Part shown: positions 1 through 64,000 of the stretch, piece after piece
Numbering within the stretch: position 1 is the stretch's first letter
How the letters are laid out: every line of letters begins with the position of its first letter
Assembly: GCA_030524635.1 (NCBI GenBank)
Contig: JAUNGG010000004.1
Location: 50,077-114,076, forward strand
Direction of reading: 5' to 3'
Source: Lachnospiraceae bacterium
GTDB taxonomy: Bacteria; Bacillota; Clostridia; Lachnospirales; Lachnospiraceae
Length of the DNA: 64,000 nucleotides
The notes under the pieces: model-generated
What the model saw: only the letters and a program-made list of their open reading frames with translations
Database searches by the model: none
What the model was told of the DNA's origin: nothing
Made by a program: the position numbers and the translations under genes

Positions 1-331
1 TAGCGGTAACGGAAGTAGCCGGAACGCCCTCGTCATCAACCTCAGCCAGAACGATCTGGATCTCGCCGTTAATGCCGCCTGCTGCATTGATCTCGTTTAC
101 TGCCATTTCCGTTGCATTCTTTAAGATCTGTCCGGAAACTGCAGAAGAACCGGAAAGAGGACAGATCAGTCCCAGTGTAAATGCATCTCCCGATGCCGGT
201 GCTGCCGCCGCTGCGCCCCCTGCTGCTGCGGTGGTTGCTGCTGCAGCTGGTGCTGCAGATTCGGAGGACCCGCATCCTGCTAACGCCCCCGCCATCAAGA
301 GTGCCATTCCCCATGCTACAAACTTTTTCAT
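1..331 (-). CDS. ABC transporter substrate-binding lipoprotein, LivJ-like periplasmic binding fold. Partial: the C-terminus runs off the window start.
   Basis: Reverse-strand translation from the ATG at 331..329 gives MKKFVAWGMALLMAGALAGC. This is a signal peptide plus lipobox, followed by GINGEIQIVLAEVDDEG typical of Leu/Ile/Val-type binding proteins. An RBS (GGAGAA) lies upstream. Confidence 0.6.
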   Translation of the reverse strand, partial: MKKFVAWGMALLMAGALAGCGSSESAAPAAAATTAAAGGAAAAAPASGDAFTLGLICPLSGSSAVSGQILKNATEMAVNEINAAGGINGEIQIVLAEVDDEGVPATSVTA

Positions 332-591
332 TGTGATTCTCCTTTCACGTTACTTTTATATCAAATGCTTCCAAAGCAGCCCCTCAAGTCTAAAGCCCAT
401 ACCTCTTAATGCTGCATTCAAATTCGCGCTTTCCCTCCCCGGAACGCGGTCATTTTTATTGAAAACACTTGTTTGCCTCTTTTTCTAACCGAACTCCCGT
501 ACCTTGTAATTGTTTTGCATTTTCACAATCACCGTACTTTCTATAATGCCCCGGACTGCTGTCCGGGGCTGATTTATGAGGAGGAACTTTA

Positions 592-1872
592 TTATTTTGC
601 AATTTCTGCAGTGATCTTTAAGAACTCATCGATATCTGCATAGGTATGGCAGTGAAGAGGAGAAATTCTTACAATACCATGCTGATTGATGGAATTTACC
701 TGACGTGCAGAGTACAGGCTTGCATCGGTACGCTCATGAACTACTACACCCTTAGCCTCATAAGCTCTGGATGCCTGCTCGCAGGTCAGCTTATCAAATA
801 CGATGGGAACGATCAGATCTCTCTGGGTCAGATCATCCATCTCAACTGCTACATTTACACCTTCGATCTCCAGAAGACCCTTAACCTCATCGGAACCATG
901 AAGTAAACGGTACAGCAGTGCACGCTCATGAAGCATGATTCTGGTCATACCTTCTACATACAGTGCTCTTCTGTCTTCGGTCTGGATGAACTGCTCACCG
1001 ATCCAGCATACATAATCGAAGATTGCGCTTAACATTGCATACATGCCAGGTGCACATCCGCCCATCTCCCAGTTGCTCTGCTTCTCGCGGATCAGCTTTC
1101 TGTGAGGCAGATTCATAACTCTCTCAGATAACCAGCCTACACCAAGGCCTCTTGCGCCGCCGAACTTGTATGGAGCAAAGTTTACACAGTCAAGGCCCCA
1201 CTCCTTCATATCCGTTAAACCGTGAGGAGTATGCTGTACGGAATCGCAAATGATAAACAGGTCTGGCTTAATCTTTCTTGCTTCCCGTGCAATGGTTTCG
1301 ATATCCAGAATACCGCCGGTGATGTTTGAGGTCATAATAACGCTCAACAGGCAGGTATCCTTATCGATCAGCTTCACAACATCCTCAGGATGGATGATAC
1401 CAGTTCTTGGATCGGTCTGAGCAACTCTCAGCTCCTTGCCGTACTTCTCAGCAGGGATTGCACAGCCGTCAAATGCAGATGGATGCTCCAGAGCGGTGGT
1501 AACTACGTTGGTTCCAGGTACATTTGCAATGATTACTTCAGAAACATCGAATACGATGATGGAAGCGGTCATAGAGGTTGCAATACATCCGCCCTCAGCG
1601 TTGAACATGGTGGAGATATCCTTACATGCCTGAACACGAAGGGAATCCAGATAATCAGAAGCAGCACCGCCATGGCCGCCGCAGTTAGGAAGATCATCAA
1701 CCTTCTTAAATGCGTCGCTTGCAGCTTTCAGACGGAAGGATCCGCCGGAGTTATCGAAGAATAATCTCTTGGTATTGGTAAATGGATCAACATCAACGAA
1801 ATGATATTTATCACGAATCTGTGCAGTTAATTCTGCCGGCATCAGCTGGCCGTTTTTAATCGCGTCACTCAT
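592..1872 (-). CDS. Class V aminotransferase-fold PLP enzyme, cysteine desulfurase/selenocysteine lyase-like
   Basis: 426 aa starting at MSDAIKNGQL with a GAGGAA RBS. The C-terminal RISPLHCHT motif resembles the SufS/NifS family tail. The longer 446 aa ORF start is probably an upstream artefact. Confidence 0.6.
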   Translation of the reverse strand: MSDAIKNGQLMPAELTAQIRDKYHFVDVDPFTNTKRLFFDNSGGSFRLKAASDAFKKVDDLPNCGGHGGAASDYLDSLRVQACKDISTMFNAEGGCIATSMTASIIVFDVSEVIIANVPGTNVVTTALEHPSAFDGCAIPAEKYGKELRVAQTDPRTGIIHPEDVVKLIDKDTCLLSVIMTSNITGGILDIETIAREARKIKPDLFIICDSVQHTPHGLTDMKEWGLDCVNFAPYKFGGARGLGVGWLSERVMNLPHRKLIREKQSNWEMGGCAPGMYAMLSAIFDYVCWIGEQFIQTEDRRALYVEGMTRIMLHERALLYRLLHGSDEVKGLLEIEGVNVAVEMDDLTQRDLIVPIVFDKLTCEQASRAYEAKGVVVHERTDASLYSARQVNSINQHGIVRISPLHCHTYADIDEFLKITAEIAK

Positions 1873-2064
1873 CTTAAATTCCTCACTTTTTCTTATTCCT
1901 ATGGTCTTGATCGGCTCCGTACCCTGGAGCATGCCGAACCGTTGCTTTTCTATTTTCTACGGGGATCCCCCGCCCTCCGCTTTTTGCGGAAGGCGTCTGC
2001 GGGGGATATTAGGGGGTATTATTGCCTGTTAGAATGTTGATTAGCAAAAAGCTTTCGTCAATAT

Positions 2065-3027
2065 TTAGTCAAAAACTACCTTGCCGTGATCAAAGATAAT
2101 CTTGCCGTCCAGCTCGATGGTTGGATCCTTGAACATCATGTCAATATGTAAGATGAAATCCTGATTGTCGGTCTCGTTATTTCCAAGTGCTACATGAACG
2201 TATCCGCTGCAGCCCTCATCCTCTAACATTCTTCCGCAAAGAGAAGCATCTGGGTTTAAGCCGATTCCGATCTCGCCTACACGATACATTCTCGGGTCAT
2301 AAACCTTTGCCAGCTCTGCTGCAAATCTCTCAGCTTCCTCGCCGCCCTCGATCTTAGTTACAAAGCTGTTCTCAACATAAAGGGTGATCGGCTCCTTTAA
2401 AACGCCCATTGCCGGATGGGTAATGCTTCCGTCAACTACGATCTTGCCGTGAGCAGTTCCTGGGATTGCACCAGATGCCATCTCGATATCTGGCGGGGAG
2501 CAGGTCTCACCTGGGTTTCTTACCATGCCGTACTGCGGGAACAGCTTGTGTCCCTTAATGCTTGCATAGTAATCGGTACCAGCCTCAGTGGTGATATGGA
2601 TCTGATCACCATCCTTCATGCTCTTTAACATCTGGTCAACATACTTTCTGTCAGCCTCGAAGTCGGTGTACAGACCGCCTTTTTCCAGCATCTCAATGCT
2701 GTAATCGCAGCAGTTTAAATCTCTGGCACCTGCAGCACACGCGTCTCTTCTGGCATGGCTGTGGGACAATGAAAACTTGGTGGCACGAAATATTACGTCA
2801 GCCTTTAACATGGCTGCTGCCACCAGAGCAGTCGGCTCCTCGCCGTGCATCTTTCTTGGCTCCATCATAATCATGCTCTTATTTGGGAACTCCTCTGCAG
2901 CATCCCACAGTGCCATACCGATCTCTAAGCTATCAGTATCGGTAACGATCAGGATGTTCTCCTCCGGTTGACAGTTGGCGCAGATCGTCAGAAGACGTCT
3001 GCATGCTTCGTAGATTTTCTTTGCCAT
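2065..3027 (-). CDS. M29 (AmpS/PepS)-like aminopeptidase-fold protein
   Basis: 320 aa. The C-terminal GEIGIGLNP ... HIDMMF block is reminiscent of thermophilic aminopeptidase T-type proteins. Family assignment is from memory only. Confidence 0.35.
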   Translation of the reverse strand: MAKKIYEACRRLLTICANCQPEENILIVTDTDSLEIGMALWDAAEEFPNKSMIMMEPRKMHGEEPTALVAAAMLKADVIFRATKFSLSHSHARRDACAAGARDLNCCDYSIEMLEKGGLYTDFEADRKYVDQMLKSMKDGDQIHITTEAGTDYYASIKGHKLFPQYGMVRNPGETCSPPDIEMASGAIPGTAHGKIVVDGSITHPAMGVLKEPITLYVENSFVTKIEGGEEAERFAAELAKVYDPRMYRVGEIGIGLNPDASLCGRMLEDEGCSGYVHVALGNNETDNQDFILHIDMMFKDPTIELDGKIIFDHGKVVFD

Positions 3028-3330
3028 TTTAAAGCTCCTTTCATATGGTTCATTTTAATTATTTTTGAGTGCTTCTATATAACAAAGGCGCAGGCCTTTA
3101 GTTACTCGTGTAGATTTTGTAGAAAAAAATTATTGACGTATTTCCCGTCATGCTTCCCAATATATTTGTGCATAATATTCGTTATTTATCCAAATTTCGT
3201 CCACTGTTTGCACATATTTTTTCTACTTTGTTCATTTCTTTCACAATCTGTTATCGGTTTTATCTCTTTGCTTGGCTATATAATACCACATATTTTTACT
3301 CGTGTAAATAGTTTTTTTAAAAAATTTCCC

Positions 3331-4323
3331 TTATGTGCTTTCACGCACAGAAAGGGAAATTTTAACAAGCTGATCTGCCGGCTGCTTCCCCTGAATCAGC
3401 CCCAGCATGGTATCCACCAGCCTCTCAGAAAATTCCTCCTTAGAAAAATTAACACTGGAAAGCTGCGGCGACAGCATCTCGGACAGATAGGTATTATCCA
3501 TACCCACAACCGCCATATCCTCCGGCACCCGCAATCCCATCTTCTTTAAGTACTGGATGATCCGGCCCGCCAGGTAATCATCACCCGCCACAATGGCGGT
3601 AGGACGCTCCGACGGCTTTCCTCCGAAAATCAAATCAAAGATCGAAGCAAAGATCGCCTCCATAGAATCCGTATTCCTGCAGACCAGAGCCTCGTCATAT
3701 ACCAGCCCGTTTTCCTCCAGCGCCTCCCGGTATGCCCGCTCCCGGTAGCCCTTCCTCAGATTCATATTATAACGAAGCGGCGGCGCCAGGATGATCTTCT
3801 TATGGCCCCTGACGATCAGATAGCTGACGGTCTTTAAAATACCTCCATAGATATCCGGTGCCACTGTCACAATATTCGGCTCTAAGTAGCTGTAATCCCT
3901 TGTTTTGTACAATACGATCGGGATACCCGCCCTGGCGATCTCATTCAGCTGACTGGCCGTATATCGGTTGGACAGCATGAACACACCGTCAAATCTGCCC
4001 TCGATCAGCATCTGGATAAAATCTGCCCCATCACGGCTGTAACAATGAGAAACGAAATATCCCTTGTCAAAAAACATCTTCTCTGCGATCTCCAGCCAGT
4101 CGTTCCGCAGGTTATCGCACACGAAGGCGATCTGCATGGACTTATTGGTCTTTAAGCTCCTGGCATAAACATTTGGTCTGTAATGCAGCTCCTCGATCGC
4201 CTTCTTCACTGCGATCGTCTTCTCCTCGCTGACTGTCTTGGTCTGGTTGATCACATAAGAGACCACCGCCGGCGAAACCCCAGCCAGCTTTGCAACATCA
4301 TCTCGTGTAACTTTTTTGCCCAC
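3331..4323 (-). CDS. LacI-family transcriptional regulator
   Basis: The N-terminal VTRDDVAKLAGVSPAVVSYVIN HTH is followed by a periplasmic-binding-like sugar-sensor domain. It uses a GTG start with a GGGAGGG RBS. Confidence 0.8.
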   Translation of the reverse strand: MGKKVTRDDVAKLAGVSPAVVSYVINQTKTVSEEKTIAVKKAIEELHYRPNVYARSLKTNKSMQIAFVCDNLRNDWLEIAEKMFFDKGYFVSHCYSRDGADFIQMLIEGRFDGVFMLSNRYTASQLNEIARAGIPIVLYKTRDYSYLEPNIVTVAPDIYGGILKTVSYLIVRGHKKIILAPPLRYNMNLRKGYRERAYREALEENGLVYDEALVCRNTDSMEAIFASIFDLIFGGKPSERPTAIVAGDDYLAGRIIQYLKKMGLRVPEDMAVVGMDNTYLSEMLSPQLSSVNFSKEEFSERLVDTMLGLIQGKQPADQLVKISLSVREST

Positions 4324-4512
4324 TGTTCACACATCCCTCCCTTGAAAATTGTCGTAATACTGTAATTTTTCGCTTTGTGTTTATTTACTCGTGTTTCTTT
4401 CAGCTGCTACAATATTTACTATATAAGTATACTGAAAATATTTATTCGAGTCAATCTTTTTTCGTGATTCTGCTTTGCTTTATTGTTTCTCTTATGCACA
4501 TGCTCTAAAATT

Positions 4513-5730
4513 TTATTGCAAAAGCCAATCCAGCACATTCACTACCTTGATCCCGTCATAGTTCCCCAATGAAAAACGGTCCAAAGTGAGAATAACTTTT
4601 TCGTAATTGTCCCGGATATTTTTCAGCGGCCGCATCTCCCGGTCAAATGTTTCCTGCGCGGTCATATCCGCCGTTACCTGAAAATATGTTAAAACACCTT
4701 GCTTCTGCGCTACAAAGTCTACTTCTGCTGTGCCGTTCTTTCCGATTGTTACCTTATATCCTCTCCGAAGAAGCTCAAAAAATACAACATTTTCCACAGA
4801 AAATCCCAGGTCATACTGTTTCCTTGGAAGAATATGGTTGCGCAGTCCTAAATCCACCATATACATTTTCTTATTAACCTTCAGCAGCTGCTTCCCCACA
4901 ATATCAAATCGTTCCGCCGGATAAAAGATAAAAGCCTGAATCAATGCTTCTACATAATCACTGACCGTATTCGGAGAAACCTTGCGTCCGGAAGAAATCA
5001 GGTAATCCGTCACACTCTTAATAGACACCGGGCTCCCAATCACGCTTGCAAGATACCGGGCAATACTTTTCAAAAGCGTAATATCTGTGATTCTGCGTTT
5101 ATCAGAATCTCTTCCCTTCCGATTCTGCCTGTCCTCGATGTCCCGCACTATAACTGTATTATAGATGCCCTCCAGATAAATATCCACCTTCTCATCCGTT
5201 CGATCCATTACAGCAATATAAGGCATTCCGCCGCTTCTCATATACTCTGTAAATGCCTGGTCCGTGGATATTCCCGTAATCTGAACATACTCCCGGAAAG
5301 ACAGCGGAAGCATGGAAATTTCTACATAACGACCTGTAAGAAGCGTTGCCAGATCCCCTGAAAGCATATACGCATTGGAACCTGTGATATAGATATCCGT
5401 ATTCTCTTTCACATGAAGACTATCCACCACTTTCTCAAAAAACGGTACCTTCTGAATCTCATCCAGAAAAATGTAGGTCATACGGTTTGGGCACAATCTT
5501 TCTTTGATGTACTGATACAGCACCTTGTAATCCAGGAGATGCTCATACTCCAGCTCCTCAAAATTTACTGAAATCATCTGCTCCTGCAACACGCCATGTT
5601 GGAACAAATAGTCCTGATACTGTTTCAACAGCGTCGATTTTCCACAACGGCGAATTCCTGTCACAACTTTAATCACCTGCTCATCCTTCCACGAAAGCAG
5701 CTGCTGTAAATACTCTTTGCGTTCAACCAT
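4513..5730 (-). CDS. AAA-family ATPase of the DUF4143 type
   Basis: A Walker A motif (GIRRCGKST) is near the N-terminus and a Walker B-like FLDEIQ follows. Size is 405 aa with an AGAAGGTG RBS. Confidence 0.6.
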   Translation of the reverse strand: MVERKEYLQQLLSWKDEQVIKVVTGIRRCGKSTLLKQYQDYLFQHGVLQEQMISVNFEELEYEHLLDYKVLYQYIKERLCPNRMTYIFLDEIQKVPFFEKVVDSLHVKENTDIYITGSNAYMLSGDLATLLTGRYVEISMLPLSFREYVQITGISTDQAFTEYMRSGGMPYIAVMDRTDEKVDIYLEGIYNTVIVRDIEDRQNRKGRDSDKRRITDITLLKSIARYLASVIGSPVSIKSVTDYLISSGRKVSPNTVSDYVEALIQAFIFYPAERFDIVGKQLLKVNKKMYMVDLGLRNHILPRKQYDLGFSVENVVFFELLRRGYKVTIGKNGTAEVDFVAQKQGVLTYFQVTADMTAQETFDREMRPLKNIRDNYEKVILTLDRFSLGNYDGIKVVNVLDWLLQ

Positions 5731-5777
5731 TTATTTGCACCTTCTTTTTCCAATCATAGCATATTTTATTCAGAAAT

Positions 5778-7109
5778 TCAATTTATATTCCAATTTCGGA
5801 ATTTTCTTTCTTTGTACAGGAAATATCCGGTAAGCAATAATGTGGTAACTTCTGTCACCGGAGCCGCCATCCATACCCCGGTCATCCCAAACAGAGCCGG
5901 CAGCGTAAAAATGCAAACCAAAAGGATCACCAGTCCCCGTGCAAATGAGATCACCGCCGATTCGAAAGCCTTCCCAATGGCAGTAAAATAAAAGGATGTA
6001 ATGGTATTCACTCCGGAAAAGAAGAAGGAAATCATAAAAATTATCATTCCTGACTGTATCATTCCCTTCACCGCTTCATTCTGTACAAATAGACTGCCAT
6101 ACCAGCCGGAGCCTCCCAGCATCAGCAGAAAAACTACAGTTCCTGCCCCAAACACATATCGGTTTGTCCGGGATCGGATCTCTGCAGCCAGCTTCTTCTC
6201 CTCTGCCCCATAGACAAAACTGATCAGCGGACTTGCTCCCTGTCCAAAGCCTATGACAACCATACTGAATCCGTATGCCAGATACCCTACGATGGTAAAT
6301 GCTGTGACGCCATCCACGCCGATTCTCCGCATGATCACAAAATTATATGCAAACATGGCAATTCCTGTGGACATCTCCCCGATAAACTCGGAACTGCCAT
6401 TTAAGATCGACTGCACACAGATCGCCCCGGAGAACCGGAATGCACCAAGCCGGTAGATCCTTGCCTTTTTCCAGAAATAATACAAGATGCAGGCCAGAGA
6501 AACCAGGGCAGAAAGAAGAGAGGCTATTCCGATTCCTGCAACGCCCCAGCAAAGGCAGGCAGTAAACAAATCATCGAAAATAACATTCAGCACAACATTT
6601 AAGACACTGACCTTCATATAATACCCTGGATCTCCCTCTCCCCGGATAAACATGCCGAAAGAGGAATTGATCACCATAACCGGAAGCTCCAGCAGCATGA
6701 TCTGGTAATATTCCTGAAAATACAGGATTACCTTGCCATCCGCATGAAGGATAGAAAGCATTGGCCGAAAACAAAACACCATGATAACACTGATCATAAC
6801 GGAGAATGCCGCTGTTGTGGCAACCGTCTGACGAAACACCTGATTGCAGGCTTCCCGGTCCCCGGAGCCAAGAGCCATCCCGGCGATGGCCACTCCGCCG
6901 ATGGAAACCATCAGCCCAACGCCCAAATACAGGTAAATAATCGGCAGCCCCAGATTCACCGCCGCAATCCCCTCTTTCCCTACATAATTGCCGATAAAAA
7001 ATCCATCGGCTATGGTGATCATGGATGTAAGCAGCATCGCAATCATTGCCGGAATGGAAAACTGCAGGATCATCTTTCCTGTGTTCTGCTTGATCTGTTC
7101 CAAATTCAT
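5778..7109 (-). CDS. MATE-family efflux transporter
   Basis: 443 aa polytopic membrane protein with a MATE-like N-terminus (ILQFSIPAMIAMLL) and an AAGGAGG RBS. Confidence 0.8.
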   Translation of the reverse strand: MNLEQIKQNTGKMILQFSIPAMIAMLLTSMITIADGFFIGNYVGKEGIAAVNLGLPIIYLYLGVGLMVSIGGVAIAGMALGSGDREACNQVFRQTVATTAAFSVMISVIMVFCFRPMLSILHADGKVILYFQEYYQIMLLELPVMVINSSFGMFIRGEGDPGYYMKVSVLNVVLNVIFDDLFTACLCWGVAGIGIASLLSALVSLACILYYFWKKARIYRLGAFRFSGAICVQSILNGSSEFIGEMSTGIAMFAYNFVIMRRIGVDGVTAFTIVGYLAYGFSMVVIGFGQGASPLISFVYGAEEKKLAAEIRSRTNRYVFGAGTVVFLLMLGGSGWYGSLFVQNEAVKGMIQSGMIIFMISFFFSGVNTITSFYFTAIGKAFESAVISFARGLVILLVCIFTLPALFGMTGVWMAAPVTEVTTLLLTGYFLYKERKFRNWNIN

Positions 7110-7218
7110 AAAAATACCTCCTTAACTTGAATACCTGTGGTGATGGTATCCATTATAAGGAGGCAAATGATTATAAACTTCTGAATTCTTGCCCTTTTCG
7201 CCTGAAATCATCCTTATT

Positions 7219-8061
7219 TTACCTGCGCTTAATCGGTACGCAGATATCCAGTTCCATATACATGGTATCGCAGTCCACCAGATGGTAGATATCAAACAGG
7301 CTCCTGCCAGCATCCATCTCATAAGACGTTTTCGGAAGCCAAACTAAAAATATGGTCTGATAGGCAGCATAAATATGCTTTGCATGGCCTTTAAAATGAT
7401 ACACGATGCATCTGCCGCCCTGTATCCTCACTATATTTTCCAGCGGGCAGCTCTTATCCACACTCATACCGATATCATACAGGCAGTTCTCAAGACAGGT
7501 CACTGCCGGATCATCGTAGGTTCGCTCCAAAAACTTCGTGTCCTCTGTGATGTATTCCCGATACCTTTCGATAAACCGATTCCAGTCTGCACTCATATTT
7601 TCATAGCTGCCAAACCGCCTTTCATAGATCACATGATAATCTGGAATCTCTTCAATGGTGATCTTCTCATCACATTCCTCAAAGCTTTCCACCTGCCACT
7701 GCTCGTGATGAAAAAAAGGATGCTCCATAGAATGCCGGCGGCTTCCCTTTCGGAATACAATGGGCGCCATCTGATAATGCTGTTTAAACGCCGAGCTGTA
7801 ATTCGATGAGCTGTAGCCGTAATCCGCGCTGATCTCTGTGATGGGCCGGCTCTGCTCCACTTTAAGGCGGAAAGCGCTCTGCTCAAGCTTCACCCGCTTA
7901 ATAAAGCCGTAGACGCTCTCACCTGTCTGCTCCTTAAAAAGACGGCTGAAATAATATTTTGAGAAATGGCAGTGGGACGCCACATCTTCCAGGGTCAATT
8001 CTTCTTCTATGTGCTGTAAGATAAAATCAATCGCTTGATTGATGGTCTCATTTGTGATCAT
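7219..8061 (-). CDS. AraC-family HTH regulator with a GyrI-like effector-binding domain
   Basis: N-terminal AraC-type HTH (HFSKYYFSRLFKEQTGES) plus a C-terminal GyrI-like fold. It lies next to the MATE pump, typical of drug-responsive regulators. Confidence 0.75.
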   Translation of the reverse strand: MITNETINQAIDFILQHIEEELTLEDVASHCHFSKYYFSRLFKEQTGESVYGFIKRVKLEQSAFRLKVEQSRPITEISADYGYSSSNYSSAFKQHYQMAPIVFRKGSRRHSMEHPFFHHEQWQVESFEECDEKITIEEIPDYHVIYERRFGSYENMSADWNRFIERYREYITEDTKFLERTYDDPAVTCLENCLYDIGMSVDKSCPLENIVRIQGGRCIVYHFKGHAKHIYAAYQTIFLVWLPKTSYEMDAGRSLFDIYHLVDCDTMYMELDICVPIKRR

Positions 8062-8250
8062 AATGTGCTGCCTCTGCCCTCCGAATGCATAATATCATCA
8101 TCGTTCATCCTGAATCTATTTTAGCACAAGCAATCGAATAACCATATGCCTTATTTGCACCTATTATCTGTAGAAAGCCGCACCCATTCGGCAAAAAATA
8201 ATTTCCATAATATGGAATTCAATTAATTTAATATTTTTTCAAAAAAACTA

Positions 8251-8279
8251 TTGACAATTCGCAAATTATTTAGTAGAAT
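8251..8279 (+). promoter_or_regulatory. Sigma-A-type promoter for the tRNA-Phe/tRNA-Gly pair
   Basis: TTGACA at 8251-8256, a 17 nt spacer, then TAGAAT at 8274-8279, about 30 nt upstream of tRNA-Phe. Confidence 0.5.
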
Positions 8280-8309
8280 ATCATCGTTGCTTCTGATGAA
8301 GCAGTCGAT

Positions 8310-8382
<73 letters not shown>

Positions 8383-8416
8383 CTGTATCACAAGATACAA
8401 TTTCATAATTTCCTAT

Positions 8417-8487
8417 GCGGGTGTAGTTCAATGGTAGAACACTAGCCTTCCAAGCTAGATACGTGGGTTCGATTCCCATCACCCGCT
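8417..8487 (+). tRNA. tRNA-Gly(UCC)
   Basis: Acceptor GCGGGTG/CACCCGC, anticodon loop CTTCCAA, T-arm GGGTTCGATTCCC. Confidence 0.85.
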
Positions 8488-8498
8488 TTTTTCATGCA

Positions 8499-8537
8499 AT
8501 GGAAAACCTGATGAAATAAAGGTTTTCCATTTTTTCA
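8499..8537 (+). terminator. Rho-independent terminator after the tRNA pair
   Basis: Stem ATGGAAAACC/GGTTTTCCAT followed by a T-run. Confidence 0.55.
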
Positions 8538-8657
8538 TTTTATCCGTAAATGGATATTTTTTCTATCCATTTACGGCGTTTTTATTTACTTTTATATCCT
8601 TTTATGGTAAAATTCAATCAACCTGCTCATCTCATTTCAATCGGAAAGAGGTTCTCA

Positions 8658-9488
8658 ATGAATCTAGAAAAATTAAAAAAGAGAAAAAAAGAATTAAAAA
8701 TTACCAACAAGGAACTTGCCGACCGCTCCGGAGTTCCTCTCAGCACGGTAAATAAGATTTTCAGCGGAGCTACGAAATCGCCCCAGTATCAGACGATCCT
8801 TGCATTGGAGACCGTTCTTGCCATGTATTCTTATTCCGATCAGGACGGCCCCTATGTAGGCGCTGTACATGAAGCTGCCGCCCTTTATCAGGTCAAGGGG
8901 AATCAAACGGCTGACGATTACTACGCTCTGCCGGATGAGGTTCGGGCCGAGCTGATCGACGGGCGGATTTACTACATGGCTGCCCCTACCAATGCCCACC
9001 AGGAGATTCTTGGGGAACTGTATTACCAGATCAAGGACTATATCCGCAAGCGCCAGGGAGCCTGCAAGGTTTTCCTGTCTCCCTTTGATGTCCGTCTGGA
9101 TCAGGATGATAAGACCATTGTCCAGCCGGATCTGATCATCACCTGCCATCCGGACCGTCTGGTATACCGCGGATTAAACGGTGCTCCGGATTTCGTCATC
9201 GAAATCATCTCTGTAAGCACCAGTAAGCGGGATTATTCTCTGAAAATGCAGAAATACTGGGATGCCGGCGTTCAGGAATACTGGATTGTGGACAGCTATA
9301 AACAGCATATCGTCACCTACCAGTTCCATGGTGAGGACGTGGATATGAAAATCCATGGAATTAACGATCTGGTAACCGTGCAGTTATACGGGGATTTCGT
9401 CATCGACTTCGGATCGTTTATGCCAGGTGTGCTGCAGGCGGAAGCAGAAGCAAAGGCAGCCGATTCACCGCCTGCAAAAATAACCTGA
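8658..9488 (+). CDS. XRE-type HTH fused to a Uma2-family (DUF820, PD-(D/E)xK) endonuclease-like domain
   Basis: Start at MNLEKLKKRKKELKITNKELADRSGVPLSTVNKIFSG (HTH) with an AAAGAGG RBS. The C-terminal PDFVIEIISVSTSKRDYSLKMQKYWDAGVQEYWIVD matches the Uma2 catalytic core. Confidence 0.65.
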   Translation: MNLEKLKKRKKELKITNKELADRSGVPLSTVNKIFSGATKSPQYQTILALETVLAMYSYSDQDGPYVGAVHEAAALYQVKGNQTADDYYALPDEVRAELIDGRIYYMAAPTNAHQEILGELYYQIKDYIRKRQGACKVFLSPFDVRLDQDDKTIVQPDLIITCHPDRLVYRGLNGAPDFVIEIISVSTSKRDYSLKMQKYWDAGVQEYWIVDSYKQHIVTYQFHGEDVDMKIHGINDLVTVQLYGDFVIDFGSFMPGVLQAEAEAKAADSPPAKIT

Positions 9489-9588
9489 TTCTAGAAACCG
9501 CTGGGCAAAACTATATTCTGAATGCTGTTCATTCATGCCCGATTCCGGTTACCATGCAGATCATATAAAAGGAAAGGCAGCTACCATC

Positions 9589-10944
9589 ATGGAAAAAAAG
9601 CAAACTGTAAGAGATTTAACCCAGGGCACACCCATTACACAAATCCTCCTCTTCTCCCTCCCCTTAGTATTCGGCACTTTGTTCCAGCAGCTTTACAGCT
9701 TTATGGATACTGTCATCGTAGGGCGCTGCATCGGGATGGACGCTCTGGGAGCATTGGGAACCACCTATTCCCTGAACTTTTTAACCCTCGGCTTCGTCCA
9801 GGGCTTCTGTGTGGGACTGGGAATTCCCATTTCCAAAAGCTTCGGCGCCAAGGACCCGCGGCAGCTCCACCGATATCTCTGGAACGGCCTGTGGCTGTGC
9901 ATCGGGATCAGCCTTCTGTTTTCCGTGGTCATGACTGCCGCCGCCATCCCGCTGCTGAAGCTGATGCACACGCCGGAAAGTCTTCTTGGCATGGCCGCAG
10001 ATTATATCCATATCATCTTTCTGGGGATTCCGGCTGCTGTTTTATATAATTTTTCCTCCAGCGCACTGCGGGCGGTAGGCGACTCCAAGCACCCTTTTTA
10101 CTTCCTGCTGTTTTCCAGTGTACTGAATATTCTTCTGGATTACCTGTTCATCGTACCCTTGCAGATGGGTGTGGCCGGAGCGGCGGCTGCCACTGTCATC
10201 AGCCAGCTGATCAGCGGCCTTTTAAACAGCTGGTGGCTGCTGACCCGAAATGAAGTGTACCAGATTAAAAAAGAGGAGCTTCCTTTTTCTGCCCCTCATG
10301 CATTCTATTTATGTAAAATTGCCATTCCTATGGGATTTGAATATTCCGTTTCTGCCATCGGCGCTATTGTGATGCAGAATGCCATCAATTCCCTGGGAAG
10401 CATTGCCGTTGCTGCACAGACCACCGGTGAAAAGATCCGACAGATGTTTACCCTTCCCATGGAAAGTGTGGGCATGGCCATGGCTACCTATGCAGGCCAG
10501 AACTACGGTGCAGGCGATATGGCCCGCATTAAAAAGGGAATCAAAAGCGGTCTGACCATTCAGTATCTCTACTGCATCGCCGTCTGGCTGATCATCCGCT
10601 TCACCAAAACCGCCCTGGTCCGCCTGGTAATCGGATCCGCTGTCGGGCCGGAGGCAGAAGGCGCCGTCCAGTATTTAAGCATTATGAGCGCCTTGTTCTT
10701 TATTCACGGCTCCCTGATGATCTTCCGCAATACCCTCCAGGGACTGGGACGCAGCCTCCAGGCCATTTTATCTGGTGTGGGAGAGCTGATCGGAAGAAGC
10801 CTGGGAGGCCTGATCGCTATCGCCCTGACCAGCTATACCGCCATCTGCTACACCAACCCTTTAGCCTGGGGTCTGGCCTTGATCTACTGCATGATCATGG
10901 TATTTCTGACACTGCAAAAAGAGTGTGCCAAGGACCGGCATTGA
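9589..10944 (+). CDS. MATE-family efflux transporter
   Basis: Start at MEKKQTVRDLTQGTPIT with an AAAGGAAAGG RBS. It is a 12-TM-like polytopic protein. Confidence 0.8.
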   Translation: MEKKQTVRDLTQGTPITQILLFSLPLVFGTLFQQLYSFMDTVIVGRCIGMDALGALGTTYSLNFLTLGFVQGFCVGLGIPISKSFGAKDPRQLHRYLWNGLWLCIGISLLFSVVMTAAAIPLLKLMHTPESLLGMAADYIHIIFLGIPAAVLYNFSSSALRAVGDSKHPFYFLLFSSVLNILLDYLFIVPLQMGVAGAAAATVISQLISGLLNSWWLLTRNEVYQIKKEELPFSAPHAFYLCKIAIPMGFEYSVSAIGAIVMQNAINSLGSIAVAAQTTGEKIRQMFTLPMESVGMAMATYAGQNYGAGDMARIKKGIKSGLTIQYLYCIAVWLIIRFTKTALVRLVIGSAVGPEAEGAVQYLSIMSALFFIHGSLMIFRNTLQGLGRSLQAILSGVGELIGRSLGGLIAIALTSYTAICYTNPLAWGLALIYCMIMVFLTLQKECAKDRH

Positions 10945-10973
10945 AGCCTGAAGGGTTTAACCAAACGTAATAA

Positions 10974-11019
10974 TGACCGCGGCTTAGGCAGATGAGAATC
11001 AGCTTAAGCCGCGGTCATA
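10974..11019. terminator. Bidirectional hairpin between convergent genes
   Basis: 17 bp near-perfect inverted repeat ATGACCGCGGCTTAGGC / GCTTAAGCCGCGGTCAT, between the MATE stop and the dctM stop. Confidence 0.45.
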
Positions 11020-11038
11020 AATCAATCCTGGATTAATC

Positions 11039-12340
11039 CTAAATCAATCCCATCAGGCTTGGAATTCCTAAAGACAGCGCCGGAATATAGGTCACGGCCA
11101 GCAGCAGCAGGAACAATACTGCAAAGTAGGGCAGCAGCGTCTTGGTTACTTCCTCGATACTGATCTTGCTGATACCGCAGCCTACGAACAGTACAGAACC
11201 AACCGGCGGGGTGATATTGCCCAGACACATGTTGAAGATCAGCATAACACCAAACTGAATATCTGTCATTCCCAGGCTCTGTGCGATGGGCAGGAAGATT
11301 GGGGTGAAGATCAGGATGGCCGGAGTGATATCCATAAACATACCAACTACCATCAAGATCACGTTCATCAGCAGCAGGATCACATACTTATTGGTAGAGA
11401 TCGCCATAATACCAGAGCTGATAGCTGCCGGGATTCCGGAATATGCCATAACGAAGGACATTGCGGAGGATGCAGAGATCAGGAACAGGATGATACCGCT
11501 GGTGCATGCGCTGTTTACCAGGATCTTCATAAAGGACTTCACCGTTAAGCTCTTGTAGCAGATGGACAGGATCAGGCAGTACAGCACACAGATGCCGGCT
11601 CCTTCTGTTGCGGTGAAGATGCCGCCTACGATACCGCCGATTACAATGATAATCAGCAGAAGGCTTGGCAGCGCCTCTAAGGTCACCTTAAGGCACTCAG
11701 AACCGCTTGGGATTCCGGTGGTTGGATATTTGTGCTTCTTTGCATAGAAGAATGCCACTACCATGGAGCCCACACCCATCAGGATGCCGGGAACATAGCC
11801 TGCCATAAACAGGGTGGAGATGGACACACCGCCTGCTACGGTAGAATACACAATGAATGCACTGGTAGGCGGAATCAGCAGTCCGGTTGGTGCAGAAGCA
11901 ATGTTGACTGCGGTTGCAAATGCAGGGTCATAGCCCTCATCCTTCTGGATCGGGTAGATACAGCCGCCCATAGCAGAGGCTGCCGCTACGGAAGAACCGG
12001 ACAGGGCGCCGAACAGCATGTTTCCTACGATATTGGCCTGAGCCAGGGAGCCTGGGATCCAGCCTACGAACAGTTTTGCAAAATTTACCAGACGTCTTGC
12101 AATACCGCCGTTGTTCATAATATTACCTGCCAGGATAAACAGCGGGATCGCCAGCAGCGAGAAGCTTTCCACACCACTGTTCATCTTCTGCATGGTGATG
12201 AAGGTGATCTGATCCCAGGACAGGGAGGAGATGGCAGTTACAATTGATGCGATTACGATGCTGACGGAGATCGGGCAGCTTAAAAACAGCAGGATGCCGA
12301 ATACCGCAAACAGGATAACGGTTGTTAATGCAATACTCAT
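11039..12340 (-). CDS. dctM: TRAP transporter large permease subunit
   Basis: 433 aa polytopic protein with typical DctM composition. Its start overlaps the dctQ stop. Confidence 0.85.
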   Translation of the reverse strand: MSIALTTVILFAVFGILLFLSCPISVSIVIASIVTAISSLSWDQITFITMQKMNSGVESFSLLAIPLFILAGNIMNNGGIARRLVNFAKLFVGWIPGSLAQANIVGNMLFGALSGSSVAAASAMGGCIYPIQKDEGYDPAFATAVNIASAPTGLLIPPTSAFIVYSTVAGGVSISTLFMAGYVPGILMGVGSMVVAFFYAKKHKYPTTGIPSGSECLKVTLEALPSLLLIIIVIGGIVGGIFTATEGAGICVLYCLILSICYKSLTVKSFMKILVNSACTSGIILFLISASSAMSFVMAYSGIPAAISSGIMAISTNKYVILLLMNVILMVVGMFMDITPAILIFTPIFLPIAQSLGMTDIQFGVMLIFNMCLGNITPPVGSVLFVGCGISKISIEEVTKTLLPYFAVLFLLLLAVTYIPALSLGIPSLMGLI

Positions 12341-12840
12341 TACTCATTCCCTCCTTCAATCTTAATTCCAGTGATATCCTCATACAGGTTGATGATCTGG
12401 GCCACGATGATAAACAGACCGGAGATCGGTGCCATAGAATACACCAGGCTTCTGGGGATTCCAAGCAGTGCGGAATATACCTTCTCTGCACTGGCTGCCA
12501 GCTTAAAGCCGCCGATGGTGATGACAAAGATGGCAAATACTAAAATCAATGCATCGATAAAGATCATTAAGATCCGATTTCCTGCCGGGCTTAAGCTGCT
12601 GCGGATCAGCACCAGGCACATATGCTCTCTGGTTACAAAGGCGTATGCAGCACCGATAAATCCGGTCCAGATCAGGAAGTAACGCACCAGCTCCTCAGTA
12701 AATGCAGCCGGGCTGTTTAAGACGTAACGGGTAAATACCTGGTATAATACCAGCAGAGTCATAACAGACAGCAGCACAGTAGCGATAGCTGCCAGAAGCT
12801 TGGTCATGCACTTTTTAATGACAGTTAATACTTCTTTCAT
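12340..12840 (-). CDS. dctQ: TRAP transporter small permease subunit
   Basis: 166 aa, 4-TM-like, lying between dctP and dctM. Confidence 0.75.
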   Translation of the reverse strand: MKEVLTVIKKCMTKLLAAIATVLLSVMTLLVLYQVFTRYVLNSPAAFTEELVRYFLIWTGFIGAAYAFVTREHMCLVLIRSSLSPAGNRILMIFIDALILVFAIFVITIGGFKLAASAEKVYSALLGIPRSLVYSMAPISGLFIIVAQIINLYEDITGIKIEGGNE

Positions 12841-12855
12841 CTCAGTACCTCCCCC

Positions 12856-13878
12856 TTATTCTACAGAATCAATGGTATCAAGCAGGGTCTTTACACCTGG
12901 ATACTGTTCACAGTAATCATCGATCATGCCGCTGGTAGCCTGGCGGAATGCTTCTTTATCTACATCATCCACGAATTCAACCCCCATCTGGGTCTTAGCC
13001 TCCTGGATTGCCTCTTCGATTGCGGCATCCCATGCGATCTTGTGGCTGTCGGTAGACTCATGTGCAGCCTCCAGAATGATCTGCTGATCCTCCGGGCTGA
13101 TCTGGTTCCAAACCTTGGCGCTCATTACCATAACATCCGGGATCATGGCATGCTGATCGGTGGAATACACCTTGCAGATCTCGCCGTGCTTACCGGTAGT
13201 CAAAGCGGTCTCATTGTTCTCCGTTCCATCGATAATACCAGTCTGCAGGGAGGTATATACATCACCATAGGACATAGCAACCGGGATACCGCCCAGAGCC
13301 TGCATCATATCAGTCTGAGACTTCATATCCTGTACACGGATCTTTAGTCCCTTTAAGTCTTCCGGAGTGCGGATCGCTTTATCCTTTGTATAGAAGGAAC
13401 GTGCACCGGAGGTGTAGTAGGTCAAGGTTACAAAGCCATCATCCTCAGAGGACAGGAAGAAGTCCTGCATCTGCTGGGAATCCATCACATGATAGAAGTC
13501 CTCTGTATCATCGAAAATGTAGGGAAGACCGAATCCGTGGTATGCTTCGTTATAGGTAGCAAGTCCAGGTGCAGAAACCTTGGTCATAGAGATAACACCT
13601 GCCATCAGCTGCTCCATGTTCTCATTTTCTGAGCCAAGCTGTCCATTTGGGAAGATCTGGATCTGGATTCTGCCGTTGGTCCGCTCATTTACCTTCTCGG
13701 CAAACTCCAGCATGGCGATATGCACCGTATGTACCTCACTCAGGCCGTGAGCCAGGGTAAGTACCATCGGATTTTCTGCCGTTGCTTCTGCACTGCTCTT
13801 TGCGCCCGTGGATGCGCAGCCAGTTAATGAAGTGGCTGCTAATACCAGGGCAAGCACGATTGCTGCAATCTTTCTCAT
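12856..13878 (-). CDS. dctP: TRAP transporter substrate-binding protein, lipoprotein
   Basis: Signal peptide with lipobox LTGCAS, 340 aa, DctP-family composition. It begins only 31 nt downstream of the GH31 stop. Confidence 0.8.
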   Translation of the reverse strand: MRKIAAIVLALVLAATSLTGCASTGAKSSAEATAENPMVLTLAHGLSEVHTVHIAMLEFAEKVNERTNGRIQIQIFPNGQLGSENENMEQLMAGVISMTKVSAPGLATYNEAYHGFGLPYIFDDTEDFYHVMDSQQMQDFFLSSEDDGFVTLTYYTSGARSFYTKDKAIRTPEDLKGLKIRVQDMKSQTDMMQALGGIPVAMSYGDVYTSLQTGIIDGTENNETALTTGKHGEICKVYSTDQHAMIPDVMVMSAKVWNQISPEDQQIILEAAHESTDSHKIAWDAAIEEAIQEAKTQMGVEFVDDVDKEAFRQATSGMIDDYCEQYPGVKTLLDTIDSVE

Positions 13879-13909
13879 CTTTTTTAACCCCTTTCTTTCT
13901 TCATTTTAT

Positions 13910-16411
13910 TTACATTCCGATCAGATCAAACTGCTCGAAGGATACTAGCACCTGATAATCCTTCTTCGGGTTCGGATACTTGATCTGAACAGATTTTAAT
14001 CTCTGGCTGTAGTACCAGCCGCACTCTGTCTCCTCAAACTTCCGTCTGTGCAGGAAATGGGGGATCTGTTTTCCGTCAACGGTCACCCAGTACGGAGATT
14101 TCTCTCTGTGGATCATATCCACATACATAGTCTCCACTGCCGTCTCATAGCTTCCCTCCTGCTTGAAATCCAGGTAGGTCCGCTCTCCAACCGTCATGGT
14201 GATGCGGGTCTTTAAATAATCACCCTTCTCATAATCCATGGAAACACCGTCATCCTCATATAAGTCAAACTGGTTGTCCTTGTCAGCCGCACACAGCAGA
14301 GTAATTCCCGTAGCCTGCTGGGTCTTTAAATTGTCCAGCTGATTGGATGCCATAGGGATCAGGGCGCCGCTTCTCACATACATTGGGATACTGCTCAAGG
14401 TCACCGGAACCTCAATGGTCTGTCCGCCTTCGTAAGCTTCTCTGGTATTCAGATCATAGAAGACTGCTCCCTCCGGCAGGTAGATGCTGCGGGTCTTTGC
14501 TCCCTTCTCCACCACATTTGCTACCAGCAGGGAATCACCGAACATAAAGTCCACGCCTTCCTCATAGCACTTCGGGTCGTTCTGGAATGCGCTGCACATC
14601 GGTTCCATAATCGGCAGTCCCTTCTCATGGGCACGCTCCGTCAGGGAGTACAGGTAGGGGCTTAACTGATACCGGAATTCAATGGCATGACGGATATCAT
14701 CCTTTAAGTCGCTGTACATCCAGGGCTCCGTTACGGTGTTGTCCGTATTGGTGGAGTGGATGGAGAATCTTGGCTGGAAGATACCATTCTGTACCCAGCG
14801 CAGGAACAGCTCACCCTCCGGCGCCGGACCGTAAAAGCCGCCGATGTCGCAGCCCTGATTGGCCACGCCGGACAATCCCATGCCTAAGATCGTTGCAATG
14901 TTATACTTTAATGCTTCCCAGCAGGTTAAGTTGTCCCCTGCCCAGGTCTGTGCGTACCGCTGGATACCGCAGTGGCCGGAACGGCACACAATATACGGAC
15001 GAGTATTGTCAAAGGTCTCATGAATGGCTTCATCGGTGATATGGCACATGATGTTGGACATTACAGACTTTAACTGGCCGATGGTACCGCCCTTGCCCTC
15101 GAAATAGCAGCGGCAGTCCTTGTCTACCATGCTGTCATACTCACAGTTATCATTCCAGATGGAGCAGGTTCCGTAGTCCAGAACATTTTCCTTTAACATC
15201 GCCTTCCAGTTCTCGCGGGTTTCTTTCTTGGTGTAGTCCACAAACACGCCTTTGCCGCCCCACCAGGTTCCTACCCCCGGCTCCTCGCTGTCGCTGGCCT
15301 TTACAAACATGTCCTTCTCCTTCATCTCCTCTAACATGGGATGGATCAGAAGGATGCCTGGCTTAACATTGGGGGTCACCGTCACGCCCCGGTCTGCCAT
15401 CTGCTTGAAGAAATCAGCAGGATCCTTAAACCGCTTCTTATTCCAGGTGAAGACGCAGCGCTTCACGCCCTTGTCCGTCTCTACCGTGCAGTAGCCGGAG
15501 GAAAGCTGGAAGCCGTCTACCGGGATCTTCTCTTCCTTGGTGGTATCAATAAACTCTACGATGGCATCATCACAGTCTGCCTCCAGCTCCGGATAGTACA
15601 TGGAAGAGCCAAGGTAGCCCAGTGCGTACCGGGGCAGCAGAGCAGATTTTCCGGTCAGGTCGGTGTAGCGCTCCACTACCTGGCGCACCGTCGGGCCTGC
15701 GATCAGGAACAGATCGATGTCGCCTCCGTCTGCACGATAGCGGCTGTGCATCTTCCAGTAGTTGCTCTTTTCCCGTCCCATGTCGAAGTCGCACTCGTAA
15801 GTATTGTGATAGAAATAGCCAACCGCCTTTTTGCTTCCCTTATTCAGCTTGATGTAGAATGGAATATGCTTATATAAGGAATCCGTCTCTTTCGGGTTGT
15901 AGCCCATGGCATCCTTGGGGCTCATTCCCATAAACTTCTGCGCCTTGTTGAATTCGCCGCTCTTCTCGCCAAAGCCATAGAAGCAGTCATCCGGAGTGAT
16001 CTCGCTGGTATGAATGCGGCGGTGGTTGCTGTCTTCCATATATGCCAGATCCACGATATCTGCATGAAGCAGCGTGCCCTCTGCATCATACACACAGATG
16101 CGGAATGGATCCTTCTCTACCACTACCTTAAGCTGCTTTCCCTGAATCACAGCCTTTTCTTCCCCGTCTTCCAGCACCGCCTCTGCAGCCGTCACCCGCT
16201 TCCGGTAATTCTTCAAAAACTCGTCCATCCTGTCTTCCCATGCAGTCATTACCAGGCTGTAGGATTCCTCCGCAAAATCCCCGTCAAAGCCGGCGCGAAT
16301 CCTGACGATCGAATCCGTTAAAAATAAGATACGGATCTCCACGCTGTTCGTCATGACAGAAAAGTAATTGTCCTGCTGCTTTACTGACAGAGCCGTTGTA
16401 CAAATTTTCAT
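13910..16411 (-). CDS. Glycoside hydrolase family 31 (alpha-glucosidase / alpha-xylosidase / sulfoquinovosidase-type)
   Basis: 833 aa with GH31 catalytic-region motifs (WNDNCE, GIQRYAQTWAGDN) and a GAGGAGG RBS. Confidence 0.85.
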   Translation of the reverse strand: MKICTTALSVKQQDNYFSVMTNSVEIRILFLTDSIVRIRAGFDGDFAEESYSLVMTAWEDRMDEFLKNYRKRVTAAEAVLEDGEEKAVIQGKQLKVVVEKDPFRICVYDAEGTLLHADIVDLAYMEDSNHRRIHTSEITPDDCFYGFGEKSGEFNKAQKFMGMSPKDAMGYNPKETDSLYKHIPFYIKLNKGSKKAVGYFYHNTYECDFDMGREKSNYWKMHSRYRADGGDIDLFLIAGPTVRQVVERYTDLTGKSALLPRYALGYLGSSMYYPELEADCDDAIVEFIDTTKEEKIPVDGFQLSSGYCTVETDKGVKRCVFTWNKKRFKDPADFFKQMADRGVTVTPNVKPGILLIHPMLEEMKEKDMFVKASDSEEPGVGTWWGGKGVFVDYTKKETRENWKAMLKENVLDYGTCSIWNDNCEYDSMVDKDCRCYFEGKGGTIGQLKSVMSNIMCHITDEAIHETFDNTRPYIVCRSGHCGIQRYAQTWAGDNLTCWEALKYNIATILGMGLSGVANQGCDIGGFYGPAPEGELFLRWVQNGIFQPRFSIHSTNTDNTVTEPWMYSDLKDDIRHAIEFRYQLSPYLYSLTERAHEKGLPIMEPMCSAFQNDPKCYEEGVDFMFGDSLLVANVVEKGAKTRSIYLPEGAVFYDLNTREAYEGGQTIEVPVTLSSIPMYVRSGALIPMASNQLDNLKTQQATGITLLCAADKDNQFDLYEDDGVSMDYEKGDYLKTRITMTVGERTYLDFKQEGSYETAVETMYVDMIHREKSPYWVTVDGKQIPHFLHRRKFEETECGWYYSQRLKSVQIKYPNPKKDYQVLVSFEQFDLIGM

Positions 16412-16706
16412 TTCTTATTAACCTCCTCAACTTTTTTAATTACTCAAACCGGTTTTTGTATCTTTATCATATGAAAAATCCAGGTGCAAAACTAGACGAA
16501 AATTGCAGTCTATAGGTAAAAGTTTTACATTTCTTGCTCTTTTTCAAAAAATATGTTAATATGATATCAATACACTATTATCATATCTGTCAGGAACCCA
16601 TCTGACCGCTTGATAATTTTGTGAAATATAGCCAATTAAATTTGTATGTTTTGCTTACAGCCATGGTATTGTTTACCACGAATAACATTCAAAAGGGGGA
16701 TTCTAT

Positions 16707-17546
16707 ATGCTGGATCAGGCAGGAATTATGATGGCCCAGGGCAGTCAGATCGCCTGTGAGCGGATCAGCGGGGTAAATGACAATATGTTTCAATCCCACT
16801 ATCACAATTATTATGAACTGTATTTTTTAGAAGACGGAGAACGATATCAGAGAATACAGGATGAGCTGTATCTGTTAAAGCCCGGCGAGCTGATGCTGTT
16901 TTCCCCTTATATCATGCACTTTTCCTACGGAGCTGAAAATGTGCCCTTTAAACGGATCATCCTGTATTTCCACAAGGATGAGGTGGATACTCCAGAGCTG
17001 ATCGAAGCCCTGGACACTGCAAACGGTATGTATAAGCCCCCTCAAAAGGACCGGCGAACCATCCATCAGCTTTTAGAGCTTTTGCTCCACGAACAGAACA
17101 ATCCCGGCGATTTTCACAGCAATTACCAGCACATGCTGTTAAACCTGCTTCTCTACCAATTAGCCCGCCAGAAACGGACTCAGGCTCTGGCAAAGCCGGA
17201 GGAAAGCACCCGCATCAGCCAGGTGATCCGCTATATCCACACCCATTATGCAGATGATATTAATCTGGAAAGTCTCTCCCAGATGTTTTATGTCAGCCCT
17301 TATTATCTGTGCCGGGAATTTAAAGAATATACCAACAGCACCATCATCCAGTATGTGAATGTAACACGGATCATGAATGCTCAAAGAAAATTTATGGAAA
17401 CAAATCTGAATATCACAGAGATCAGCAAAGCTACCGGGTTCTCAAATCTGACCCATTTTAATCGGGTATTTAAGTCTGTGACGGGAATGACGCCTTCCGG
17501 GTATCGGAAGACGCACAAGAATCAGCAGTTTTATGTGGGAGGGTGA
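16707..17546 (+). CDS. AraC-family regulator with a cupin-type sensor domain plus HTH
   Basis: C-terminal AraC HTH (YYLCREFKEYTNSTIIQYVNVTRIMNAQRKF). It is divergent from the GH31/TRAP operon and has an AAAGGGGGA RBS. Confidence 0.8.
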   Translation: MLDQAGIMMAQGSQIACERISGVNDNMFQSHYHNYYELYFLEDGERYQRIQDELYLLKPGELMLFSPYIMHFSYGAENVPFKRIILYFHKDEVDTPELIEALDTANGMYKPPQKDRRTIHQLLELLLHEQNNPGDFHSNYQHMLLNLLLYQLARQKRTQALAKPEESTRISQVIRYIHTHYADDINLESLSQMFYVSPYYLCREFKEYTNSTIIQYVNVTRIMNAQRKFMETNLNITEISKATGFSNLTHFNRVFKSVTGMTPSGYRKTHKNQQFYVGG

Positions 17547-17638
17547 GATTGTCGGTGGTGAGACGGCCTTCAAGCCGGTTGTGCCAATCCTGTGAATATA
17601 AGAGGATAACAGCACAGATGGAGAAAGGGACTGACCCA

Positions 17639-17866
17639 TCAACGGTCAGCCTCTTCAGCATCATTTTGTTCCAACAACTCTTTTAATGCGTCATATAATT
17701 GCTCTGCAACAGCTTTTCTCATCACAATCGATGAAACCGTCTCTGCTGCCATTTCTTCCTGAATGTTTCCATCCTTTATCATAGGAAGTCGTTGAACAAA
17801 GTTGATCATGAATTCCTCTTTCTCATCATCCATTGCACATGAAAAACCATTAATATACTGCAGCAT
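17639..17866 (-). CDS. Small acidic hypothetical protein (75 aa)
   Basis: Start at MLQYINGFSC with an AGGAGG RBS. It is the last gene of a three-gene minus-strand cassette. Confidence 0.4.
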   Translation of the reverse strand: MLQYINGFSCAMDDEKEEFMINFVQRLPMIKDGNIQEEMAAETVSSIVMRKAVAEQLYDALKELLEQNDAEEADR

Positions 17867-17887
17867 CCTGTTTCCTCCTGTTTCCAT

Positions 17888-18337
17888 TTAATGAGTCATA
17901 ATTTTTAAAGCATCAAGATTTTCTACATATTGTTTCACACGATTACAGGTCCTTTTACTGCTGCTATTATTTTTAACTACAAAGAAATGTCTTGCTGTTG
18001 GTGTAATGCGGCGAAATCCTTTTTCATCTTCAAAAGCAGGTATCACTTTCGGCTTTTGCAATCGAACTTCTAATTCCAAATCCAGCTTCTCTGCGATCTC
18101 TGCCAATGCCTTTACCGAAAAATTATAATCTGCACTTTCCCACTTTGAAACCATTCCTTGAGATACATTCATAAAATGGGCAAACTGCTTCTGCGTCATA
18201 CCTAATTCCAATCTCTGCTTCACAATTTCCGCAGAAACATCTGCAAGCGCCTTTGATGCAAGTATGTCAGCTACGGAAATCTTCTCATCAAACAAATCCA
18301 ACAAATTCTGCAAATTGCAGCAATATTGATTTTCCAT
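17888..18337 (-). CDS. XRE-family helix-turn-helix protein
   Basis: HTH_3 signature LGMTQKQFAHFMNVSQGMVSKWE. Size is 149 aa, 4 nt downstream of the preceding gene. Confidence 0.7.
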   Translation of the reverse strand: MENQYCCNLQNLLDLFDEKISVADILASKALADVSAEIVKQRLELGMTQKQFAHFMNVSQGMVSKWESADYNFSVKALAEIAEKLDLELEVRLQKPKVIPAFEDEKGFRRITPTARHFFVVKNNSSSKRTCNRVKQYVENLDALKIMTH

Positions 18338-18340
18338 TTT

Positions 18341-18766
18341 TCATTCTCCAATCTGTTTTGCTCTTTCATCCATAATTGGCAGCCATTGTGAATAATCAGA
18401 TACCCTTTTTCCAGCCTTTTCAAAAAATGCCCCTAAAAAAAGTGGTGTTCCACTGACAGAAAAAGTCATCAACAATCGAATATTCACTATCTTATCTTGA
18501 ATATGGAGAGAATAATAATATGACCCTTGGCCCATATGTGATAAAATCTCATTATTATCTGCTTCATTTACCCGAATTCCCAGATTTTTTACAAAGGCAA
18601 ATTGTTTTATTAAAATTTGAAATACTTCTTTTTCATGACCCACTGCATGTGATGTAATAATTGCATTTAATTCTTCAATAAATTTAATATGAAAACAAAA
18701 GCCGGTATCGGTGCTGTATTCATTAATATATGCAATTAAAAGTTCTAATGCTTTTCTTTTGTTCAT
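18341..18766 (-). CDS. Hypothetical protein (141 aa), first gene of the cassette
   Basis: No family recognised. It contains HAVGHE (H-x3-H, not the canonical HExxH). It is AT-rich and co-directional with the HTH gene. Confidence 0.5.
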   Translation of the reverse strand: MNKRKALELLIAYINEYSTDTGFCFHIKFIEELNAIITSHAVGHEKEVFQILIKQFAFVKNLGIRVNEADNNEILSHMGQGSYYYSLHIQDKIVNIRLLMTFSVSGTPLFLGAFFEKAGKRVSDYSQWLPIMDERAKQIGE

Positions 18767-18780
18767 GCTCTCCTCATTAT

Positions 18781-18796
18781 ATTACTTATAAGTAAT
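18781..18796. promoter_or_regulatory. Perfect 16 bp palindrome (candidate operator)
   Basis: ATTACTTATAAGTAAT lies 15 nt upstream of the 141 aa gene start. Confidence 0.35.
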
Positions 18797-19007
18797 ATTT
18801 TCAAGTGTCTTTGATATTTTCCAAAATATTACATATATGATATCATACGGTGTGGAAAGCGTCAATTTATTTCTGTAATTTTTTTACATTTTTTCCAATC
18901 ATTTCTCCTGCAGATATCCAGGAAACTGTATCTTGTTACATGCTGGCCGATACACTTGCAACAAGGTGAGACATATCGCCTCACCCTGCTGTCCTCATTA
19001 TCTTTTT

Positions 19008-19982
19008 TTACCCAACATCTGAAGCCTTCAGCTCCGCAAACGCCTCATTCTCCCCATTATACATCTGCTCATTTACCTTCCGAACCGTAATCCCATGCTT
19101 CCGCATCAGCACCTCAAGACGCTCCTTCTTCTCTCCATCCATAGGTGTCATTGGCAGCCGGTAATATTCTCCGCACATTCCCATAAGAGATAATGCCGCC
19201 TTCACCGGGATCGGATTCACGTCCCAGAACATGGCCTGCATCAGCTCCAGAAGCTCTAACTGGAGACGTCGGCTCTCCTTCAGATCGCCTGCAAAAAAGG
19301 CCCGGCACATCCGGCTCATTTCACCAGGCATCACGTTTGCCAGCACAGAGATAACACCTTTTCCTCCCAGCGCCATAATAGCAAGAGACTGATCATCATT
19401 GCCCGAATAGATATGAAAATCCTCCCCGCAGAGGGCGGCTGTCTTGGCGATCTTAGACAGATTCCCTCCTGCCTCCTTCACGCCCAGGATGTTAGGATGT
19501 TCCTTTAACCGCAGATACGTTTCCGGAGCAATGTCAACACCGGTGCGGGTGGGAACATTGTACAGCAGGATCGGAAGACTGACACAATCTGCAATGGACC
19601 AGTAATGACGGACCAAACCTCCCTGGGATGCCTTGTTGTAATAGGGCGTCACTACCAGCAGCCCGTCGGCCCCCAGCTTCTCGGCTTCCCTGGAAAGCTC
19701 CACAGCGTGGGCTGTATTATTACATCCCGTCCCGGCCAGCACAGGCACTTTCCCTCCAACGCGGTCGATGACAAAGGACAGCGCTTCCAGCTTTTCCCTG
19801 TCGCTTAAGGTGGCAGACTCGCCAGTGGTGCCGTTTACCAGCACAGCATCAATACCCTGATCCAGCTGGAACCCGATCAGACGCTCCAGTGCACGATAAT
19901 CAACTGCCCCTGTTTCATCCATCGGTGTTGCCAGTGCCACAGCAGAGCCTTTAAAAATCTCACGTTTCATATATTCATCCAT
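19008..19982 (-). CDS. dapA: 4-hydroxy-tetrahydrodipicolinate synthase
   Basis: IFKGSAVALATPM ... GTTGE ... YNVP motifs. The true start is probably the internal MKREIFKGS at 19970. Confidence 0.85.
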   Translation of the reverse strand: MDEYMKREIFKGSAVALATPMDETGAVDYRALERLIGFQLDQGIDAVLVNGTTGESATLSDREKLEALSFVIDRVGGKVPVLAGTGCNNTAHAVELSREAEKLGADGLLVVTPYYNKASQGGLVRHYWSIADCVSLPILLYNVPTRTGVDIAPETYLRLKEHPNILGVKEAGGNLSKIAKTAALCGEDFHIYSGNDDQSLAIMALGGKGVISVLANVMPGEMSRMCRAFFAGDLKESRRLQLELLELMQAMFWDVNPIPVKAALSLMGMCGEYYRLPMTPMDGEKKERLEVLMRKHGITVRKVNEQMYNGENEAFAELKASDVG

Positions 19983-20184
19983 CCTGACTTTTTCAAAATA
20001 ATAAAAAGAAGCCGTTTACGCTTCCTGTACTATTAAAATATGATTCGGCAGTTCAAAAGTGCGGGAAACCGCAGATTTATTCCCACGCAACCGTGCAGTA
20101 CCCTCACAATTACTTCCACACCATTTTCATATTTTCACATATAAATCATTATACGGTATTTCTCTTAAGGAGTAAACGTGATTT

Positions 20185-21165
20185 ATGCATACCTTTCTCA
20201 TCATAGGCGGTGACAGCCGCCAGGACTATCTGGAACAATATCTGAAGCGTGATGGCTTTCCAGTTCTGCGCTGGCCTGGCGGGGCGGAAAGTTCTGCCAC
20301 CGCAGATGGTTCTGCTGCCATTGCCACGGCTATGGAGCAGGCGGATATCATCCTTGGCCCCGTTCCCTTTACGAAAAACGGTACTCATCTCTTTGATTGC
20401 CCCGCAGAATCCCGCTCTCAGGAAGAAAGCGCCGCTTCTGTTTCCATCACAGCCCTCCTCTCCGGCCTGACAAACAGACATACCCTGTTTGGGGGAAATA
20501 TTCCAAAGCAGATCATCAGCCATTGCGCCCAATTGGGAATTTCGGTTTATGATTTTATGAAAATGGAAGAAGTCGCCTTAAAAAATACTGTTGCCACCGC
20601 AGAAGGAGCCATTGGGGAGGCAATCACCTTAAGCCCCGGTACCTTCCACGGCAGCCGCTGCCTGGTCATCGGCTTTGGCCGGTGCGGAGAAACCCTTGCA
20701 GAAAAGCTGAAGGGCCTGGATGCTCAGGTAACCGCTGCTGACTGCAGCGCTCCTCGCCTGGCCCTTGCATATGCCCTGGGGTTCAGCCCGGTTCAAATGA
20801 AACAGCCATTTTCCGGCAGCAGCACGTTCCTGTCAGCCTTTGACTTTATTTTCAACACCGTTCCAGCCCCCGTTCTGGACCGCTCCGCCCTCCGCCTTCT
20901 GAACACAGATGCTGTTCTGATCGACATCGCATCCGGCCCTGGAGGCATTGATTTAAGCAGCGGTATCGCTTCTGACGGCGACAGCATTTCTGATGGCAGC
21001 AGCTCTTCCGACGACAGTAGCTCCTCTGGCTGCAGCACCAACACCGCACCAAAAGCTCATAGACTCTGCATCAAGCGGTGTCCAGGACTTCCAGGCCGCT
21101 ATTGCCCGAAGGCAGCAGCAGAAATCCTGTACCAGGCCATCCTGGAACATTTACCTCCCCAATAA
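20185..21165 (+). CDS. dpaA: Dipicolinate synthase subunit A
   Basis: Rossmann-like MHTFLIIGGDSRQ start with an AAGGAG RBS. It is divergent from dapA and followed by dpaB. It carries a Ser/Asp-rich insertion near the C-terminus. Confidence 0.8.
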   Translation: MHTFLIIGGDSRQDYLEQYLKRDGFPVLRWPGGAESSATADGSAAIATAMEQADIILGPVPFTKNGTHLFDCPAESRSQEESAASVSITALLSGLTNRHTLFGGNIPKQIISHCAQLGISVYDFMKMEEVALKNTVATAEGAIGEAITLSPGTFHGSRCLVIGFGRCGETLAEKLKGLDAQVTAADCSAPRLALAYALGFSPVQMKQPFSGSSTFLSAFDFIFNTVPAPVLDRSALRLLNTDAVLIDIASGPGGIDLSSGIASDGDSISDGSSSSDDSSSSGCSTNTAPKAHRLCIKRCPGLPGRYCPKAAAEILYQAILEHLPPQ

Positions 21166-21221
21166 TACTGCAAAACTGCAGCGTATTGATCCTATATCAT
21201 CAAGAAAAGGAGTATTTTATT

Positions 21222-21809
21222 ATGGAATTAAAAGGTAAAAATATCGGCCTGGCTGTGACCGGCTCGTTTTGTACCTTCAGCAAAATCGAACAGGAGATCC
21301 GGCATCTGGTAGAAGCCGGAGCCAATGTCTACCCCATCTTTTCCTCCAATGTACAGACCACCGACTCCCGTTTTGGGAACACAGGAGAATATATCCGTCA
21401 CATCTCCGATCTTACCGGCCGCCAGCCTATCCTGAAGATCGAGGAAGCAGAGCCTATCGGCCCTCAGGGCTACCTGGATATCCTGCTCATCGCCCCATGC
21501 ACCGGAAATACTTTGGCAAAGCTTGCCTCTGGCATCACCGACACGCCTGTGCTGATGGCCGCAAAGGCTCATCTCCGCAACGAAAAGCCTTTGGTGATCT
21601 CCATCTCTACCAATGACGCTCTGGGCATGAATTTTAAGAACATCGGCCTGCTGTTCCACGCAAAGCACATCTATTTCGTTCCATTTTCCCAGGATAACCC
21701 GAAAAAGAAGCCAAACTCCATGATCGCACGGACAGAGCTGATTGAAGAAACTCTGAAGGCGGCACTGGAAGAGCGGCAGATCCAGCCGGTTATTTACGGG
21801 GCGCCTTAA
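21222..21809 (+). CDS. dpaB: Dipicolinate synthase subunit B (flavoprotein)
   Basis: Start at MELKGKNIGLAVTGSFCTF with an AAAAGGAG RBS. The 243 aa ORF in the track is an N-terminal over-extension. Confidence 0.8.
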   Translation: MELKGKNIGLAVTGSFCTFSKIEQEIRHLVEAGANVYPIFSSNVQTTDSRFGNTGEYIRHISDLTGRQPILKIEEAEPIGPQGYLDILLIAPCTGNTLAKLASGITDTPVLMAAKAHLRNEKPLVISISTNDALGMNFKNIGLLFHAKHIYFVPFSQDNPKKKPNSMIARTELIEETLKAALEERQIQPVIYGAP

Positions 21810-21934
21810 AACATTTGGTATACAAAAGGCAGAATTCAGGCGCGAAAACAAGGAGGCTCTTTTCCGAGCCCCCAATACATATCAAACAAGCAAAAAAGTC
21901 CGAAAAGTGTCCCCCAAAAAAATCAAAAAGTAGC

Positions 21935-21963
21935 TTGACAATCGTAATAACACATGATAAAAT
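21935..21963 (+). promoter_or_regulatory. Sigma-A-type promoter for tRNA-Gly(GCC)
   Basis: TTGACA, a 17 nt spacer, then TAAAAT, about 20 nt upstream of the tRNA. Confidence 0.5.
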
Positions 21964-21982
21964 CATTATCGTTCAAAGAAAT

Positions 21983-22055
21983 ATTTTCTTATGCGCGAGT
22001 GGCTCAGTTGGTGGAGTACGACCTTGCCAAGGTCGGGGTCGCGGGTTCGAGTCCC
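21983..22055 (+). tRNA. tRNA-Gly(GCC)
   Basis: Acceptor GCGCGAG/CTCGCGC, anticodon loop CTTGCCAA, T-arm GGGTTCGAGTCCC, followed by a T-run. Confidence 0.85.
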
Positions 22056-22396
22056 GTCTCGCGCTCTTTTTAATTTTATGCCGGATCCTTGATTTACAAG
22101 GGTTTCCGGTGTTTTTTATGCTATTTTTCCATCCCATCTGGAGTAGACTTAACCTGCTCATGTGTTTCTATGATATAAATGCAGGCGCAATCCAGGTGGA
22201 GGGAAAGGGTATCCATAAGGTTGCGAGGGAAAGCCTCCGGGCAAGCTACAGCATAGTGTTCCAGGAAACCTGGCTGAGATCAGGGACTATACAAGGAAAT
22301 ATCTCCAACGGAAGGCGGAGGTTTCAGAGGAAGAAATCGTCCAGGCAGGAAAGGAGGCCCACGCCCACAGCTTTATTAATTGATTTACAATTAAAC

Positions 22397-22425
22397 TTGA
22401 CAAGCCGCCGTCCATATTGGATAAT
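22397..22425 (+). promoter_or_regulatory. Sigma-A-type promoter for the MarR gene
   Basis: TTGACA at 22397-22402, a 17 nt spacer, then GATAAT at 22420-22425. Confidence 0.45.
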
Positions 22426-22473
22426 TTTATATGAATGCTTCGGTATTCTGTTGGAGACGAAAGGGGTAAGGCT

Positions 22474-22989
22474 ATGGAATTTGAAAAAAATAATAAAAAG
22501 CTGAGGCATTCTCTGTTTGAGATATCTGAAATTTTTTATCGTTTCAGTTGGGGAAATGTTGAACATACAAAGTTCCTTCGAAATTATGGCACAGGAGAAT
22601 CCTATTCAGCGATTGAAATACATTTATTGATTCGAATTGCACAGAATCCGGGTATTTCTGTTACAGATCTTGCTCAGCGAAACGGACGAACAAAGGGTGC
22701 TGTATCACAAATTATAACAAAGCTGGAGCTGAAAGAACTGATCCGCCGGGAAAAACGTCAGGAAAATGCGCACTTCGTATCCCTGTACGCTACTCCTAAG
22801 GGCCTAGAGGTCAGCAAGGCTTTTCAGCAGCATCAGGAACAGCTTATAGGCCCCATTGTAGATGACCTTGTGGCGTTGATAGGTGCTGACAATGCTGATA
22901 AATTTTATGATTTTTTGGATCATTACAATAATGTAGTCTATCCCGGCATTGTGGCTCAGATTCAAGATGAGCTGAAAGGGAAAAAATAA
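22474..22989 (+). CDS. MarR-family transcriptional regulator
   Basis: Start at MEFEKNNKK with an AAAGGGG RBS. Winged-helix region ISVTDLAQRNGRTKGAVSQIITKLELKELI. Confidence 0.8.
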   Translation: MEFEKNNKKLRHSLFEISEIFYRFSWGNVEHTKFLRNYGTGESYSAIEIHLLIRIAQNPGISVTDLAQRNGRTKGAVSQIITKLELKELIRREKRQENAHFVSLYATPKGLEVSKAFQQHQEQLIGPIVDDLVALIGADNADKFYDFLDHYNNVVYPGIVAQIQDELKGKK

Positions 22990-23004
22990 TACGGGCTTGT
23001 ACAA

Positions 23005-23060
23005 TGAAAAAAGGCTGATGCTCTCTCATACATAATTGCGGAGAACATCAGCCTTTGCTG
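23005..23060. terminator. Bidirectional terminator between convergent MarR and permease genes
   Basis: 15 bp stem AAGGCTGATGCTCTC / GAGAACATCAGCCTT flanked by A- and T-rich runs. Confidence 0.5.
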
Positions 23061-23087
23061 ACAATGTCCCTAATCACTATATCAGTA

Positions 23088-24383
23088 TCAATACAGTGGG
23101 AAAAGGATACACGCCGAGATAATTCCACAAGCGGACACGATAATGCTGGGACCAATAGATTGGCGGAAAATACTCTTGAAATCATAGCCGCCTGCTGTCA
23201 TGGCCGCCGTCATAGGAGGACATGCCATAGGAGTCATGAAAGCAGTGGTGCAAGCTGTGTACAGAAGCACAAGGGGACCCACCGGATTCAGTGCCATAAC
23301 CTTACAGGATGACAGGATAACCGGAGCAAATGAGTAGAGAACAGCGGCATTCATCATGAACTGTGTGAGGATAAAGGGCAGCAGGAAGAAAACCAGGTAG
23401 ACGATAAATGTACTCTGACCCGAACCAATCACATCGGCCACTATCTGACCAATTAAATCTGCAGCGCCTGTATTGGAGAGTGCACCGCCCATGGCCAAAG
23501 CACCTGTGAATATGCAGTAGAAGGAAAGCGGAAACGCATTCAATGCTTGTTTGCCGGAAAGCACCCCGGTAAAGACCATCAGGGCTGCGCCCACAACGCA
23601 GGCAATGTAGCCATCGTAAAGACCTGTGACAGCAGCAATTATGAGGGCAACGCAGGTCCCAAAAAAGATTACATAGCCACAAATTTCCTGGAATACGGGC
23701 AGCTTTTCCGCCTCACCACCGGTGCTGCTTTCCGCAACTGTAATGGAACTTGACGGCTCATCAGGCGAAATTCTGAGGCCAACAAATACAGAGTAGATAA
23801 CCGTAAGAATCACTCCAGCCAGCCTCACCAGCATGAGGTCAAACAATTCGGCTTTATAACCTGTGATAGAAAAGGATTCTATCATGCCGTTAAAAAAGGA
23901 GATATTCGCAAGACCCGGGCCGATGGGAATCCATCCCATGCCGACAATGCATACGGTGACCAGCGGATACATAACTTTGGAACGGCGAACGCCAAGCTGA
24001 TCTGCGGCGATGCCCAGTAGCGGAGCAACGATAGAGAATTCTGCGATTCCCCAACCGATAAACTGGTCAAGTATGAGCACCAGCATGGCGTAACCAAAGA
24101 AAACCTTACGGATAGACCCTTTTGCTGCGCGGTTGATTGCGGACGTTAAATTATGTATCATCTGTGTCCGAGTCAGACCAGCAGAGAGGATAAACATGCA
24201 GACAACAATAATGGCATTGCTGTTTCCGAAATAGCTGACGGCATTTTCCGCTGAGATACAATTCGTCAGACGAAACAGTGCAACTCCAAGCATAGCAACC
24301 GCACCCATTGAAACCTTGCCTGAAATGTATCCGGTGATCATAAGTATACAGATGGCCAAACAAGCAATCATTTCACTATTCAT
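23088..24383 (-). CDS. Anion permease of the ArsB/NhaD/CitMHS superfamily (putative di/tricarboxylate transporter)
   Basis: 431 aa polytopic protein starting at MNSEMIACL with a GGAGGAA RBS. It overlaps the upstream gene stop by 8 nt. Confidence 0.6.
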   Translation of the reverse strand: MNSEMIACLAICILMITGYISGKVSMGAVAMLGVALFRLTNCISAENAVSYFGNSNAIIVVCMFILSAGLTRTQMIHNLTSAINRAAKGSIRKVFFGYAMLVLILDQFIGWGIAEFSIVAPLLGIAADQLGVRRSKVMYPLVTVCIVGMGWIPIGPGLANISFFNGMIESFSITGYKAELFDLMLVRLAGVILTVIYSVFVGLRISPDEPSSSITVAESSTGGEAEKLPVFQEICGYVIFFGTCVALIIAAVTGLYDGYIACVVGAALMVFTGVLSGKQALNAFPLSFYCIFTGALAMGGALSNTGAADLIGQIVADVIGSGQSTFIVYLVFFLLPFILTQFMMNAAVLYSFAPVILSSCKVMALNPVGPLVLLYTACTTAFMTPMACPPMTAAMTAGGYDFKSIFRQSIGPSIIVSACGIISACILFPLY

Positions 24384-25200
24384 AATTTCCTCCGGTATTG
24401 TTGGATTGTTCGATTTCCCTGTAGGTAATACGATAGTCAGAGGGCAGCGGAGGTTCTCCGTATAAACGTCCACACTGGATAGGATACAGATTGGCACCTG
24501 TTTCCTGTGTGATTTTAATTGCCTTTGCTACTTCAAACAGGTAATCTGCCGGAAATACAAGGCTTATCTCGTGGTCACCAGTGTAGGCAAAAGCCCGTTC
24601 GCCGCCTGCCATCACATTCATTACTGGCTTCTGATGAATCAGAGACCAGACCATGGAGGAACATCCAATGCTTCCCAGGAATTGTCCAGAAACAGGAATG
24701 CCCTGCCAGGTAAAGCATTTGCACAGCATACTGATCTGGCCAGGATTACCATAAACAACAATCAGGTCAGGTCTCATGCGCAGATCCTCCAGGGGAGAAA
24801 ACACCAGCCCCTTGATATCCTTCAGATAAGTATCACGTTCCTTTACGATTCCCTCTAAAACCTGACGGGCCTCCTGATCCCGAAAGTGCCGTATATCAAT
24901 GCCTACAGGAAATTTGTCTGTCAAGCCGAATACAGAGGCGGCCGGCATACAGAAATGATCCTCCAGAGTGGAAACTACGGTTTTGCCAACTGTGCGGGCA
25001 TAATGTGTCATCTGACACAGCGGCAGATGCTGCTGCATGTCTCGCAGAGGACGGACTACATTTTCCGGAATTTCATCATCGCTTTCCAAAAAGGTAAGAG
25101 CAACAAGCCGATACAAATGGGCGTTATCTTTTATTGTTTTACCAGCTTCCATATAGGCTTGCAGCTCCCCGGAGCTTAACTGTTTGGATTTCTTTGTCAT
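24376..25200 (-). CDS. Hypothetical protein (274 aa), possibly DUF169-like
   Basis: Start at MTKKSKQLSSGELQAY with an AAGGAGG RBS. No motif recognised. It is co-operonic with the hydratase/lyase genes. Confidence 0.5.
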   Translation of the reverse strand: MTKKSKQLSSGELQAYMEAGKTIKDNAHLYRLVALTFLESDDEIPENVVRPLRDMQQHLPLCQMTHYARTVGKTVVSTLEDHFCMPAASVFGLTDKFPVGIDIRHFRDQEARQVLEGIVKERDTYLKDIKGLVFSPLEDLRMRPDLIVVYGNPGQISMLCKCFTWQGIPVSGQFLGSIGCSSMVWSLIHQKPVMNVMAGGERAFAYTGDHEISLVFPADYLFEVAKAIKITQETGANLYPIQCGRLYGEPPLPSDYRITYREIEQSNNTGGNYE

Positions 25201-25219
25201 TTTAAATACCTCCTTTGCC

Positions 25220-25735
25220 TTATTTCTGTGCGTCAGCGCCTTTTTTGGCAAGGTAAGGCATCATTCCGCCGCTCTGCATCACCTCAAGGATAAACGCAGA
25301 TGGTGCAAGTCCCTGATATTCTTCTCCCTTTGTCAGATTCTTCACACTGCCCTCCGCAAAATTAACCTCCAGTAAATCACTCATGTTCACCTTATCCAAA
25401 ATCCCAGGGCATTCCACAAAGGCAATACCTTCACTTTTAAGATTGTTGAACATCTGTGTTGAAAAGCTTTCAGCTACAATACAACGGATTCCGATGGTTT
25501 TTACAGCAATCAAAAAGGAAGAATGCACCTTGCCATAACCGAAATTTCTGCCACAGACCAGGATGTCGTCTGCCTTCGCAAGACCGGCAATAGCCGGCTC
25601 CACAGTCTGCATAAATTTTGCAGCAATTTCCTGGGGCGGAAGTGCGTCCATACCGATGTACCAGCCCATGGCGGTATCTGCATTTACGTGATTGCCTGGT
25701 GCTACAAGAGCGTTGCCTTTATAAATGTTTTCCAT
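25220..25735 (-). CDS. LeuD-like small subunit of an aconitase-family hydro-lyase
   Basis: 171 aa starting at MENIYKGNALV with a GGGAGGG RBS. LeuD-like motifs (VCGRNFGYGKVHS, IRCIVAESFS). It starts 1 nt after the large-subunit stop. Confidence 0.75.
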   Translation of the reverse strand: MENIYKGNALVAPGNHVNADTAMGWYIGMDALPPQEIAAKFMQTVEPAIAGLAKADDILVCGRNFGYGKVHSSFLIAVKTIGIRCIVAESFSTQMFNNLKSEGIAFVECPGILDKVNMSDLLEVNFAEGSVKNLTKGEEYQGLAPSAFILEVMQSGGMMPYLAKKGADAQK

Positions 25736-25736
25736 A

Positions 25737-27017
25737 TTAGCCCTCCCTATAATATGTTTCTGGTGATGTGATATAACCAGTGATGGCGGATGCAGCAATA
25801 GTAGCAGCACTGGCCAGATAAATAAATGCCTCATGGCTTCCGGAGCGTCCGGGAACATTCAATGTCTGCTGAGAAAGGCTTACTTCCCCAGGATTTAAGG
25901 GGCCGACGCCTCCAAAACAAACATCACAGGTCGGAGCAATCACTATAGCTCCTGCGTCAGCCAACGTGGACAAGAGACCTTCCCTTGCAGCTTGGCTGTA
26001 TACATATTGTGTTACAGGAGAAACAATGAAGCGAACCCCCTCTTTAATTTGGTGTCCTTTCAGGATATTGGCTGCAATACGCAAATCGCTTAGGGAACCA
26101 CCGATACAGGTTCCTATGATACACTGATCAATGGCTACATTTTTTAATTCTGAGGCAGGGCATGAAGTAAATACCTCAGGAGGATAAGTAACCATAGGAA
26201 CAATATCCTCAGCGCAGAAATGCAGAACTCTACTATACTGTGCGTCAGAGTCGCCGGAAATTTCTTCTGCTTCGATGCCGAAGTTTTCCTTATACCAGGT
26301 GCAGGTTTTCGCATCCGATTTAATCAAAGCGGTATCGGCTCCTACGTAGGAAATCTCGCCACACAGAATCATGCGCTGATCAATGTCCATTGCTTCGATG
26401 GCACTTCCGTCAAACTCAACTACAGCGCCGATTGCACCGTCCGGCCCCAATTCATTTTGTACAGCGAACCATACATCCTTGGCGGAAATATATGGCTTCA
26501 GCTGGCCGTCAATAACTACCCTGATCGTTTCCGGAACACACAAGGTAATTTCATCAAATGCCATTGCTTCTACTACATGACCGCCAAACCGGCCGCCGTT
26601 GGTATAGAATGCGCCTACACCGCCGGCATTGGAGGCCTGAGGATCAAAGTGCACGAACACCTTACCGGGCATAATGTCCCCCTGCTCAACATTGACAACA
26701 TGTCCTATGCCTTCACGGCAGTAGCAAGTAGCTCCAATATCTTTGGCCCGCTTGTGCTCGTCCTTGAAAAAACGAATGCTGTCGGCATTTACTGGAGGAG
26801 AGTTGTGGTCTTCATTGTAAATATATTTGTTACCATTAGATATTTTTTTGCCGGAAATCTTTTCTGCAGCATCCATATACATACCCAGAACACTCACACC
26901 CTTAAAGGAATAAAAGATAGGGCCTGTAAAATCTTTTACAGTGATGTATTCGCCAGGTGTTACCGAAGGCTTTCCCGCTGCTTTGGCCAGAATTTTTTCA
27001 CATAATGTCTGTTTCAT
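25737..27017 (-). CDS. LeuC-like large subunit of an aconitase-family hydro-lyase
   Basis: 426 aa with LeuC-type Fe-S ligand regions (IDQCIIGTCIGGS, APTCDVCFGG). Confidence 0.8.
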   Translation of the reverse strand: MKQTLCEKILAKAAGKPSVTPGEYITVKDFTGPIFYSFKGVSVLGMYMDAAEKISGKKISNGNKYIYNEDHNSPPVNADSIRFFKDEHKRAKDIGATCYCREGIGHVVNVEQGDIMPGKVFVHFDPQASNAGGVGAFYTNGGRFGGHVVEAMAFDEITLCVPETIRVVIDGQLKPYISAKDVWFAVQNELGPDGAIGAVVEFDGSAIEAMDIDQRMILCGEISYVGADTALIKSDAKTCTWYKENFGIEAEEISGDSDAQYSRVLHFCAEDIVPMVTYPPEVFTSCPASELKNVAIDQCIIGTCIGGSLSDLRIAANILKGHQIKEGVRFIVSPVTQYVYSQAAREGLLSTLADAGAIVIAPTCDVCFGGVGPLNPGEVSLSQQTLNVPGRSGSHEAFIYLASAATIAASAITGYITSPETYYREG

Positions 27018-27031
27018 GTCAGTCTCCTTTC

Positions 27032-27904
27032 CTATTTTGAATTATCAGCAGATGATGCCATATATTTCATTACCCGTTCCGTATACCCTGTGAAGGGGAT
27101 GCATTTGTCGAATTCTTCCTCATTGAAATTGAGTTTTCCGAGCTGCTTGATATCTCCGGTTTCCATAAGAATTTGTGCCGCCTCTCTACAACCTTCAAAT
27201 GCAGCGTAAAGCATCATTGGCCAATAAAGGACAAAGCTGGCTCCCGATTTCTTCTCATCTGCAAATGAACCGTTGGCATTCAGAATGATGAGAGGGCCGT
27301 TTATGCGCTTTTTCTGCTCAGCTGCCTCCTCTCCGGTGAGCCGCCAGCATAAAAGTACAGCGTCTGCGCCGGCCTCCAGGTATCGGTTGGCACGATAAAC
27401 AGCATCATCAATATCTCCGGTAGCCCAAGGTGTATCTGAACGTCCGATAATTAGGAAATTCGGATCTGTTCGGGCATCTACAGCCGCCCGGATTCTGCTG
27501 CAGACAGTATCCACATCTGTTATGATGGGTTTAAGAGAAGTATGTTTGCCAAAAGCATGATCTTCAATATGAATAGCTGAAACGCCGGCCTGTTCAAACT
27601 CCTGAACGGTTCTGCAGATATTAGCGGCTTCAAAAAACCCAGCCTCTACGTCACAAATCAAAGGGATATTTGTTGCATTGGCAATATTCCGCGCGTGATT
27701 GGCCATTTCAGTTAAGGTTACATTGCCGGTATCCGGCAGCCCCAATATGCTTGCAGCAGTAGCAAAACTTCCAAGGTAAATCGCCTTAAAGCCAGCTGCC
27801 TCAGACACACGGGCACTGACTGCATCATACACGCCCGGAACAGGATATGTTTCGCCTGATAATAACATTTCTTTCAAAAGAATTCTTTTTTCACTTGCTG
27901 TCAT
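27032..27904 (-). CDS. Isocitrate lyase / PEP mutase superfamily lyase (2-methylisocitrate lyase / 2,3-dimethylmalate lyase-like)
   Basis: 290 aa with a TIM-barrel ICL/PEPM-type sequence (GVYDAVSARV ... IEDHAFGK ... GRSD). First gene of the operon, with an AAAGGAAA RBS. Confidence 0.8.
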   Translation of the reverse strand: MTASEKRILLKEMLLSGETYPVPGVYDAVSARVSEAAGFKAIYLGSFATAASILGLPDTGNVTLTEMANHARNIANATNIPLICDVEAGFFEAANICRTVQEFEQAGVSAIHIEDHAFGKHTSLKPIITDVDTVCSRIRAAVDARTDPNFLIIGRSDTPWATGDIDDAVYRANRYLEAGADAVLLCWRLTGEEAAEQKKRINGPLIILNANGSFADEKKSGASFVLYWPMMLYAAFEGCREAAQILMETGDIKQLGKLNFNEEEFDKCIPFTGYTERVMKYMASSADNSK

Positions 27905-28306
27905 TTTTGCACATTTCCTTTCTGATTATTTTTTGCTATACTATACATCTTGCATTTAATTTAGTTTCGAAACTAAATTAAATATATCACATTTGCTGTA
28001 TTTGTCAATAGCCTTTTTTAAAAAATTGTTAATTCTGAATTATTCATGGCGATTTATCGCATTCGTTCTAGGTGTATGTATGGGAATTATGCCTATTGGG
28101 GTTAATTAAACAAGAATTATGGGACATTCACTCTCCCTTTTGCCCAAAAATCACCCCATTTTTTCTCTTCTTTGCCTAACAGGAAAACCGCCCGGTTTTT
28201 TCTAAATTATGGTATAATTGAAATATATGGCCCAGATCACATTCAGCCATTTGGCAGTGCGGGCACAAGATTATGATGAATCAATCAGGAGGCAAGGGAA
28301 TCAGTT

Positions 28307-30505
28307 ATGGGGATTATTTATAATCAGGAGTGTAAAACCATCACATTACATACAAAACACACATCTTACCAGATGCGCATTGGAAATCTGGATTATTTAT
28401 TTCACCTTTACTACGGCCCAACCATTTATGATGCTGACATGACCTATCAGATCATGCAGTATGACCGGGGGTTCTCCGGAAATCCATATGAATCCAGAAA
28501 TGCCCGCACCTTCTCACTGGATGCACAGCCTCAGGAGTTCAGCACCCAGCAGCAGGGCGACTTCCGCACCACCAGCATTGAAGTGATAAACAGTGACGGA
28601 AGCTATTCTTTTAACGGCAGAGCCGTCAGCTATCAGATCACAGAGGGCAAGTACCAGCTGGATACCCTTCCCTGTGTATTTGCAACGGACAAGGACACCG
28701 TCCACAGCCTGGAGGTGACCTTATCGGATGCTGTAAGCAAGGTGGAGGTAACCTTACTTTACAGCGTGTTTGAGGAAGCGGATATCATTACCAGAGCAGT
28801 CAAGGTTAAAAATGCTGGTGATTCTCCTATTCACTTAAAGAAGATCATGTCCGTCTGCCTGGACTTCTTAAACGGAGCAGACATGGACTTAGTCAGCCTT
28901 CCCGGCCGTTATGGTCAGGAGCGCCAGGTAGAGCGCCAGCGGATGACTCACCATATCCACAGCATCGGAAGTGTTCGGGGCGCCTCCAGCCATCAGCAGA
29001 ATCCATTTGTCATCCTGTGTGATAAGAATGCTGGCGAGGATTATGGCAAATGCTACGGCTTCTCTCTGATGTACAGCGGAAACTTCCTGGCGGAGGCAGA
29101 GCTTGACCAGTACGACCAGCTCCGCCTGGTAATGGGCATCAATCCAAAGCAGTTTGTCTATGAGATCCAGCCAGGAGAGGTATTCGAAGGCCCTGAGGTG
29201 GTAATGGCATTCTCCCAGAACGGCTTTACCGGATTATCCCACTTATATCATGACTTTTACCGCAGCAACCTGTGCCGCAGCAAATTCGTAAAGGATGTGC
29301 AGCGCCCGGTTCTGATCAACAGCTGGGAGGCCGCCTTCATGGATTTTGATGATGTGAAGCTGGTGGAGATCGCCAAGGCAGCGAAGAAGATGGGCGTTGA
29401 CCTTCTGGTTATGGATGACGGCTGGTTCGGCAAGCGTGACGATGACAACAGCAGCCTGGGCGACTGGTATGTAAATGAAAATAAGATTAAATGCGGTCTT
29501 CACAAGCTGGTGGAGCAGATTAATGACCTGGGCATGAAGTTTGGTATCTGGTTTGAGCCAGAGATGGTATCTGAGGACAGCGACCTTTACCGTGCACATC
29601 CGGAATGGGCAATGCAGATTCCAGGCCGTCATGCAGTCCGCAGCCGCAACCAGCTGGCGCTGGATATGAGCCGCAGGGATGTGCAGGATTACCTGATCGA
29701 ACGGGTCAATGCCATCCTGGACGATGCCAATATCTACTACGTAAAATGGGACATCAACCGCTCTATCACGGACATCTGGTCTAATAACCTGCCGGCTGAG
29801 AAACAGGGCGAGGTGTACCACCGCTATATCCTGGGCTTGTACCGGGTAATGAATGAGATCATCCTGACCCACCCGGATATCTTATTTGAGGGCTGCAGCG
29901 GCGGCGGCGGACGGTACGATGCCGCCATGCTCCACTATTATCCGCAGTACTGGGTAAGCGACAATAATAACCCTATTGACCGGTTAAAGCTTCACTATGG
30001 CACCTCCTTTGTATATCCTACCTGCACCATGGGCGCACATATCTCCGACAGCGGACGCTTCGTTCCCCTTCGGACTAAGGCTGTTGTGGCCATGTGCGGA
30101 ACCTTCGGCTATGAGCTGGATGCTACTCATCTGAACAAGGAGGAACTTGCCATCTGCAAGGAGCAGAGCCAGCTATTCCGGAAATATTATCACATTACCT
30201 TTCAGGGCGATTTCTACCGTCTGACCAACCCCTTTGAGGTGGGAAATATGACGGCCTGGGAGCATGTGACCAAGGATAAGAAGGAAGCGCTGCTCAGCGT
30301 AGTGGTGACCAATTTAACCTGCAACGGCCCCCAGGAATACATCCGTGCCAAGGGCCTGCAGCCGGATGCCATGTACTCCATCAATGGCAGCAAGGAAACC
30401 TACTCCGGCTCTGCCCTGATGAATGCAGGACTGCCTATCAATCGGGAGGTACCGGAATATTCTGCATTCCAGTTCCACTTAAAGAAAGTACGGAAACAAA
30501 AGTAG
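28307..30505 (+). CDS. Alpha-galactosidase, GH36
   Basis: 732 aa with the GH36 catalytic region (VMDDGWFGKRDDDNSSLGDW, KWDINRS, CSGGGGR) and an AGGAGG RBS. Confidence 0.85.
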   Translation: MGIIYNQECKTITLHTKHTSYQMRIGNLDYLFHLYYGPTIYDADMTYQIMQYDRGFSGNPYESRNARTFSLDAQPQEFSTQQQGDFRTTSIEVINSDGSYSFNGRAVSYQITEGKYQLDTLPCVFATDKDTVHSLEVTLSDAVSKVEVTLLYSVFEEADIITRAVKVKNAGDSPIHLKKIMSVCLDFLNGADMDLVSLPGRYGQERQVERQRMTHHIHSIGSVRGASSHQQNPFVILCDKNAGEDYGKCYGFSLMYSGNFLAEAELDQYDQLRLVMGINPKQFVYEIQPGEVFEGPEVVMAFSQNGFTGLSHLYHDFYRSNLCRSKFVKDVQRPVLINSWEAAFMDFDDVKLVEIAKAAKKMGVDLLVMDDGWFGKRDDDNSSLGDWYVNENKIKCGLHKLVEQINDLGMKFGIWFEPEMVSEDSDLYRAHPEWAMQIPGRHAVRSRNQLALDMSRRDVQDYLIERVNAILDDANIYYVKWDINRSITDIWSNNLPAEKQGEVYHRYILGLYRVMNEIILTHPDILFEGCSGGGGRYDAAMLHYYPQYWVSDNNNPIDRLKLHYGTSFVYPTCTMGAHISDSGRFVPLRTKAVVAMCGTFGYELDATHLNKEELAICKEQSQLFRKYYHITFQGDFYRLTNPFEVGNMTAWEHVTKDKKEALLSVVVTNLTCNGPQEYIRAKGLQPDAMYSINGSKETYSGSALMNAGLPINREVPEYSAFQFHLKKVRKQK

Positions 30506-30510
30506 TTATA

Positions 30511-30552
30511 AGACCCTGGAAAATGCTGCTCCTCACACATTTTCCAGGGTCT
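30511..30552. terminator. Bidirectional rho-independent terminator
   Basis: Perfect 15 bp stem AGACCCTGGAAAATG / CATTTTCCAGGGTCT between convergent genes. Confidence 0.6.
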
Positions 30553-30568
30553 TCCCCTTTACTCTCAG

Positions 30569-31174
30569 TTAAGCTTCCGCCTCTGCCTGCTGCCCGCACT
30601 CCAGCAGCTCATCCAGCTTTTCCTTCTTCCCATATCCCATTACCTGGATATCCGGGAAAAGATACAGATTAGATACCACTACGGCTACCGTCGTATCGTA
30701 TCCGGCCTTCTGAATCTTCTCCATATCAAACCGGATCAGCGGCTGTCCTGCCCTCACATGGTCGCCGGCAGATACCAGACTGGTCATATACTGCCCCTTC
30801 AGTGCCACCGTATTGATTCCAATGTGAATCAACACCTCCACACCGCCGTCATCACTGGTCAGGCCGATGGCGTGATTTGTGTCAAACAGCGCCGACACCT
30901 CCCCATCAAAGGGCGCCACTGCCAGCCCCTCCTCCGGAAGGATGCCTACTCCTGGGCCAAGCATTCCATAAGCCAAGGAGGTATCCGGCACCTGAGCCAG
31001 CGGAATAACTTCTCCCTTGATCGGGCAGCCTACCGGGTAACGCAGGCTTTCTGTACCGCTTGTTTTTGTATGATCGATTTTTGTATTCCTAATTTCCGTC
31101 TGTTTATTTTCCATATTTTTATTCTTCTTTTTCCAACTCATAAGCTTACATTCCATAATGTTACTATCCTCCAT
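30569..31174 (-). CDS. PTS EIIA(Glc)-type domain protein
   Basis: C-terminal EIIA-Glc fold (GVGILPEEG ... DTNHAIG ... VLIHIGINTV). The N-terminus is Lys-rich. The start is uncertain among three ATGs (31174, 31156, 31114). Confidence 0.7.
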   Translation of the reverse strand: MEDSNIMECKLMSWKKKNKNMENKQTEIRNTKIDHTKTSGTESLRYPVGCPIKGEVIPLAQVPDTSLAYGMLGPGVGILPEEGLAVAPFDGEVSALFDTNHAIGLTSDDGGVEVLIHIGINTVALKGQYMTSLVSAGDHVRAGQPLIRFDMEKIQKAGYDTTVAVVVSNLYLFPDIQVMGYGKKEKLDELLECGQQAEAEA

Positions 31175-31426
31175 TTCCTCTTTGCATCAAGCCAATCAAA
31201 AATTTCAGCAATAACCTGCACGGTGGGCAGTATTGTGGTATGTTTCTTTTTATCAGGTTGCGATACATTATACCATAACCCGAAAGAAACTCAATACCCG
31301 AACTGTTGAAAGGCAGGAAGCTTTTGTACGAAAATTTGTGCAAAATCTCCCTGCCCGTTTTCAATTCTATGTCATTATGTTGCTTTTCTTTAGAATCTGT
31401 GACCCTTTTTCTGCTGATGCGCTCTG

Positions 31427-32575
31427 TCAGGCTCTTGTTTCTGCACCGCCTGCTTTCGCCCCTTCAAAGGCCCCTCCGGGAACTCCGGTCAGCTCTGCAA
31501 GCTGCTCCAGAACACCCTTTCCGCCATTTAGGGAAATATTTCCCACCTTGTCGCAGATGCGCTCTAAGTATTCCAGCTCCTTCAGCTTAAACAAGGTCTG
31601 GTTTTCCTCCATCAGCCGCGCTGTGTTTAAAAGGCTTCTGGTAGACGCCACCTCCTCCCGGCGCATGATCACATTGGCCTGCGCCTTCTTCTCGGCAATC
31701 AAAACGGTGTTCATAATATCCCGGATCTCGCCCGGCAGAATGATATCCTTGATACCGCCGTTCATCACCTCCACGCACAGCTCCTGCTGCCGCTCCCGGA
31801 TCTTTTCCAGGATATACCGGCCGATCTCCTCCTTCTGCGCCAGCAGCTCATCCAGCCGGTACCGGCCTACATACTCCCGGATGATCAGCTGGGCACAGGT
31901 ATAGAGCTGGGCAGATGCACCCTCAATCTTCTTCACCAGCTCCTCCGGCTGGGTGATCCGATAGTTGCAGATCACATTCAGCCGCACGCCTACCTTGTCA
32001 GCAGTCAGCACCTCCTGACCGGAAATCTCAAGCTGCTGGATCTTTAAGTTGAAGATCTTGCAGGTAACCTCCCTGCCGTAATTCCAGAAATAGTAGGTCC
32101 CGCTCTCCAGCCGCCCCTCCATCCGGTTGTCGAAATACAGAAAACCCGCTTCACCGTCCTTGATGGTGATCTTCTTATAGTACTTGGCCGGCATCAGATC
32201 CATATACATTCTGGGCAGCGTCTCCTCCATGTAAGGCTTGGTAATATCAATGACCTGAAATGTATTGGTCTCAAATACGTTCCAGAAATAGGTTTCCGCC
32301 ACTGTCAACACCTCCTTGAAGGCGCCGTTTACAAAGCGGATGGCAATGGAGGTGTCCGGCAGCTCCGCTTTTACCACACGAGATGCGAAATCCGGGCACT
32401 TCAGCAGCACCTCGATAGGAATTCCGTTGGTCTTGACCTGACCAGTCATCGGCACAGTCAGCACCTCATAGCCCAATTCCTTAAAATAGGTATATCGTCC
32501 GGCCAGCAAAAGCTTTTGGAACCGGCCGTTCTTTAACAGGAATCCACAATCCTGCTCCTTGATAATAATTCTCAT
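31427..32575 (-). CDS. SPFH (band 7 / stomatin-prohibitin)-domain protein without a TM segment
   Basis: 382 aa with an AAAAGGGGG RBS. The N-terminal ~130 aa show an internal duplicated motif (IIIKEQDCGFLLKNGR / ITIKDGEAGFLYFDNR), followed by an SPFH-like core. Confidence 0.5.
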   Translation of the reverse strand: MRIIIKEQDCGFLLKNGRFQKLLLAGRYTYFKELGYEVLTVPMTGQVKTNGIPIEVLLKCPDFASRVVKAELPDTSIAIRFVNGAFKEVLTVAETYFWNVFETNTFQVIDITKPYMEETLPRMYMDLMPAKYYKKITIKDGEAGFLYFDNRMEGRLESGTYYFWNYGREVTCKIFNLKIQQLEISGQEVLTADKVGVRLNVICNYRITQPEELVKKIEGASAQLYTCAQLIIREYVGRYRLDELLAQKEEIGRYILEKIRERQQELCVEVMNGGIKDIILPGEIRDIMNTVLIAEKKAQANVIMRREEVASTRSLLNTARLMEENQTLFKLKELEYLERICDKVGNISLNGGKGVLEQLAELTGVPGGAFEGAKAGGAETRA

Positions 32576-32879
32576 GATAATTCCCCCTTTTTAACAATCT
32601 CATGTTCCCACTTATAACGATTCTGTACCGTTACCTCTCATTTGCAGAAAAGGTATCGCCCAGCTCTCATCCTAAGGATGGGGGCCGAACCTTAAGCTTC
32701 CCTGATCTCCTGCTTACAGCCACGCCACCCTCTGACCTTGGCATGTCTGATATTGAAGCTTCCGAAAAAGCGGTATCCAGTCCGGCTCAGGCCTCCTTAC
32801 GACTGCCCGAAGGCGGAGAGCTGAGTACTTCCCTTTTCATTGAGTTTGTCTTTGCATTGACGTGCAAACTTGACGATTG

Positions 32880-33000
32880 CTATACCCACTTAGCTACATG
32901 TCCTCACACATGGCAGGATTCGAACCTGCGACAAATCGTTAAATGTGGAATCAGACCCGGTATACCAAACGGCAGCGCCGCCGGCACCCCAAGGGCCGCA
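32880..33000 (-). ncRNA. tRNA-like non-coding element (D-arm-like plus canonical T-arm, no acceptor stem). Possible Y-RNA/YrlA-like RNA or tRNA remnant.
   Basis: The minus strand reads ...GCCGTTTGGTATACCGGG ... GTCGCAGGTTCGAATCCTGCC. This is a perfect tRNA T-arm with no complementary acceptor strands. It sits in a 540 nt ORF-free gap immediately downstream of rtcB. Confidence 0.3.
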
Positions 33001-33114
33001 TCTAAAAAGCATCCCTTAAGCTTAGGAGCCAAATTCCCTGTTTATCGTTTCTAAAATCATTTCATTCTGATTCGTTCTTTATTAATTGATTCGTTCGGAT
33101 GTTTTCCGGCATCA

Positions 33115-34395
33115 TCATCCCTTCACCACGCCTACCGTCTTCAGCCGTTTTACCGGCACTACCAGATCCGATTGATTCTTCATTACTTCCTCGATATCCT
33201 TGTAGGCGAACCGGCTCTCCTCTGCCACATCGGCCTTTCCCTTCTTTCCAAGTACCACGCCCTGGTCTGCCAGGTCACGGATCACCTGCTCACAGGAGAA
33301 GGCCTCCATGGCTCCCTTTCTGGAATACCGTCTTCCGGCTCCGTGGGAGGAGGAGCAAAAGCTTTCTGGATTTCCTTTTCCCATCACCACGTAGCTGTAG
33401 GAACCCATAGCGCCGGGAATCACCGCCAGCTCCCCATTTCCTGCATGGACAGCGCCCTTCCGGTGCACCCACACCTCCCTGCCGTGATGGGTTTCCAGTG
33501 CTGCATAATTATGATGACAATTCATGTCGTGGGAAAATTCCAGGTTTAACTGGGTATATTTTCCGATCCACTTTTCCATGACCGCCTTCACCACCAGCAT
33601 CATCTTCTCCCGGTTTTCTCTGGCAAAATCCATGGAAAGATTCATCCAATTCTGATACTGCTTTCCTTCCGCCGAATCCGCGGAAAGAAATGCCAGCCGG
33701 TACTCATCCGGAACCTGGCTGTACCATCTGCGGTTTAACTCTCTGGCCTTATTATGAAAGTAATCACACACCGTCTTTCCAAAATGACGGCTGCCGGAGT
33801 GAAGCATCACAGCCAGGTATCCCTGATCATCCACCTGAAGCTCGATAAAATGATTTCCGCCTCCCAGCGTTCCGATCTGGAAATATCCTGCCTCCAGCTG
33901 GCCTAACAGCTCTCCGTCCTCCTCATACCGCTCCATCTCATCAAAGGCCCGGTCTAAGGTATAGCAGGGCATCACAGTCTTGTGATGAGCAAAGCCTACC
34001 GGAATATTCCGCATGATATCTCCTATCATCGCCTGGATCAGCGTCCCATTGCCGGTCATTACCTCCTGGATCTCCTCCAGGCGAATATTGGTCTCCGTGT
34101 AGGCCATGCCGCAGCCGATATCCACTCCTACTGCATTGGGAATGATCACACCTTCTGTGGCGATCACACCGCCGATGGGCATTCCCATCCCGGCATGGGT
34201 ATCCGGCATCAGACAGACCGGGCCAGCTAAAAATGGAAGCTCTGAAAGGTGGTATGCCTGTTCCAGGCAGCTTCCCTCCAAATCCTTTTCATTCTGCAGC
34301 CAAACCTTGATTGGGACCTTCATTTTGTCCTTATCGTATAATACAAACATACCCTCACATCCTTTCCTCTTCATTTCGTATGTTTCACTCAACAT
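33115..34395 (-). CDS. rtcB: RNA-splicing ligase RtcB
   Basis: Hallmark motifs MPDTHAGMGMPIGG, GGNHFIE, HNYA, HRKGA and SHGAGR. The start is uncertain among M1, M8 and M16 (34350). Confidence 0.85.
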   Translation of the reverse strand: MLSETYEMKRKGCEGMFVLYDKDKMKVPIKVWLQNEKDLEGSCLEQAYHLSELPFLAGPVCLMPDTHAGMGMPIGGVIATEGVIIPNAVGVDIGCGMAYTETNIRLEEIQEVMTGNGTLIQAMIGDIMRNIPVGFAHHKTVMPCYTLDRAFDEMERYEEDGELLGQLEAGYFQIGTLGGGNHFIELQVDDQGYLAVMLHSGSRHFGKTVCDYFHNKARELNRRWYSQVPDEYRLAFLSADSAEGKQYQNWMNLSMDFARENREKMMLVVKAVMEKWIGKYTQLNLEFSHDMNCHHNYAALETHHGREVWVHRKGAVHAGNGELAVIPGAMGSYSYVVMGKGNPESFCSSSHGAGRRYSRKGAMEAFSCEQVIRDLADQGVVLGKKGKADVAEESRFAYKDIEEVMKNQSDLVVPVKRLKTVGVVKG

Positions 34396-34636
34396 CCTGC
34401 TTTCTGCTTCCTGCCTGCAGGCTCTGTTGTTTCCTTACGTCCATATCTTAACAAAACTGGGAACAGGAATCATTTTAAAAAAGTTGCGAACCTGCAAAAA
34501 CCAGAGAAAAGCTTTTCCCAATTTCCCAGCAATCAGAATTTATTTGACGAATGTTTTTTTAAAGATATAATAGGTATAAGGTTATCATCACAATCATACA
34601 CGTTGCCCCATTCACAGGAGGATCATCAAATACTCT

Positions 34637-36627
34637 ATGTCAGAATTTCAGGAATTAATCAAAAACTTCGACCGGATCCGGGATTATATGCGCCAATTCT
34701 TCGTCTACGGCTACAAAAGCCGCAGCGACTATGAAGGAAAAAGCGCCCGGACCTATGATAATGAGCGAAGGCGGATCGAAAGCTGGCTGTCCGGCTGCAT
34801 CCAGTCCGGCTACACCCAGAAGGAAAAGCATGTCTATATCAGTGTGGACAGCAAGACTATCCCGCAAAACCCGCTCTATGCCGCCTGGAAATCCAAAAGC
34901 TTTACGGATAATGACATCCTTCTCCACTTTTTCCTCCCGGATCTTTTGTGGGAACGTCCGGAAGGAATGACTTCCGGAGAATTATGCGATGCTATATCTG
35001 CAGAATATGGCATGGTATTTGACAGCCAGACGGTCCGGCTGAAGCTGAAGGAATATGAGCGCCTTGGATTTCTGGAATCCCAAAAGCAGGGAAAACGGCT
35101 GTGCTACCGGCTGCAGCCTGCGTCATTTGGACCAGCCTGGCAGAGCCTTCTCACTGCCGTCACCTACTTTCAGGAGGCTGCTCCCTTCGGCTTTATCGGC
35201 AGCACCATTTTGGATCATGAAAATCAGGAAAATCAGTGGTTTTCCTTTAAGCATCATTTTCTTGTACATACCCTGGAGGACGGTGTGCTGGCTGACGTTC
35301 TTGCCGCCATGAAGGAGCACCGCAGCATTGCCTTTGAAAATAAAAGCAGCCGCAGCGGAGCCACCACCAGCATGAGAGGGTTTCCCTTAAAGATCTTTGT
35401 CAGCACCCAGACCGGGCGGCGCTACCTCTGCCTGTATCTGGAGGAACGGCGGCGCTTTACCAATGTCCGCCTGGATGCCATGGCAAAGGTGACGCCCCTG
35501 GATGTCTGCAGCAGCTATGACCGCAGGCAGCAGCTTCTTTCAAAGAACCTGGCAGCCGATCAGACTGTCAGACCGCCGGTCAGCCAGCTGCCGGCGCCGC
35601 GCCCTCCCGGGAAAGCGCCTGCCTGCCGCCCCAGGAGCTGTTCGATAAAATATACGGCTGCTACTACCAGGCAGTGCGCCGGATTCTTTTGGAAGCAGCA
35701 GCGGAGCCTGTTTCTAAAAACCGGATTCGTGAGCTTTCCATGAAGTACGGCTACTTGGAAAGCTGCCTGACTATTGTGCCCAAGCTGACGGAAGGGGGCT
35801 GGCCCCTCCTGAAGGAGACCGATTCCCGTTACCGATCTGTGCTCCTCCACCCGGAGCTTCTTCTCCCTGGACACCTGCCCCTCACCCTGCTTCAGAAATC
35901 CTGGCTGAAAGCCCTCCTTTTTGACCGGCGGATCCGGCTTTTCATAACAGCAGAGCAGCTTGACCAGCTGAACTGCTGGCTTTCCGATACAGAGCCTTTA
36001 TACTGCCAGGAGGATTTTTACTACTTTGATCAGTATCTGGATGGTGATGATTATACTTCTTCCTCTTATCAGGATCACTTCCAGACCATTCTGCGGGGAC
36101 TGACGGAAAAAAGAGCTCTGATCCTTGTCTACGAAAACCGCCGGGGCCAGTGCAGCACGTTAGAAGCGGCTCCCTACCAGCTCCAGTATTCCTCTAAGGA
36201 TGACAAGTTCCGGCTATGCTGTCTGAAATATTCCAGACACGGCTTCAGCCAGAATACCATCCTTAACCTGAGCCGGATCAAGGCCTGCCATCTGTCCCAC
36301 CAAGCAGTTCCTGAGAATCTCCGGCACCAGGCCTTCCGTCCTATTCACCCCGCTTCCCAGCCTGTGGTCATCCGGATCAGCGGAGAACGAAATTCCCTGG
36401 AACGCTGTATGCTCCATTTCGCCAACTACGAAAAGCATACCCGATACGAGGAAGAGACTAAAACCTGGCTCTGCTCCATCTACTATGACCTGGCTGATGA
36501 GACGGAGCTGCTGATCGAGCTGCTGTCCTTCGGCCCGGTGATCCAGGTCTTAGGACCGGAAAGCTTCCTGTGCCAGATCCGCTGCCGGGTACAGAAGCAG
36601 CATGAATTATTTTACAGGGCGGTGTGA
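34637..36627 (+). pseudogene. Tandem WYL-domain regulator (wHTH-WYL ... wHTH-WYL-WCX), apparently disrupted by a frameshift near 35520-35620
   Basis: Two overlapping ORFs (34637..35743, frame 2; 35674..36627, frame 1). Protein-like sequence continues across the junction only with a frame switch. The first half has a GRRYLCLY WYL-like motif. The second half has FRLCCLKY ... and a C-terminal LLIELLSFGPVIQVLGPESF WCX-like tail. Confidence 0.5.
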
Positions 36628-36676
36628 TCTTCACCGCCCTGCTGACTGTTTTCCTATTAGTGCCCTTTTATACTCA

Positions 36677-37498
36677 TCACGCCTCGTCCATCTCAACCTC
36701 CCGGAACCCGCCTCCCGGCTTCAGCACCGTAAGCCGCGTAAAGCCGCATTCTGCTGCCAGCTTCCGCGCCTGGTCAAACTGAAATCCAATGGTGTTAACA
36801 TTGTGGCTGTCGGAATTAATCATGATCCGGCCGCCCATGGCATGGAGCTCCTTTAAAAGAAACCTGGATGGATAAGGCTCCTTCCGATAGCCTCTGGAAA
36901 TTGCACCGGTATTGATCTCAAAGGGCAGCCCTGCATCATTCAGCTTCCGCATGGCAGCCAGCGCCGGTTCCCGGTACTCATCTTTTGTCTCATCAAAATG
37001 GCGAAAACCCTCATTCCACTTGGTAAGCAGGTCGAAATGACCCACCCAGTCACATCCGGTCCGATCAAAAACCGTGGCTTCCAGCTCATAGTAATCTTTG
37101 GCAAAGGCATACCAGTCTTCCTTCCACAGCCGCTGAACCGCGCTGACCAGCTTTTCTTCCGTATCATCCACGATAACAAATTCTCCATCCTTCTCCAGAC
37201 AATGGGTAGAGCCAATGGCATACTCTGCCCTCTGAACCGGTCCCAGACAATCCAGCTCGATCCCAATATACAGATTCATCTTCCCGGCATATTCCTCCCG
37301 GAGCAGGCTGATTTCGCGCTGATAAGCCGCTAATGCCTGATCTGACATTCCAAAGCCCGGTTCTACATTGGAAAAATCGGCATGACCGGACAGTCCAAAA
37401 TCAGTAAAACCCATCCGGTACGCTGCCTCCACCATTTCCCTGGGCGTATTTTTCCCATCACAATATGTGGTGTGGGTATGAAAATCTGCTTTTATCAT
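36677..37498 (-). CDS. hisK: PHP-family histidinol-phosphatase (HisJ/HisK type)
   Basis: N-terminal DFHTHTTYCDGK metal site and C-terminal INSDSH site. Confidence 0.75.
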   Translation of the reverse strand: MIKADFHTHTTYCDGKNTPREMVEAAYRMGFTDFGLSGHADFSNVEPGFGMSDQALAAYQREISLLREEYAGKMNLYIGIELDCLGPVQRAEYAIGSTHCLEKDGEFVIVDDTEEKLVSAVQRLWKEDWYAFAKDYYELEATVFDRTGCDWVGHFDLLTKWNEGFRHFDETKDEYREPALAAMRKLNDAGLPFEINTGAISRGYRKEPYPSRFLLKELHAMGGRIMINSDSHNVNTIGFQFDQARKLAAECGFTRLTVLKPGGGFREVEMDEA

Positions 37499-37656
37499 AA
37501 TTACGATCCTTCCTCTTTTCTTCCTACAATTCTTTCTCTACTGTATCCAATTTGCCGCGTGCTGTCAAGCAGACTTGCTTCTCCCAGCTAAGTCGTTACT
37601 GTTCACGTGCGTTCACAGCAACCAGCAAAAACCTGTGTAAATTTACCGCAAACCTC

Positions 37657-37685
37657 TTGATTTTTTCCTCATTTTATGCTATGAT
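37657..37685 (+). promoter_or_regulatory. Sigma-A-type promoter for the tRNA-Tyr/tRNA-Leu pair
   Basis: TTGATT, a 17 nt spacer, then TATGAT, about 35 nt upstream of tRNA-Tyr. Confidence 0.45.
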
Positions 37686-37720
37686 AATCACTGCTTGTCA
37701 AGGACAAGCGCCAATGATAT

Positions 37721-37802
37721 GGGTGGATTCCCGAGTGGCCAAAGGGGACAGACTGTAAATCTGCTGCGATTCGCTTCGGTGGTTCGAATCCACCTCCGCC
37801 CA
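37721..37802 (+). tRNA. tRNA-Tyr(GUA)
   Basis: Anticodon loop ACTGTAAAT, long variable arm, acceptor GGGTGGA/TCCGCCC with one G-U pair, T-arm GGTTCGAATCC. Confidence 0.85.
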
Positions 37803-37864
37803 TTTCCTTCATCGGATTTTTCGTGAAGGAGTTGCATGAAAAGCGAAAGCTTTTATGCAGGCCA

Positions 37865-37950
37865 GCCGGCGTGGCGGAACTGGCAGACGCACAGGACTTA
37901 AAATCCTGCGGGACTTACCTCCCGTACCGGTTCGATTCCGGTCGCCGGCA
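37865..37950 (+). tRNA. tRNA-Leu(UAA)
   Basis: Acceptor GCCGGCG/CGCCGGC, anticodon stem-loop CAGGA-CTTAAAA-TCCTG, long variable arm, T-arm GGTTCGATTCC. Confidence 0.85.
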
Positions 37951-37954
37951 TCAG

Positions 37955-37992
37955 AATGCTGTTAGATCATAAGATCTGACAGCATTTTTTAT
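37955..37992 (+). terminator. Rho-independent terminator after the tRNA pair
   Basis: 14 bp stem AATGCTGTTAGATC/GATCTGACAGCATT followed by TTTTTTATT. Confidence 0.6.
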
Positions 37993-38176
37993 TGCATAAA
38001 TGTTATGCTGCCAGGGTCAATAAAAAGAGACCTTCTCAAACCTTCCGCCGATCCAAAGCGCACGATGAAACAGTGCCATGGCTTCGTCTGCTTAAGAAAC
38101 GTCTCTTTTCTATACGCTTTCGTACTGCTGCTGCATATTCTTTCGCGCAATGCAAACCCTGTGTTTGCTTCTTCCT

Positions 38177-40300
38177 CTACTCCTTCAGCGCCGCTGCTGT
38201 AAAAAATTCCTCCACATGGGTGATCATCAGCACGCTGCTGACCGGAGGCATCTTCATCATCACATAGTCCTGGGAATGTTCCACCTTGATGGCCCCTACA
38301 TTATAGCCCGTCTCTGTGGTCAGCATCACCCGCACCAAAGGCTCATCCTCCTCAATCCCCAGCTGCCAGATCGGGATCTCCACCTCCCGCTCCGTTCCCC
38401 GGTTATTCACAGCCACTACCGCCTTATATTTTCCATGCATGCGGCCGTATGCGATCAGCTGGCGGTCTGCCAGCAGCTGCTTGACACAGCCCTTCTTCAA
38501 TGCCGGAACCCGGTTATGGATGCCGCTCATGTACCGGTAATACTCCAAAAGCTCCAAATTCTCATGTCCCCAGGGATACGTTCTCCGGTTATCCGGATCC
38601 GTCCAGCCGCACATACCTGCTTCGTCGCCGTAATAGATGGTAGGTGCCCCCGGCCAGGTCATCTGAATCATCACGGCCTCACGAAATACCCCATACTTGA
38701 TGTCCTCAGACGCAGCCTCTGCCCCTGCAGAAGCCAAACGCCCTACCTTCTGGTTGGTTCTGGTAAGAAATCTGGAGTGGTCATGGTTGGACAGTTCATT
38801 CATGGACACCATCAGGGACGGTGTCTGCAGCTTGCTCATATGGTAATTCATCGCCCGGAAGAAGCCCTCCCCGTCACCGTAAAGGTGCGGGTCATACTCA
38901 TCGCTGTGCTTCTCCATACCGGTCAGAAACCAGGTAAGAGGTTCCATAAAAGCATCATAATTCATGATGGTATCCCATTCATCTCCCTGCATCCAGCCGC
39001 TGGGATCCCCGTAATGCTCCGCCAATATCAAAACATCTGGATTGACGGACTTGACTGCCTTACGAAACTGCTTCCAGAAATAGTGATTGAATTCTGCACT
39101 GTGTCCCAGATCCGCTGCCACATCCAGACGCCAGCCGTCAATATTATAAGGCGGGGAAACCCATTTTTTTGCAATATTTAAAATGTATTCCTGAAGCTTC
39201 GGTGACTGCTCGTAGTTCAGCTTCGGCAGTGTGTCATGTCCCCACCAGCCATCGTAATTGCTGTTATAAGGCCAGTCCTTGGTATGCTCCTTGTAAAATT
39301 TGAAAAAGGTACGGTAAGGGCTGTCCGCAGACACATAGGCGCCAGGCTCATATCCTTCGGCTCCTTCATAGATCCCTTCCCGATCCAGCCATTTATTAAA
39401 GGAGCCGCAGTGATTGAACACGCCGTCCAGGATTACCTTCATTCCCCGTCTGTGGACCTCCTCCATAAAACGGGCAAAAAACGCATCTGACGCCTCCAGA
39501 TTCTCCGGATCCGTTACCCTGGTAATGTACTTGTCAGCCTTCTTATTCTCCTCCCGCAGGCTCTTGGCATCCTTCTTCCCAGTCTCTTTCAGAACCTGTC
39601 CGCCGTCCTTGACGATCACGCCATAGTGAGGGTCAATATGCTCATAATCCTGACAGTCATACTTATGATTGGAAGGTGATACAAAAATCGGGTTAAAATA
39701 GATCACCTCCACCCCCAGGCTCTGCAGATAATCCAGCTTATCCCAGACTCCCTGCAGGTCGCCGCCGTAAAAATAGCCTACATCCATGGTCTCCAGCGGC
39801 TTCTCCCAGTCCTTCACACCATGAACCGGTGCACCGATATAGATGTATTCCCCGGTCTCCACGTCATTGGACGGATCTCCATTGCGGAATCGGTCCACAT
39901 AGATCTGATACATAATCGCACCCTTTGCCCAATCTGGTGTATGAAAGCCTGGTGTAATACAAAATGCAAAGTAAGGAATCGCTTCTCCCTGCACGCCCAG
40001 CCGATTATAGGCACAGCGCCCGCTGCCCTTTACGATCTCAAAATAATACCGGATCTGCTCTGCTCCGGTCATGATCTTACATTCATAATAATCAAAATAC
40101 GTGTCCTGTGACGTTTTTTTCATATTAATGGCGATATTTCGTCCATGTTCCTTGTAAATCACCTGATCTGCATCATCACGGCCAGCCCGAAACCGGATGA
40201 TCACCTCCTGATTTGCTTCCGGCTCTGCCGGAATCCGGAAATCCTCCGTTTCAGAGGAAAATAATGCTTCTCTATTTAAATAACAGACATCTACGCCCAT
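38177..40300 (-). CDS. GH13 alpha-amylase-family enzyme (neopullulanase / cyclomaltodextrinase / maltogenic amylase-like)
   Basis: GH13 conserved regions (DGWRLDVAADL, EHYGD ... WM, NHDHSRF). The start is taken at MGVDVCYL (40300). The longer track ORF begins with TTG inside the promoter. Confidence 0.8.
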   Translation of the reverse strand: MGVDVCYLNREALFSSETEDFRIPAEPEANQEVIIRFRAGRDDADQVIYKEHGRNIAINMKKTSQDTYFDYYECKIMTGAEQIRYYFEIVKGSGRCAYNRLGVQGEAIPYFAFCITPGFHTPDWAKGAIMYQIYVDRFRNGDPSNDVETGEYIYIGAPVHGVKDWEKPLETMDVGYFYGGDLQGVWDKLDYLQSLGVEVIYFNPIFVSPSNHKYDCQDYEHIDPHYGVIVKDGGQVLKETGKKDAKSLREENKKADKYITRVTDPENLEASDAFFARFMEEVHRRGMKVILDGVFNHCGSFNKWLDREGIYEGAEGYEPGAYVSADSPYRTFFKFYKEHTKDWPYNSNYDGWWGHDTLPKLNYEQSPKLQEYILNIAKKWVSPPYNIDGWRLDVAADLGHSAEFNHYFWKQFRKAVKSVNPDVLILAEHYGDPSGWMQGDEWDTIMNYDAFMEPLTWFLTGMEKHSDEYDPHLYGDGEGFFRAMNYHMSKLQTPSLMVSMNELSNHDHSRFLTRTNQKVGRLASAGAEAASEDIKYGVFREAVMIQMTWPGAPTIYYGDEAGMCGWTDPDNRRTYPWGHENLELLEYYRYMSGIHNRVPALKKGCVKQLLADRQLIAYGRMHGKYKAVVAVNNRGTEREVEIPIWQLGIEEDEPLVRVMLTTETGYNVGAIKVEHSQDYVMMKMPPVSSVLMITHVEEFFTAAALKE

Positions 40301-40378
40301 CACGTTTCCGCCTTTCTTTATTTCTCTCTTATCTGCCAATCCTAATAAATTAATATGATTAAAAATCTGTTCAAATTT

Positions 40379-40407
40379 ATTGTAAACGATATTATGCAAA
40401 TATACAA
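40379..40407 (-). promoter_or_regulatory. Candidate sigma-A promoter for the GH13 gene
   Basis: Minus strand TTGTAT, a 17 nt spacer, then TACAAT, about 75 nt upstream of the ATG. Confidence 0.4.
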
Positions 40408-40528
40408 TGGGCAAATGTTAAGAAATTATTGCAAAATCTTGCCCATCCGCGTTAATTTCCAGATTTTACGGCTAATTTAGCTGAAAAAAAACAGGATTGT
40501 ACGAAAAAACGATATGAAAAATGGGCAG

Positions 40529-40562
40529 AAAAAAAGGCCAGCGGGGTAGCTGGCCTTTTTTA
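40529..40562. terminator. Bidirectional terminator downstream of ftsH
   Basis: A-run, then stem GGCCAGC/GCTGGCC, then a T-run. Confidence 0.55.
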
Positions 40563-40727
40563 GGAGAAGGTATTTCGTTTCTTATGGGGTGTAGCAAAAA
40601 CTATATAATGTATTGGGGGGGGTTACGTGTATTATAATAGCATAAGATCCCAAATAAGTGTGCACAAACTTCCATTTTTTTCATTTTTCTTTTTGTGCAA
40701 ATTATCCACCTGTACGATTTCCTTCTA

Positions 40728-42542
40728 TCACGCTTCCGCCGCAAACAATGCCTCAAACTCCTGCTGTCCGATCTTTTCCTTCTCTAACAGCAGCTCACTG
40801 CAGGAATGAAGAACCTTCTCATTCTCCAGAATAATTTCCTTTGCCTTCTGGTAGCACTCATCAATGATCCGCTTCACTTCTCCATCGATTACCGTAGCAA
40901 CCGACTCGCCGTAGGACTTGGTGTGTGCCAGATCCCGGCCAATAAAGACCTCATCCTCATCACTTCCGTAATTGATCATACCTACCTTCTCAGACATGCC
41001 GTATTGGGTCACCATGGCCCTGGCAATGCTGGTAGCCTGCTTGATATCCTGAGAAGCGCCGGTAGTAATGTCATCAAACACCAGCTCCTCCGCGATCCTG
41101 CCGCCCAGGGAAACCATAATATGCTGCAGCATCCGGCCCTTGGTCATATAGGCCTCATCCTTCTCCGGAAGGGGCATCGTATAGCCGCCGGCTCCATTTC
41201 CTGTCGGGATGATCGATACGGTATGCACCGGCCCCACATCAGGAAGCACATGGAACAGGATGGCGTGACCGGTCTCGTGGTAAGCGGTGATCTTCCGGTC
41301 CTTCTCGGAAATAACCTTGCTCCGCTTTTCTGCGCCGATCCCCACCTTAATAAATGCCTTGTCAATATCTGCCTGACAGAGGAACCGCCGGCCCTCCTTG
41401 GCAGTGATGATCGCCGCTTCATTCATCAGGTTCTCCAGATCCGCGCCGGTAAAGCCGGAGGTGGTCTGTGCCACCCGCTTTAAGTCCACATCATCACTTA
41501 GAGGCTTTTCCTTGCAGTGAACCTTCAGGATCTCCTCACGTCCCTTCACATCCGGGCGCCCCACGCTTACCTTCCGGTCAAAACGTCCCGGACGCAGGAT
41601 AGCCGGATCCAGAATATCCACCCGGTTGGTAGCCGCCATCACAATGATGCCTTCATTGACGCCGAAGCCGTCCATCTCAACCAGAAGCTGGTTTAAGGTC
41701 TGCTCACGCTCATCATGGCCGCCGCCCATACCGGTACCTCTCCGGCGGGCTACCGCATCGATCTCATCGATAAAGACGATACATGGAGAATTCTTCTTTG
41801 CATCCTCAAACAGATCACGTACCCGGGAGGCGCCCACACCTACGAACATCTCCACAAAGTCGGAACCGGAAATGGAGAAGAAGGGAACTCCCGCCTCCCC
41901 GGCAACAGCCTTGGCAAGCAACGTCTTTCCGGTACCGGGAGGGCCTACCAGAAGAAGTCCCTTGGGGATTCTGGCTCCCACACTGGTATACTTCTGGGGC
42001 TGGCGCAGGAAATCAACCACCTCGGCCAGCTCCTCCTTCTCCTCGTCCAGGCCTGCCACATTGGTAAAGTTTACCTTGCTGTCCCGGCTGATGCGTGCCC
42101 GGCTCTTTCCAAAATTCATCATCTTCGCATTGGCTCCGCCCCCTGCTGCCCGGGCGTTCATCATGGTGATCAAAACCACCACCACCACGGTGGAAAGCAG
42201 GATGGGGATCATAACGCTCAACATCATATTTTCATGAGGAACATCAATATTAATATAGTCGATGCCTTTCTCCTGAAGCAGATGCTGCTCTGCAATCACA
42301 TCTGAAGTATAATACTGTCTCACGGTGGAATCCTTTAAGGTCAGTTCCACCTCACCGGTCGGGGTCTGCTGATTCTGGCGGATCACCACCCGCTCCACAC
42401 TTCCGTCATCCAGCGCTGTCAGGTACTCCCGATAGCTGATGTCATCATTTGTAAAAATCTGCCTGGAAAAGCTCATCACCATTAAAAGCATCATCACGAT
42501 GATCAGAATAAATCCAAAGCCTCTGTATTGCTGCTGTCTCAA
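40728..42542 (-). CDS. ftsH: ATP-dependent zinc metalloprotease FtsH
   Basis: AAA module (GPPGTGKT) and HETGH zinc site. TTG start with an AGGAGG RBS. Confidence 0.9.
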
Positions 42543-42554
42543 CTAGCTGCCTCC

Positions 42555-43079
42555 TTACTGTTCCACTACTCCAATATATGGCAGATTCCGGTACTTCTGG
42601 TCATAATCCAGGCCGTAACCTACCACAAATTCATCGGGAATGGTAAAACAGGTGTATTTTACCTGAACCTGCTTCTTGACCCGGCGCTCCGGCTTATCCA
42701 ACAGAGTACATAACTGGATGCTCTTTGGATTCCGCTGCTTTAAGATCTCCATCAGATATGCCAGTGTCCGCCCGGAATCGATGATATCCTCCACGATCAG
42801 AACCTCCTTACCGTCCAGAGGCTCATCCAGGTCCTTGATAATCTTAACCACACCGCTGGACTTGGTGCCGGCGCCATAGCTGGATACGGACATGAAATCC
42901 AGAGATACCGGAACAGTCAAACGCTTCGCCAGCTCACAGGTGAAAAACACGCCGCCCTTTAAGATGCAGATCAGGTGTACTTCCTTTCCTGCATAATCCT
43001 CGCTGATCTGCTTTGCGACCTCACTGATTTTTGCATTTACTTCTTCTTCGGTTAACAGCACCCGAATCTTATCAGCCAT
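42555..43079 (-). CDS. hpt: Hypoxanthine phosphoribosyltransferase
   Basis: PRPP-binding VLIVEDIIDSGRT motif, 174 aa. It overlaps the tilS stop by 8 nt. Confidence 0.9.
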   Translation of the reverse strand: MADKIRVLLTEEEVNAKISEVAKQISEDYAGKEVHLICILKGGVFFTCELAKRLTVPVSLDFMSVSSYGAGTKSSGVVKIIKDLDEPLDGKEVLIVEDIIDSGRTLAYLMEILKQRNPKSIQLCTLLDKPERRVKKQVQVKYTCFTIPDEFVVGYGLDYDQKYRNLPYIGVVEQ

Positions 43080-44523
43080 TTTCTTTTCCTCCGCTTACAT
43101 GTACTTGTAAAATTCTTTTTGTCTGGTTCGTAACCTTACAGCCTTCGCTGATACGCCGCCCGATGATCCACAGAATGTGGCTTCCATCAGCCAGAAGAAA
43201 CACACGATCACGGAGATCGGCCGGAACCTTCTCATCGATCAGATAGGACTTGATCGTCTTTCTTCCTCCTCCCGGCAGAACAAAATAATCCCCGGTCTGC
43301 CTGGTTCTCACAGACAACGCACCCTTTATTTTATCATAGTCAAACCATTTCGTATACTGGTTTTCTGGAATTTTCATCCCTTTTTGCCAGGAAAATGTCT
43401 CAAATTCCACCTTTGGCGGCTGTTTCTCATTCCATCCTACCGCTTCCCCGGCGCACTTTTTCTCGATCCACAGATAATCATAAGTCCGCCGTGCTGTCAG
43501 TCCATAAGGAAGATCCGCCTGTTTTCCTGCCTGCTTTTCCAGAAGCTCTCGCACACCTTCCACATGTACGCTGGTTAAGTCCTTTCTGGAGCCGGTCAGA
43601 TCACCGATCATCTGCCGGATCACATACGTCTGTATGATAACCGGTTCCCTGGACAGCGCCCCGGCATCTGCCCCGGAACGGAGAAGCTGGCCATCGTCCT
43701 TCTCTCCTTCCCCTCCCGTCTGCTGCCCCATCTGCCTGCCGGTTTTCCCATCCGCCTGCTGCTTTCTTTCCTGGGTTCCGTACTGCTTCAGCCACAGCGC
43801 TGCCTGCTGCTCCAGATATTCATCCGCCTGGTGCATCCGCTCCGCTGCCTGCAGGATATGCTCTGCTGCCCGGCCGTTGATCTCTGAGCAGATCAGCGGC
43901 ATGATCCTGTGGCGCAGCCGATTTCTGGTATATTCCTCTGACTGATTGGTGGAATCCACACAATAGGATACCCCTTCTTCCGCCAGATAATTCAGGATTT
44001 CTTCTCGCGTCACCGTAAGGAGAGGCCGGATCAGCCTGCCCCGCACCGGCTGAATGCCTCCCAGGCCCTTTAGCCCGCTTCCCCGGAACAGGTTATGGAG
44101 GATGGTTTCCGCATTATCATCCCCATGATGAGCCACGGCGATCCTCACCGGCTGGCCGCACTGCGCCTCCCAGTCAGCCGCTTCCTCCTCCAGCACCTGG
44201 TAGCGCAGATTTCTGGCGGCCTCCTCTTCCGAAAGGCCCTGCTCCTCCACCAGCTCCTTTACGTCAATCCTTCGCAGGCTGCATGGTACGGAAAGCCTGC
44301 TGCAAAATTCAGCAGTAAAGGCTTCATCCCGATCTGCTTCCTCCCCGCGAAGTCCATGATTGATATGAACTGCCCGAATCTCCAGCTCCCAGCTCTCCCG
44401 CATCTGATTCAGCACATGCAGAAGGCAGACGGAATCTGCCCCTCCGGATATGGCAGCCAGCACCCGGTCACCTGGCTGCAGCAGCCCCTGCTTCTGGATA
44501 AAATCTTCCACCCTTCTCCTCAT
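43072..44523 (-). CDS. tilS: tRNA(Ile)-lysidine synthetase
   Basis: PP-loop SGGADS near the N-terminus. Canonical tilS-hpt-ftsH order. Confidence 0.85.
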   Translation of the reverse strand: MRRRVEDFIQKQGLLQPGDRVLAAISGGADSVCLLHVLNQMRESWELEIRAVHINHGLRGEEADRDEAFTAEFCSRLSVPCSLRRIDVKELVEEQGLSEEEAARNLRYQVLEEEAADWEAQCGQPVRIAVAHHGDDNAETILHNLFRGSGLKGLGGIQPVRGRLIRPLLTVTREEILNYLAEEGVSYCVDSTNQSEEYTRNRLRHRIMPLICSEINGRAAEHILQAAERMHQADEYLEQQAALWLKQYGTQERKQQADGKTGRQMGQQTGGEGEKDDGQLLRSGADAGALSREPVIIQTYVIRQMIGDLTGSRKDLTSVHVEGVRELLEKQAGKQADLPYGLTARRTYDYLWIEKKCAGEAVGWNEKQPPKVEFETFSWQKGMKIPENQYTKWFDYDKIKGALSVRTRQTGDYFVLPGGGRKTIKSYLIDEKVPADLRDRVFLLADGSHILWIIGRRISEGCKVTNQTKRILQVHVSGGKENG

Positions 44524-44657
44524 CTGTCCCCTCCTTCTCTTTCTCTAATTGTATCATCACCTCTATCATATACCATCTCTTGCAGAAGATGCAAATACTA
44601 TTTCGACCTTTTTACGACCGGCTGCTTTTGCCGGTAACCGTCCGGATCGTTTCACGA

Positions 44658-46169
44658 TCACTTCCGCTCCCAGATTCCTGCCACCAGCACAGTCATATCA
44701 TCCCTCGCTCCTTCGCCCGAGGACAATGCAAACTGCATCACCTGATCTGCAATCTCCTGCGGCCGACCCTGGGGAAGGGCGATCAGAAACTCCTTCAGCA
44801 CCTGTTCCTTCTCTTCCCCCGGCAGCGCATCCAGGATCCCATCGCTGACCATGACTACCCGGTCATCATCCCACAGCTTTTTCGACATCAGAACCGGCTC
44901 AATAGGATTTAAGATCCCAATGGGCACATCACCCGCTTCCAGCAGCTCCACGCCGTCCTGGCCCATCACAAAGGACGCTGCCGCACCCAGCTTCATTGCC
45001 TCCAAAACGCCGGTATTTAAATCCACGCAGATCAGATCCACAGCCGCCGGATGCTGCTCTCTTCCAGCCAGCAAAAGCACCGTATTTACCAGCTTCAGGG
45101 AGGCTCTGGCACTGAAGCCGGTCTCCATCAGCTGCTCCGTCAGATCAATGATCCGACCGCTTTCCCGGCAGGCCTGCTCCCCGCTTCCCATGCCGTCTGC
45201 CAGGCTCATGATCACCTGCCCCTCCAGATTCTTAAAAAAGGTATAATTATCTCCTGACACCTGCTCACCGGCTTTAGGAGTCCTGGAAATGCCCCAGAGC
45301 ATCTGATATTTTCCTTCCTCCACGAACCGCAGTGTTCCCGACTGTCTGGTGACAATGGCCTTGCTGTCCTTAGCCGGGTTCCACCGCTGCTTCCCCATGG
45401 CCTGTCCCAGCACATTGGCCGCTTCCCTGGCAGTAAGGCAGGCTCCATGGGTGGTCCGCATGGTCAGATACGCCTCCCGCTGCTTATTCTCATACTCCAG
45501 CACCAGCATATTTTCCACCAGCATGTGACGCCTGCGGAAGGCTTTTTTCACCGCCTGCTCCTTCTCCCCTGTAATGTCCACCGCCTGCTCCATCTGCCTG
45601 GAAAATTCCTCGATGATCGCCGCCAGCTCCCGAAACTGTACAATGACCGCATCCCTGCTCTCCAAAAAGCGATTCTTCCAGGACAGATTCATGGTGGCAC
45701 GCCCCAGGCTGCTGTTTAACTGATTCAGATACCGCTCCTTGTGGAAGCAGGTCTGGCGGAACAAAAGGGGCATGTCCTCCATCCGCACAGATCCGTGCAC
45801 CTCAAAGGCCCGCAGAAGATAGTACAGATAATAGCTGTCTTCCCTTGCACTGTCCTGATACAGATTGCACCGGCTGCAGCTGCCGCACACCATGGCCGCC
45901 GCCGTCTGCATGGCTGCCGCTCCGTCCTCCCTTGTCAAATGCCTGCCGTCGATCTCTTCCGTAAACGACTGCGCCAGCCGCTTTAAGGAGGACGCCATAT
46001 CCCCCAGTCTGGCTGCTGTATATACATTCACATCTGCCATATCCAGACGCTTCTGATTCCGTCCCTGAAACAGCACAAAAATCCCTCCTATCCGCATATC
46101 CTCTTTCGTATCAGTATCCACTCTTTGGATACACTCAGAAAGATTATATGCGGATAGAAGGGAAATCAT
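44658..46169 (-). CDS. spoIIE: SpoIIE-like PP2C phosphatase lacking the N-terminal membrane domain
   Basis: 503 aa matching the SpoIIE regulatory plus PP2C region (GDNYTFF, SDGILD). It sits upstream of tilS as in Bacillus. The start ATG overlaps the divIC stop (TAATG). Confidence 0.65.
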   Translation of the reverse strand: MISLLSAYNLSECIQRVDTDTKEDMRIGGIFVLFQGRNQKRLDMADVNVYTAARLGDMASSLKRLAQSFTEEIDGRHLTREDGAAAMQTAAAMVCGSCSRCNLYQDSAREDSYYLYYLLRAFEVHGSVRMEDMPLLFRQTCFHKERYLNQLNSSLGRATMNLSWKNRFLESRDAVIVQFRELAAIIEEFSRQMEQAVDITGEKEQAVKKAFRRRHMLVENMLVLEYENKQREAYLTMRTTHGACLTAREAANVLGQAMGKQRWNPAKDSKAIVTRQSGTLRFVEEGKYQMLWGISRTPKAGEQVSGDNYTFFKNLEGQVIMSLADGMGSGEQACRESGRIIDLTEQLMETGFSARASLKLVNTVLLLAGREQHPAAVDLICVDLNTGVLEAMKLGAAASFVMGQDGVELLEAGDVPIGILNPIEPVLMSKKLWDDDRVVMVSDGILDALPGEEKEQVLKEFLIALPQGRPQEIADQVMQFALSSGEGARDDMTVLVAGIWERK

Positions 46170-46507
46170 TACTGACCTTCGATGGGTTTTAACAGGATTT
46201 CATCTGGATTGACCAGTCCCAGCTTCTCCTTCGCCACCTCTTCAATATACTGCTTTGTCTGAACATAGATCTTCCGCTCTTCCAGCTCCGCCTTGCGCTG
46301 CTCTTCCTCTGCCTTCTGCGCCTGCAGGTTTTCTTCCTTAACCTGATACTCCAGGTCCTTTTCTCTTAAGGAGGCGCCCTTTAGATTGACCACCACAGCC
46401 AGGCTCATCACCACCGCCGTAATGCCCACCAGAGCCATCTTGTTCCCCCACTTGTCCCGCCTGTGCATCTGGGACTGCCTTTTTCCGGTCTTCATCTGCA
46501 TCACCAC
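46169..46507 (-). CDS. divIC: Septum formation initiator family protein (DivIC/FtsB-like)
   Basis: Basic N-terminus, one TM segment and a coiled coil (EENLQAQKAEEEQRKAELEERK). An alternative start at 46438 has a better RBS (GGGGGAA). Confidence 0.55.
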   Translation of the reverse strand: MVMQMKTGKRQSQMHRRDKWGNKMALVGITAVVMSLAVVVNLKGASLREKDLEYQVKEENLQAQKAEEEQRKAELEERKIYVQTKQYIEEVAKEKLGLVNPDEILLKPIEGQ

Positions 46508-46880
46508 TTTTTATGTAAACTTTCCTTCGAGAACACTTCCACTTATTATAATTTATTTTAATACGTCCCAACCATTTTTGCAAGAACTTCATTACATTTC
46601 TGCTGATGATCCGGTCATAGCCCACCATCCCCAGAAACATTCCTGCAATCACATATCCACGCAGGATCCCGTCATTCTGCCGGTACAGCAGAGAAAAAGC
46701 CGAAAGGCTTACATAGATCCAATATCCCAGATCCTCCAGGCTGATCAGCCAGCTTGGCCTTGAAAACATCAGACGGCCGATCCTGAGGATATCGTAGCAG
46801 AGCATCAGCCAGCCTCCCAGCCCCACACAGCTGAGAAGAAGCACCGCCTGACTGCAGATCTCATCACTTATCGGTTCCAT
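46338..46880 (-). CDS. yabQ: Spore cortex biosynthesis protein YabQ-like membrane protein
   Basis: N-terminal TM-rich region, positioned between yabP and divIC. The last ~55 aa overlap divIC in another frame and look non-protein-like, so the 3' end is uncertain. Confidence 0.45.
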   Translation of the reverse strand: MEPISDEICSQAVLLLSCVGLGGWLMLCYDILRIGRLMFSRPSWLISLEDLGYWIYVSLSAFSLLYRQNDGILRGYVIAGMFLGMVGYDRIISRNVMKFLQKWLGRIKINYNKWKCSRRKVYIKSGDADEDRKKAVPDAQAGQVGEQDGSGGHYGGGDEPGCGGQSKGRLLKRKGPGVSG

Positions 46881-46900
46881 ACCAGTTACCTGCCTTTTGC

Positions 46901-47188
46901 TTATTTAAACAGTCTGGAAAGCAAAGATTCCCCGGCCTTCCTCAGCGCCTCATTGGAGCTGTACACCAGGCTGTCAGCCTGTCCATCCACATCCACCTCT
47001 CCTTTATCCAGGGTCAGCCGACTGACGCACAGATCCTTCCCCTTTATGGTCAAAAGCCCTTTATCCGTATCCAGCACTACCTGATTCTCATCAAAAGAAA
47101 CCACATCCACGATCCCGGTAATGCTCATCTTTCCCCTGTCCTCCATCATCACCCGATGGGGACGTCCGCCGATTCTCTCTTCCATCAA
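46901..47188 (-). CDS. yabP: Sporulation protein YabP
   Basis: 95 aa with a conserved YabP-like core (ITGIVDVVSFDENQVVLDTDKGLLTIKGKDL). Confidence 0.65.
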   Translation of the reverse strand: MMEERIGGRPHRVMMEDRGKMSITGIVDVVSFDENQVVLDTDKGLLTIKGKDLCVSRLTLDKGEVDVDGQADSLVYSSNEALRKAGESLLSRLFK

Positions 47189-47300
47189 AAAACCTCCTGA
47201 TATACCAAACTTAATTCAGTATATTAGGAGGTTCCAATATTTATGCCTGTTAAAAATGAATTCTGTGAGACGACGCAGAACTCCTGCTATATCTTCTATA

Positions 47301-47380
47301 AATACCGGTAACTGTTCAGTACCCTCGCTTCGCTGGGGCAGACCCTGCGCAGACCTACTGAACAATTACAAATACCGGTA
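47301..47380 (-). terminator. Long inverted repeat (candidate terminator for the hup-hslR unit)
   Basis: Arms AATACCGGTAACTGTTCAGTA / TACTGAACAATTACAAATACCGGTA with a 34 nt structured loop. The right arm overlaps the S4 gene stop codon. Confidence 0.35.
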
Positions 47381-47605
47381 CAATTCTTTCGCTTCGTCTT
47401 TTTTTACTGTTTCCTGCACATCCAGCACTTCTACCTTTACTGACTTGGTGCCGAACTGAATCTCGATCACATCTCCTTCTTTTACATTCAGAGATGCCTT
47501 CGCAGGCTTGTCATTTACCAATACCCGCCCTGCGTCGCAGGCTTCATTTGCCACCGTGCGCCGCTTGATCAGACGGGATACCTTCAGAAACTTGTCCAGT
47601 CTCAT
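47366..47605 (-). CDS. hslR: S4-domain RNA-binding protein (YabO/HslR-like)
   Basis: 79 aa with an S4 motif (MRLDKFLKVSRLIKRRTVANEACDAGRVLVN). Confidence 0.75.
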   Translation of the reverse strand: MRLDKFLKVSRLIKRRTVANEACDAGRVLVNDKPAKASLNVKEGDVIEIQFGTKSVKVEVLDVQETVKKDEAKELYRYL

Positions 47606-47608
47606 AAA

Positions 47609-47884
47609 TTATGCGTTCACCATATCCTTTAAAGCCTTGCCAGCTTTGAACTTCGGGCTCTTGGAAGCTGCGATGGTCATCGGCTCGCCGCTCTTTGGAT
47701 TTCTTCCTTCTCTCTCTGCTCTCTCAGAAACCTCGAACGTACCGAAGCCTACTAACTGTACCTTCTCGCCCTTTACTAACTCTTCTGCTACTACATCAGT
47801 GAAAGCCTTCAGAGCCTTCTCTGCATCCTTCTTAGAAATCTCTGCCTTTTCAGCTACTGCTGCGATTAATTCAGTCTTGTTCAT
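47609..47884 (-). CDS. hup: DNA-binding protein HU
   Basis: 91 aa with the HU signature (GFGTFEVSERAEREGRNPKSGEPM). Confidence 0.9.
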   Translation of the reverse strand: MNKTELIAAVAEKAEISKKDAEKALKAFTDVVAEELVKGEKVQLVGFGTFEVSERAEREGRNPKSGEPMTIAASKSPKFKAGKALKDMVNA

Positions 47885-48137
47885 GATTTTCCTCCTGATC
47901 TACTGACGGGGTATCGGAAACAGATCACATCTCATTTCAAAAGAAAACCGGCTCCCCGCGCCCTAAAATTGTGTACCTTATCATTTATATCTGTTTCTAT
48001 CCCTTTTGTCAAGGATTTTCGCGTTTTTCCAAGGCTTTTCGAGACTTTTTCCTAATCATTCCAGCCCTTCACCGCCGCCCTTTTTTCTGTTCTTCAGCCC
48101 CTTGCTTGAAAGTGCTTCCAGCATCCTCTGGCATGAT

Positions 48138-48551
48138 CTATTTTATGTTCTTTTTTGCCTTCTCGGCAGCCGCTTTTTTCGCCTCTTTTTCCTGCCTCTT
48201 GATCTCATTCCACAGATTAAGGCTTTCCTCCGGCGACTGGGCCTTCGCATCTCCGAATACATGGGGATGGCGGCGTATCATCTTCTGGCAGGCTCCATCG
48301 ATCACATCATGGATGGTAAATGCCCCAAGCTCACTGGCGATCTGGCTGTTGAGCATCACCTGCAGCATCACATCCCCCAGCTCCTCGCATAAATTTTCCA
48401 TGTCATGATTATCTATGGCCTGATAGACTTCTTCCGCCTCATCTGCCAGACACTTTTTCAGTGATTCAAAGGTCTGTGCCCTGTCCCACGGACAGCCGTG
48501 GTCTGACCGAAGTTCAGCAATAATATTTACATAATCGTCAAAAGTATACAT
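48138..48551 (-). CDS. MazG-family nucleotide pyrophosphohydrolase (YabN-like, no methylase domain)
   Basis: EEVYQAIDNHDMENLCEELGDVMLQV is a MazG EExxE/D motif. Size is 137 aa. Confidence 0.75.
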   Translation of the reverse strand: MYTFDDYVNIIAELRSDHGCPWDRAQTFESLKKCLADEAEEVYQAIDNHDMENLCEELGDVMLQVMLNSQIASELGAFTIHDVIDGACQKMIRRHPHVFGDAKAQSPEESLNLWNEIKRQEKEAKKAAAEKAKKNIK

Positions 48552-48594
48552 CCGCCCTCACCGCTTTTCCTTTCCAGCTTTTGATACCATCTTA

Positions 48595-49677
48595 TCACCA
48601 AATGACGGAAGATGCAATCTCATATGCCTGCAGCCGCTGCAGCTGATTCACAGTATCCTGAATCTTCCCCTGGACCCGGAAGGCCTGAAGCTTGCGCTCT
48701 TCATGGGCCTTCCAGGCTTCTAAAGAATGCGTGCATTTCAAAGCAGAGCGCCGGAAGCGTTCTTCCAATGAAACCGGCCGCGTTCCCAAAACCAGCTTAT
48801 CCGCCAGAAATACTACCGCCGCCTCATCGATTTGCTCCGCCTCCAGATGATGGTGCTGCCGGATGATAACCGGCAGCCTTTGGCCGGATAAAATCTCAGC
48901 GGTTTCTCTGGCCCGCGACAGAGGGCTGGCATATACAGCTGTGATCGCAGGACTCAACGTCTGAAAATATTGTCTCAGGGCTCTGGCCTGCCGTCTCCCG
49001 GCATCGTCCAACACCAGGTCTGTCCGTCCGATACAGCGCTTTCTCCCGTCGGGGAACTTTACCTTTCCATGACGGATCAGATAGATTGTCCGCATACTTT
49101 CCTTTTTCTTTCGGCGGCTCCACTCCAGCAGGGCATGGTACTCTTCCTTTGTATCCACATCCCGGCAGACAGCCTCATCTTCTACCATCAGTTCCGTAAC
49201 CGCAGCGCCAGAATTATCAATCGCTCCCCGCAGTCCTCCTTCTCCCTGATACCTGCATAATCGGGCAGCCAGATCACTGGCTGCAATGATCGGATGCCCG
49301 GCCGCTCCTCCATACCAGGGGCGAACTACATCTCCCTCTGCCTGTATCACCTGAAATAAGGTTTCTGGTGAAATCGCTGGGATATCCATAGGCATGATCA
49401 AAATTCTCCTGCATTCTCCAAAGATCTCCCGGATTCCCAGACAAACGGAATCAAACATCTGATTTTCTCGAAACCTCTCATTTCTTACAAACCGAACTCC
49501 GGTGTGGGAAAGATGGTCTTCCAGCTCTCTGGCCCGATATCCGGTCACGACTACGATGGGCTTAATCTTCAGCTCCTTCAGCATCCTTACAATATGCCTG
49601 GAAATCGTAGATTCCCCAAAAAGGAGCACCGGCTTCCATTCCCCCATTCTGGAGGAAAGCCCGGCTGCCACCAGCAC
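48595..49677 (-). CDS. mocA: Fusion of MocA-like molybdenum cofactor cytidylyltransferase with a histidine phosphatase (His_Phos_1) domain
   Basis: The N-terminus AAGLSSRMGEWKPVLL matches MocA/MobA-like NTP transferases. The C-terminus IYLIRHGK has the RHG phosphoglycerate-mutase-family motif. Apparent GTG start. Confidence 0.6.
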   Translation of the reverse strand: MLVAAGLSSRMGEWKPVLLFGESTISRHIVRMLKELKIKPIVVVTGYRARELEDHLSHTGVRFVRNERFRENQMFDSVCLGIREIFGECRRILIMPMDIPAISPETLFQVIQAEGDVVRPWYGGAAGHPIIAASDLAARLCRYQGEGGLRGAIDNSGAAVTELMVEDEAVCRDVDTKEEYHALLEWSRRKKKESMRTIYLIRHGKVKFPDGRKRCIGRTDLVLDDAGRRQARALRQYFQTLSPAITAVYASPLSRARETAEILSGQRLPVIIRQHHHLEAEQIDEAAVVFLADKLVLGTRPVSLEERFRRSALKCTHSLEAWKAHEERKLQAFRVQGKIQDTVNQLQRLQAYEIASSVIW

Positions 49678-49835
49678 GGCTCCTATCTGTTCTATAACTA
49701 CTGCCTTCCTTCTATAAAAAGTTACATATAATGACTACCATAATCCGAAACGTTTCTCCGATATCTGACAAAATATCAAAATCCGGCAGAATGCGCTGTA
49801 CACATCCTGCCGGATCATCGTCACGATACCGCTGC

Positions 49836-51158
49836 TTAAAACAATATGTTAGAAATTACCGCGATCACCGGCACCGCAATCACGGTGCGGATAATAAAAT
49901 GCAGCATCAGTTCTGGAAGCTTCATAGAAAATTTTGCCCCCAACATTGCGTTTCCTGCTTCTGTCATAAAGATAATCTGCACAATAGAAAGCAGGATGAC
50001 GAAAAATACACTCTGCGCCGCCACGCCGGAGCTGACAGAGATAACAGGGAGGCTGACCTCGATAAAGCCTAAAAGTACAGCCGGCGCCACACGAGCAGCA
50101 TCTGGAATTCCCAAAAGCCTTAAAACCGGCGCAATTGGATAACCCAGCCAGGTAAACAGCGGAGTCAAATGAACCAGTGACAGTGTAACAATTACTATCG
50201 GAATCATATAGGCAATGATTCGCTGTGAAAACTTTAAGGAGCTTAACAGGCTGTCTGTAAACGCCTTTGGCGTAAATTCCCTGGAACGGATCGCTGCTGC
50301 CTGAAGAGCCTTTTGAAACCGGGAGCCTTCTGCGCTGCCGGAGGGCTTTTTTTCTGCTGCGCCGGCCGCATTCACCTCCAAATAATCATTTTTTGTTGTA
50401 GAGATCGGCGGAATCCGAACCATAATGATGGTCATCACGATCACCATCACAAAGGTCAGAACCAGCATCGTTCCATACATCTCATTCAAGCCGCCAAGGG
50501 AACAGAGCACACCGATATACCCTACTGAAATGGTAGAAAAGCAGGTGGCTGCCGCTACAGCTTCTCTCCGGCTGTAAACGCCGTTTTCATAGTATTGGTC
50601 CGTCATATATACGCCGACTGCCGCACTGACTACATAGGAAGAGAGACAGTTCACAGCCGCCGCCCCCGGCAGCTTAAACAGCGGACGCATCAGTGGCTCT
50701 AAAAGAGTTCCCACAAACTCAACAATACCGGATTTTAAAATAAACACGATAAACCAGCCGCAGATCGACACTGTAAGCATTACGGTGCCAGCCAGACTCA
50801 ATATCTGACCGCCGATCCTCTCATCTGAAAAAATAGCTGCCGGCGGAAGCTGGAACCACACAAACAGCACTACCAGGAATGCAATCACATAATGAATCAG
50901 CTTTGAGTTTTTATCATCCGCATGAAGGCGCACACACCAGTCCAATTTTAACAGCTTCGCCCCTGCAATCGTCCCCATCAGGGCTGTCAGCATCAGAAGC
51001 ACCACATACTTTAAATAATCTCCCAGTGCTGCTTTTACCAAATTTACCAGGATTACAACCGGGACCCGGGAGCCATCCACTGGAATAAAGTACAGAAAAA
51101 TTCCGATTATACTTAACACAGCAAATCGAATCTGATCTTTTTTCGTTGTCTGTTCCAT
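49836..51158 (-). CDS. YjiH-family membrane protein (nucleoside-recognition / Gate-domain-like permease)
   Basis: 440 aa polytopic protein. Paralogous to the next gene: both share LLGIPDAA ... LGFIEVSLP blocks. Confidence 0.55.
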   Translation of the reverse strand: MEQTTKKDQIRFAVLSIIGIFLYFIPVDGSRVPVVILVNLVKAALGDYLKYVVLLMLTALMGTIAGAKLLKLDWCVRLHADDKNSKLIHYVIAFLVVLFVWFQLPPAAIFSDERIGGQILSLAGTVMLTVSICGWFIVFILKSGIVEFVGTLLEPLMRPLFKLPGAAAVNCLSSYVVSAAVGVYMTDQYYENGVYSRREAVAAATCFSTISVGYIGVLCSLGGLNEMYGTMLVLTFVMVIVMTIIMVRIPPISTTKNDYLEVNAAGAAEKKPSGSAEGSRFQKALQAAAIRSREFTPKAFTDSLLSSLKFSQRIIAYMIPIVIVTLSLVHLTPLFTWLGYPIAPVLRLLGIPDAARVAPAVLLGFIEVSLPVISVSSGVAAQSVFFVILLSIVQIIFMTEAGNAMLGAKFSMKLPELMLHFIIRTVIAVPVIAVISNILF

Positions 51159-51212
51159 AATAATTCCTTTCCCTAATTACGCAGGAGATAACGGTACCGT
51201 ATCCCGCCGTTG

Positions 51213-52526
51213 CTACCTGCTGAAATATACAATGTGCGTTACACCGGCAACCAGCGGCAGAGCCACTGCTGTCCGGATCAAAAATATCTGGATCAGCCTC
51301 CAGGCATTCAGAGGAATTTTAGAACCTAATATGGCATTGCCTGCCTCTGAAAAAAAGATAATCTGCACGATTGACAACAGCGCTACGAAAAACCGTGTCT
51401 TTGCTGTCGCTGCCGTACCTCCGATCAGGATGCTGGGCAAACTGACTTCCACGATTCCGATCAAAACAGACGGTGCTGCCGCTGCTGCATCCGGAATCCC
51501 TAAAAGCTGCAGCACTGGAACCAAAGGCAGCCCCAGCCATTCAAATACCGGTGTATCATACACCAGAATCAGTACAATCATAACCGTAGGGATCATGACC
51601 CCAACGATTTTTTGTGCAAATACCAGCGCCTGGAAAAAGCTTTCCGTTACAAAGGACAGAGAAAATTCTGACGCCTCCTTTGTTCCAATCCTCCAGGCTG
51701 TCTGGATCCGCTCTTTCCAGTTCATGGCATCGCTGCTTTCTCCTGGGCAGGTACCGTCAATATATCGATCTGCCATTCCCCGCAACGGCGGGATCCGGAC
51801 CATCACTGTTCCCATCGCCAGCACCAGCACAAAACTGCAGCCCAGCAGATGACCATACATTTCACTGATTCCGGACAAAGACGCGATAATACCGATATAG
51901 CCCACGCTGACCACGGAAAAGCCAGTTACCAACGAACAGGCCTGCCGCACCGTATAGCGTTTCTTGATGTAATACTGCTCGGTGAAGTAGACGCCAACAG
52001 AGGCAGATGAAACAAAGGAAGACAGAATATTCACCGCCGCTTCACCAGGCAGGAGAAACAAAGGCTGCATCACCGGTTCCATCAGCACCGACATAAATTC
52101 TACCACACCAGAACGGATGATAAATACGGTCAACGTTCCTGCTACTGCAATCGTAATGAATACGGTAGACCCCAGATTCAGAATCGTTCCTCCGATATTA
52201 GGATGAACCATAAAGGAAAGTTTAGATCCGCTTATTTTCAGCAGCACAATAACACAGCTGACCGCCCAGAAGACCGGCCTCACCTTTCCCTGGTCGCCAT
52301 ATGCTTTCTTCAGCGCAGGAAACGGCAGAATCCAGGCGCACGCCATCAAAATTACCAGGCTGACGCAGGATATGACTGCTACCCATTGAAACCATGTGCC
52401 CAGTCCGGCCTTTACCCCGTTGATCATGTGGACCACTGGAATCGTTCCTTCATAAACTGGTACAAAAAATAAAAGTACACCGATCAGACTTAAAGCTGCA
52501 AACCGCAGCCCATTTTCTGCTTTCAT
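51213..52526 (-). CDS. YjiH-family membrane protein, paralogue
   Basis: 437 aa with the same architecture as 49836..51158. Confidence 0.55.
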   Translation of the reverse strand: MKAENGLRFAALSLIGVLLFFVPVYEGTIPVVHMINGVKAGLGTWFQWVAVISCVSLVILMACAWILPFPALKKAYGDQGKVRPVFWAVSCVIVLLKISGSKLSFMVHPNIGGTILNLGSTVFITIAVAGTLTVFIIRSGVVEFMSVLMEPVMQPLFLLPGEAAVNILSSFVSSASVGVYFTEQYYIKKRYTVRQACSLVTGFSVVSVGYIGIIASLSGISEMYGHLLGCSFVLVLAMGTVMVRIPPLRGMADRYIDGTCPGESSDAMNWKERIQTAWRIGTKEASEFSLSFVTESFFQALVFAQKIVGVMIPTVMIVLILVYDTPVFEWLGLPLVPVLQLLGIPDAAAAAPSVLIGIVEVSLPSILIGGTAATAKTRFFVALLSIVQIIFFSEAGNAILGSKIPLNAWRLIQIFLIRTAVALPLVAGVTHIVYFSR

Positions 52527-52619
52527 CTTTTTTCCCTCAGCCTTTCTATTCCCGCCGACATCTGGCTGCCTTGTCTTGCTGTCTTTTCTTCTTATGCCCG
52601 CACACGTTCATCCTGCACA

Positions 52620-53462
52620 TTACCGGTTCTGTCCCAGCCGCTTAAATGCATCCATCACCACGCCTCTGGAAGCAAACACCTTGTAATCCCGGTCAAACTC
52701 CTTTGGTGTGATTTCCATGATCAGATCAGAAAGCATCTGCGCTACATCCATTACGATTTGCTCATTCAATGCCTTTCCCTTTATAAATTCCTCCGCTTTT
52801 GTAAGGCGCACCGGCTTCAGCGAGATGGCACCTGCCACAAACCGCATTTCCTTAACGTAGTCTCCATCCATTTCGATTCCTAATGCAACTCCGATCCTTG
52901 CAATGGTTACCTTCTTCCGGAATCCCAGCTTCACAAAGGAACTGATAAAAGACGGTCTGGGCAGAAGGATCCGGGTGATGGCTTCATTACAGGCCAAAGT
53001 CGTCCGGCCAGGACGTTCAATCACCTGATCAATGGCTGCTTCCCGCACACCCTCCGGTCCAGTTATCTCGATCATGGCATCATACAGGTACATGACCGGA
53101 ATCAGATCGCCTGCCGGGGATGCATTTCCAATATTTCCGCCGATCGTACCATTATTTCGTATCTGGAGAGAACCTACATCAGAAGCGGCATCCACCAGCG
53201 CCGGAAAATATTTCTGGATATCTGGATGATTCTGCATCTGCGTCATAGTCGCATAAGCCCCGATGGACAGACGGTCCCCCTCCCATTTAATTTCCTTTAA
53301 TTCCTTAATATATCCCAGATAGCAGAGTGCATCCGGCTTGCAGATACCCATATTTAGCCGGATGATCAAATCCGTTCCGCCGCCGATCAGCTTGCTGTCC
53401 TTCGTCAGGCAGCTCAGACTCTGCTGCAGCTCTTCCATATTTGATGGGGTATAGGATAACAT
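52620..53462 (-). CDS. Molybdenum hydroxylase FAD-binding subunit (CoxM/XdhB-like)
   Basis: 280 aa with an FAD_binding_5-type sequence (LIGGGTDLI). Confidence 0.8.
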   Translation of the reverse strand: MLSYTPSNMEELQQSLSCLTKDSKLIGGGTDLIIRLNMGICKPDALCYLGYIKELKEIKWEGDRLSIGAYATMTQMQNHPDIQKYFPALVDAASDVGSLQIRNNGTIGGNIGNASPAGDLIPVMYLYDAMIEITGPEGVREAAIDQVIERPGRTTLACNEAITRILLPRPSFISSFVKLGFRKKVTIARIGVALGIEMDGDYVKEMRFVAGAISLKPVRLTKAEEFIKGKALNEQIVMDVAQMLSDLIMEITPKEFDRDYKVFASRGVVMDAFKRLGQNR

Positions 53463-53463
53463 A

Positions 53464-53925
53464 TCAGGCTCCTTCCTGAGCAGTACGTTTTACCGCTCTG
53501 ATAATCTGTGTGTATCCGGAGCACCGGCAAATATTGCCGGACAATGCCACCCGGATCTCCTCCTCCGTTGGATGTGGATTATGCATCAGCAGTGCCTTAG
53601 CCGACATGATCATGCCGGAGGTGCAGTAACCGCACTGGATCGCTGTTTCCTCCACGAAATTCTTTTGAATCCTGGAAAGCTCTCCATTCTCCTCCAGTCC
53701 CTCGATCGTCAGCACACTCTTGCCTTCCAGCTGACAGGCCAGCACCAGGCAGGAGTGAACGGCCTCTCCATCGATAATAACGGTGCAGGCTCCGCACTCG
53801 CCTTCCCCGCACCCCTCCTTCGTTCCGGTCATATGCAGATCCTTTCGAAGCAGATCGATCAGTCTTCGATCTGGTTCCGCCTCTACGCTCTTCTTCCTTC
53901 CGTTCAGCGTAAACGTAAGCTTCAT
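53464..53925 (-). CDS. Molybdenum hydroxylase (2Fe-2S) subunit (CoxS/XdhC-like)
   Basis: 153 aa with two Fe-S cysteine clusters (CGEGECGACTV and CGYCTSG ... CRCSGY). Confidence 0.85.
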   Translation of the reverse strand: MKLTFTLNGRKKSVEAEPDRRLIDLLRKDLHMTGTKEGCGEGECGACTVIIDGEAVHSCLVLACQLEGKSVLTIEGLEENGELSRIQKNFVEETAIQCGYCTSGMIMSAKALLMHNPHPTEEEIRVALSGNICRCSGYTQIIRAVKRTAQEGA

Positions 53926-53927
53926 CT

Positions 53928-56183
53928 CTATGCGTCCTCTCTTTCTCTCAGATAATTCACGATTACATCCGGCGATAAGGGAATGCTGTCCATATCGCTG
54001 TCCAGTGCATGGTTAACTGCCGATACCACTGCTGCCGCTACTGGTGTATGGCAGACCTCACCAATAGATTTTGCTCCGTAAGGTCCTTCTGTACCGCCGT
54101 CCTCGATCAGTTCTACCTTCACATCCGGCGCCTCAAAGGAATTTAGCACATGATAATCTTTTAAACTGTTGGCAGGCTTTCCGTTGGCTCTGGTAATCAC
54201 ATGCTCGCTCAGAGCGGCCCCGCTTCCCATGGTGACTGCGCCTTGTACCTGGGCTACACACATTTCCCGGTTAATAGCCTGGCCGATATCATGGACAGCC
54301 AGATAATCTAAAATCTTTGTCATACCGGTGTAAGTATCTACCTCCACCATAGCAAAATGAGCACCGCCCACGCCCGGATTAGATTCCGGAATATATTCAT
54401 AGGAAACAAATACCTCATGCTTTAACACCTGCTGTGCCTGATCTGCGATCTGGCTCCAGGTATAACAGATCTGCGGATCCGCTGCAGAATGGACCGTCTC
54501 TCCTTCCACTACCAGCTCCTCTGCCGGCACACCAGACAGAAGTGCTGCATCCTGACGGAGCCGCTCCTTGAACTTTCCTGCACATTCTACCGCTGCCCGC
54601 CCCTGTACATAGGTGGTACGGCTGGAAAAGCATCCTACATCCAAAGGTGTATACATTGTGTCGCCTTCTCCCACCAGGACCTTGCTCAGCGGAATTCCCA
54701 GCGCCTCCGCTGCAATGATTCGAAAGGCCTGCACAGTGCCACATCCATGGTCGTGAAGGGTCAGATTACAGGAAACGCTTCCTGTTTCTGCCAGACGCAT
54801 ATCGACTCTCGCATAATCTGTTTTCGACGGATAGAAGCTGTTTACATGAGCGCCGAAGGACATGCCTACTCCTCGCTTAAACCGCTTATTTCCTGCATTA
54901 AATTCCTGAACCTCTTTCCTGCGTGCATCCCAGTTAAAATGCTCCCGTCCCTGGCGCAGCGCTTCCTCTGCCTTGAAATTACCGATGGGAACTCCGCTCA
55001 GCGGATCCACATCTCCCAGATGCATCACATTTTTGATTCGCAGGTCTACCGGGTCGATTCCCAGCTTCTTCGCTGCCATGTCCATGTTGTGTTCAAACAT
55101 CACGGTTGCCTCCGGAGAAGTCCAGCCGCGGAAAGCGCCGCTGATGATGGTATTCGTTAAGACTACCTTAGGACGGACTCTCAAGTATGGATAATGATAG
55201 GCCCGGTACATCTTGTGCGGAATCGTCTTTGCATAATTAATAGAATTTCCCAGATATGCACCAGCATCCAGCATAAAATCTGTTTCGATTCCCATCAAGG
55301 TCCCATCCTTCTGGAACGTAAAGGTACTGTCAAAATGGAATGGAGCTCGGGAATAGGTAGAAGCGATTGTTTCATTTCGGTTATACACCAGCTTCACCGG
55401 ACGCCCTACACGCAGCGCAGCAGCAGCGGCAACCGGTTCCAGCACCCATTCCTGCTTTCCTCCGAAGGAACCGCCCATAGTTGTTTTGATTACCCGGATC
55501 CGATTGTAATCCATGTGGAAAATATCTCCTAAGACTGTACGTATTCCGTACACAGTCTGGTTCGGCGACCATACGGTAAGCTGGCCGCTGAATGGCTCGT
55601 AATCCGCCACACATGCGTGTGTTTCCATGCAGATATGATTAACCCGTGACAGATCTGTGGTCGTATGGATCTCTACCAGGTCATCCCCCTCCGGCTTCTC
55701 CCCCACCTTCACCTCCGGGCAGTCAAACACCGCACCTGTTTCATGAATATTGTCAATCTTTCCGGTCAAGGTATCCTCCATGGTCAGCGAATACGGAAGC
55801 TCCTCATACTCCACCCGGATCTGTGAAACTGCTGCTCTTGCGATCTCCTCCGTCTCTGCGATCACAGCAGCAATCCGGTCTCCCACATATCTCACATGAG
55901 AATTAAACGCCCTGGTGGTGTGGAGCAGATCCTGCCCGAACTGTGTCTGATACTGGTTATACTCGGTATCAATGGTATTAAAGCAGTGAATCACATCCAC
56001 TACGCCCGGCATCTCCAGCGCCTTGCTGCAATCCAGCTCTTTTACTATTCCATGAGGAATAGAGCTGAACAGCAGCGCCATATGAAGCATACCCTTCAGC
56101 TCCATATCCCCTGCATAAACGGCACGCCCTGCCGCTTTGCTGGATGCATCATGAATAGGAAAGCTTTTTCCAACGTATTTCAT
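53928..56183 (-). CDS. Molybdopterin-binding large subunit of a xanthine dehydrogenase / aldehyde oxidase-family hydroxylase
   Basis: 751 aa, xanthine-dehydrogenase-family large subunit by overall length and composition. TAGGAGG RBS. Confidence 0.85.
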   Translation of the reverse strand: MKYVGKSFPIHDASSKAAGRAVYAGDMELKGMLHMALLFSSIPHGIVKELDCSKALEMPGVVDVIHCFNTIDTEYNQYQTQFGQDLLHTTRAFNSHVRYVGDRIAAVIAETEEIARAAVSQIRVEYEELPYSLTMEDTLTGKIDNIHETGAVFDCPEVKVGEKPEGDDLVEIHTTTDLSRVNHICMETHACVADYEPFSGQLTVWSPNQTVYGIRTVLGDIFHMDYNRIRVIKTTMGGSFGGKQEWVLEPVAAAAALRVGRPVKLVYNRNETIASTYSRAPFHFDSTFTFQKDGTLMGIETDFMLDAGAYLGNSINYAKTIPHKMYRAYHYPYLRVRPKVVLTNTIISGAFRGWTSPEATVMFEHNMDMAAKKLGIDPVDLRIKNVMHLGDVDPLSGVPIGNFKAEEALRQGREHFNWDARRKEVQEFNAGNKRFKRGVGMSFGAHVNSFYPSKTDYARVDMRLAETGSVSCNLTLHDHGCGTVQAFRIIAAEALGIPLSKVLVGEGDTMYTPLDVGCFSSRTTYVQGRAAVECAGKFKERLRQDAALLSGVPAEELVVEGETVHSAADPQICYTWSQIADQAQQVLKHEVFVSYEYIPESNPGVGGAHFAMVEVDTYTGMTKILDYLAVHDIGQAINREMCVAQVQGAVTMGSGAALSEHVITRANGKPANSLKDYHVLNSFEAPDVKVELIEDGGTEGPYGAKSIGEVCHTPVAAAVVSAVNHALDSDMDSIPLSPDVIVNYLREREDA

Positions 56184-56189
56184 AGCAAC

Positions 56190-56300
56190 CTCCTAATTTT
56201 ATTATACCAATTTTATTTTTATATCTATTGGTATATGTATAGTGCATATTATAACGCCAATTTTGGTATATGTAAATATATTTTTGGTATAATAATTATT
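56190..56300. promoter_or_regulatory. AT-rich promoter region with repeated TTGGTATA / TATACCAAT motifs (candidate operator sites)
   Basis: Four or more copies of TTGGTATA, including the inverted pair ATACCAAT ... ATTGGTAT, directly upstream of the hydroxylase operon. Confidence 0.3.
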
Positions 56301-56418
56301 TTTTTAACAATAACTTTGAATGATTTCCGTTTTTCCCTCTCCAACTATCAAGCTGTTCGTTATGCATATAAAAATATAACGGTCACAAGGAAACTGATCC
56401 ATATTATGTGCGTTATGC

Positions 56419-56483
56419 ACAAAAAAAAAAAAATAGAACGAATATCTCGAATGCTGATTTTCGATTATTCGTTCTATTTTTTC
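56419..56483. terminator. Bidirectional terminator between gntR and the hydroxylase operon
   Basis: 13 nt A-run, then 12 bp stem ATAGAACGAATA/TATTCGTTCTAT, then a T-run. Confidence 0.6.
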
Positions 56484-56549
56484 CAGCTTCTCTTTAGGCT
56501 GTTATACTATTTATAATAATTATGAATAATTATGTACAATGGCGCATAA

Positions 56550-57275
56550 TTATTCATTTTTCTCTTTGATTCTTCCCTGCCACAAATCTTCATTCGGCAC
56601 CCGGTAGCAGAAAGTATCTCCAGGATGATAGCTCCTGCAGAACATGATCACAGTTCCCTCAGATTCAAATGTACTCTTGATCTGAAGGATGGGGGAATCT
56701 GTTTTCACATTCAGAAGCACAGCCGTATTATGCAGACAGAGCAGCGCCTCCACAGTTTCACTGAGCCGGATCTGCTCTCGTCCGGACTTTTCCTTTACGA
56801 TCTGGTGCAGACTGAGCTGGTAAAAGGATGCATCTACCTCCTCAAATACTGCTGGATTCAAATAAATGTCCTCATATGCATACGGAATCATCTTCATCAG
56901 ACGGATTCTCCTCAGCCTCCAAAAAGCTGTGCCGGATTTCTCTTTTGGATTCAGACGAAGAACCTTAAATCCGTAATTTCCATCGCTACAGAGTCTACAG
57001 CTAATCACCTTGACCGCTATATCCTGCTCGGAATCCGCTGTAATCAATTCCTCCTTGCTCATTTTTGTTTTTGTCAAAAAGGTTCCGCTGCCCTTCTTGC
57101 GAATCAGCAGACCTTCATACATCAGCTCCTCCACGGCTCGGCGCAGCGTCATCCGGTTTATCCCAAGGCTGGCCGCCAGTTCCCGCTCTGGCGGGATCGG
57201 CTCATCCTGCTTGTAGGCGCCGGACTGGATCTGTTCCAGAAGGTAAGCTTTCACCTCCTGATATTTTTTCGGCAT
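56550..57275 (-). CDS. GntR-family (HutC/UTRA subfamily) transcriptional regulator
   Basis: N-terminal wHTH (ERELAASLGINRMTLRRAVEELMYEGLL) plus a UTRA-like C-terminal domain. Confidence 0.8.
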   Translation of the reverse strand: MPKKYQEVKAYLLEQIQSGAYKQDEPIPPERELAASLGINRMTLRRAVEELMYEGLLIRKKGSGTFLTKTKMSKEELITADSEQDIAVKVISCRLCSDGNYGFKVLRLNPKEKSGTAFWRLRRIRLMKMIPYAYEDIYLNPAVFEEVDASFYQLSLHQIVKEKSGREQIRLSETVEALLCLHNTAVLLNVKTDSPILQIKSTFESEGTVIMFCRSYHPGDTFCYRVPNEDLWQGRIKEKNE

Positions 57276-57656
57276 GTAATACCCTCCTTTTCTTGCGGCT
57301 GATTACTCCGGTATCTATCTGTCGCCGAACAGGCGGCATGTATTCAGAGATGCCAAATATGATCGGTTTCTTCACTTTGCAGTAGTTTTTTCTTTGTGAG
57401 CTTACTGCCTTTGCAGTTTTGACAGTTTTCTTTCACATTTCGCCTGTGTTTTTGAATTCTCATATTTCCGTCTGTTTGATATTATGCATCAATCCTTTAT
57501 TCCCAGATCCAGCTCAACCTGGCCTTTTTTTCAGGATCTCCTCCTTAACTGCCATAATATCCTTCTCCAACTTCCGGCATGCCTCATCAATATCCTGAGC
57601 TTTTAATGCCTCCACAATCGCCAGGTAATACATTCCGTGCGATTCCGCGGAGCGTT

Positions 57657-57693
57657 TTCATTACATAGGAGACGAAATCTCCTATGTAATGAA
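57657..57693. repeat. Perfect 15 bp palindrome hairpin
   Basis: TTCATTACATAGGAG-ACGAAAT-CTCCTATGTAATGAA, adjacent to the rpsR terminator. Confidence 0.4.
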
Positions 57694-57722
57694 AAAAGTC
57701 CCCGCCTACACGACAGGGACTT
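57691..57722 (-). terminator. Rho-independent terminator of the rpsF-ssb-rpsR operon
   Basis: Minus-strand stem AGTCCC/GGGACT followed by a 6-U run. Confidence 0.6.
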
Positions 57723-57791
57723 AAAAAATACATATTTTTTATGAGCAAAGCCCTACCTAAATGATCCAAAAGCCCTTATAAAATCGAGGGA

Positions 57792-58058
57792 TTAATCGCA
57801 GGTATATGGCATCAGAGCAATGTGACGTGCTCTCTTAACAGCAACGGTTAATGCTCTCTGATGCTTTGCACAGTTACCGGTGATACGGCGAGGAAGGATC
57901 TTGCCTCTCTCAGATACGTATCTCTTTAACTTGTTTACGTCCTTGTAATCAATAACGCCGTTCTTATCGCCGCAGAATACGCAAACTTTCTTTCTTCTGC
58001 GAACGCCGCCTCTTCTAACCTTAGAAGCATCTGCTCTATCACCCTTATTAAATGCCAT
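57792..58058 (-). CDS. rpsR: 30S ribosomal protein S18
   Basis: Start at [10 protein letters not shown] with an AAAGGAGG RBS. CVFCGDK zinc-ribbon-like motif. Confidence 0.9.
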
Positions 58059-58136
58059 TGGTGTTGTCCTCCTTTTCATATTCTGGAACCGCATCGCGGT
58101 CTTGTTATACTGGGCGCCGGGATCCTGCCAAATCCA

Positions 58137-58667
58137 TTAGTTAAATGGAAGGCCCTCATCCTCGACTCCATCTGGAATGTTCATGAATCCGTCGCCGATC
58201 GCACTGGTGGGTGCAGGTCTCTGATTCTGAGCCGGCTGCTGATAGCCATTATTGTAACCGCCGCCATTGTTTCCATAGCTGCTGTTATTGTTATAATTGC
58301 CTGCGCCATAACCGCTCATATCAGATGCCGCGCCCTTGCTGTCAGCGAACTCCTGATCGTCTACAATAATATCAGTGGTATAAACTTTCTGACCGTCTCT
58401 ATTAACGTAGCTGCCAGTCTGAATCCTTCCGGAAATCAAAACCCTCATTCCCTGACGGAAATACTTCTCTGCAAATTCACCTGCACGGTCAAATGCCACA
58501 CAGTTGATGAAATCTGCGGTCTGCTCATTCCCATCCTGATTCTGGCTTCTGCGGCCTCTGCGGTCAACCGCTAAGGTATATCTGGCAATCGCCATGGCAC
58601 GTTCGCCCTGGGAATATCTTAACTCTGGGTCTCTGGTCAGTCTACCCATAAGAATCACTCTGTTCAT
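58137..58667 (-). CDS. ssb: Single-stranded DNA-binding protein
   Basis: OB fold (MNRVILMGRLTRDPELRY), Gly/Asn-rich linker and an acidic tail ending LPF. Confidence 0.9.
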   Translation of the reverse strand: MNRVILMGRLTRDPELRYSQGERAMAIARYTLAVDRRGRRSQNQDGNEQTADFINCVAFDRAGEFAEKYFRQGMRVLISGRIQTGSYVNRDGQKVYTTDIIVDDQEFADSKGAASDMSGYGAGNYNNNSSYGNNGGGYNNGYQQPAQNQRPAPTSAIGDGFMNIPDGVEDEGLPFN

Positions 58668-58683
58668 ACACTCACTCTTTCTA

Positions 58684-58971
58684 TTATGCTTCCTGCTTTA
58701 CAACTAAGTATCTGATAACCGGTTCCATAATACGAACGTGAGCCTCAACTTCGTTCGGGCAGTTAGAATCGCCTTCGAACTGAATGAAGTAGTAGTAAGC
58801 TTCTTTCATCTTCTGGATTTCGTAAGCTAATCTCTTCTTACCCCACTCGTCTACATTGGTTACGGTGCCGCCGAAACGGGTGATGTAACCCTTTACCTTC
58901 TCGATTGCTGCTGCTCTCTCTTCGTCTTCCAGCTTCACATTCAGAACAACTGCTAATTCGTACTTGTTCAT
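58684..58971 (-). CDS. rpsF: 30S ribosomal protein S6
   Basis: 95 aa starting MNKYELAVVL with an AAGGAGG RBS. Confidence 0.9.
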   Translation of the reverse strand: MNKYELAVVLNVKLEDEERAAAIEKVKGYITRFGGTVTNVDEWGKKRLAYEIQKMKEAYYYFIQFEGDSNCPNEVEAHVRIMEPVIRYLVVKQEA

Positions 58972-59121
58972 CTTGTTTTACCTCCTTGTGGTCTCTGGCC
59001 CCTGTTCGTCCAAGGGGATTTCACATTTCAAACCCGCAATGACAGGAGCAAGGAAATTAATATGTCACAGTATTTTAGTTTACCAAACTTTGTCCGATTT
59101 GGCAAGGGTTTTTTTCGTTTA

Positions 59122-59328
59122 TTAATGAATTTTTGCTCCCGGTTTTCTTAAGCCCCGCATGTTCTTCTCCACCAGCTTCCGGGCCACCATCACCTGATGG
59201 CCGCAGCCCAGGCACTTTAATCGAAAGTCCGCCCCTACACGCAGGATCTCCCATTCCTGGCTTCCGCAGGGATGAGGCTTTTTTAATTTTACAATATCTT
59301 CCACTTCAAAATTTGGCTTTTCCAACAT
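59122..59328 (-). CDS. DUF951-family small protein (YyzM-like)
   Basis: 68 aa with a CGSQ ... CLGCGH zinc-ribbon-like core. It lies next to rpsF as in Bacillus. Confidence 0.65.
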   Translation of the reverse strand: MLEKPNFEVEDIVKLKKPHPCGSQEWEILRVGADFRLKCLGCGHQVMVARKLVEKNMRGLRKPGAKIH

Positions 59329-59373
59329 ATCGAAAACTCCTGAATTCTATTTTTCTAATCCGGCAAACTCCCA

Positions 59374-60366
59374 TCACTGCCGCAGGATCCCATCGATCTG
59401 CTCCAGCTCCTCCTCTGAGAATTCCAGATGCTCCAGGCAGGCTGCACTGTTCTCAAGCTGCGTCGTACTGCTGGCTCCGATCAGCACAGAGGTGACCTCC
59501 GGACGGCGCAAAACCCAGGCAAGAGCCATCTGTGCCAGAGACTGGCCTCTCTCCGATGCAATCTCATTCAGTCTGCGGATCTTCTCCAGATTTTCCGGAT
59601 TGAGGTAGCGGCCTCCTACTGTGGTTCCCTCACGGGCCGCACGGGAATCCGCCGGAATCCCCTTCAGATACCGGTCTGTCAGTGCGCCCTGGGCCAGCGG
59701 GCTGTACGCAATACAGCCGGTGCCGCTCTCACCCAGCACATCTAACAGTCCATCCTCCACCCAGCGCTCCAGCATATTATACCGGGGCTGATGAAGGAGG
59801 CATGGCGTCCCATTTTTCTTTAACAGCTGGATTGCCTTCTTCGCTTCCTCTGCCTGATAGTTGGAAATTCCCACATAAAGCGCCTTTCCCTGCCGCACGA
59901 TATCGCTCAGTGCTCCCATGGTCTCCTCCAAAGGCGTCTCCGGATCCGGCCGGTGATGATAGAATACATCCACATAATCAATCCCCATCCGCTTCAGACT
60001 TTGGTCCAGGCTGGCCATCAGATACTTTCTGGATCCCCAGTTTCCGTAAGGCCCCGGCCAGAAATCAAAGCCTGCCTTAGTGGAGATAAAAAGCTCATCC
60101 CGGTATTTTCCCAGATCACTCTTTAAGATGGCGCCGAAGTTTTCCTCCGCCTTTCCTCTGGCCGGATGGCCGTAATTGTTTGCCAAATCAAAATGGGTGA
60201 TTCCCAGATCAAATGCCCGGCATAAAACCTGTCTCTGATGCTCCAAAGGCTTTTCCAGGCCGAAATTCTGCCATAACCCTAAGGAAACCCGCGGAAGCAG
60301 AACTCCGCTCCTTCCACAGCGCTTATATATCATGTTGTCATATCGATTCTCTGCTGCCTGATACAT
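59374..60366 (-). CDS. Aldo/keto reductase (YghZ/Tas-like)
   Basis: 330 aa with AKR motifs (GITHFDLANNYG, IGISNY). Confidence 0.85.
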   Translation of the reverse strand: MYQAAENRYDNMIYKRCGRSGVLLPRVSLGLWQNFGLEKPLEHQRQVLCRAFDLGITHFDLANNYGHPARGKAEENFGAILKSDLGKYRDELFISTKAGFDFWPGPYGNWGSRKYLMASLDQSLKRMGIDYVDVFYHHRPDPETPLEETMGALSDIVRQGKALYVGISNYQAEEAKKAIQLLKKNGTPCLLHQPRYNMLERWVEDGLLDVLGESGTGCIAYSPLAQGALTDRYLKGIPADSRAAREGTTVGGRYLNPENLEKIRRLNEIASERGQSLAQMALAWVLRRPEVTSVLIGASSTTQLENSAACLEHLEFSEEELEQIDGILRQ

Positions 60367-60411
60367 TTCAACCTCCTAGATCCTAGTTTTTATATTTTTT
60401 GATTGTTAAAT

Positions 60412-61137
60412 TTACAAACCTTCCACCGCATCTCCCAGCACTTCTCCGATGGGCCCGCTGATCACCAGATCCGCCCGGCTGTCCATGGGCGTCACAGACT
60501 TATTGATCAATACCAGCTTCTGCCCGCTGTAATAGTCGATCAGTCCCGCCGCAGGGTATACCGTCAGAGAGGTACCGCCGATGATCAGCATATCTGCATG
60601 GCGGATATACTGGACGGATTTATTAATGGTATGCTGGTCCAGCCCCTCCTCATAGAGGACCACATCCGGCTTGATGGTGCCGCCGCAGGAGCATTTCGGC
60701 ACCCCGTCTGCCTTCATCACATAGGCAAGATCATAAAATTTACCGCAGCGGCTGCAGTAATTCCGGTGTACCGACCCATGCAGCTCCATCACCTCGCGGC
60801 TCCCTGCCGCCTGGTGAAGACCGTCGATATTCTGCGTGATCACCGCCTTAAGTTTTCCCAGCTCCTCCAGCCTTGCCAGCGCCAGATGGGCACGGTTGGG
60901 CTTTGCCTCCGGAAACAGCATCCGGCTCTTGTAGAAGCGGTAAAATTCTTCTGGATTCCGCACATAAAAGCTGTGGCTGATAATGGTTTCCGGAGGGTAT
61001 TTATACTCCTGATTATACAGTCCGTCCACACTTCGAAAATCCGGAATCCCACTTTCTGTGGATACGCCGGCTCCCCCGAAAAATACGATATTGTCACTTT
61101 CCAAGATCCACTGCTTTAACTGTTCCTCTGGCTTCAT
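60412..61137 (-). CDS. cobB: NAD-dependent protein deacylase, Sir2 family
   Basis: Start at MKPEEQLKQW with a GAAGGGAGG RBS. GAGVSTESGIPDFR motif and a CxxC ... CxxC zinc site. Confidence 0.85.
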   Translation of the reverse strand: MKPEEQLKQWILESDNIVFFGGAGVSTESGIPDFRSVDGLYNQEYKYPPETIISHSFYVRNPEEFYRFYKSRMLFPEAKPNRAHLALARLEELGKLKAVITQNIDGLHQAAGSREVMELHGSVHRNYCSRCGKFYDLAYVMKADGVPKCSCGGTIKPDVVLYEEGLDQHTINKSVQYIRHADMLIIGGTSLTVYPAAGLIDYYSGQKLVLINKSVTPMDSRADLVISGPIGEVLGDAVEGL

Positions 61138-61263
61138 ATAAAGTCCTCCCTTCATGTTTGGCATTTGCTCCACGCCTTCAGCTTTCCTGAAATCGCCCCC
61201 ACAGCCGCTTGGCAACACTTTCATTAGTAATTATACGAAAATGCTCCCAAAATAACAAGAACC

Positions 61264-62319
61264 TTACACAACCTCATCCAAAAAAATCCCCTGCTCTGTC
61301 TGTACGGTTTTTAATAAAAGCTCCGGAATTTCCTCCGGCTTTCCATATCCCATCAGCCACTGCGTCAGGGCTTCAACCGTCACGGACAAGGTTCCATCTG
61401 GAATGTCATCGCCAAGCTTTTGAAGCTGGGATCCTTCTTTCGTAATCCTCCAGGAAAAAAGACCATGATTCCCTTCTATCTGACGGTCCCGGATCCCCAG
61501 TGTAATACAAATGGGCGCGGCATCTGGCTTTAATCGGATCCCTTTGAAAAACTCCTCCAAATTCACGATTCTCGCCATGATCGCAGGCCGTGCCTTCTTA
61601 TCCGGCTCTGTAAAGGCCTCCTCCGCATACAAAAACCGACGTTCCTTCTCTTCCTTCCCCCAGAAGCATTCCATCCCAACCAGGCGCTCTCCCTCATAAA
61701 GCAGATCCCACTGACCATACTCGCTGACGATCTCCTTCCAAAGCCGTAGCATATAGGCACCATCCCGCTGGGCAAAAACCTGGTACCGCTGGGCCAGCCA
61801 CTGATTCAGCCACCTTCCTGCCAGTTCCAGCTTCCCGCCCGCAGCCTTGCCTGCAGCCTGATCCTCGCCCCGGTCTCCGATCCTCACCCGGCGAAGCCTC
61901 TCTCCTGCCTCATTTAATTTCCAGAAGGGCTGGTCATACACATACACAAAGCCAAAGGGCTGGTAGATCGCTGGATCCGCAGGCATCAGGAAGGTAAAGG
62001 GCATCTTCTCCCGGTTCTGATCCTCCAGCATCTGCATCAGCAATTGCCTCATATAACCACGATGGCGGCACTCCAGGGCTGTGGCAACTCCTACAATATA
62101 ATCCAGCTGATACCTTTTACCGCCATAATAAACCTGATACGGATTTCGCTGAAGCATGGCATAGATCTCATCTACATCCTCCAGCACTAAAATCTGGTTG
62201 TCCCGGCACTTTTCACCATAATAGTAATCCAAAAAGCGGGGGGAATCCTCTGCAAAGCACTGCTCCCACAGCTTCCTGCTCCTTTCTTTTTCTTCCTGCT
62301 CCAAATACCGAATCTCCAT
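61264..62319 (-). CDS. GNAT-family acetyltransferase with a sterol-carrier-like C-terminal domain (Eis-like)
   Basis: Start at MEIRYLEQEEKE with a CAGGAGGAA RBS. GNAT core around ALECRHRGYMRQLL. Confidence 0.6.
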   Translation of the reverse strand: MEIRYLEQEEKERSRKLWEQCFAEDSPRFLDYYYGEKCRDNQILVLEDVDEIYAMLQRNPYQVYYGGKRYQLDYIVGVATALECRHRGYMRQLLMQMLEDQNREKMPFTFLMPADPAIYQPFGFVYVYDQPFWKLNEAGERLRRVRIGDRGEDQAAGKAAGGKLELAGRWLNQWLAQRYQVFAQRDGAYMLRLWKEIVSEYGQWDLLYEGERLVGMECFWGKEEKERRFLYAEEAFTEPDKKARPAIMARIVNLEEFFKGIRLKPDAAPICITLGIRDRQIEGNHGLFSWRITKEGSQLQKLGDDIPDGTLSVTVEALTQWLMGYGKPEEIPELLLKTVQTEQGIFLDEVV

Positions 62320-62408
62320 ACATTCCTCCTGAATCTTCCCATTCTCTGCAACTGTTCCATGCCGCCCCGGCTGCAGGCGCTTTATCAAAAGAAAGACTTC
62401 TCAGACCA

Positions 62409-63398
62409 CTACCTGGCCTGGAAGCCTTTCTGCCTTATCCTGTATTTTCTGGCGTATCCCACCGGCTGATAGCTGAGCTTTGCCTGCCGCAGTCCTGGAA
62501 TTCCCACATCATCCTCCCGGTTTACCAGGAGCGCATCTGGAAATTCGTGGATCAAAAACTGCTGGTTAATAAACTGATACAAGCCCTTGATCGTGGGATT
62601 GGCCTTTTCAATGCTGATGACAGCCATCTTCTCCCGGGGATTATAGCTGCCTACTGTAAAGGCTTCCAGGCTCCCGTCAAGATACACGCCGCCCATCTGC
62701 ACATGAAGCTGAGAGCAGTTTTTTAAAATCTCGTGGATGCCCTCCACCTCATAATCCAGCTCCCAGGCCTCGTCCACATTTTCTCCCTTCTGGTCTCTCC
62801 AAAAGCTTAGGAAATCCCACACATCATGCCGGTCGGAGCAGCACAGCTTCCGGTACTCGTACCGTCCTTCATACTCCCGCATAAAGGCATTGACCAGATT
62901 CTTTTTCTTGTGAAGCTTCTTTCCTGCCAAGGTCCGCATCGCTTCCCCATCATAGAGGTAATCTTTCAGATCCTCCATCTCCACCACCTCAAACTGCTCC
63001 GGATCCAGCTTCAGATACTCCACCGCCTCCGCATCAGCCAGGTAGATCCACAATGGCTTATTTAACTCCTCATTAAAATAAGCGACCATCTGATTAAAAA
63101 AGTAAGGAAGCTCCTCTTCCCGGCACAGCGGCATCGCTGTGGAAGTCTCTCCTTCATCCTCCATCAGCCACTGAACAGCTCGTCCCTCACTGATGGCGTA
63201 GCGCACCTGGTAAGCATTCCGCCAAAGAAAGCTGTCCAAAAATACACTGTCGCAGGTTTTATTGTCCCGCAAAGAAAAGAACGGCGTCAGCCGTTCGATA
63301 TCTTCTGCTGTAATTGAGTGAAACTCTAATTTTGTCATACACCCATCCATGATCCTGTATAATCCTTTCCTATGCGGCTGCTGCCGCATTCCTTTCAC
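62409..63398 (-). CDS. DUF2156-domain protein (lysyl-phosphatidylglycerol synthase C-terminal domain-like)
   Basis: 329 aa with an acyl-transfer-like fold. The start is probably internal (MTKLEFHS at 63338). Confidence 0.55.
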   Translation of the reverse strand: MKGMRQQPHRKGLYRIMDGCMTKLEFHSITAEDIERLTPFFSLRDNKTCDSVFLDSFLWRNAYQVRYAISEGRAVQWLMEDEGETSTAMPLCREEELPYFFNQMVAYFNEELNKPLWIYLADAEAVEYLKLDPEQFEVVEMEDLKDYLYDGEAMRTLAGKKLHKKKNLVNAFMREYEGRYEYRKLCCSDRHDVWDFLSFWRDQKGENVDEAWELDYEVEGIHEILKNCSQLHVQMGGVYLDGSLEAFTVGSYNPREKMAVISIEKANPTIKGLYQFINQQFLIHEFPDALLVNREDDVGIPGLRQAKLSYQPVGYARKYRIRQKGFQAR

Positions 63399-63423
63399 AG
63401 CTGCTTCGTCCTCTCCACAGCCG

Positions 63424-63828
63424 TTAACTTCTCTTAATAAAATCCGTATGGCATTTGGGACAATGAATACTGATCTTTCCCTTGCCCCTTGGAATCCGGA
63501 TCTTCTGTCCGCAGCCCGGACATTTGTAAATGTGAAATCTCCTTGCCTGATCCGCCCGGAATCTCCACTTTTTCAAACATTCCGTCACCTGGAAGCGGTA
63601 CCGCATATAACGCTCATTTTCCTGAAAGCGAGCGGAAATATTTCTGGAGAACATACGGTAATAGGCAACAATCAAAAGCACAACTGCCAGACTGTACAGG
63701 ATCCTGGTTCTGGCAAACAGATTCACTGCCAGCAGCACCACCACACAGGCATTTAAAAAATGCGTCAGCTGGTCTGCACCATATCTGCCGATCATAAACT
63801 GCTGCAGTTTTCGTCTCCATTCGCTCAT
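63424..63828 (-). CDS. Small membrane protein with a C-terminal zinc ribbon
   Basis: One or two TM segments, then CPGCGQKIRIP ... CPKCH. Confidence 0.45.
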   Translation of the reverse strand: MSEWRRKLQQFMIGRYGADQLTHFLNACVVVLLAVNLFARTRILYSLAVVLLIVAYYRMFSRNISARFQENERYMRYRFQVTECLKKWRFRADQARRFHIYKCPGCGQKIRIPRGKGKISIHCPKCHTDFIKRS

Positions 63829-64000
63829 CCTGTATCTCGCTCCTTCCCCGCAACGGCTCTCCGCCTTCCCAGTTACGGTCTCTTCTTCAATGTATGTGGC
63901 AGATCGCCTGCTTAGACATACTCAACTATACCGTTTGGCCGATTTAATGTCAAGGCGATGGCGAATAATTTCAGAATCTTTATTGAATTTTAAGTTATAA

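Follow-up and report, generated by a model that had tools for sequence, protein, structure and literature searches.

In a 64,000-nt stretch of the genome of a Lachnospiraceae bacterium (GCA_030524635.1, contig JAUNGG010000004.1, positions 50,077-114,076 of the forward strand), hereafter the window, five minus-strand genes are found, which are listed with their neighbouring regulator and control elements in Table 1. They encode a protein of the PEP-mutase/isocitrate-lyase fold (PEPM), the large and the small subunit of an aconitase-type pair (LeuC-like and LeuD-like), a DUF169 protein and an anion permease. The initial annotation had located all five correctly and had the families of four of them right, while its "hypothetical" 274-aa gene is a DUF169 member with three family-conserved cysteines (C62, C84 and C180). 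The junctions are, in order, 14 nt, 1 nt, 19 nt and 8 nt, the last being an overlap of the permease start with the DUF169 stop; the tight coupling previously noted therefore holds for the 1-nt spacing, whereas the "8 nt" is not a spacing. A Shine-Dalgarno sequence precedes each of the five genes, and the MarR gene is convergent with the operon as annotated, 98 nt from the permease stop. In locus L001 the MarR gene is called as 171 aa.

Table 1. Genes and control elements of the operon, with positions counted in the window
Feature	Position	Strand	Evidence
Sigma-70-type promoter, TTGACA-16 nt-(TG)TGATATATT, extended -10	27981..28008	-	11/12 matches, TG present
Perfect 30-bp palindrome, ATTTAATTTAGTTTC and GAAACTAAATTAAAT, candidate MarR operator	27954..27983		adjoins -10 element
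PEP_mutase-fold protein (PEPM), 290 aa	27032..27904	-	Pfam PEP_mutase, 162 bits
LeuC-like, aconitase-family large subunit, 426 aa	25737..27017	-	Pfam Aconitase, 200 bits
LeuD-like small (swivel-domain) subunit, 171 aa	25220..25735	-	alignment to M. jannaschii LeuD 3vba
DUF169 protein, divergent, 274 aa	24376..25200	-	Pfam DUF169, 113.7 bits
CitMHS/ion-transporter-superfamily anion permease, 431 aa	23088..24383	-	Pfam CitMHS, 96.6 bits
Intrinsic terminator, long GC-rich hairpin then U6	23007..23053	-	between permease stop and MarR stop
MarR-family regulator, 171 aa from ATG 22474 (184 aa from 22435)	22474..22989	+	Pfam MarR/MarR_2

The five translationally coupled genes, with a single promoter and a single terminator, form one unit, and the operon is self-contained as had been proposed. 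The promoter reads TTGACA-16-TGnGATATATT from 28008 to 27981, and its architecture is the same in three relatives of 85% identity (L023-L025). The palindrome consists of two arms of 15 nt, 100% complementary and without spacer, and its core occurs once in the window against 0.01 matches expected by chance; in the same three relatives it is kept with two changes at the same place after the -10 element, while the flanking intergenic DNA differs. The search for operator palindromes upstream of 27904, which had been suggested as a check, yields a conserved operator-like element, and MarR may bind it. The terminator hairpin folds as RNA with -26 kcal/mol (z = -6.96 versus shuffles). Moreover, a MarR gene stands beside the enzyme genes in convergent orientation in L023-L025 and upstream on the same strand in L027 and L028, so that this linkage is kept across three gene arrangements; MarR is likely the regulator of the operon.

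The permease, besides its CitMHS match, weakly matches Na_sulph_symp and scores 76.9 with TIGR00785 (DASS; cut-off 198.6). A dedicated permease points to uptake, as originally supposed, though the protein could also act as an exporter; together with the DUF169 protein it would be an optional uptake add-on.

Replaced catalytic residues in the aconitase-type pair

Members of the aconitase superfamily share about 23 conserved residues, with a serine as base and three Cys ligands (PMC5144071). The best solved matches of the pair are the M. jannaschii LeuCD (4kp1/3vba) and HacAB (4kp2/2pkp) proteins, to which the large subunit scores 213.6 bits (4kp1) and the small subunit 111 bits. Like these, the pair has the two-subunit architecture, the three [4Fe-4S] cysteines (C358, C421 and C424), the acid-base set formed by D100/H101 of EDH, H147 of GIGH and D165, and R452. 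Unlike them, its large subunit has DPQ for DSH, G..Y for N..E262 and TLNVPGR for NRNFxGR (S166P, H167Q, E262Y/F, N446T and R447L), while in the small subunit GYGKVHSS aligns to GCGSSREH of 3vba, which places GKVH at the GSSRE site and Lys-Val-His at the catalytic Ser-Ser-Arg (S642K, S643V and R644H); the roles of these sites are assigned from established aconitase enzymology. In addition, the pair has an invariant YTNGGR loop, which is new, and a substrate loop that reads DTAMGWYLGMD. The replaced residues have been frozen across the subfamily: the substitutions at S166, H167, E262, N446 and R447 are invariant in 10 family members, and the GK(V/T/A)H and DTAMGWYLGMD motifs are kept in 54 small-subunit protein clusters, which among 5.8 billion make the subfamily a rare one.

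The LeuD-like subunit scores 21.1 with Pfam Aconitase_C (cut-off 22.8, passed by no member of its subfamily) and 88.5 with TIGR02087 LeuD/DmdB (cut-off 108.95), and the pair fails every family cut-off that would make it an archaeal-type isomerase or homoaconitase; full-length subfamily members reach 220-305 bits on the subfamily profile, where canonical LeuD reaches at most 124 bits. The best explanation is that the pair represents a functional subfamily that had not been described before within the aconitase superfamily, and judging from its motifs it is an Fe-S enzyme with the catalytic serine replaced by lysine.

Public annotations of the relatives, such as "3-isopropylmalate dehydratase small subunit" and "methylisocitrate lyase", would suggest an ordinary biosynthetic leuC/leuD (isopropylmalate isomerase) lying by chance next to a methylisocitrate lyase. 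The motifs and scores refute this reading, which has practically no probability left to it: the leucine and PrpB equivalog scores are all only a third to half of the cut-offs, the catalytic residues are replaced, leuA and leuB were not found near the operon, and a permease and a MarR regulator accompany the pair. The window contains no further leuCD or leuA homologue. The initial annotation had likewise doubted biosynthetic leuCD, and the pair is indeed placed outside the canonical IPM isomerases.

What it had proposed is a resemblance to DmdAB and Dml from the nicotinate fermentation of Eubacterium barkeri. If the operon were functionally equivalent to these despite the sequence changes, the pair would hydrate a cis-unsaturated branched di-acid of the dimethylmaleate, citraconate or maleate type to the 2-hydroxy acid, and PEPM as a 2-alkylmalate lyase would yield pyruvate and a short acid. 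Both systems share the same three protein families, similar sizes and the absence of linkage to leucine genes, and the logic of (de)hydration followed by C-C cleavage, which also fits the content and order of hydratase, lyase and permease genes, may be common to both; the size match is real, but such sizes are generic for both families. However, the small subunit is set apart by its LeuD/DmdB score and by GKVH for GSSRE, and other residues stand where a hydratase has its catalytic Ser and the Arg residues that bind the carboxylate. Moreover, no nicotinate-pathway genes adjoin the operon, as the annotation itself had observed.

The cysteine-less PEP-mutase-fold protein

PEPM belongs to a Cys-less "EDHxFGKH(T/A)" clade of the PEP-mutase/isocitrate-lyase-fold Mg2+ enzymes. 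Its gating loop reads IEDHAFGKHTSLKP, where methylisocitrate lyases have EDQVGAKRCGH, and lacks the K(K/R)CGH cysteine by which the C-C lyase branch is defined; the position is Thr in PEPM and Ala in many clade members. Among its 120 best homologues, all have the GK(H/R) loop and none has KxCGH or EDKX5NS. The AF2 model (pLDDT 94.6) gives TM scores of 0.85-0.88 to most solved branches, 0.81 to DML and 0.74-0.75 to PA4872, at 23-30% identity. With PrpB (3eoo, 1mum) and the other C-C lyases (ICL, DML, petal death protein and oxaloacetate acetylhydrolase) it shares the fold (TM 0.86-0.88), the Asp/Glu metal ligands, the gating-loop Lys and the Arg of the (A/G)R(T/S)D motif, but it has KHT(S)L for K(K/R)CGH and Glu for the second Mg-site Asp (DxE). 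All NCBIfam equivalog scores are far under the cut-offs, for example 158.9 with TIGR02317 (354.4), 116.9 with TIGR02320 PEP_mutase (319.55) and 98.1 with TIGR02321 phosphonopyruvate hydrolase (374.4). Membership of the carboxy-PEP mutase family, named at the outset as a possible objection, is likewise rejected (125.6 bits, cut-off 420).

The analogy with dimethylmalate lyase breaks down at the catalytic residue, as the gating-loop Cys, the general acid of that enzyme (DML structure 3fa3), is present in every characterised lyase of the superfamily. A different proton donor, for instance the invariant His of either GKH or EDH, could still make PEPM a lyase. Although methylisocitrate lyase and the isopropylmalate/citramalate isomerase subunits of M. 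jannaschii are the nearest solved relatives, we consider the DmdAB/Dml equivalence unlikely.

The superfamily has other Cys-less members, namely PA4872 oxaloacetate decarboxylase (3b8i), PEP mutase (1pym, 5unc) and phosphonopyruvate hydrolase (2dua). What they have in common is the stabilisation of an enolpyruvate or oxo-acid bound to Mg2+, yet PEPM scores no higher to them (97.6, 110 and 88.6 bits) than to the lyases. A role in phosphonate metabolism, with PEPM as a relative of PEP mutase or phosphonopyruvate hydrolase and the pair as a phosphonomethylmalate-type isomerase like that of the FR-900098 and phosphinothricin pathways, seems very improbable. In its K-x-(N/T)-S pattern, which resembles both phosphonate enzymes, EDHAFGKHTSL is closer to the PepM loop (EDKRFPKVNSF, 5unc) than to the lyase loop, and Lys and His at the Ser/Arg sites of the pair could bind a phosphonate. 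The PepM-specific motif is EDKX5NS, and phosphonomethylmalate pathways are known to combine PepM with an aconitase and an HMGL-like synthase (PMC8942020). PEPM-fold, HMGL-like and aconitase-family genes occur in one neighbourhood type here as with PepM, FrbC (homocitrate-synthase-like) and FrbA (aconitase). However, PEPM has EDH...TS instead of the motif, with the Thr being Ala in much of the clade, the two equivalog scores are low, the PEPM and HMGL-like genes are alternatives rather than partners, and no phosphonate genes besides the trio, downstream ones included, were found in any locus.

Neighbourhoods and proposed function

The pair recurs in at least 13 loci, beside either the PEPM clade (the window, L002, L007, L015, L017, L019, L023-L025 and L026) or an IPMS-like DRE-TIM synthase (L011, L013, L014/L018 and the P0130 locus), the latter loci sometimes with an HpaI-like aldolase as well. 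The two partners are mutually exclusive, and all are metal-dependent TIM-barrel enzymes acting on 2-oxo acids. The PEPM-LeuC-LeuD trio with MarR recurs in relatives that are 85% and 67% identical, and the trio is also present in Fusibacter, one Myxococcota MAG and several metagenome contigs; such recurrence shows that the linkage is not by chance. Frequent neighbours in other loci are DinB_2, LPG_synthase_C-like and 70-aa proteins and LuxR-type regulators, none of which is in the window operon.

Part of this diversity would suit the DmdAB/Dml equivalence, since the IPMS-like substitute makes the same 2-alkylmalate C-C bond that such a lyase breaks, and the DinB_2 neighbours, with a weak MDMPI_N match, are members of a superfamily in which thiol-dependent maleylpyruvate cis-trans isomerases are also found. 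It could also suit a biosynthetic module, in which PEPM or the IPMS-like synthase builds a 2-substituted malate-type acid, and the pair isomerises or dehydrates it to a specialised product, such as a small molecule of the alkylmaleate type, which the permease exports. Mutual exclusion of the two partners favours this, as do the order IPMS-like, LeuC-like, LeuD-like, SDR in Paenibacillus (L011), which is that of a 2-oxo-acid chain-elongation module, and the LPG_synthase_C-like, DinB_2 and small-protein neighbours, which resemble tailoring more than catabolic genes. Nevertheless we find such a module rather improbable: the fold favours cleavage, a Cys-less enzyme has no obvious route to the acid carbanion for condensation, neither the window operon nor its 85% relatives have tailoring genes, and regulation by MarR or TetR through an operator that lies over the promoter is typical where a substrate induces its own catabolism or detoxification. 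Moreover, PEPM genes stand beside importers in four contexts (CitMHS, MFS three times and TRAP DctPQM), unrelated ones among them, which suggests that a compound is imported and catabolised.

We therefore favour, with a probability of roughly 0.4, the reading that MarR represses the operon and that the operon serves to catabolise (or detoxify) a small organic anion after its import; the operon probably breaks down an imported organic acid, and not by the dimethylmalate pathway that it resembles. Against this catabolic reading, the alternative partner is from a normally biosynthetic family and would fit a biosynthetic role of the pair, and a simple catabolic scheme does not account for the DinB_2, LPG_synthase_C-like, 70-aa and LuxR-type neighbours elsewhere.

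Since neither subfamily has a characterised member, we infer substrate, direction and chemistry for both enzymes. In the catabolic scheme, the imported anion would pass from the pair, as a novel Fe-S hydro-lyase, to PEPM, as a metal-dependent enzyme cleaving a 2-oxo or 2-hydroxy acid. The pair would add or remove water, or isomerise, next to a carboxylate on the cluster, with a substrate whose distal group is neither the carboxylate nor the alkyl group that citrate, isopropylmalate or homocitrate has; that the invariant Lys of GKVH replaces the serine alkoxide as base is a guess from its position. PEPM would then bind the resulting 2-oxo or 2-hydroxy acid via Mg2+ and cleave it to a pyruvate-type product, more likely by beta-keto-acid chemistry (decarboxylation or hydrolysis, like the Cys-less superfamily members) than by a Cys-dependent retro-Claisen reaction. 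MarR would bind the palindrome over the -10/+1 region and be released by the substrate or an intermediate. In another genomic context a protein of the PEPM clade and a KKCGH-bearing paralogue are encoded side by side, which indicates that the two are not redundant.

Organization and regulation of the operon

As collected in the table below, the five minus-strand genes of the initial annotation were all found as described, and they comprise a PEP-mutase/ICL-fold protein (hereafter PEPM-like, a name also used for its Cys-less clade), the large and small subunits of an aconitase-type enzyme (LeuC-like and LeuD-like, together the LeuCD-like subfamily), a DUF169 protein and a permease. All five are preceded by a Shine-Dalgarno sequence, the junctions measure 14, 1 and 19 nt followed by an overlap of 8 nt, and a hairpin with U6 (-26 kcal/mol, z = -6.96) separates the permease stop codon from the convergent MarR gene. 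With its own promoter and terminator, its Shine-Dalgarno sequences and its close junctions, the operon is therefore self-contained. The genes flanking it are unrelated (dapA, dpaAB, GH36, PTS EIIA, SPFH and RtcB), and the host is a spore-forming Lachnospiraceae MAG in which dpaAB, SpoIIE and YabQ are present. The permease passes the Pfam CitMHS model (96.6 against a threshold of 31.9) and stays below the cut-off of the NCBIfam DASS model TIGR00785 (76.9 against 198.6).

Features of the operon and its promoter region
Feature	Length	Coordinates	Strand	Remark
PEP-mutase/ICL-fold protein (PEPM-like)	290 aa	27904..27032	minus	
Aconitase-family large subunit (LeuC-like)	426 aa	27017..25737	minus	
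LeuD-like small subunit	171 aa	25735..25220	minus	
DUF169 protein	274 aa	25200..24376	minus	Pfam
CitMHS-type anion permease	431 aa	24383..23088	minus	
Promoter, consensus-like		28008..27981		TTGACA-16-TGnGATATATT
Perfect palindrome	30 bp	27954-27983		ATTTAATTTAGTTTC|GAAACTAAATTAAAT, directly after the -10 element

A search for operator palindromes, as had been proposed for the MarR regulator (Pfam MarR, 43.2 against 24.6), yielded the 30-bp candidate at the operon promoter. The palindrome core occurs a single time in the window, with 0.01 matches expected by chance, and in the relatives of 85% identity (loci L023-25, the 85% relatives) the palindrome is kept at the same site with two changes while the nearby intergenic DNA differs. 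Probably the MarR protein binds this palindrome. Autoregulation of marR through the same site was considered and rejected, the core being found neither upstream of marR nor at any other place in the window. In so compact and self-contained an operon, probably controlled by MarR through a clean candidate operator, the physiological substrate could be found directly by repressor-ligand and enzyme-substrate screens.

In the 85% relatives the genes of the PEPM-like, LeuC-like and LeuD-like proteins are followed directly by a convergent MarR gene, and the DUF169 and permease genes are absent; in the relatives of 67% identity (L026-28, the 67% relatives) the MarR gene is upstream and all five genes are present. 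Thus the core consists of the trio and MarR, and the DUF169 protein and the permease are an accessory pair, gained and lost together. The DUF169 assignment (PF02596, 113.7 against 27) concerns a divergent member with about 30% identity to typical ones, for which an exhaustive HMMER search gave 3 representatives at E<=1e-30 and a word-indexed search only the protein itself and one fragment; no functional study of DUF169 was found in the literature. In two other loci the position that DUF169 has in the window is occupied by a protein of about 220-252 aa without annotation, which there follows the PEPM-like gene, namely a Myxococcota MAG (L007:8882-9640, with an MFS gene next to the 252-aa protein) and a metagenome contig (L017:8390-9049). 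The two copies are 34% identical and show no similarity to DUF169 by BLAST, and the 252-aa one looks like a different, two-repeat alpha+beta protein.

Elsewhere in the window, at 11039-16411, TRAP genes (DctM, 11039-12340; DctP, 12856-13878) adjoin a GH31 glycosidase (13910-16411) with an AraC regulator nearby (16707-17546), and such a pairing of TRAP genes with a glycoside hydrolase is unusual.

The aconitase-type subunits

The aconitase superfamily has a textbook conserved catalytic constellation of about 23 residues with a serine base, and to our knowledge AcnX is the only known departure from it, one that led to new chemistry. The LeuCD-like subfamily is a second departing one, in which the cluster is kept and the base and the substrate-binding arginines are swapped, and we know of no studied member of it or of the PEPM-like clade. 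Among solved structures, both subunits best match those of the M. jannaschii isopropylmalate/citramalate isomerase, with 213.6 bits for the LeuC-like and 111 bits for the LeuD-like protein, and residues are numbered here as in mitochondrial aconitase, mapped by pairwise HMMER alignments to the M. jannaschii proteins together with the textbook motif correspondence.

In the large subunit the cluster cysteines C358, C421 and C424 are kept (IGTCIGG and PTCDVCFG, against IGSCTNG and PSCSACMG of 4kp1), and these three [4Fe-4S] ligands are invariant in 10 relatives; D100/H101 (EDH), H147 (GIGH), D165 and R452 are kept as well. By comparison, DSH became DPQ (S166P, H167Q), the N258/E262 segment became G..Y, and NRNFRGR became TLNVPGR (N446T, R447L). 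Ten large subunits, taken from different loci, all have the same substitutions, and such new motifs as YTNGGR and SQQTLNxPGRSGS are likewise invariant in them. In the small subunit GYGKVHSS stands where 3vba has GCGSSREH, so that Lys, Val and His replace Ser642, Ser643 and Arg644, of which Ser642 is the catalytic base and Arg644 binds the substrate (PMC5144071 and established aconitase enzymology). The family keeps GK(V/T/A/G)H, seen in 54 clusters against GSSR in 25 canonical hits, together with DTAMGWYLGMD.

The large subunit passes Pfam Aconitase (200.2 against 28.7), the small one falls below both Pfam Aconitase_C (21.1 against 22.8) and TIGR02087 (88.5 against 108.95), the model of the LeuD/DmdB subfamily, and every NCBIfam aconitase-type model scored (NF001614, TIGR01343, TIGR02086, TIGR02083 and TIGR02084) was failed, for example with 314.8 against 385 and 87.5 against 245.85. 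When 5.8 billion protein clusters were searched with a profile, the 54 clusters of the LeuD-like type were obtained, only one of which, a 142-aa fragment, carries a precomputed Pfam hit, and full-length members score 220-305 bits against at most 124 for canonical GSSRE LeuD. From the invariant substitutions, the cluster count and the score gap it follows that the subfamily is rare, sharply delimited and under purifying selection. Judged from these sequences, the pair forms a functional enzyme whose active site differs, and not a decaying leuCD. Ordinary leuCD genes are so improbable a reading that it can practically be dismissed; the window contains neither a second leuCD nor a leuA homologue.

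The PEP-mutase/ICL-fold partner

The PEPM-like protein passes Pfam PEP_mutase (162.1 against 31.5) and reaches merely a third to half of each NCBIfam equivalog cut-off, as seen for prpB (TIGR02317, 158.9 against 354.4; NF008455, 141 against 353), carboxyvinyl-carboxyphosphonate phosphorylmutase or carboxy-PEP mutase (TIGR02319, 125.6 against 420.05), PEP mutase (TIGR02320, 116.9 against 319.55) and phosphonopyruvate hydrolase (98.1 against 374.4). Pfam, the AF2 model (pLDDT 94.6) and residue conservation describe it as a swapped-helix TIM-barrel with acidic Mg2+ ligands, D58, D85, E114 and D115 being invariant in 51 clade members. The model reaches TM 0.85-0.88 to methylisocitrate lyases (MICL), PEP mutases, the 'carboxy-PEP mutase' 4iqd and oxaloacetate acetylhydrolase (OAH), and lower values to dimethylmalate lyase (DML; 0.81) and to PA4872 (0.74-0.75). 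With identities of 23-30% to the solved branches throughout, the protein is thus nearer to no single characterised branch.

The protein departs from a canonical lyase in its gating loop, which aligns as IEDHAFGKHTSLKP against IEDQVGAKRCGHRP in solved methylisocitrate lyases. There the PEPM-like protein has GKHTSL where 1o5q, 1mum and 3eoo have AKRCGH, the catalytic Cys being replaced by Thr, and the K(K/R)CGH of the C-C lyase branch (ICL, MICL, DML, petal death protein and OAH) is not found in it. In the lyase branch this cysteine is established as the general acid (see also PMC7609661). The motif specific for PEP mutases (PepM/Ppm), EDKX5NS (PMC8942020), is not matched by the loop EDHAFGKHTS either. 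A loop ED(x)nGK(H/R) is common to 120/120 of the best database homologues, many with Ala for Thr, and KxCGH or EDKX5NS occurs in none of these 120; therefore the PEPM-like proteins form a large separate clade. A role in phosphonate metabolism is, with the PepM motif missing from the loop, very improbable.

A further Cys-less protein compared is the PA4872-type oxaloacetate decarboxylase 3b8i, whose 97.6 bits are below the MICL score and which, as far as compared, has only the missing lyase Cys in common with the PEPM-like protein. The clade member P0119 bears the NCBI name 'oxaloacetate decarboxylase'; it is not nearer to PA4872 than to MICL, so the name gives no evidence. The public names 'isopropylmalate dehydratase' and 'methylisocitrate lyase' for members of the two subfamilies are almost certainly wrong.

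Outside the LeuCD-like context, the closest PEPM-like protein (56% identity) is found at L004:3239-9798, and also in L005 and L006, where it sits in a DctP-M20 peptidase-DctQ-DctM operon and is followed by a PEPM-fold paralogue with a KKCGH lyase loop. As the two types stand side by side there, they are not interchangeable, and such an operon is possibly a separate catabolic pathway employing both. PEPM-like genes are also found on their own, accompanied by those of an MFS transporter and a regulator.

Occurrence across loci and a possible pathway

About 13 independent LeuCD-like loci were recovered, sporadically distributed in Clostridia, Paenibacillus and Myxococcota, and the literature search found nothing on this gene combination. 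Since the collection scans use exact patterns of the LeuD-like motifs, which gave only 4 family loci in 185,579 species genomes and only 4 in JGI metagenomes, the context statistics rest on these loci. The partner without the hallmark lyase cysteine travels with the pair: a PEPM-like gene adjoins it in the window, in the 85% and 67% relatives, in L002 (Fusibacter bizertensis), in the Myxococcota MAG L007, and in L015, L017 and L019. In four other loci, namely L011 (Paenibacillus pectinilyticus), L013, L014/L018 and that of protein P0130, its place is taken by an IPMS/homocitrate-synthase-like DRE-TIM protein of 412-416 aa scoring far below the family cut-offs, with an HpaI-like aldolase in 2/4. 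The PEPM-like and IPMS-like genes are mutually exclusive with one exception, a PEPM fragment that L013 has on the far side of an IS element. Each of the three kinds of partner is a metal-dependent TIM-barrel enzyme polarising a 2-oxo acid, from which we infer that the substrate or product of the LeuCD-like enzyme is a 2-oxo/2-hydroxy acid. The IPMS-like alternative suggests a biosynthetic or export module; the PEPM-like gene adjoins importers (CitMHS, MFS, TRAP) in all its contexts, which favours a catabolic role, and we hold the module of biosynthesis or export to be unlikely.

In our best reading, to which we give a probability of about 0.4, the operon would encode a route of catabolism or detoxification repressed by MarR, in which the LeuCD-like enzyme would be a [4Fe-4S] hydro-lyase of new specificity with, probably, the invariant Lys as its base, and the PEPM-like enzyme would cleave the resulting 2-oxo/2-hydroxy acid without need of a cysteine, by a decarboxylase or hydrolase type of mechanism like the Cys-less branches of its superfamily. 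Somewhat short of even odds, the LeuCD-like pair may form a new functional class of the aconitase superfamily, co-evolved with a Cys-less PEPM/ICL-fold enzyme of a new cleavage reaction, and the two jointly an undescribed pathway of organic-acid degradation or detoxification. In such a class the cluster and the Asp/His acid-base set would be kept, Lys would stand for the serine-alkoxide base, and carboxylate-binding Arg would have given way to Leu and His. A Lys base and the loss of the carboxylate-binding Arg would therefore place the substrate class outside the range of all known members, for example a diol, amino-hydroxy or otherwise non-tricarboxylate acid, with a 2-oxo acid as product.

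The initial annotation had likened the operon to DmdAB and Dml, the dimethylmalate enzymes of nicotinate fermentation in Eubacterium barkeri. Its family-level reading and its general logic, in which import and Fe-S water chemistry lead to a C-C step by a PEPM/ICL-fold enzyme, are reasonable, but the analogy itself does not hold up in residue-level comparisons of both enzymes with solved members of their superfamilies, and the match in size to the E. barkeri proteins is generic. Neither a LeuCD-like pair firmly inside the biosynthetic isopropylmalate isomerases nor a lyase inside the carboxy-PEP mutase clade, the two outcomes that it had set against itself, was found. Its observation that nicotinate-pathway genes are not adjacent was borne out, no clustering of ndh, hnr, ena, hgd, hmd, mgm or mii with the operon being found in the flanks. 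A true alkylmaleate hydratase/lyase pathway in spite of the substitutions is as doubtful as the biosynthetic or export module.

The sole genes of distant relevance to nicotinate fermentation lie 26 kb from the operon, in a GntR/UTRA-regulated cluster at 48595-57275 (minus), and encode a xanthine-dehydrogenase-family molybdopterin subunit of 751 aa (53928-56183) and its FAD-binding subunit (52620-53462). The cluster also codes for two membrane proteins of the 'Gate' nucleoside-recognition type and for a fusion of a MobA-like NTP transferase with a histidine phosphatase. The xanthine dehydrogenase family includes nicotinate dehydrogenase, and no further genes of nicotinate fermentation were seen.

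In other loci, frequent neighbours are DinB_2, LPG_synthase_C-like and conserved 70-aa proteins and LuxR-type or TetR regulators, all of which the window operon lacks. The 70-aa protein (MSFNEKSTLKQINANDQAKAVLNKYLPGIWEDSK...), without a Pfam or NCBIfam match, follows the LeuD-like or PEPM-like gene in two unrelated loci (L002:10701-10913, L015:5806-6018). LPG_synthase_C (DUF2156) adjoins the LeuCD-like genes directly in Fusibacter, Anaerovoracaceae, L015 and the P0130 locus. The window has a standalone LPG_synthase_C protein of 329 aa at 62409-63398 (-), whose neighbours are a GNAT/SCP2 protein and a Sir2 deacetylase; at 35 kb from the operon, it was judged unrelated and rejected as a partner. 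Finally, L013:2096-11520 is a degraded or rearranged module with the LeuC-like gene split in two ORFs, a 124-aa PEPM fragment, a DDE transposase and a histidine kinase with a split response regulator, where the broken gene is followed by those for the LeuD-like subunit, an HpaI-like aldolase, DinB_2, the IPMS-like protein and an MBL-fold protein.

Follow-up and report, generated by a model that had tools for sequence, protein, structure and literature searches.

A conserved rtcB locus in a Lachnospiraceae bacterium with a predicted YrlA-like RNA, a soluble Band-7 protein gene and paired WYL regulators

The described RNA-repair loci closest to the one analysed here include the rsr-yrlBA-rtcBA operon of Salmonella Typhimurium, whose YrlA (~100-120 nt) carries a permuted tRNA-like domain held in a stem (Chen et al. 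2014, PMC4201824; Wang et al. 2018, 10.1101/312249; RF02553). That operon has the sigma-54 activator RtcR, which is reported to be switched on by tRNA fragments (PMC7790460). A second group comprises the systems of RtcB, a Band-7 protein and a tRNA-like RNA that Burroughs and Aravind predicted from genomes in 2016 (Nucleic Acids Res); according to the summary in 10.1101/312249, the b7a-tRNA strongly resembles authentic tRNA, and YrlA next to Band-7 occurs as well.

The present locus lies in a 64,000-nt stretch of DNA from a Lachnospiraceae bacterium (GCA_030524635.1, JAUNGG010000004.1:50077-114076), called the window below. As in the systems of Burroughs and Aravind, as summarised in 10.1101/312249, rtcB stands by a Band-7 gene with a tRNA-like non-coding RNA between the two; the locus matches those predicted systems, and its arrangement is not new in kind. 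Unlike the b7a-tRNA, the RNA is called neither by ARAGORN nor by the tRNA model and has permuted arms, which makes it a case of YrlA next to Band-7. It shares with YrlA the permuted tRNA-like domain held in a stem and a position inside an rtcB operon, immediately 5' of the gene for a ring- or cage-forming protein (predicted here). However, it differs from the YrlA/Rsr system in having a soluble Band-7 protein instead of rsr, and from the Salmonella operon in having a WYL pair at a sigma-70-type promoter. In the searchable literature, to which the full text of the 2016 paper did not belong, neither the complete architecture of the RNA nor its promoter box nor the pairing with WYL genes was found described. 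On balance, we favour reading the locus as a conserved RNA-repair module with a Y-RNA-like RNA, in which a YrlA-type tRNA mimic is built into a larger multi-helix scaffold.

Organization of the operon and its linkage in relatives

The operon reads rtcB, an RNA of ~390 nt and a Band-7 gene, all on the same strand. rtcB (33115..34395, minus strand) encodes a 3'-phosphate/5'-OH RNA ligase that matches Pfam RtcB (PF01139) over its full length (positions 1-426 of 426, 361.9 bits, E=7.4e-108) and has all the signature motifs (PDTH, DIGCG, GGGNHF, HSGSR, CHHN and SHGAGR), which we take to be the metal-binding and GMP-histidine catalytic motifs of published RtcB structures. Homologues align from residue 9-16 onward, and translation may actually begin inside the ORF, at M8 or M16. 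The preliminary description had placed a WYL-domain regulator divergently from rtcB; the Pfam matches and ORF positions bear this out, with two regulator ORFs (34637..35743 and 35674..36627, both plus strand).

Directly downstream of the gap that follows rtcB lies a gene overlooked at that time, the third member of the operon (31427..32575, minus strand). It encodes a soluble SPFH/Band-7 (slipin-like) protein of 382 aa (Pfam PF01145, E=5e-24), in whose AF2 model N-terminal beta-rich domains precede an SPFH domain, and a long helix makes up the C-terminus; SPFH plus long helix is also the architecture of stomatin, HflK/C, prohibitin and major vault protein, all of which form cages. A membrane anchor is typical of stomatin, HflK/C and flotillin; none was found in this protein, whose maximum 19-residue Kyte-Doolittle hydropathy is 0.97, so that no transmembrane helix is predicted. 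In the eukaryotic vault, vault RNA is combined with TEP1, which has a TROVE domain, and with the major vault protein, whose shoulder domain is SPFH-like. The present locus is similar in pairing an SPFH-fold protein, which may form a cage and bind RNA, with a small structured RNA, and the bacterial alternation of TROVE and SPFH mirrors the two vault proteins. Unlike its vault counterpart, the Band-7 protein is much smaller, and the resemblance may be just a shared SPFH-plus-helix architecture.

Searching via the Band-7 protein gave 24 genome loci with conserved synteny, and an RNA-only pattern used as metagenome query gave 120 loci; the metagenome relatives, more than 100, come from gut and environmental bacteria. 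Carriers of the locus include Enterocloster citroniae DSM 19261 and Eisenbergiella tayi DSM 26961. Band-7 is the best-linked partner of the RNA, standing downstream of it in 76 of the 86 testable non-Rsr metagenome loci, and rtcB lies upstream in 69 of 85 testable ones. The arrangement of WYL and rtcB recurs in at least 15 genome loci and in 34 of the 40 testable metagenome loci, where WYL1, the first regulator gene, is present; WYL genes are absent upstream in 6 of the 40. Some loci are ordered WYL1-WYL2-RNA-Band7-RtcB, and there the RNA is still immediately 5' of Band-7. No TROVE or vWA_Ro60 domain was detected in the neighbouring genes or in another 20 ORFs, each 330 aa or longer, scanned across the 64-kb window, confirming the reported absence of a Ro60/Rsr gene. 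The proposed unit of bare RtcB plus RNA did not stand, since a Band-7 gene follows the RNA. It is rather likely that the region, extended to 31427, forms one conserved RNA-repair module.

A structured RNA with a tRNA-like domain

The gap, first given as 540 nt and free of ORFs, is real (539 nt, 32576..33114), but a 150-aa ORF, probably spurious, runs antisense to the RNA at 32602..33054 (plus strand). Genome-locus alignments and a helix scan indicate that the gap encodes a real, conserved structured non-coding RNA of ~390 nt with a tRNA-like domain (~32644..33039, minus strand), its approximate ends taken from where conservation begins and stops in alignments of 19-24 genome loci. This span replaces the ~100-130 nt anticipated earlier and exceeds that of YrlA. 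Additional conserved helices, together with an internal loop of the form GGAUACC//UNAA, also set the RNA apart from YrlA. The signal is more than chance, as seen from an Rfam E-value of 7e-7 on 801 nt and from covarying conservation in more than 100 loci.

The YrlA-type tRNA-like module (32873..32939, minus strand) was recognized from Rfam YrlA, from pair counts and from R1, a covariance model purpose-built for it. Its arms follow the permuted YrlA layout, running from the T-arm GCAGG-TTCGAAT-CCTGC (32913..32929) through a closed acceptor-like hairpin (32897..32912) to the D-arm GCUA-AGUGGGUA-UAGC (32879..32894), all on the minus strand, and an anticodon-like stem ACGAUU/AAUCGU lies within the module. 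The perfect T-arm is where the preliminary description had put it. The D-arm proposed there, CCG-TTTGGTATA-CGG (32957..32972), has to be given up, as its GGUAU pairs with an upstream GUGCC in the covarying helix H3, and the statement that no acceptor stem can form is partly right, the acceptor position being filled by the closed hairpin as in YrlA.

In cmscan, 32875..32937 (minus strand) aligned locally with positions 23-85 of 114 of Rfam YrlA (RF02553; 38.7 bits, E=7.1e-7), the sole family matched in the Rfam scan of the gap, through its tRNA-like domain. No Rfam family reached its gathering score over the gap (for YrlA, 38.7 against 69 bits). However, Rsr-linked modules from soil metagenomes likewise fall below 69, at 37-51 bits, so this is a strict cut-off and a score beneath it does not settle the matter. 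Unlike in YrlA, nothing here matches the Ro-binding stem, which occupies positions 1-22 and 86-114 of the Rfam model; the local alignment stops at 23 and 85, and the sequences flanking the module are part of H3 and hairpin C, two other conserved helices. R1 scores the window module at 89.8 bits and sequences outside its training set at 56-62 bits. Across 101 distinct sequences, the module pairs are 91.9% paired against 66% in shuffles, with compensatory changes in 19 of 20 pairs, and the T-loop and D-loop nucleotides that form the tRNA elbow are preserved. Furthermore, sister loci in other lineages encode a TROVE plus vWA_Ro60 protein (Rsr), RtcB and two to three tandem tRNA-like modules, and these Rsr-linked copies match the YrlA model globally (positions 1-114). 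Given the local YrlA match and the Rsr-linked sister loci, the analogy with YrlA and Y RNAs holds.

Could the element simply be a decayed tRNA gene fragment or a phage or integrase attachment site, or could the antisense ORF be the real gene? The T-arm is a perfect tRNA T-arm and the 150-aa ORF does overlap the gap. However, ARAGORN found no tRNA in the gap, either here or in 24 related loci, the Rfam tRNA model reached 15.8 bits in the gap with a threshold of 29, and the order of the arms (T, hairpin, D) is permuted. No integrase lies nearby, length differences between loci are confined to variable regions of the RNA and follow no reading-frame pattern, and in more than 100 loci the helices are preserved by compensatory base changes. 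Covariation and synteny refute a decayed tRNA 3' fragment or an attachment site, and we regard this whole group of explanations as extremely improbable.

The scaffold around the module contains several further helices. H3 (32962..32987, minus strand) pairs GUGCC with GGUAU, encloses the hairpin CGGC-GCU-GCCG and is followed by a conserved ACCGG; it is 99% paired in the helix scan, with 4 covarying pairs, and forms a perfect 5-bp helix in 25 of 27 distinct sequences (variants GCGCG/CGCGU, GUGCG/CGUAU and GUGCA/UGCAU). A "rod" (32684..32786, minus strand), obtained with RNAalifold on a condensed alignment, consists of an outer helix GCCGGACU/GGUUCGGC and an inner helix GCUUU/GAAGC, which together enclose a variable domain (32702..32764), and has an invariant internal loop in which GGAUACC (32772..32778) lies opposite UUAA (32692..32695), the general form being GGAUACC//UNAA. 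In a covariation test on 34 distinct loci, rod constructs anchored by the motif alone reached 87.8% pairing, where shuffles gave 56% and slid controls 36-56%, with 143 versus 43 double-change cells, and a scan that used complementarity alone came upon the site of the U-N-A-A plus CC motif in most of 41 distinct sequences. Support for the closing helices (GGGG/CCCC; the 5'/3' terminal stem) is mixed.

Alternatively, the RNA may be a leader that controls Band-7 expression in cis, whether as a riboswitch, as an attenuator or through a signal for processing, with no free trans-acting RNA. It lies immediately 5' of Band-7 on the same strand wherever rtcB sits, a conserved CUUUUC follows its tail, and the CCCC block could pair with GGGG/GCGG either upstream or downstream in the conserved tail, so that alternative structures are possible. 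However, a canonical terminator (hairpin plus U-run) separates the RNA from Band-7 in only 7 of 41 distinct loci, which fits their co-transcription, and ~390 nt with a full tRNA mimic far exceeds what an attenuator needs. The tRNA-like module is also found upstream of rsr in the sister loci, and Rsr is known to bind the related YrlA of Salmonella, itself a stable RNA (PMC4201824; 10.1101/312249). A cis-acting leader therefore seems quite unlikely, and the reading as a repair module with a Y-RNA-like RNA is retained.

Paired WYL regulators and the operon promoter

Both regulator genes are irregular in the window. WYL1 (34637..35743, plus strand; Pfam WYL, 22.0 bits) is shortened: its homologues have 421-429 aa and the tblastn alignment covers residues 1-319 of 425, so that the C-terminal ~105 aa present in all homologues are missing; homology stops at ~35554, and the final ~60 codons of the ORF are an out-of-frame linker. 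Its paralogue WYL2 (35635..36627, plus strand; tblastn and PADLOC WYL) shows homology from 35635, with the earliest possible start codon, a GTG, at 35674, and is 68% identical over residues 2-343 to the WYL2 of a related locus (L014, tblastn). As WYL1 has no C-terminal domain and WYL2 no normal start, regulation may be defective in this organism; an assembly error is the other possibility. By Pfam, WYL is weak in the window proteins, and full-length homologues reach 25.1 and 22.7 bits with a cut-off of 21.8; the PADLOC WYL models gave E=3e-7 and 4e-11, the second of these (3.6e-11 before rounding) for a WYL2 homologue. For an N-terminal HTH the sole hint is a weak winged-helix match (Penicillinase_R, E=0.05), and matches to the C-terminal WCX domain in WYL2 are weak, at ~15 bits against a cut-off of 23.9.

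PafBC is a WYL-domain activator of the DNA-damage response in mycobacteria and actinobacteria; it senses ssDNA, and the PafB/PafC pair is fused into a single protein in some bacteria. The regulators described here are similarly paralogous WYL proteins in tandem, fused in some relatives (831 aa in L001, 790 aa in L016), and the only PDB sequence matches, very weak ones (E ~0.7), were to 7p5x and 9fnd, deposited as "Transcriptional regulator-like protein" and presumably PafBC bound to RNA polymerase. They differ from PafBC in that the sequence similarity is marginal, the genes controlled repair RNA and not DNA, and HTH and WCX are detected weakly.

The operon promoter (34445..34491, minus strand) carries a conserved box, GTTCGCAAC-TTTTTT-AAAATGAT (34491..34469, minus strand), separated by an 18-nt spacer from the -10 TAAGAT (34450..34445). 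The box occurs once in the window, with zero expected by chance. Its near-invariant form ahead of the operon is GTTCGCAAC-T7-AAATGAT, found in 32 distinct versions at the same place in related loci, and in four loci (L017, L019, L020 and L023) it stands with equal spacing directly before the RNA. It lies just upstream of, and overlaps, the -35 region of the operon, as expected for an activator, and the WYL regulators are predicted to bind it. A putative sigma-70-like promoter of the regulator genes, TTGACG-16-TATAAT (34544..34571, plus strand; 11 of 12 consensus matches), stands back to back with that of the operon.

WYL domains are ligand sensors and have been predicted to bind nucleic-acid-derived ligands (PMC4012209). 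This is in keeping with another explanation, in which the tRNA mimic is a decoy or bait for tRNA-cutting toxins and its cleaved or resealed form signals the WYL regulators or serves as RtcB substrate, with no scaffold for repairing other RNAs; the retention of the tRNA elbow nucleotides and the switching on of RtcR by tRNA fragments (PMC7790460) would agree with it. However, YrlA-type modules have no anticodon loop (10.1101/312249), which is the usual target of anticodon nucleases, the anticodon position here is a plain stem (ACGAUU/AAUCGU) joining the scaffold, and the strict linkage to Band-7 is left unexplained. We consider a decoy unlikely and keep to the RNA-repair module.

A possible repair particle

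How might such a module work? The WYL pair would bind the GTTCGCAAC box and switch the operon on or off upon sensing a nucleic-acid damage signal, a proposal made by analogy with PafBC, which senses ssDNA, and with the CARF domain of RtcR, which senses tRNA fragments. The RNA would be freed by processing of the operon transcript, comparable to YrlA and YrlB from Salmonella rsr-yrlBA-rtcBA. The soluble SPFH protein could then oligomerise to a ring or cage and bind the RNA, with the rod's invariant GGAUACC//UNAA loop as the best candidate for a docking site, and so fill the role that Ro60 has with Y RNA. The exposed tRNA-like module may recruit a tRNA-binding factor, or RtcB itself, and the particle would help RtcB to reseal RNAs after cleavage that leaves 2',3'-cyclic-phosphate and 5'-OH ends, tRNAs being the most plausible substrates. 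More specifically, and here we are tentative, the locus may represent an undescribed class of ~390-nt Band-7-associated Y-like RNA, whose GGAUACC//UNAA loop docks a vault- or stomatin-like SPFH cage and which forms with RtcB a Ro-independent repair particle common in gut Firmicutes, activated by a PafBC-like WYL heterodimer via the GTTCGCAAC box.

To our knowledge, bacterial RtcB has to date no clear natural substrate or targeting mechanism; Ro60 and Y RNA are the sole RtcB cofactors that we know to have been studied, and we know of no experiment on the Band-7 alternative. The locus and its more than 100 relatives offer an RNA in which the helices are defined and one loop is invariant, a soluble SPFH protein, a sharp promoter box and a candidate sensor pair, which makes it testable whether RNA is bound by SPFH cages, which factor the tRNA mimic recruits and whether damage to RNA is sensed by WYL domains. 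If the proposal is true, WYL sensing, associated with DNA damage and phage defence, would take in RNA damage as well. The locus is also relevant to the proposal that the vault particle, with its SPFH-like protein, TROVE protein and small RNA, has bacterial roots.

Genes at the locus and the Band-7 partner

The rtcB gene (33115..34395, minus strand) encodes a full-length ligase, matching the Pfam RtcB profile with 361.9 bits over positions 1-426 of 426. The motifs PDTH, DIGCG, GGGNHF, HSGSR, CHHN and SHGAGR are all present; in published RtcB structures they contain the metal-binding residues and the histidine that accepts GMP. Two plus-strand ORFs face the gene: WYL1 (34637..35743), with a WYL domain, and WYL2 (35674..36627), which has no Pfam match from its listed start and is a WYL protein too when read from 35635, as in full-length homologues. 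The divergent pairing of rtcB with a WYL regulator, proposed in the preliminary description, is thus confirmed. Beyond WYL2 and a PHP-domain gene lie tRNA-Tyr and tRNA-Leu genes (37720..37950, plus strand). tRNA-Tyr occupies the same position, near 500-800, in four Lachnospiraceae loci (L001, L002, L004 and L016), the first of which also carries tRNA-Leu, as in the window. This placement probably reflects plain shared ancestry and not a tie to the tRNA-like module described below.

The locus had been read as an RtcB and Y-RNA-like unit without Ro. The RNA holds, but a partner gene was overlooked: across a 539-nt gap (32576..33114) from rtcB lies an SPFH/Band-7 gene (31427..32575, minus strand; Pfam E=4.8e-24). 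Window ORFs of 330 aa or more include no TROVE/Ro60 protein, in agreement with the reported absence of Ro60/Rsr, which the Band-7 partner explains. No stretch of the Band-7 protein is hydrophobic (the highest Kyte-Doolittle value over 19 residues is 0.97), and its AF2 model (pLDDT 80.8) comprises β-rich N-terminal domains (residues 1-130), the SPFH domain and a ~60-residue helix. Public data contain over 7,000 relatives, and the few that carry a name are listed as “slipin family protein”. Neither this protein nor the regulators have a specific NCBIfam model, and PADLOC likewise offers none for Band-7 or RtcB among its defence-system models.

A YrlA-like module within a larger RNA

ARAGORN finds nothing in the gap, and the same is true of Rfam at gathering thresholds. 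A permissive Rfam scan (801 nt) yields one meaningful match, YrlA (RF02553; 38.7 bits, E=7.1e-7), spanning 32875..32937 (minus strand) and model positions 23-85 of 114, so that the Y RNA analogue first suggested is the right one. By definition, YrlA is a Y RNA that contains a tRNA-like domain and whose gene lies near rsr (Chen et al., PMC4201824), and Wang et al. (10.1101/312249) report the solved structure of this domain. Within an outer stem GAUU/AAUC, the alignment gives, in this order, a T-arm GCAGG-UUCGAAU-CCUGC, a closed hairpin CAUGUG-UGAG-GACAUG at the acceptor position, UA and a D-arm GCUA-AGUGGGUA-UAGC. A closed hairpin takes this position in YrlA as well (10.1101/312249). The T-arm seen initially is therefore retained, and the statement that no acceptor stem can form holds only in part. 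The D-arm placed earlier at 32957..32972 is rejected because this segment is one strand of H3, a local helix GUGCC/GGUAU (32962..32987, minus strand).

In an alignment of 101 distinct sequences to the covariance model described below, the paired share of module cells is 91.9%, whereas shuffles give 66% and slid controls 31-46%, and changes on both sides occur in 19 of the 20 module pairs; this alignment leans towards structure, since it is fitted to the model and takes in Rsr-type copies and, apparently, a few tRNA pairs.

Conservation extends well beyond the module, from ~33039 to ~32644 (minus strand), and this stretch of about 390 nt exceeds the RNA size initially proposed. Single-sequence MFE folding of the gap is uninformative (z=0.42). 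A helix scan supports a 5′ hairpin, AAGGG..CCCUU, and the four helices within the module are counted as supported. H3 encloses CGGC-GCU-GCCG; of 27 distinct sequences, 25 form it without a mismatch, and its variants include GCGCG/CGCGU and GUGCA/UGCAU. Manual reading of the alignments adds one hairpin on the 3′ side of the module and one more stem-loop. It had also suggested a long-range pairing of GGUAU(A)CCGG with CUGGAUACC, which was dropped in favor of H3 because the latter carries compensatory changes (loci L001, L007 and L017). On the opposite strand, a 150-aa ORF (32602..33054, plus) runs antisense to the structured RNA and looks like a by-product of RNA composition.

The 3′ part contains a long helical rod (32684..32786, minus strand), first suggested by RNAalifold on a condensed alignment. 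In its outer helix, the 8 nt immediately 5′ of an invariant GGAUACC pair with the 8 nt that follow an invariant U-N-A-A; in its inner helix, at least 5 nt after GGAUACC pair with the nucleotides before U-N-A-A. A variable domain lies inside these helices. When searched by complementarity only, most of 41 distinct sequences gave the U-N-A-A and CC site. In constructs anchored by the two sequence motifs only, the paired share of cells is 87.8%; shuffling lowers it to 56% and sliding to 36-56%, and double changes number 143 vs 43 cells.

The closure of the molecule is less firm. A junction-closing pair GGGG/CCCC is tentative, with about 14 distinct sequences consistent and 7 inconsistent, and the CCCC block could pair on either its upstream or its downstream side. 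Equally tentative is a 5′/3′ terminal stem, GGCUC-CUAAG / CUUAG-GAUGA-GAGCU; RNAduplex was discarded for this stem, as it over-predicts and its register is inconsistent. The tail past CCCC (32644..32680, minus strand) carries a conserved GGAUGRAGC-NGGGC-N5-8-CUUUUC, which is not a standard terminator. An intrinsic terminator after the RNA was likewise rejected, since no more than 7 of 41 distinct loci have a canonical one.

Conservation of the rtcB-RNA-Band-7 arrangement

A genome scan with the Band-7 protein recovered 24 loci, from Lachnospiraceae, Enterocloster, Eisenbergiella, Clostridium, Pelosinus, Acetivibrio, Petroclostridium and Oscillospiraceae. By tblastn, at least 15 of the 24 share one order: WYL2 and WYL1, both leftward, followed by rtcB, a 440-710-nt gap and Band-7, all rightward. 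Three others (L017, L020 and L023) have the order WYL1-WYL2-gap-Band7-RtcB with an RtcB only 28-31% identical, and L019 shows this order without an RtcB match. Every gap of these loci contains the tRNA-like module. A covariance model of the module, R1, was built on 19 of the gaps and finds sequences outside its building set in L020 (62 bits), L019 (56 bits) and L017 (22 bits), with partial T-arm matches in L018 and L023. Each match outside the building set lies directly upstream of Band-7; therefore, the RNA stays with Band-7 and not with the 3′ end of rtcB.

A second tandem module is seen in L019-L022, the window having one only. In Acetivibrio, Petroclostridium and Pelosinus this second copy is more degenerate (T-arm, hairpin and short D-arm); it is placed at 5538..5589 in L019, at 5650..5698 in L020 and ~70 nt past the first module in L021 and L022.

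As the first search was biased towards Band-7, metagenome contigs were also scanned with a pattern of the RNA alone (T-loop, 15-45 nt, D-arm), which matched at least 120 loci. Among the matches listed, 18 loci have a distinct core and 2-3 tandem modules, and in all three checked of these an Rsr protein (TROVE + vWA_Ro60) flanks the modules; RtcB also flanks them in L036, the one locus checked for it. In soil metagenomes (L036 2377..3335, L093 1851..3600, and L032) the RtcB-Rsr interval contains a dense cluster of tRNA-like RNAs, made up of several tRNA genes, 2-3 YrlA-like modules in tandem and, at a sub-gathering score, a match to the Deinococcus Y RNA model.

In the remaining 102 loci listed, Band-7 starts 260-600 nt past the T-loop in 76 of the 86 that extend 900 nt or more downstream, rtcB is directly upstream in 69 of 85, and WYL1 is present in 34 of the 40 that reach far enough upstream. 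The linkage of rtcB, RNA and WYL claimed at the outset is thus conserved in genomes and metagenomes alike. From their sequence, several exceptions look like tandem tRNA genes, as do the only three pattern matches in viral contigs. Another exception, L092 (450..9259), reads WYL1-WYL2-module-DUF2828/DUF7788-RtcB, and its DUF2828/DUF7788 protein looks like a third alternative partner beside Band-7 and Rsr. Eisenbergiella-type loci (L012, L071, L084, L101 and L120) keep rtcB-RNA-Band-7, with the WYL genes absent from the upstream sequence present; these may use a different regulator. Taken together, there is good support for the parts being real, conserved and linked.

Promoter box, regulators and relation to known systems

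Upstream of rtcB lies a box, GTTCGCAAC-TTTTTT(T)-AAA(A)TGAT (34491..34469, minus strand), with a -10-like hexamer 17-18 nt on (TAAGAT, 34450..34445). The box is unique in the window, where none is expected by chance, and related loci contain 32 distinct, nearly invariant versions. In L017, L019, L020 and L023 the same half-site, as GTTGCAAAC or GTTCGCAGC and sometimes within an inverted repeat, occurs with the same spacing directly before the RNA. The box precedes rtcB or, in the other order, the RNA, so that in either case it stands where the operon begins. The inverted repeat of some distant loci, for example GCTGCGAAC-N13-GTTCGCAGC, could double as a terminator of the regulator genes. A σ70-like promoter of the regulators stands back to back with the box. 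From position and co-occurrence, the WYL proteins are predicted to bind the box. An Rfam scan of the rtcB-WYL intergenic region gave chance-level matches only.

The two regulators are paralogous; most relatives encode them as proteins of 421-429 and 329-348 aa, and L001 and L016 as one fused chain. Their sole sequence matches in the PDB, very weak at E about 0.7, are chains named “Transcriptional regulator-like protein”, presumably those of PafBC bound to RNA polymerase. In the window, WYL1 aligns up to residue ~319 of 425, about 300 nt encoding the C-terminal ~105 aa having been lost, and WYL2 lacks its normal ATG. The stretch 35550..35680 resembles what a fused WYL1-WYL2 gene would leave after its proline-rich linker had suffered a deletion and a frameshift. 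Such a truncation is found in none of nine related loci whose regulator ORFs were checked, and an exact-sequence lookup of the truncated product returned no record elsewhere. This points either to decay of the regulator in this organism or to an assembly error.

According to 10.1101/312249, systems of RtcB and Band-7 that include a “b7a-tRNA” were predicted by Burroughs and Aravind (2016), who also noted an occasional YrlA beside Band-7. The locus therefore belongs to a class that is predicted and so far unstudied. The 390-nt architecture with its GGAUACC//UNAA rod, the WYL pair as a regular regulator and the promoter box were not found in the literature searched, and Burroughs and Aravind (2016) may already describe some of this. 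Among the best 15 of 55 literature matches, no title or abstract mentions WYL and RtcB together, and one has WYL and RtcR separately. A 2026 paper describes an SPFH gene within the rtc locus of Pseudomonas aeruginosa. For the loci described here, we infer by analogy that Band-7 and the RNA would form a particle that aids RtcB, and that the WYL sensor would act as the switch of this Band-7-RNA/RtcB system.

Follow-up and report, generated by a model that had tools for sequence, protein, structure and literature searches.

A PafBC-like two-module WYL regulator gene divergent from rtcB, probably inactivated in one Lachnospiraceae strain by a 451-bp deletion between short direct repeats

The window, that is, the whole stretch of 64,000 nucleotides analysed here, carries on its forward strand two overlapping open reading frames, ORF1 (34637..35743, 368 aa) and ORF2 (35674..36627, 317 aa), which lie in different frames beside a divergently transcribed rtcB gene (Table 1). 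The original prediction took them for a tandem-WYL, PafB-PafC-like regulator gene split by a switch of frame, with protein-like sequence in both frames, WYL-like motifs in both ORFs and a WCX-like tail in ORF2, and each of these points holds, the motifs being supported by Pfam, homologue and fold comparisons. In ORF1, residues 217-286, which span GRRYLCLY, match the Pfam WYL domain (PF13280) with 22.0 bits against a cutoff of 21.8. The ORF2 matches to WYL (16.2 bits) and to WCX (PF25583; 14.7 bits, residues 270-307, spanning LSFGPVIQVLGPESF) are sub-threshold, and a search of the ORFs against NCBIfam returned zero matches. When the ORF1 and ORF2 halves were stitched together and used as the query, the homologue search gave 3538 matches, many of them with a precomputed PF13280 assignment; single proteins of 779-898 aa among them cover both halves, and many of 371-476 aa cover the N-half only. 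The WYL core of module 2 aligns to that of module 1 (hhalign E-value 1e-4) and, by fold, to the second module of PDB entry 6sj9. Judged by the homologue search and the fold comparison, both halves are genuine WYL modules, well above chance.

ORF1 begins at ATG 34637, which is preceded by the Shine-Dalgarno sequence AGGAGG. The frame of ORF2 is open from position 35521, and the first ATG, GTG or TTG codon within it is GTG 35674, so that this start of ORF2 is a mechanical one. The GC-rich tract noted in the original prediction is real (75% GC at 35560..35640 vs 54% for the whole gene), and in the ORF2 frame it encodes, at every residue, the linker of the intact allele described below (PGSRSDCQTAGQPAAGAAPSRESACLPP). 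The description of the junction as Pro/Arg-rich nonsense on both sides is accurate for the tail of ORF1, whose 62 residues from about position 35554 are the sole out-of-frame nonsense, and inaccurate for the head of ORF2, which is authentic linker sequence in its own frame. The TGA codon that ends ORF1 overlaps the Met codon of the sequence ...LSMKYGY... in the ancestral frame, and in the intact homologous locus L001 these four bases, ATGA, simply belong to the coding sequence. Module 2 is complete in the ancestral frame and has neither a start codon nor a Shine-Dalgarno sequence at its natural N-terminus, ELFDKIYG.

Table 1. Coordinates of the features of the WYL gene and its surroundings in the window
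Feature	Position	Strand	Basis or remarks
rtcB (RNA 3'-phosphate/5'-OH ligase), intact, divergent	33115..34395	-	Pfam RtcB, 361.9 bits
-10-like hexamer TAAGAT of the inferred rtcB promoter	34445..34450	-	exactly 18 nt downstream of the box
Conserved 22-nt box TTCGCAACTTTTTTAAAATGAT, candidate asymmetric operator, intact	34469..34490	-	about -52..-31 of the inferred rtcB promoter
Sigma-70-like promoter ahead of the WYL gene, TTGACG-16 nt-TATAAT	34544..34571	+	consensus match only, 11/12 positions
Module 1 remnant, original frame	34637..35546	+	N-terminal helical extension, winged HTH, helical linker, WYL (GRRYLCLY)
Deletion junction, one surviving ACCTGGC copy	35547..35553	+	alignment to L086 and three-way alignment
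Inter-module linker remnant, disordered, ancestral frame (PGSRSDCQTAGQPAAGAAPSRESACLPPQ)	35548..35634	+	near-identical to the P0123 linker; holds the 75%-GC tract
Out-of-frame ORF1 tail, Pro/Arg-rich, 62 aa	35554..35743	+	three-frame translation
Module 2 (winged HTH, helical linker, WYL, WCX)	35635..36627	+	aligned to an Enterocloster natural C-half gene and P0001
PHP-domain gene, 273 aa, convergent with the WYL gene	36677..37498	-	neighbour in closest relatives only

The closest intact allele (locus L086) shares 98% nucleotide identity with the window in the gene and its flanks and has the same gene order: PTS-EIIA, Band_7, RtcB (-), WYL gene (+) and PHP (-). Its WYL gene is one ORF of 813 aa (P0123), and this protein falls in the 90% cluster of ORF1; the intact fused protein is thus longer than the ~655 aa originally proposed. 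The two genes align with 40 mismatches in 1991 aligned nucleotides, and the only indel is a gap of 451 nt that follows window position 35546. The region 34637..35546 is collinear with nucleotides 1-910 of the L086 gene, with zero indels. In L086, the segment missing from the window is bracketed by two copies of the 7-bp direct repeat ACCTGGC that lie 451 nt apart, and a three-way alignment demonstrates that the window tracks the left flank of L086 through ACCTGGC and then its right flank. The reading frame shifts at the junction because 451 = 3x150+1. Alignment to intact WYL homologues, suggested in the original prediction as a way to place the indel, thus located a lesion of another kind than the 1-nt indel within the GC-rich tract that had been suspected, a candidate that we rejected given zero small indels across the 1991 aligned nucleotides. 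The GC-rich tract sits 3' of the junction and is what remains of the natural inter-module linker, and the size of the lesion excludes an error of base calling.

The residues lost are about 305-454 of P0123, equivalent to residues 344-455 of the more distant homologue P0001, and comprise CWGVSFGG...EKMYEMY together with the beginning of the linker. In the AlphaFold2 (AF2) model of P0001, from which the domain layout of the module 1 remnant was also borrowed, this stretch is the predicted WCX domain of module 1. The linker evolves with a dN/dS of about 1.1, and residues 449-490 of the P0001 model are disordered (pLDDT below 50). Among the 86 loci collected, only the window and its identical copy L002, a Logan assembly identical to the window across 7529 nt, have an N-half match that ends at about residue 307. 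The intact single ORF sought in sibling genomes was found in L086, and the sibling MAG L087 has the WCX domain, the linker and the C-half in a single frame; the NCBI protein of the latter (MDO5549681.1, 329 aa) owes its internal start solely to the truncation of the gene by the contig end. With L001 as the reference, two deletions of 120 nt and 334 nt were implied; we abandoned this interpretation, since the closer allele L086 attributes the 120 nt to linker variation that it shares with the window and puts the real deletion at 451 nt. Neither the deletion junction nor the flank common to both alleles was matched in scans of JGI metagenomes (0 matches each), and this collection is therefore mute on allele frequencies. 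Upstream of the junction, at a distance of 25-55 nt, eight window-specific substitutions that cause four amino-acid changes are clustered within about 30 nt (35491..35521), where L086 and L001 differ from each other at just one position. This cluster could be a recombination patch or could represent mutations tied to the deletion or its repair.

The family to which the gene belongs was found in at least 584 species-level genomes, mostly from Lachnospiraceae and other Clostridia; all loci are from Clostridia/Bacillota with the exception of one MAG labelled Spirochaetaceae. Among 86 sequences, 80 were classed as split, including the window and L002, and six as fused. A fused double-WYL protein had been considered unusual in itself, which does not hold, since the closest relatives of the window gene are fused and natural fusions of actinobacterial PafBC are known (PMC6789036). 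According to our survey of start sites in split loci, the natural C-half genes start with M-E-L-F-x-x-I-Y, usually after AGGAG or GGAGG. The AF2 model of P0001 (pTM 0.81) consists of two modules, each with a winged HTH, a helical linker, a WYL and a WCX domain. The winged HTHs of the two modules are formed by helices 113-143 with strands 146-159 and by helices 493-536 with strands 543-552; ArsR, MarR and SmtB are among the weaker fold matches, and there is a weak sequence match to ArsR. The two WCX domains occupy model residues ~334-446 and ~728-811. A WCX domain thus follows each WYL domain in the intact relatives, and in the window that of module 1 is deleted, whereas that of module 2 is present and its region matches 6sj9. 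The window copy is therefore a defective member of the HTH-WYL-WCX group of WYL factors (class A, and class C for the fused form, of PMC6789036). Foldseek ranks the fused PafBC 6sj9 first (E-value 1.3e-18, 790 columns), followed by DriD, RNA-polymerase-bound PafBC, CapW, BrxR and WYL1. Sequence-only searches of the PDB were marginal, with profile E-values of 0.003-0.3 and chains 7p5x/9fnd as the best. The N-half proteins of Enterocloster (P0079, P0089, P0098 and others) differ in length by steps of 5 aa (451, 456, 461, 466, 471 and 476), which results from a variable count of Ala/Gln-rich pentapeptides (AAQAG/AAQTE-like) in the N-terminal region; the Enterocloster regulator gene thus carries a hypervariable 15-nt tandem repeat.

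These comparisons make it probable that the locus once encoded a fused, PafBC-like two-module WYL regulator of about 813 aa, and that a 451-bp deletion between repeats turned it into a recent, strain-specific pseudogene; recent pseudogenisation was among the options in the original prediction. The NCBI annotation of the fragments as two 'WYL domain-containing proteins', MDO4328142.1 and MDO4328143.1 (312 aa, start TTG 35689), is misleading, as they are pieces of one pseudogene. In the ancestral protein, a disordered Pro/Ser-rich linker would have connected two HTH-WYL-WCX modules, and its gene would have been transcribed divergently from rtcB. Loss of 451 bp between the ACCTGGC copies in the lineage of this strain would then have taken out the module 1 WCX domain along with the beginning of the linker. 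Short direct repeats flanking a deletion are a hallmark of replication slippage or microhomology-mediated repair; whereas the deletion is read directly from the alignments, one of these mechanisms presumably produced it. Translation from ATG 34637 would now yield an HTH-WYL protein with 62 nonsense residues, and module 2, intact in the old frame, would be stranded without a start codon or ribosome-binding site of its own. The loss of one WCX domain and the uncoupling of the modules most likely inactivate the regulator, as expected by analogy with PafBC, where the two WCX domains form the dimerisation module (PMC6789036). The expected outcome would be that rtcB, which retains its conserved promoter box intact, is misregulated: the gene would become uninducible or constitutive, depending on whether the regulator is an activator or a repressor.

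The remaining parts of the gene bear little trace of decay. Relative to L001, dN/dS is 0.15 for the N-part and 0.10 (0.095) for the C-part, compared with 0.085 for the flanking RtcB gene and 0.064 for the PHP gene. When changes were polarised with L001 as the outgroup, the synonymous/non-synonymous counts were 5/6 (N-part) and 6/2 (C-part) for the window and 5/1 and 6/3 for L086. There are no extra stops or indels in the window gene, and neither dN/dS nor the polarised substitutions, which are few, indicate significant relaxation. The deletion looks recent because secondary lesions and an excess of non-synonymous changes are lacking, or else the fragments keep some function; the lack of decay fits both. 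The ORF1 product, an HTH-WYL protein without WCX, might retain some DNA binding, given that HTH-WYL proteins without WCX occur naturally as class B (PMC6789036). The TGA of ORF1 overlaps the in-frame ATG 35741, so that reinitiation could give module 2 minus its first 35 residues.

Three other readings of the locus were weighed. It is unlikely that the deleted form is an assembly artefact or a minority variant, with the intact 813-aa gene as the dominant allele and the contig as a collapsed or rare deleted haplotype. The window does come from a MAG, its sole second occurrence, L002, may share a sequencing run with that MAG, and the substitution cluster upstream of the junction could hint at a patchwork of strains. 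However, a 7-bp repeat is not bridged by de Bruijn assemblers, the same 7.5 kb of sequence came out of two different pipelines, and the structure of the junction is exactly that of a biological repeat-mediated deletion. Of the two forms of this explanation, an assembly collapse is less likely than a minority variant.

We consider it improbable, and rather more so, that ORF1, as a class-B-like HTH-WYL protein, cooperates with ORF2, translated from the ATGA at 35741 or GTG 35674, in a functional two-gene intermediate between the fused and the split forms. Every natural N-half retains the WCX domain that the window has lost, and ORF2 would miss 13-35 conserved N-terminal HTH residues and would have no Shine-Dalgarno sequence, even though the family is split in most genomes (80/86 sequences), both parts have a low dN/dS and zero secondary lesions, and NCBI annotates two proteins. 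The stop/start overlap ATGA, which would suit such a pair, is plain coding sequence in intact alleles, and the arrangement is known from one sequence only. Two separately translated genes with their own starts, as the original prediction allowed, are also at odds with the natural second genes, which have M-E-L-F-x-x-I-Y and a Shine-Dalgarno sequence, whereas the window has P-P-Q-E-L-F and neither feature. Finally, a programmed frameshift or a phase-variable switch in the GC-rich tract that restores the fused protein is very improbable. Two overlapping frames do run across a GC-rich stretch, but a slippery heptamer context is absent, intact relatives keep the region in one frame, and even a perfect frameshift would leave a protein without one entire WCX domain. 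Tandem Repeats Finder detected no tandem repeat at 35400..35800, and the longest homopolymer is 5 nt, so that the site of the frame change lacks the slippery repeat or homopolymer typical of phase-variable or programmed-frameshift genes; as a 451-nt loss cannot revert, the slippage-based on/off switch that had been envisaged is refuted. The favoured reading thus remains a fused regulator gene disrupted by a repeat-mediated deletion.

The neighbourhood of the WYL genes points to rtcB as their presumed regulatory target. Of 82 non-redundant related loci, 51 have an RtcB gene no more than 6 kb away from the WYL pair, and in 37 this gene is adjacent and divergent; in the window, gene callers start rtcB at an ATG that gives 411 aa (33115..34350). 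The intergenic region contains the conserved box, whose consensus TTCGCA(A/G)C-TTTTTT-NAAATGAT was found in all 38 rtcB-adjacent intergenic regions examined, always pointing to rtcB, and in 70/82 loci when up to four mismatches were allowed. There is exactly one match to TTCGCARCTTTTTTNAAATGAT in the 64-kb window (chance expectation 0.01), and the 8-mers of the box occur in 20-26 of 37 regions vs at most 6 in shuffled sequences. A TATAAT-like hexamer (at least 4/6 matches) is located exactly 18 nt after the box in 58/59 loci, whereas at 17 or 19 nt most hexamers score 0-2. A sigma-54 promoter upstream of rtcB was considered by eye and discarded, as the spacing does not fit and the TATAAT hexamer is conserved. 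Even loci whose WYL proteins are only 35-45% identical have the box in conserved form, and it stays beside rtcB when other genes separate rtcB from the WYL pair. We regard it as a candidate operator that may mark a possible regulon. The PHP gene on the other side is probably not part of the system because it neighbours the WYL gene only in the closest relatives (L001, L006-L009, L012, L086 and L087).

A DUF2828/DUF7788 gene follows the box in 11 loci, and one such operon runs on into rtcB. In L018, L021, L049, L072, L076, L077 and L082, where rtcB is absent or farther away, the box lies ~250-350 nt (where measured) before a gene whose DUF2828/DUF7788 product has ~500 aa; in L082 rtcB comes next. 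A PDB sequence search with the DUF2828/DUF7788 protein gave nothing significant; it may be related to TROVE/vWA (Ro-like) proteins. In a divergent subgroup, L050 (~6022), L056 (~8158), L057 (~5013) and L058 (~8236), the box closely follows the WYL pair on the + strand; two of these loci, L050 and L056, have a distant RtcB-like gene (27-30% identity) after the box, and the link between the box and RtcB thus survives a rearrangement of gene order. L043 has two same-strand copies of the box 1.6 kb apart (~3949 and ~2365), which suggests a second regulated promoter.

The gene linkage and the conserved box suggest that the rtcB promoter is under the control of the WYL pair. The box is non-palindromic, as would fit two different HTH domains. 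PafBC and DriD, the closest structural matches, are activators; because of this, and because the box overlaps the -35 position, we lean somewhat towards an activator of rtcB rather than a repressor. A hallmark of the PafBC group is the switching-on of DNA-damage genes by sigma adaptation, triggered by ssDNA. A more specific proposal is tentative: the family may constitute an undescribed clostridial RNA-repair regulator, a PafBC-like WYL heterodimer or fusion that would bind TTCGCAAC-N6-NAAATGAT in the rtcB (or DUF2828/DUF7788-rtcB) promoter and respond to a nucleic-acid ligand of RNA damage, e.g., cleaved tRNA or rRNA fragments. Our literature search for WYL with RtcB and for DUF2828 with RtcB found no paper on such a linkage, and an earlier mention is possible. 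The frame split is ordinary strain-specific gene loss, and the lead worth following is the rtcB-linked family and its operator. Two-module WYL regulators, fused or split, are already precedented by PafBC; here the lesion led to an uncharacterised but widespread family that is tied to rtcB via a conserved promoter box at a fixed spacing. This family bears on the control of RtcB outside Proteobacteria and on sensing by WYL domains beyond single-stranded DNA, and for experimental work it provides a defined candidate operator, a pair of 98%-identical alleles of which one is intact and the other naturally deleted, and examples of the split as well as the fused form.

PafBC is usually encoded by two genes and is occasionally fused (PMC6789036). 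Like PafBC, including the fused protein of Arthrobacter aurescens (PDB 6SJ9), the present family combines two homologous wHTH-WYL-WCX modules, encoded by adjacent genes or by one gene with a flexible linker. Its box (TTCGCAAC-N6-NAAATGAT, 18 nt from the -10 element) is presumably unrelated in sequence to the PafBC promoter motif. Unlike PafBC, the family occurs in Clostridia/Lachnospiraceae and not in Actinobacteria, has an extra N-terminal extension of ~100 residues, and is linked to rtcB or a DUF2828/DUF7788 gene and not to the proteasome/Pup locus (for PafBC, see PMC6789036). The two-module PafB plus PafC architecture is shared, split or fused, whereas sequence identity to PafBC is as low as 12-13%, or 12-15% across the fold alignments, which is not a close sequence relationship. 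The family is therefore not a PafBC orthologue, given the other phylum, the other locus and this identity.

DriD of Caulobacter, CapW and BrxR have the same domain order as each module of the family (fold E-values of ~4e-7, 3e-5 and 6e-5, respectively). They are autonomous regulators of adjacent stress or defence genes. In contrast to these homodimers of one polypeptide, the family has two diverged modules and a non-palindromic box, as expected for a heterodimer. With respect to its presumed role, the family resembles RtcR, the CARF-AAA+ sigma-54 activator of rtcBA in Proteobacteria, which likewise carries a domain for sensing nucleic acids and is transcribed in the direction opposite to rtcB (PMC7790460, PMC4012209). 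The two regulators are non-homologous: the family has a WYL/Sm-fold sensor rather than CARF, has no AAA+ domain, and is associated with a TATAAT-type and not a sigma-54 promoter. If the tentative RNA-repair role is true, the family would be a non-homologous analogue of the CARF regulator RtcR, and the strain of the window would be a natural null mutant.
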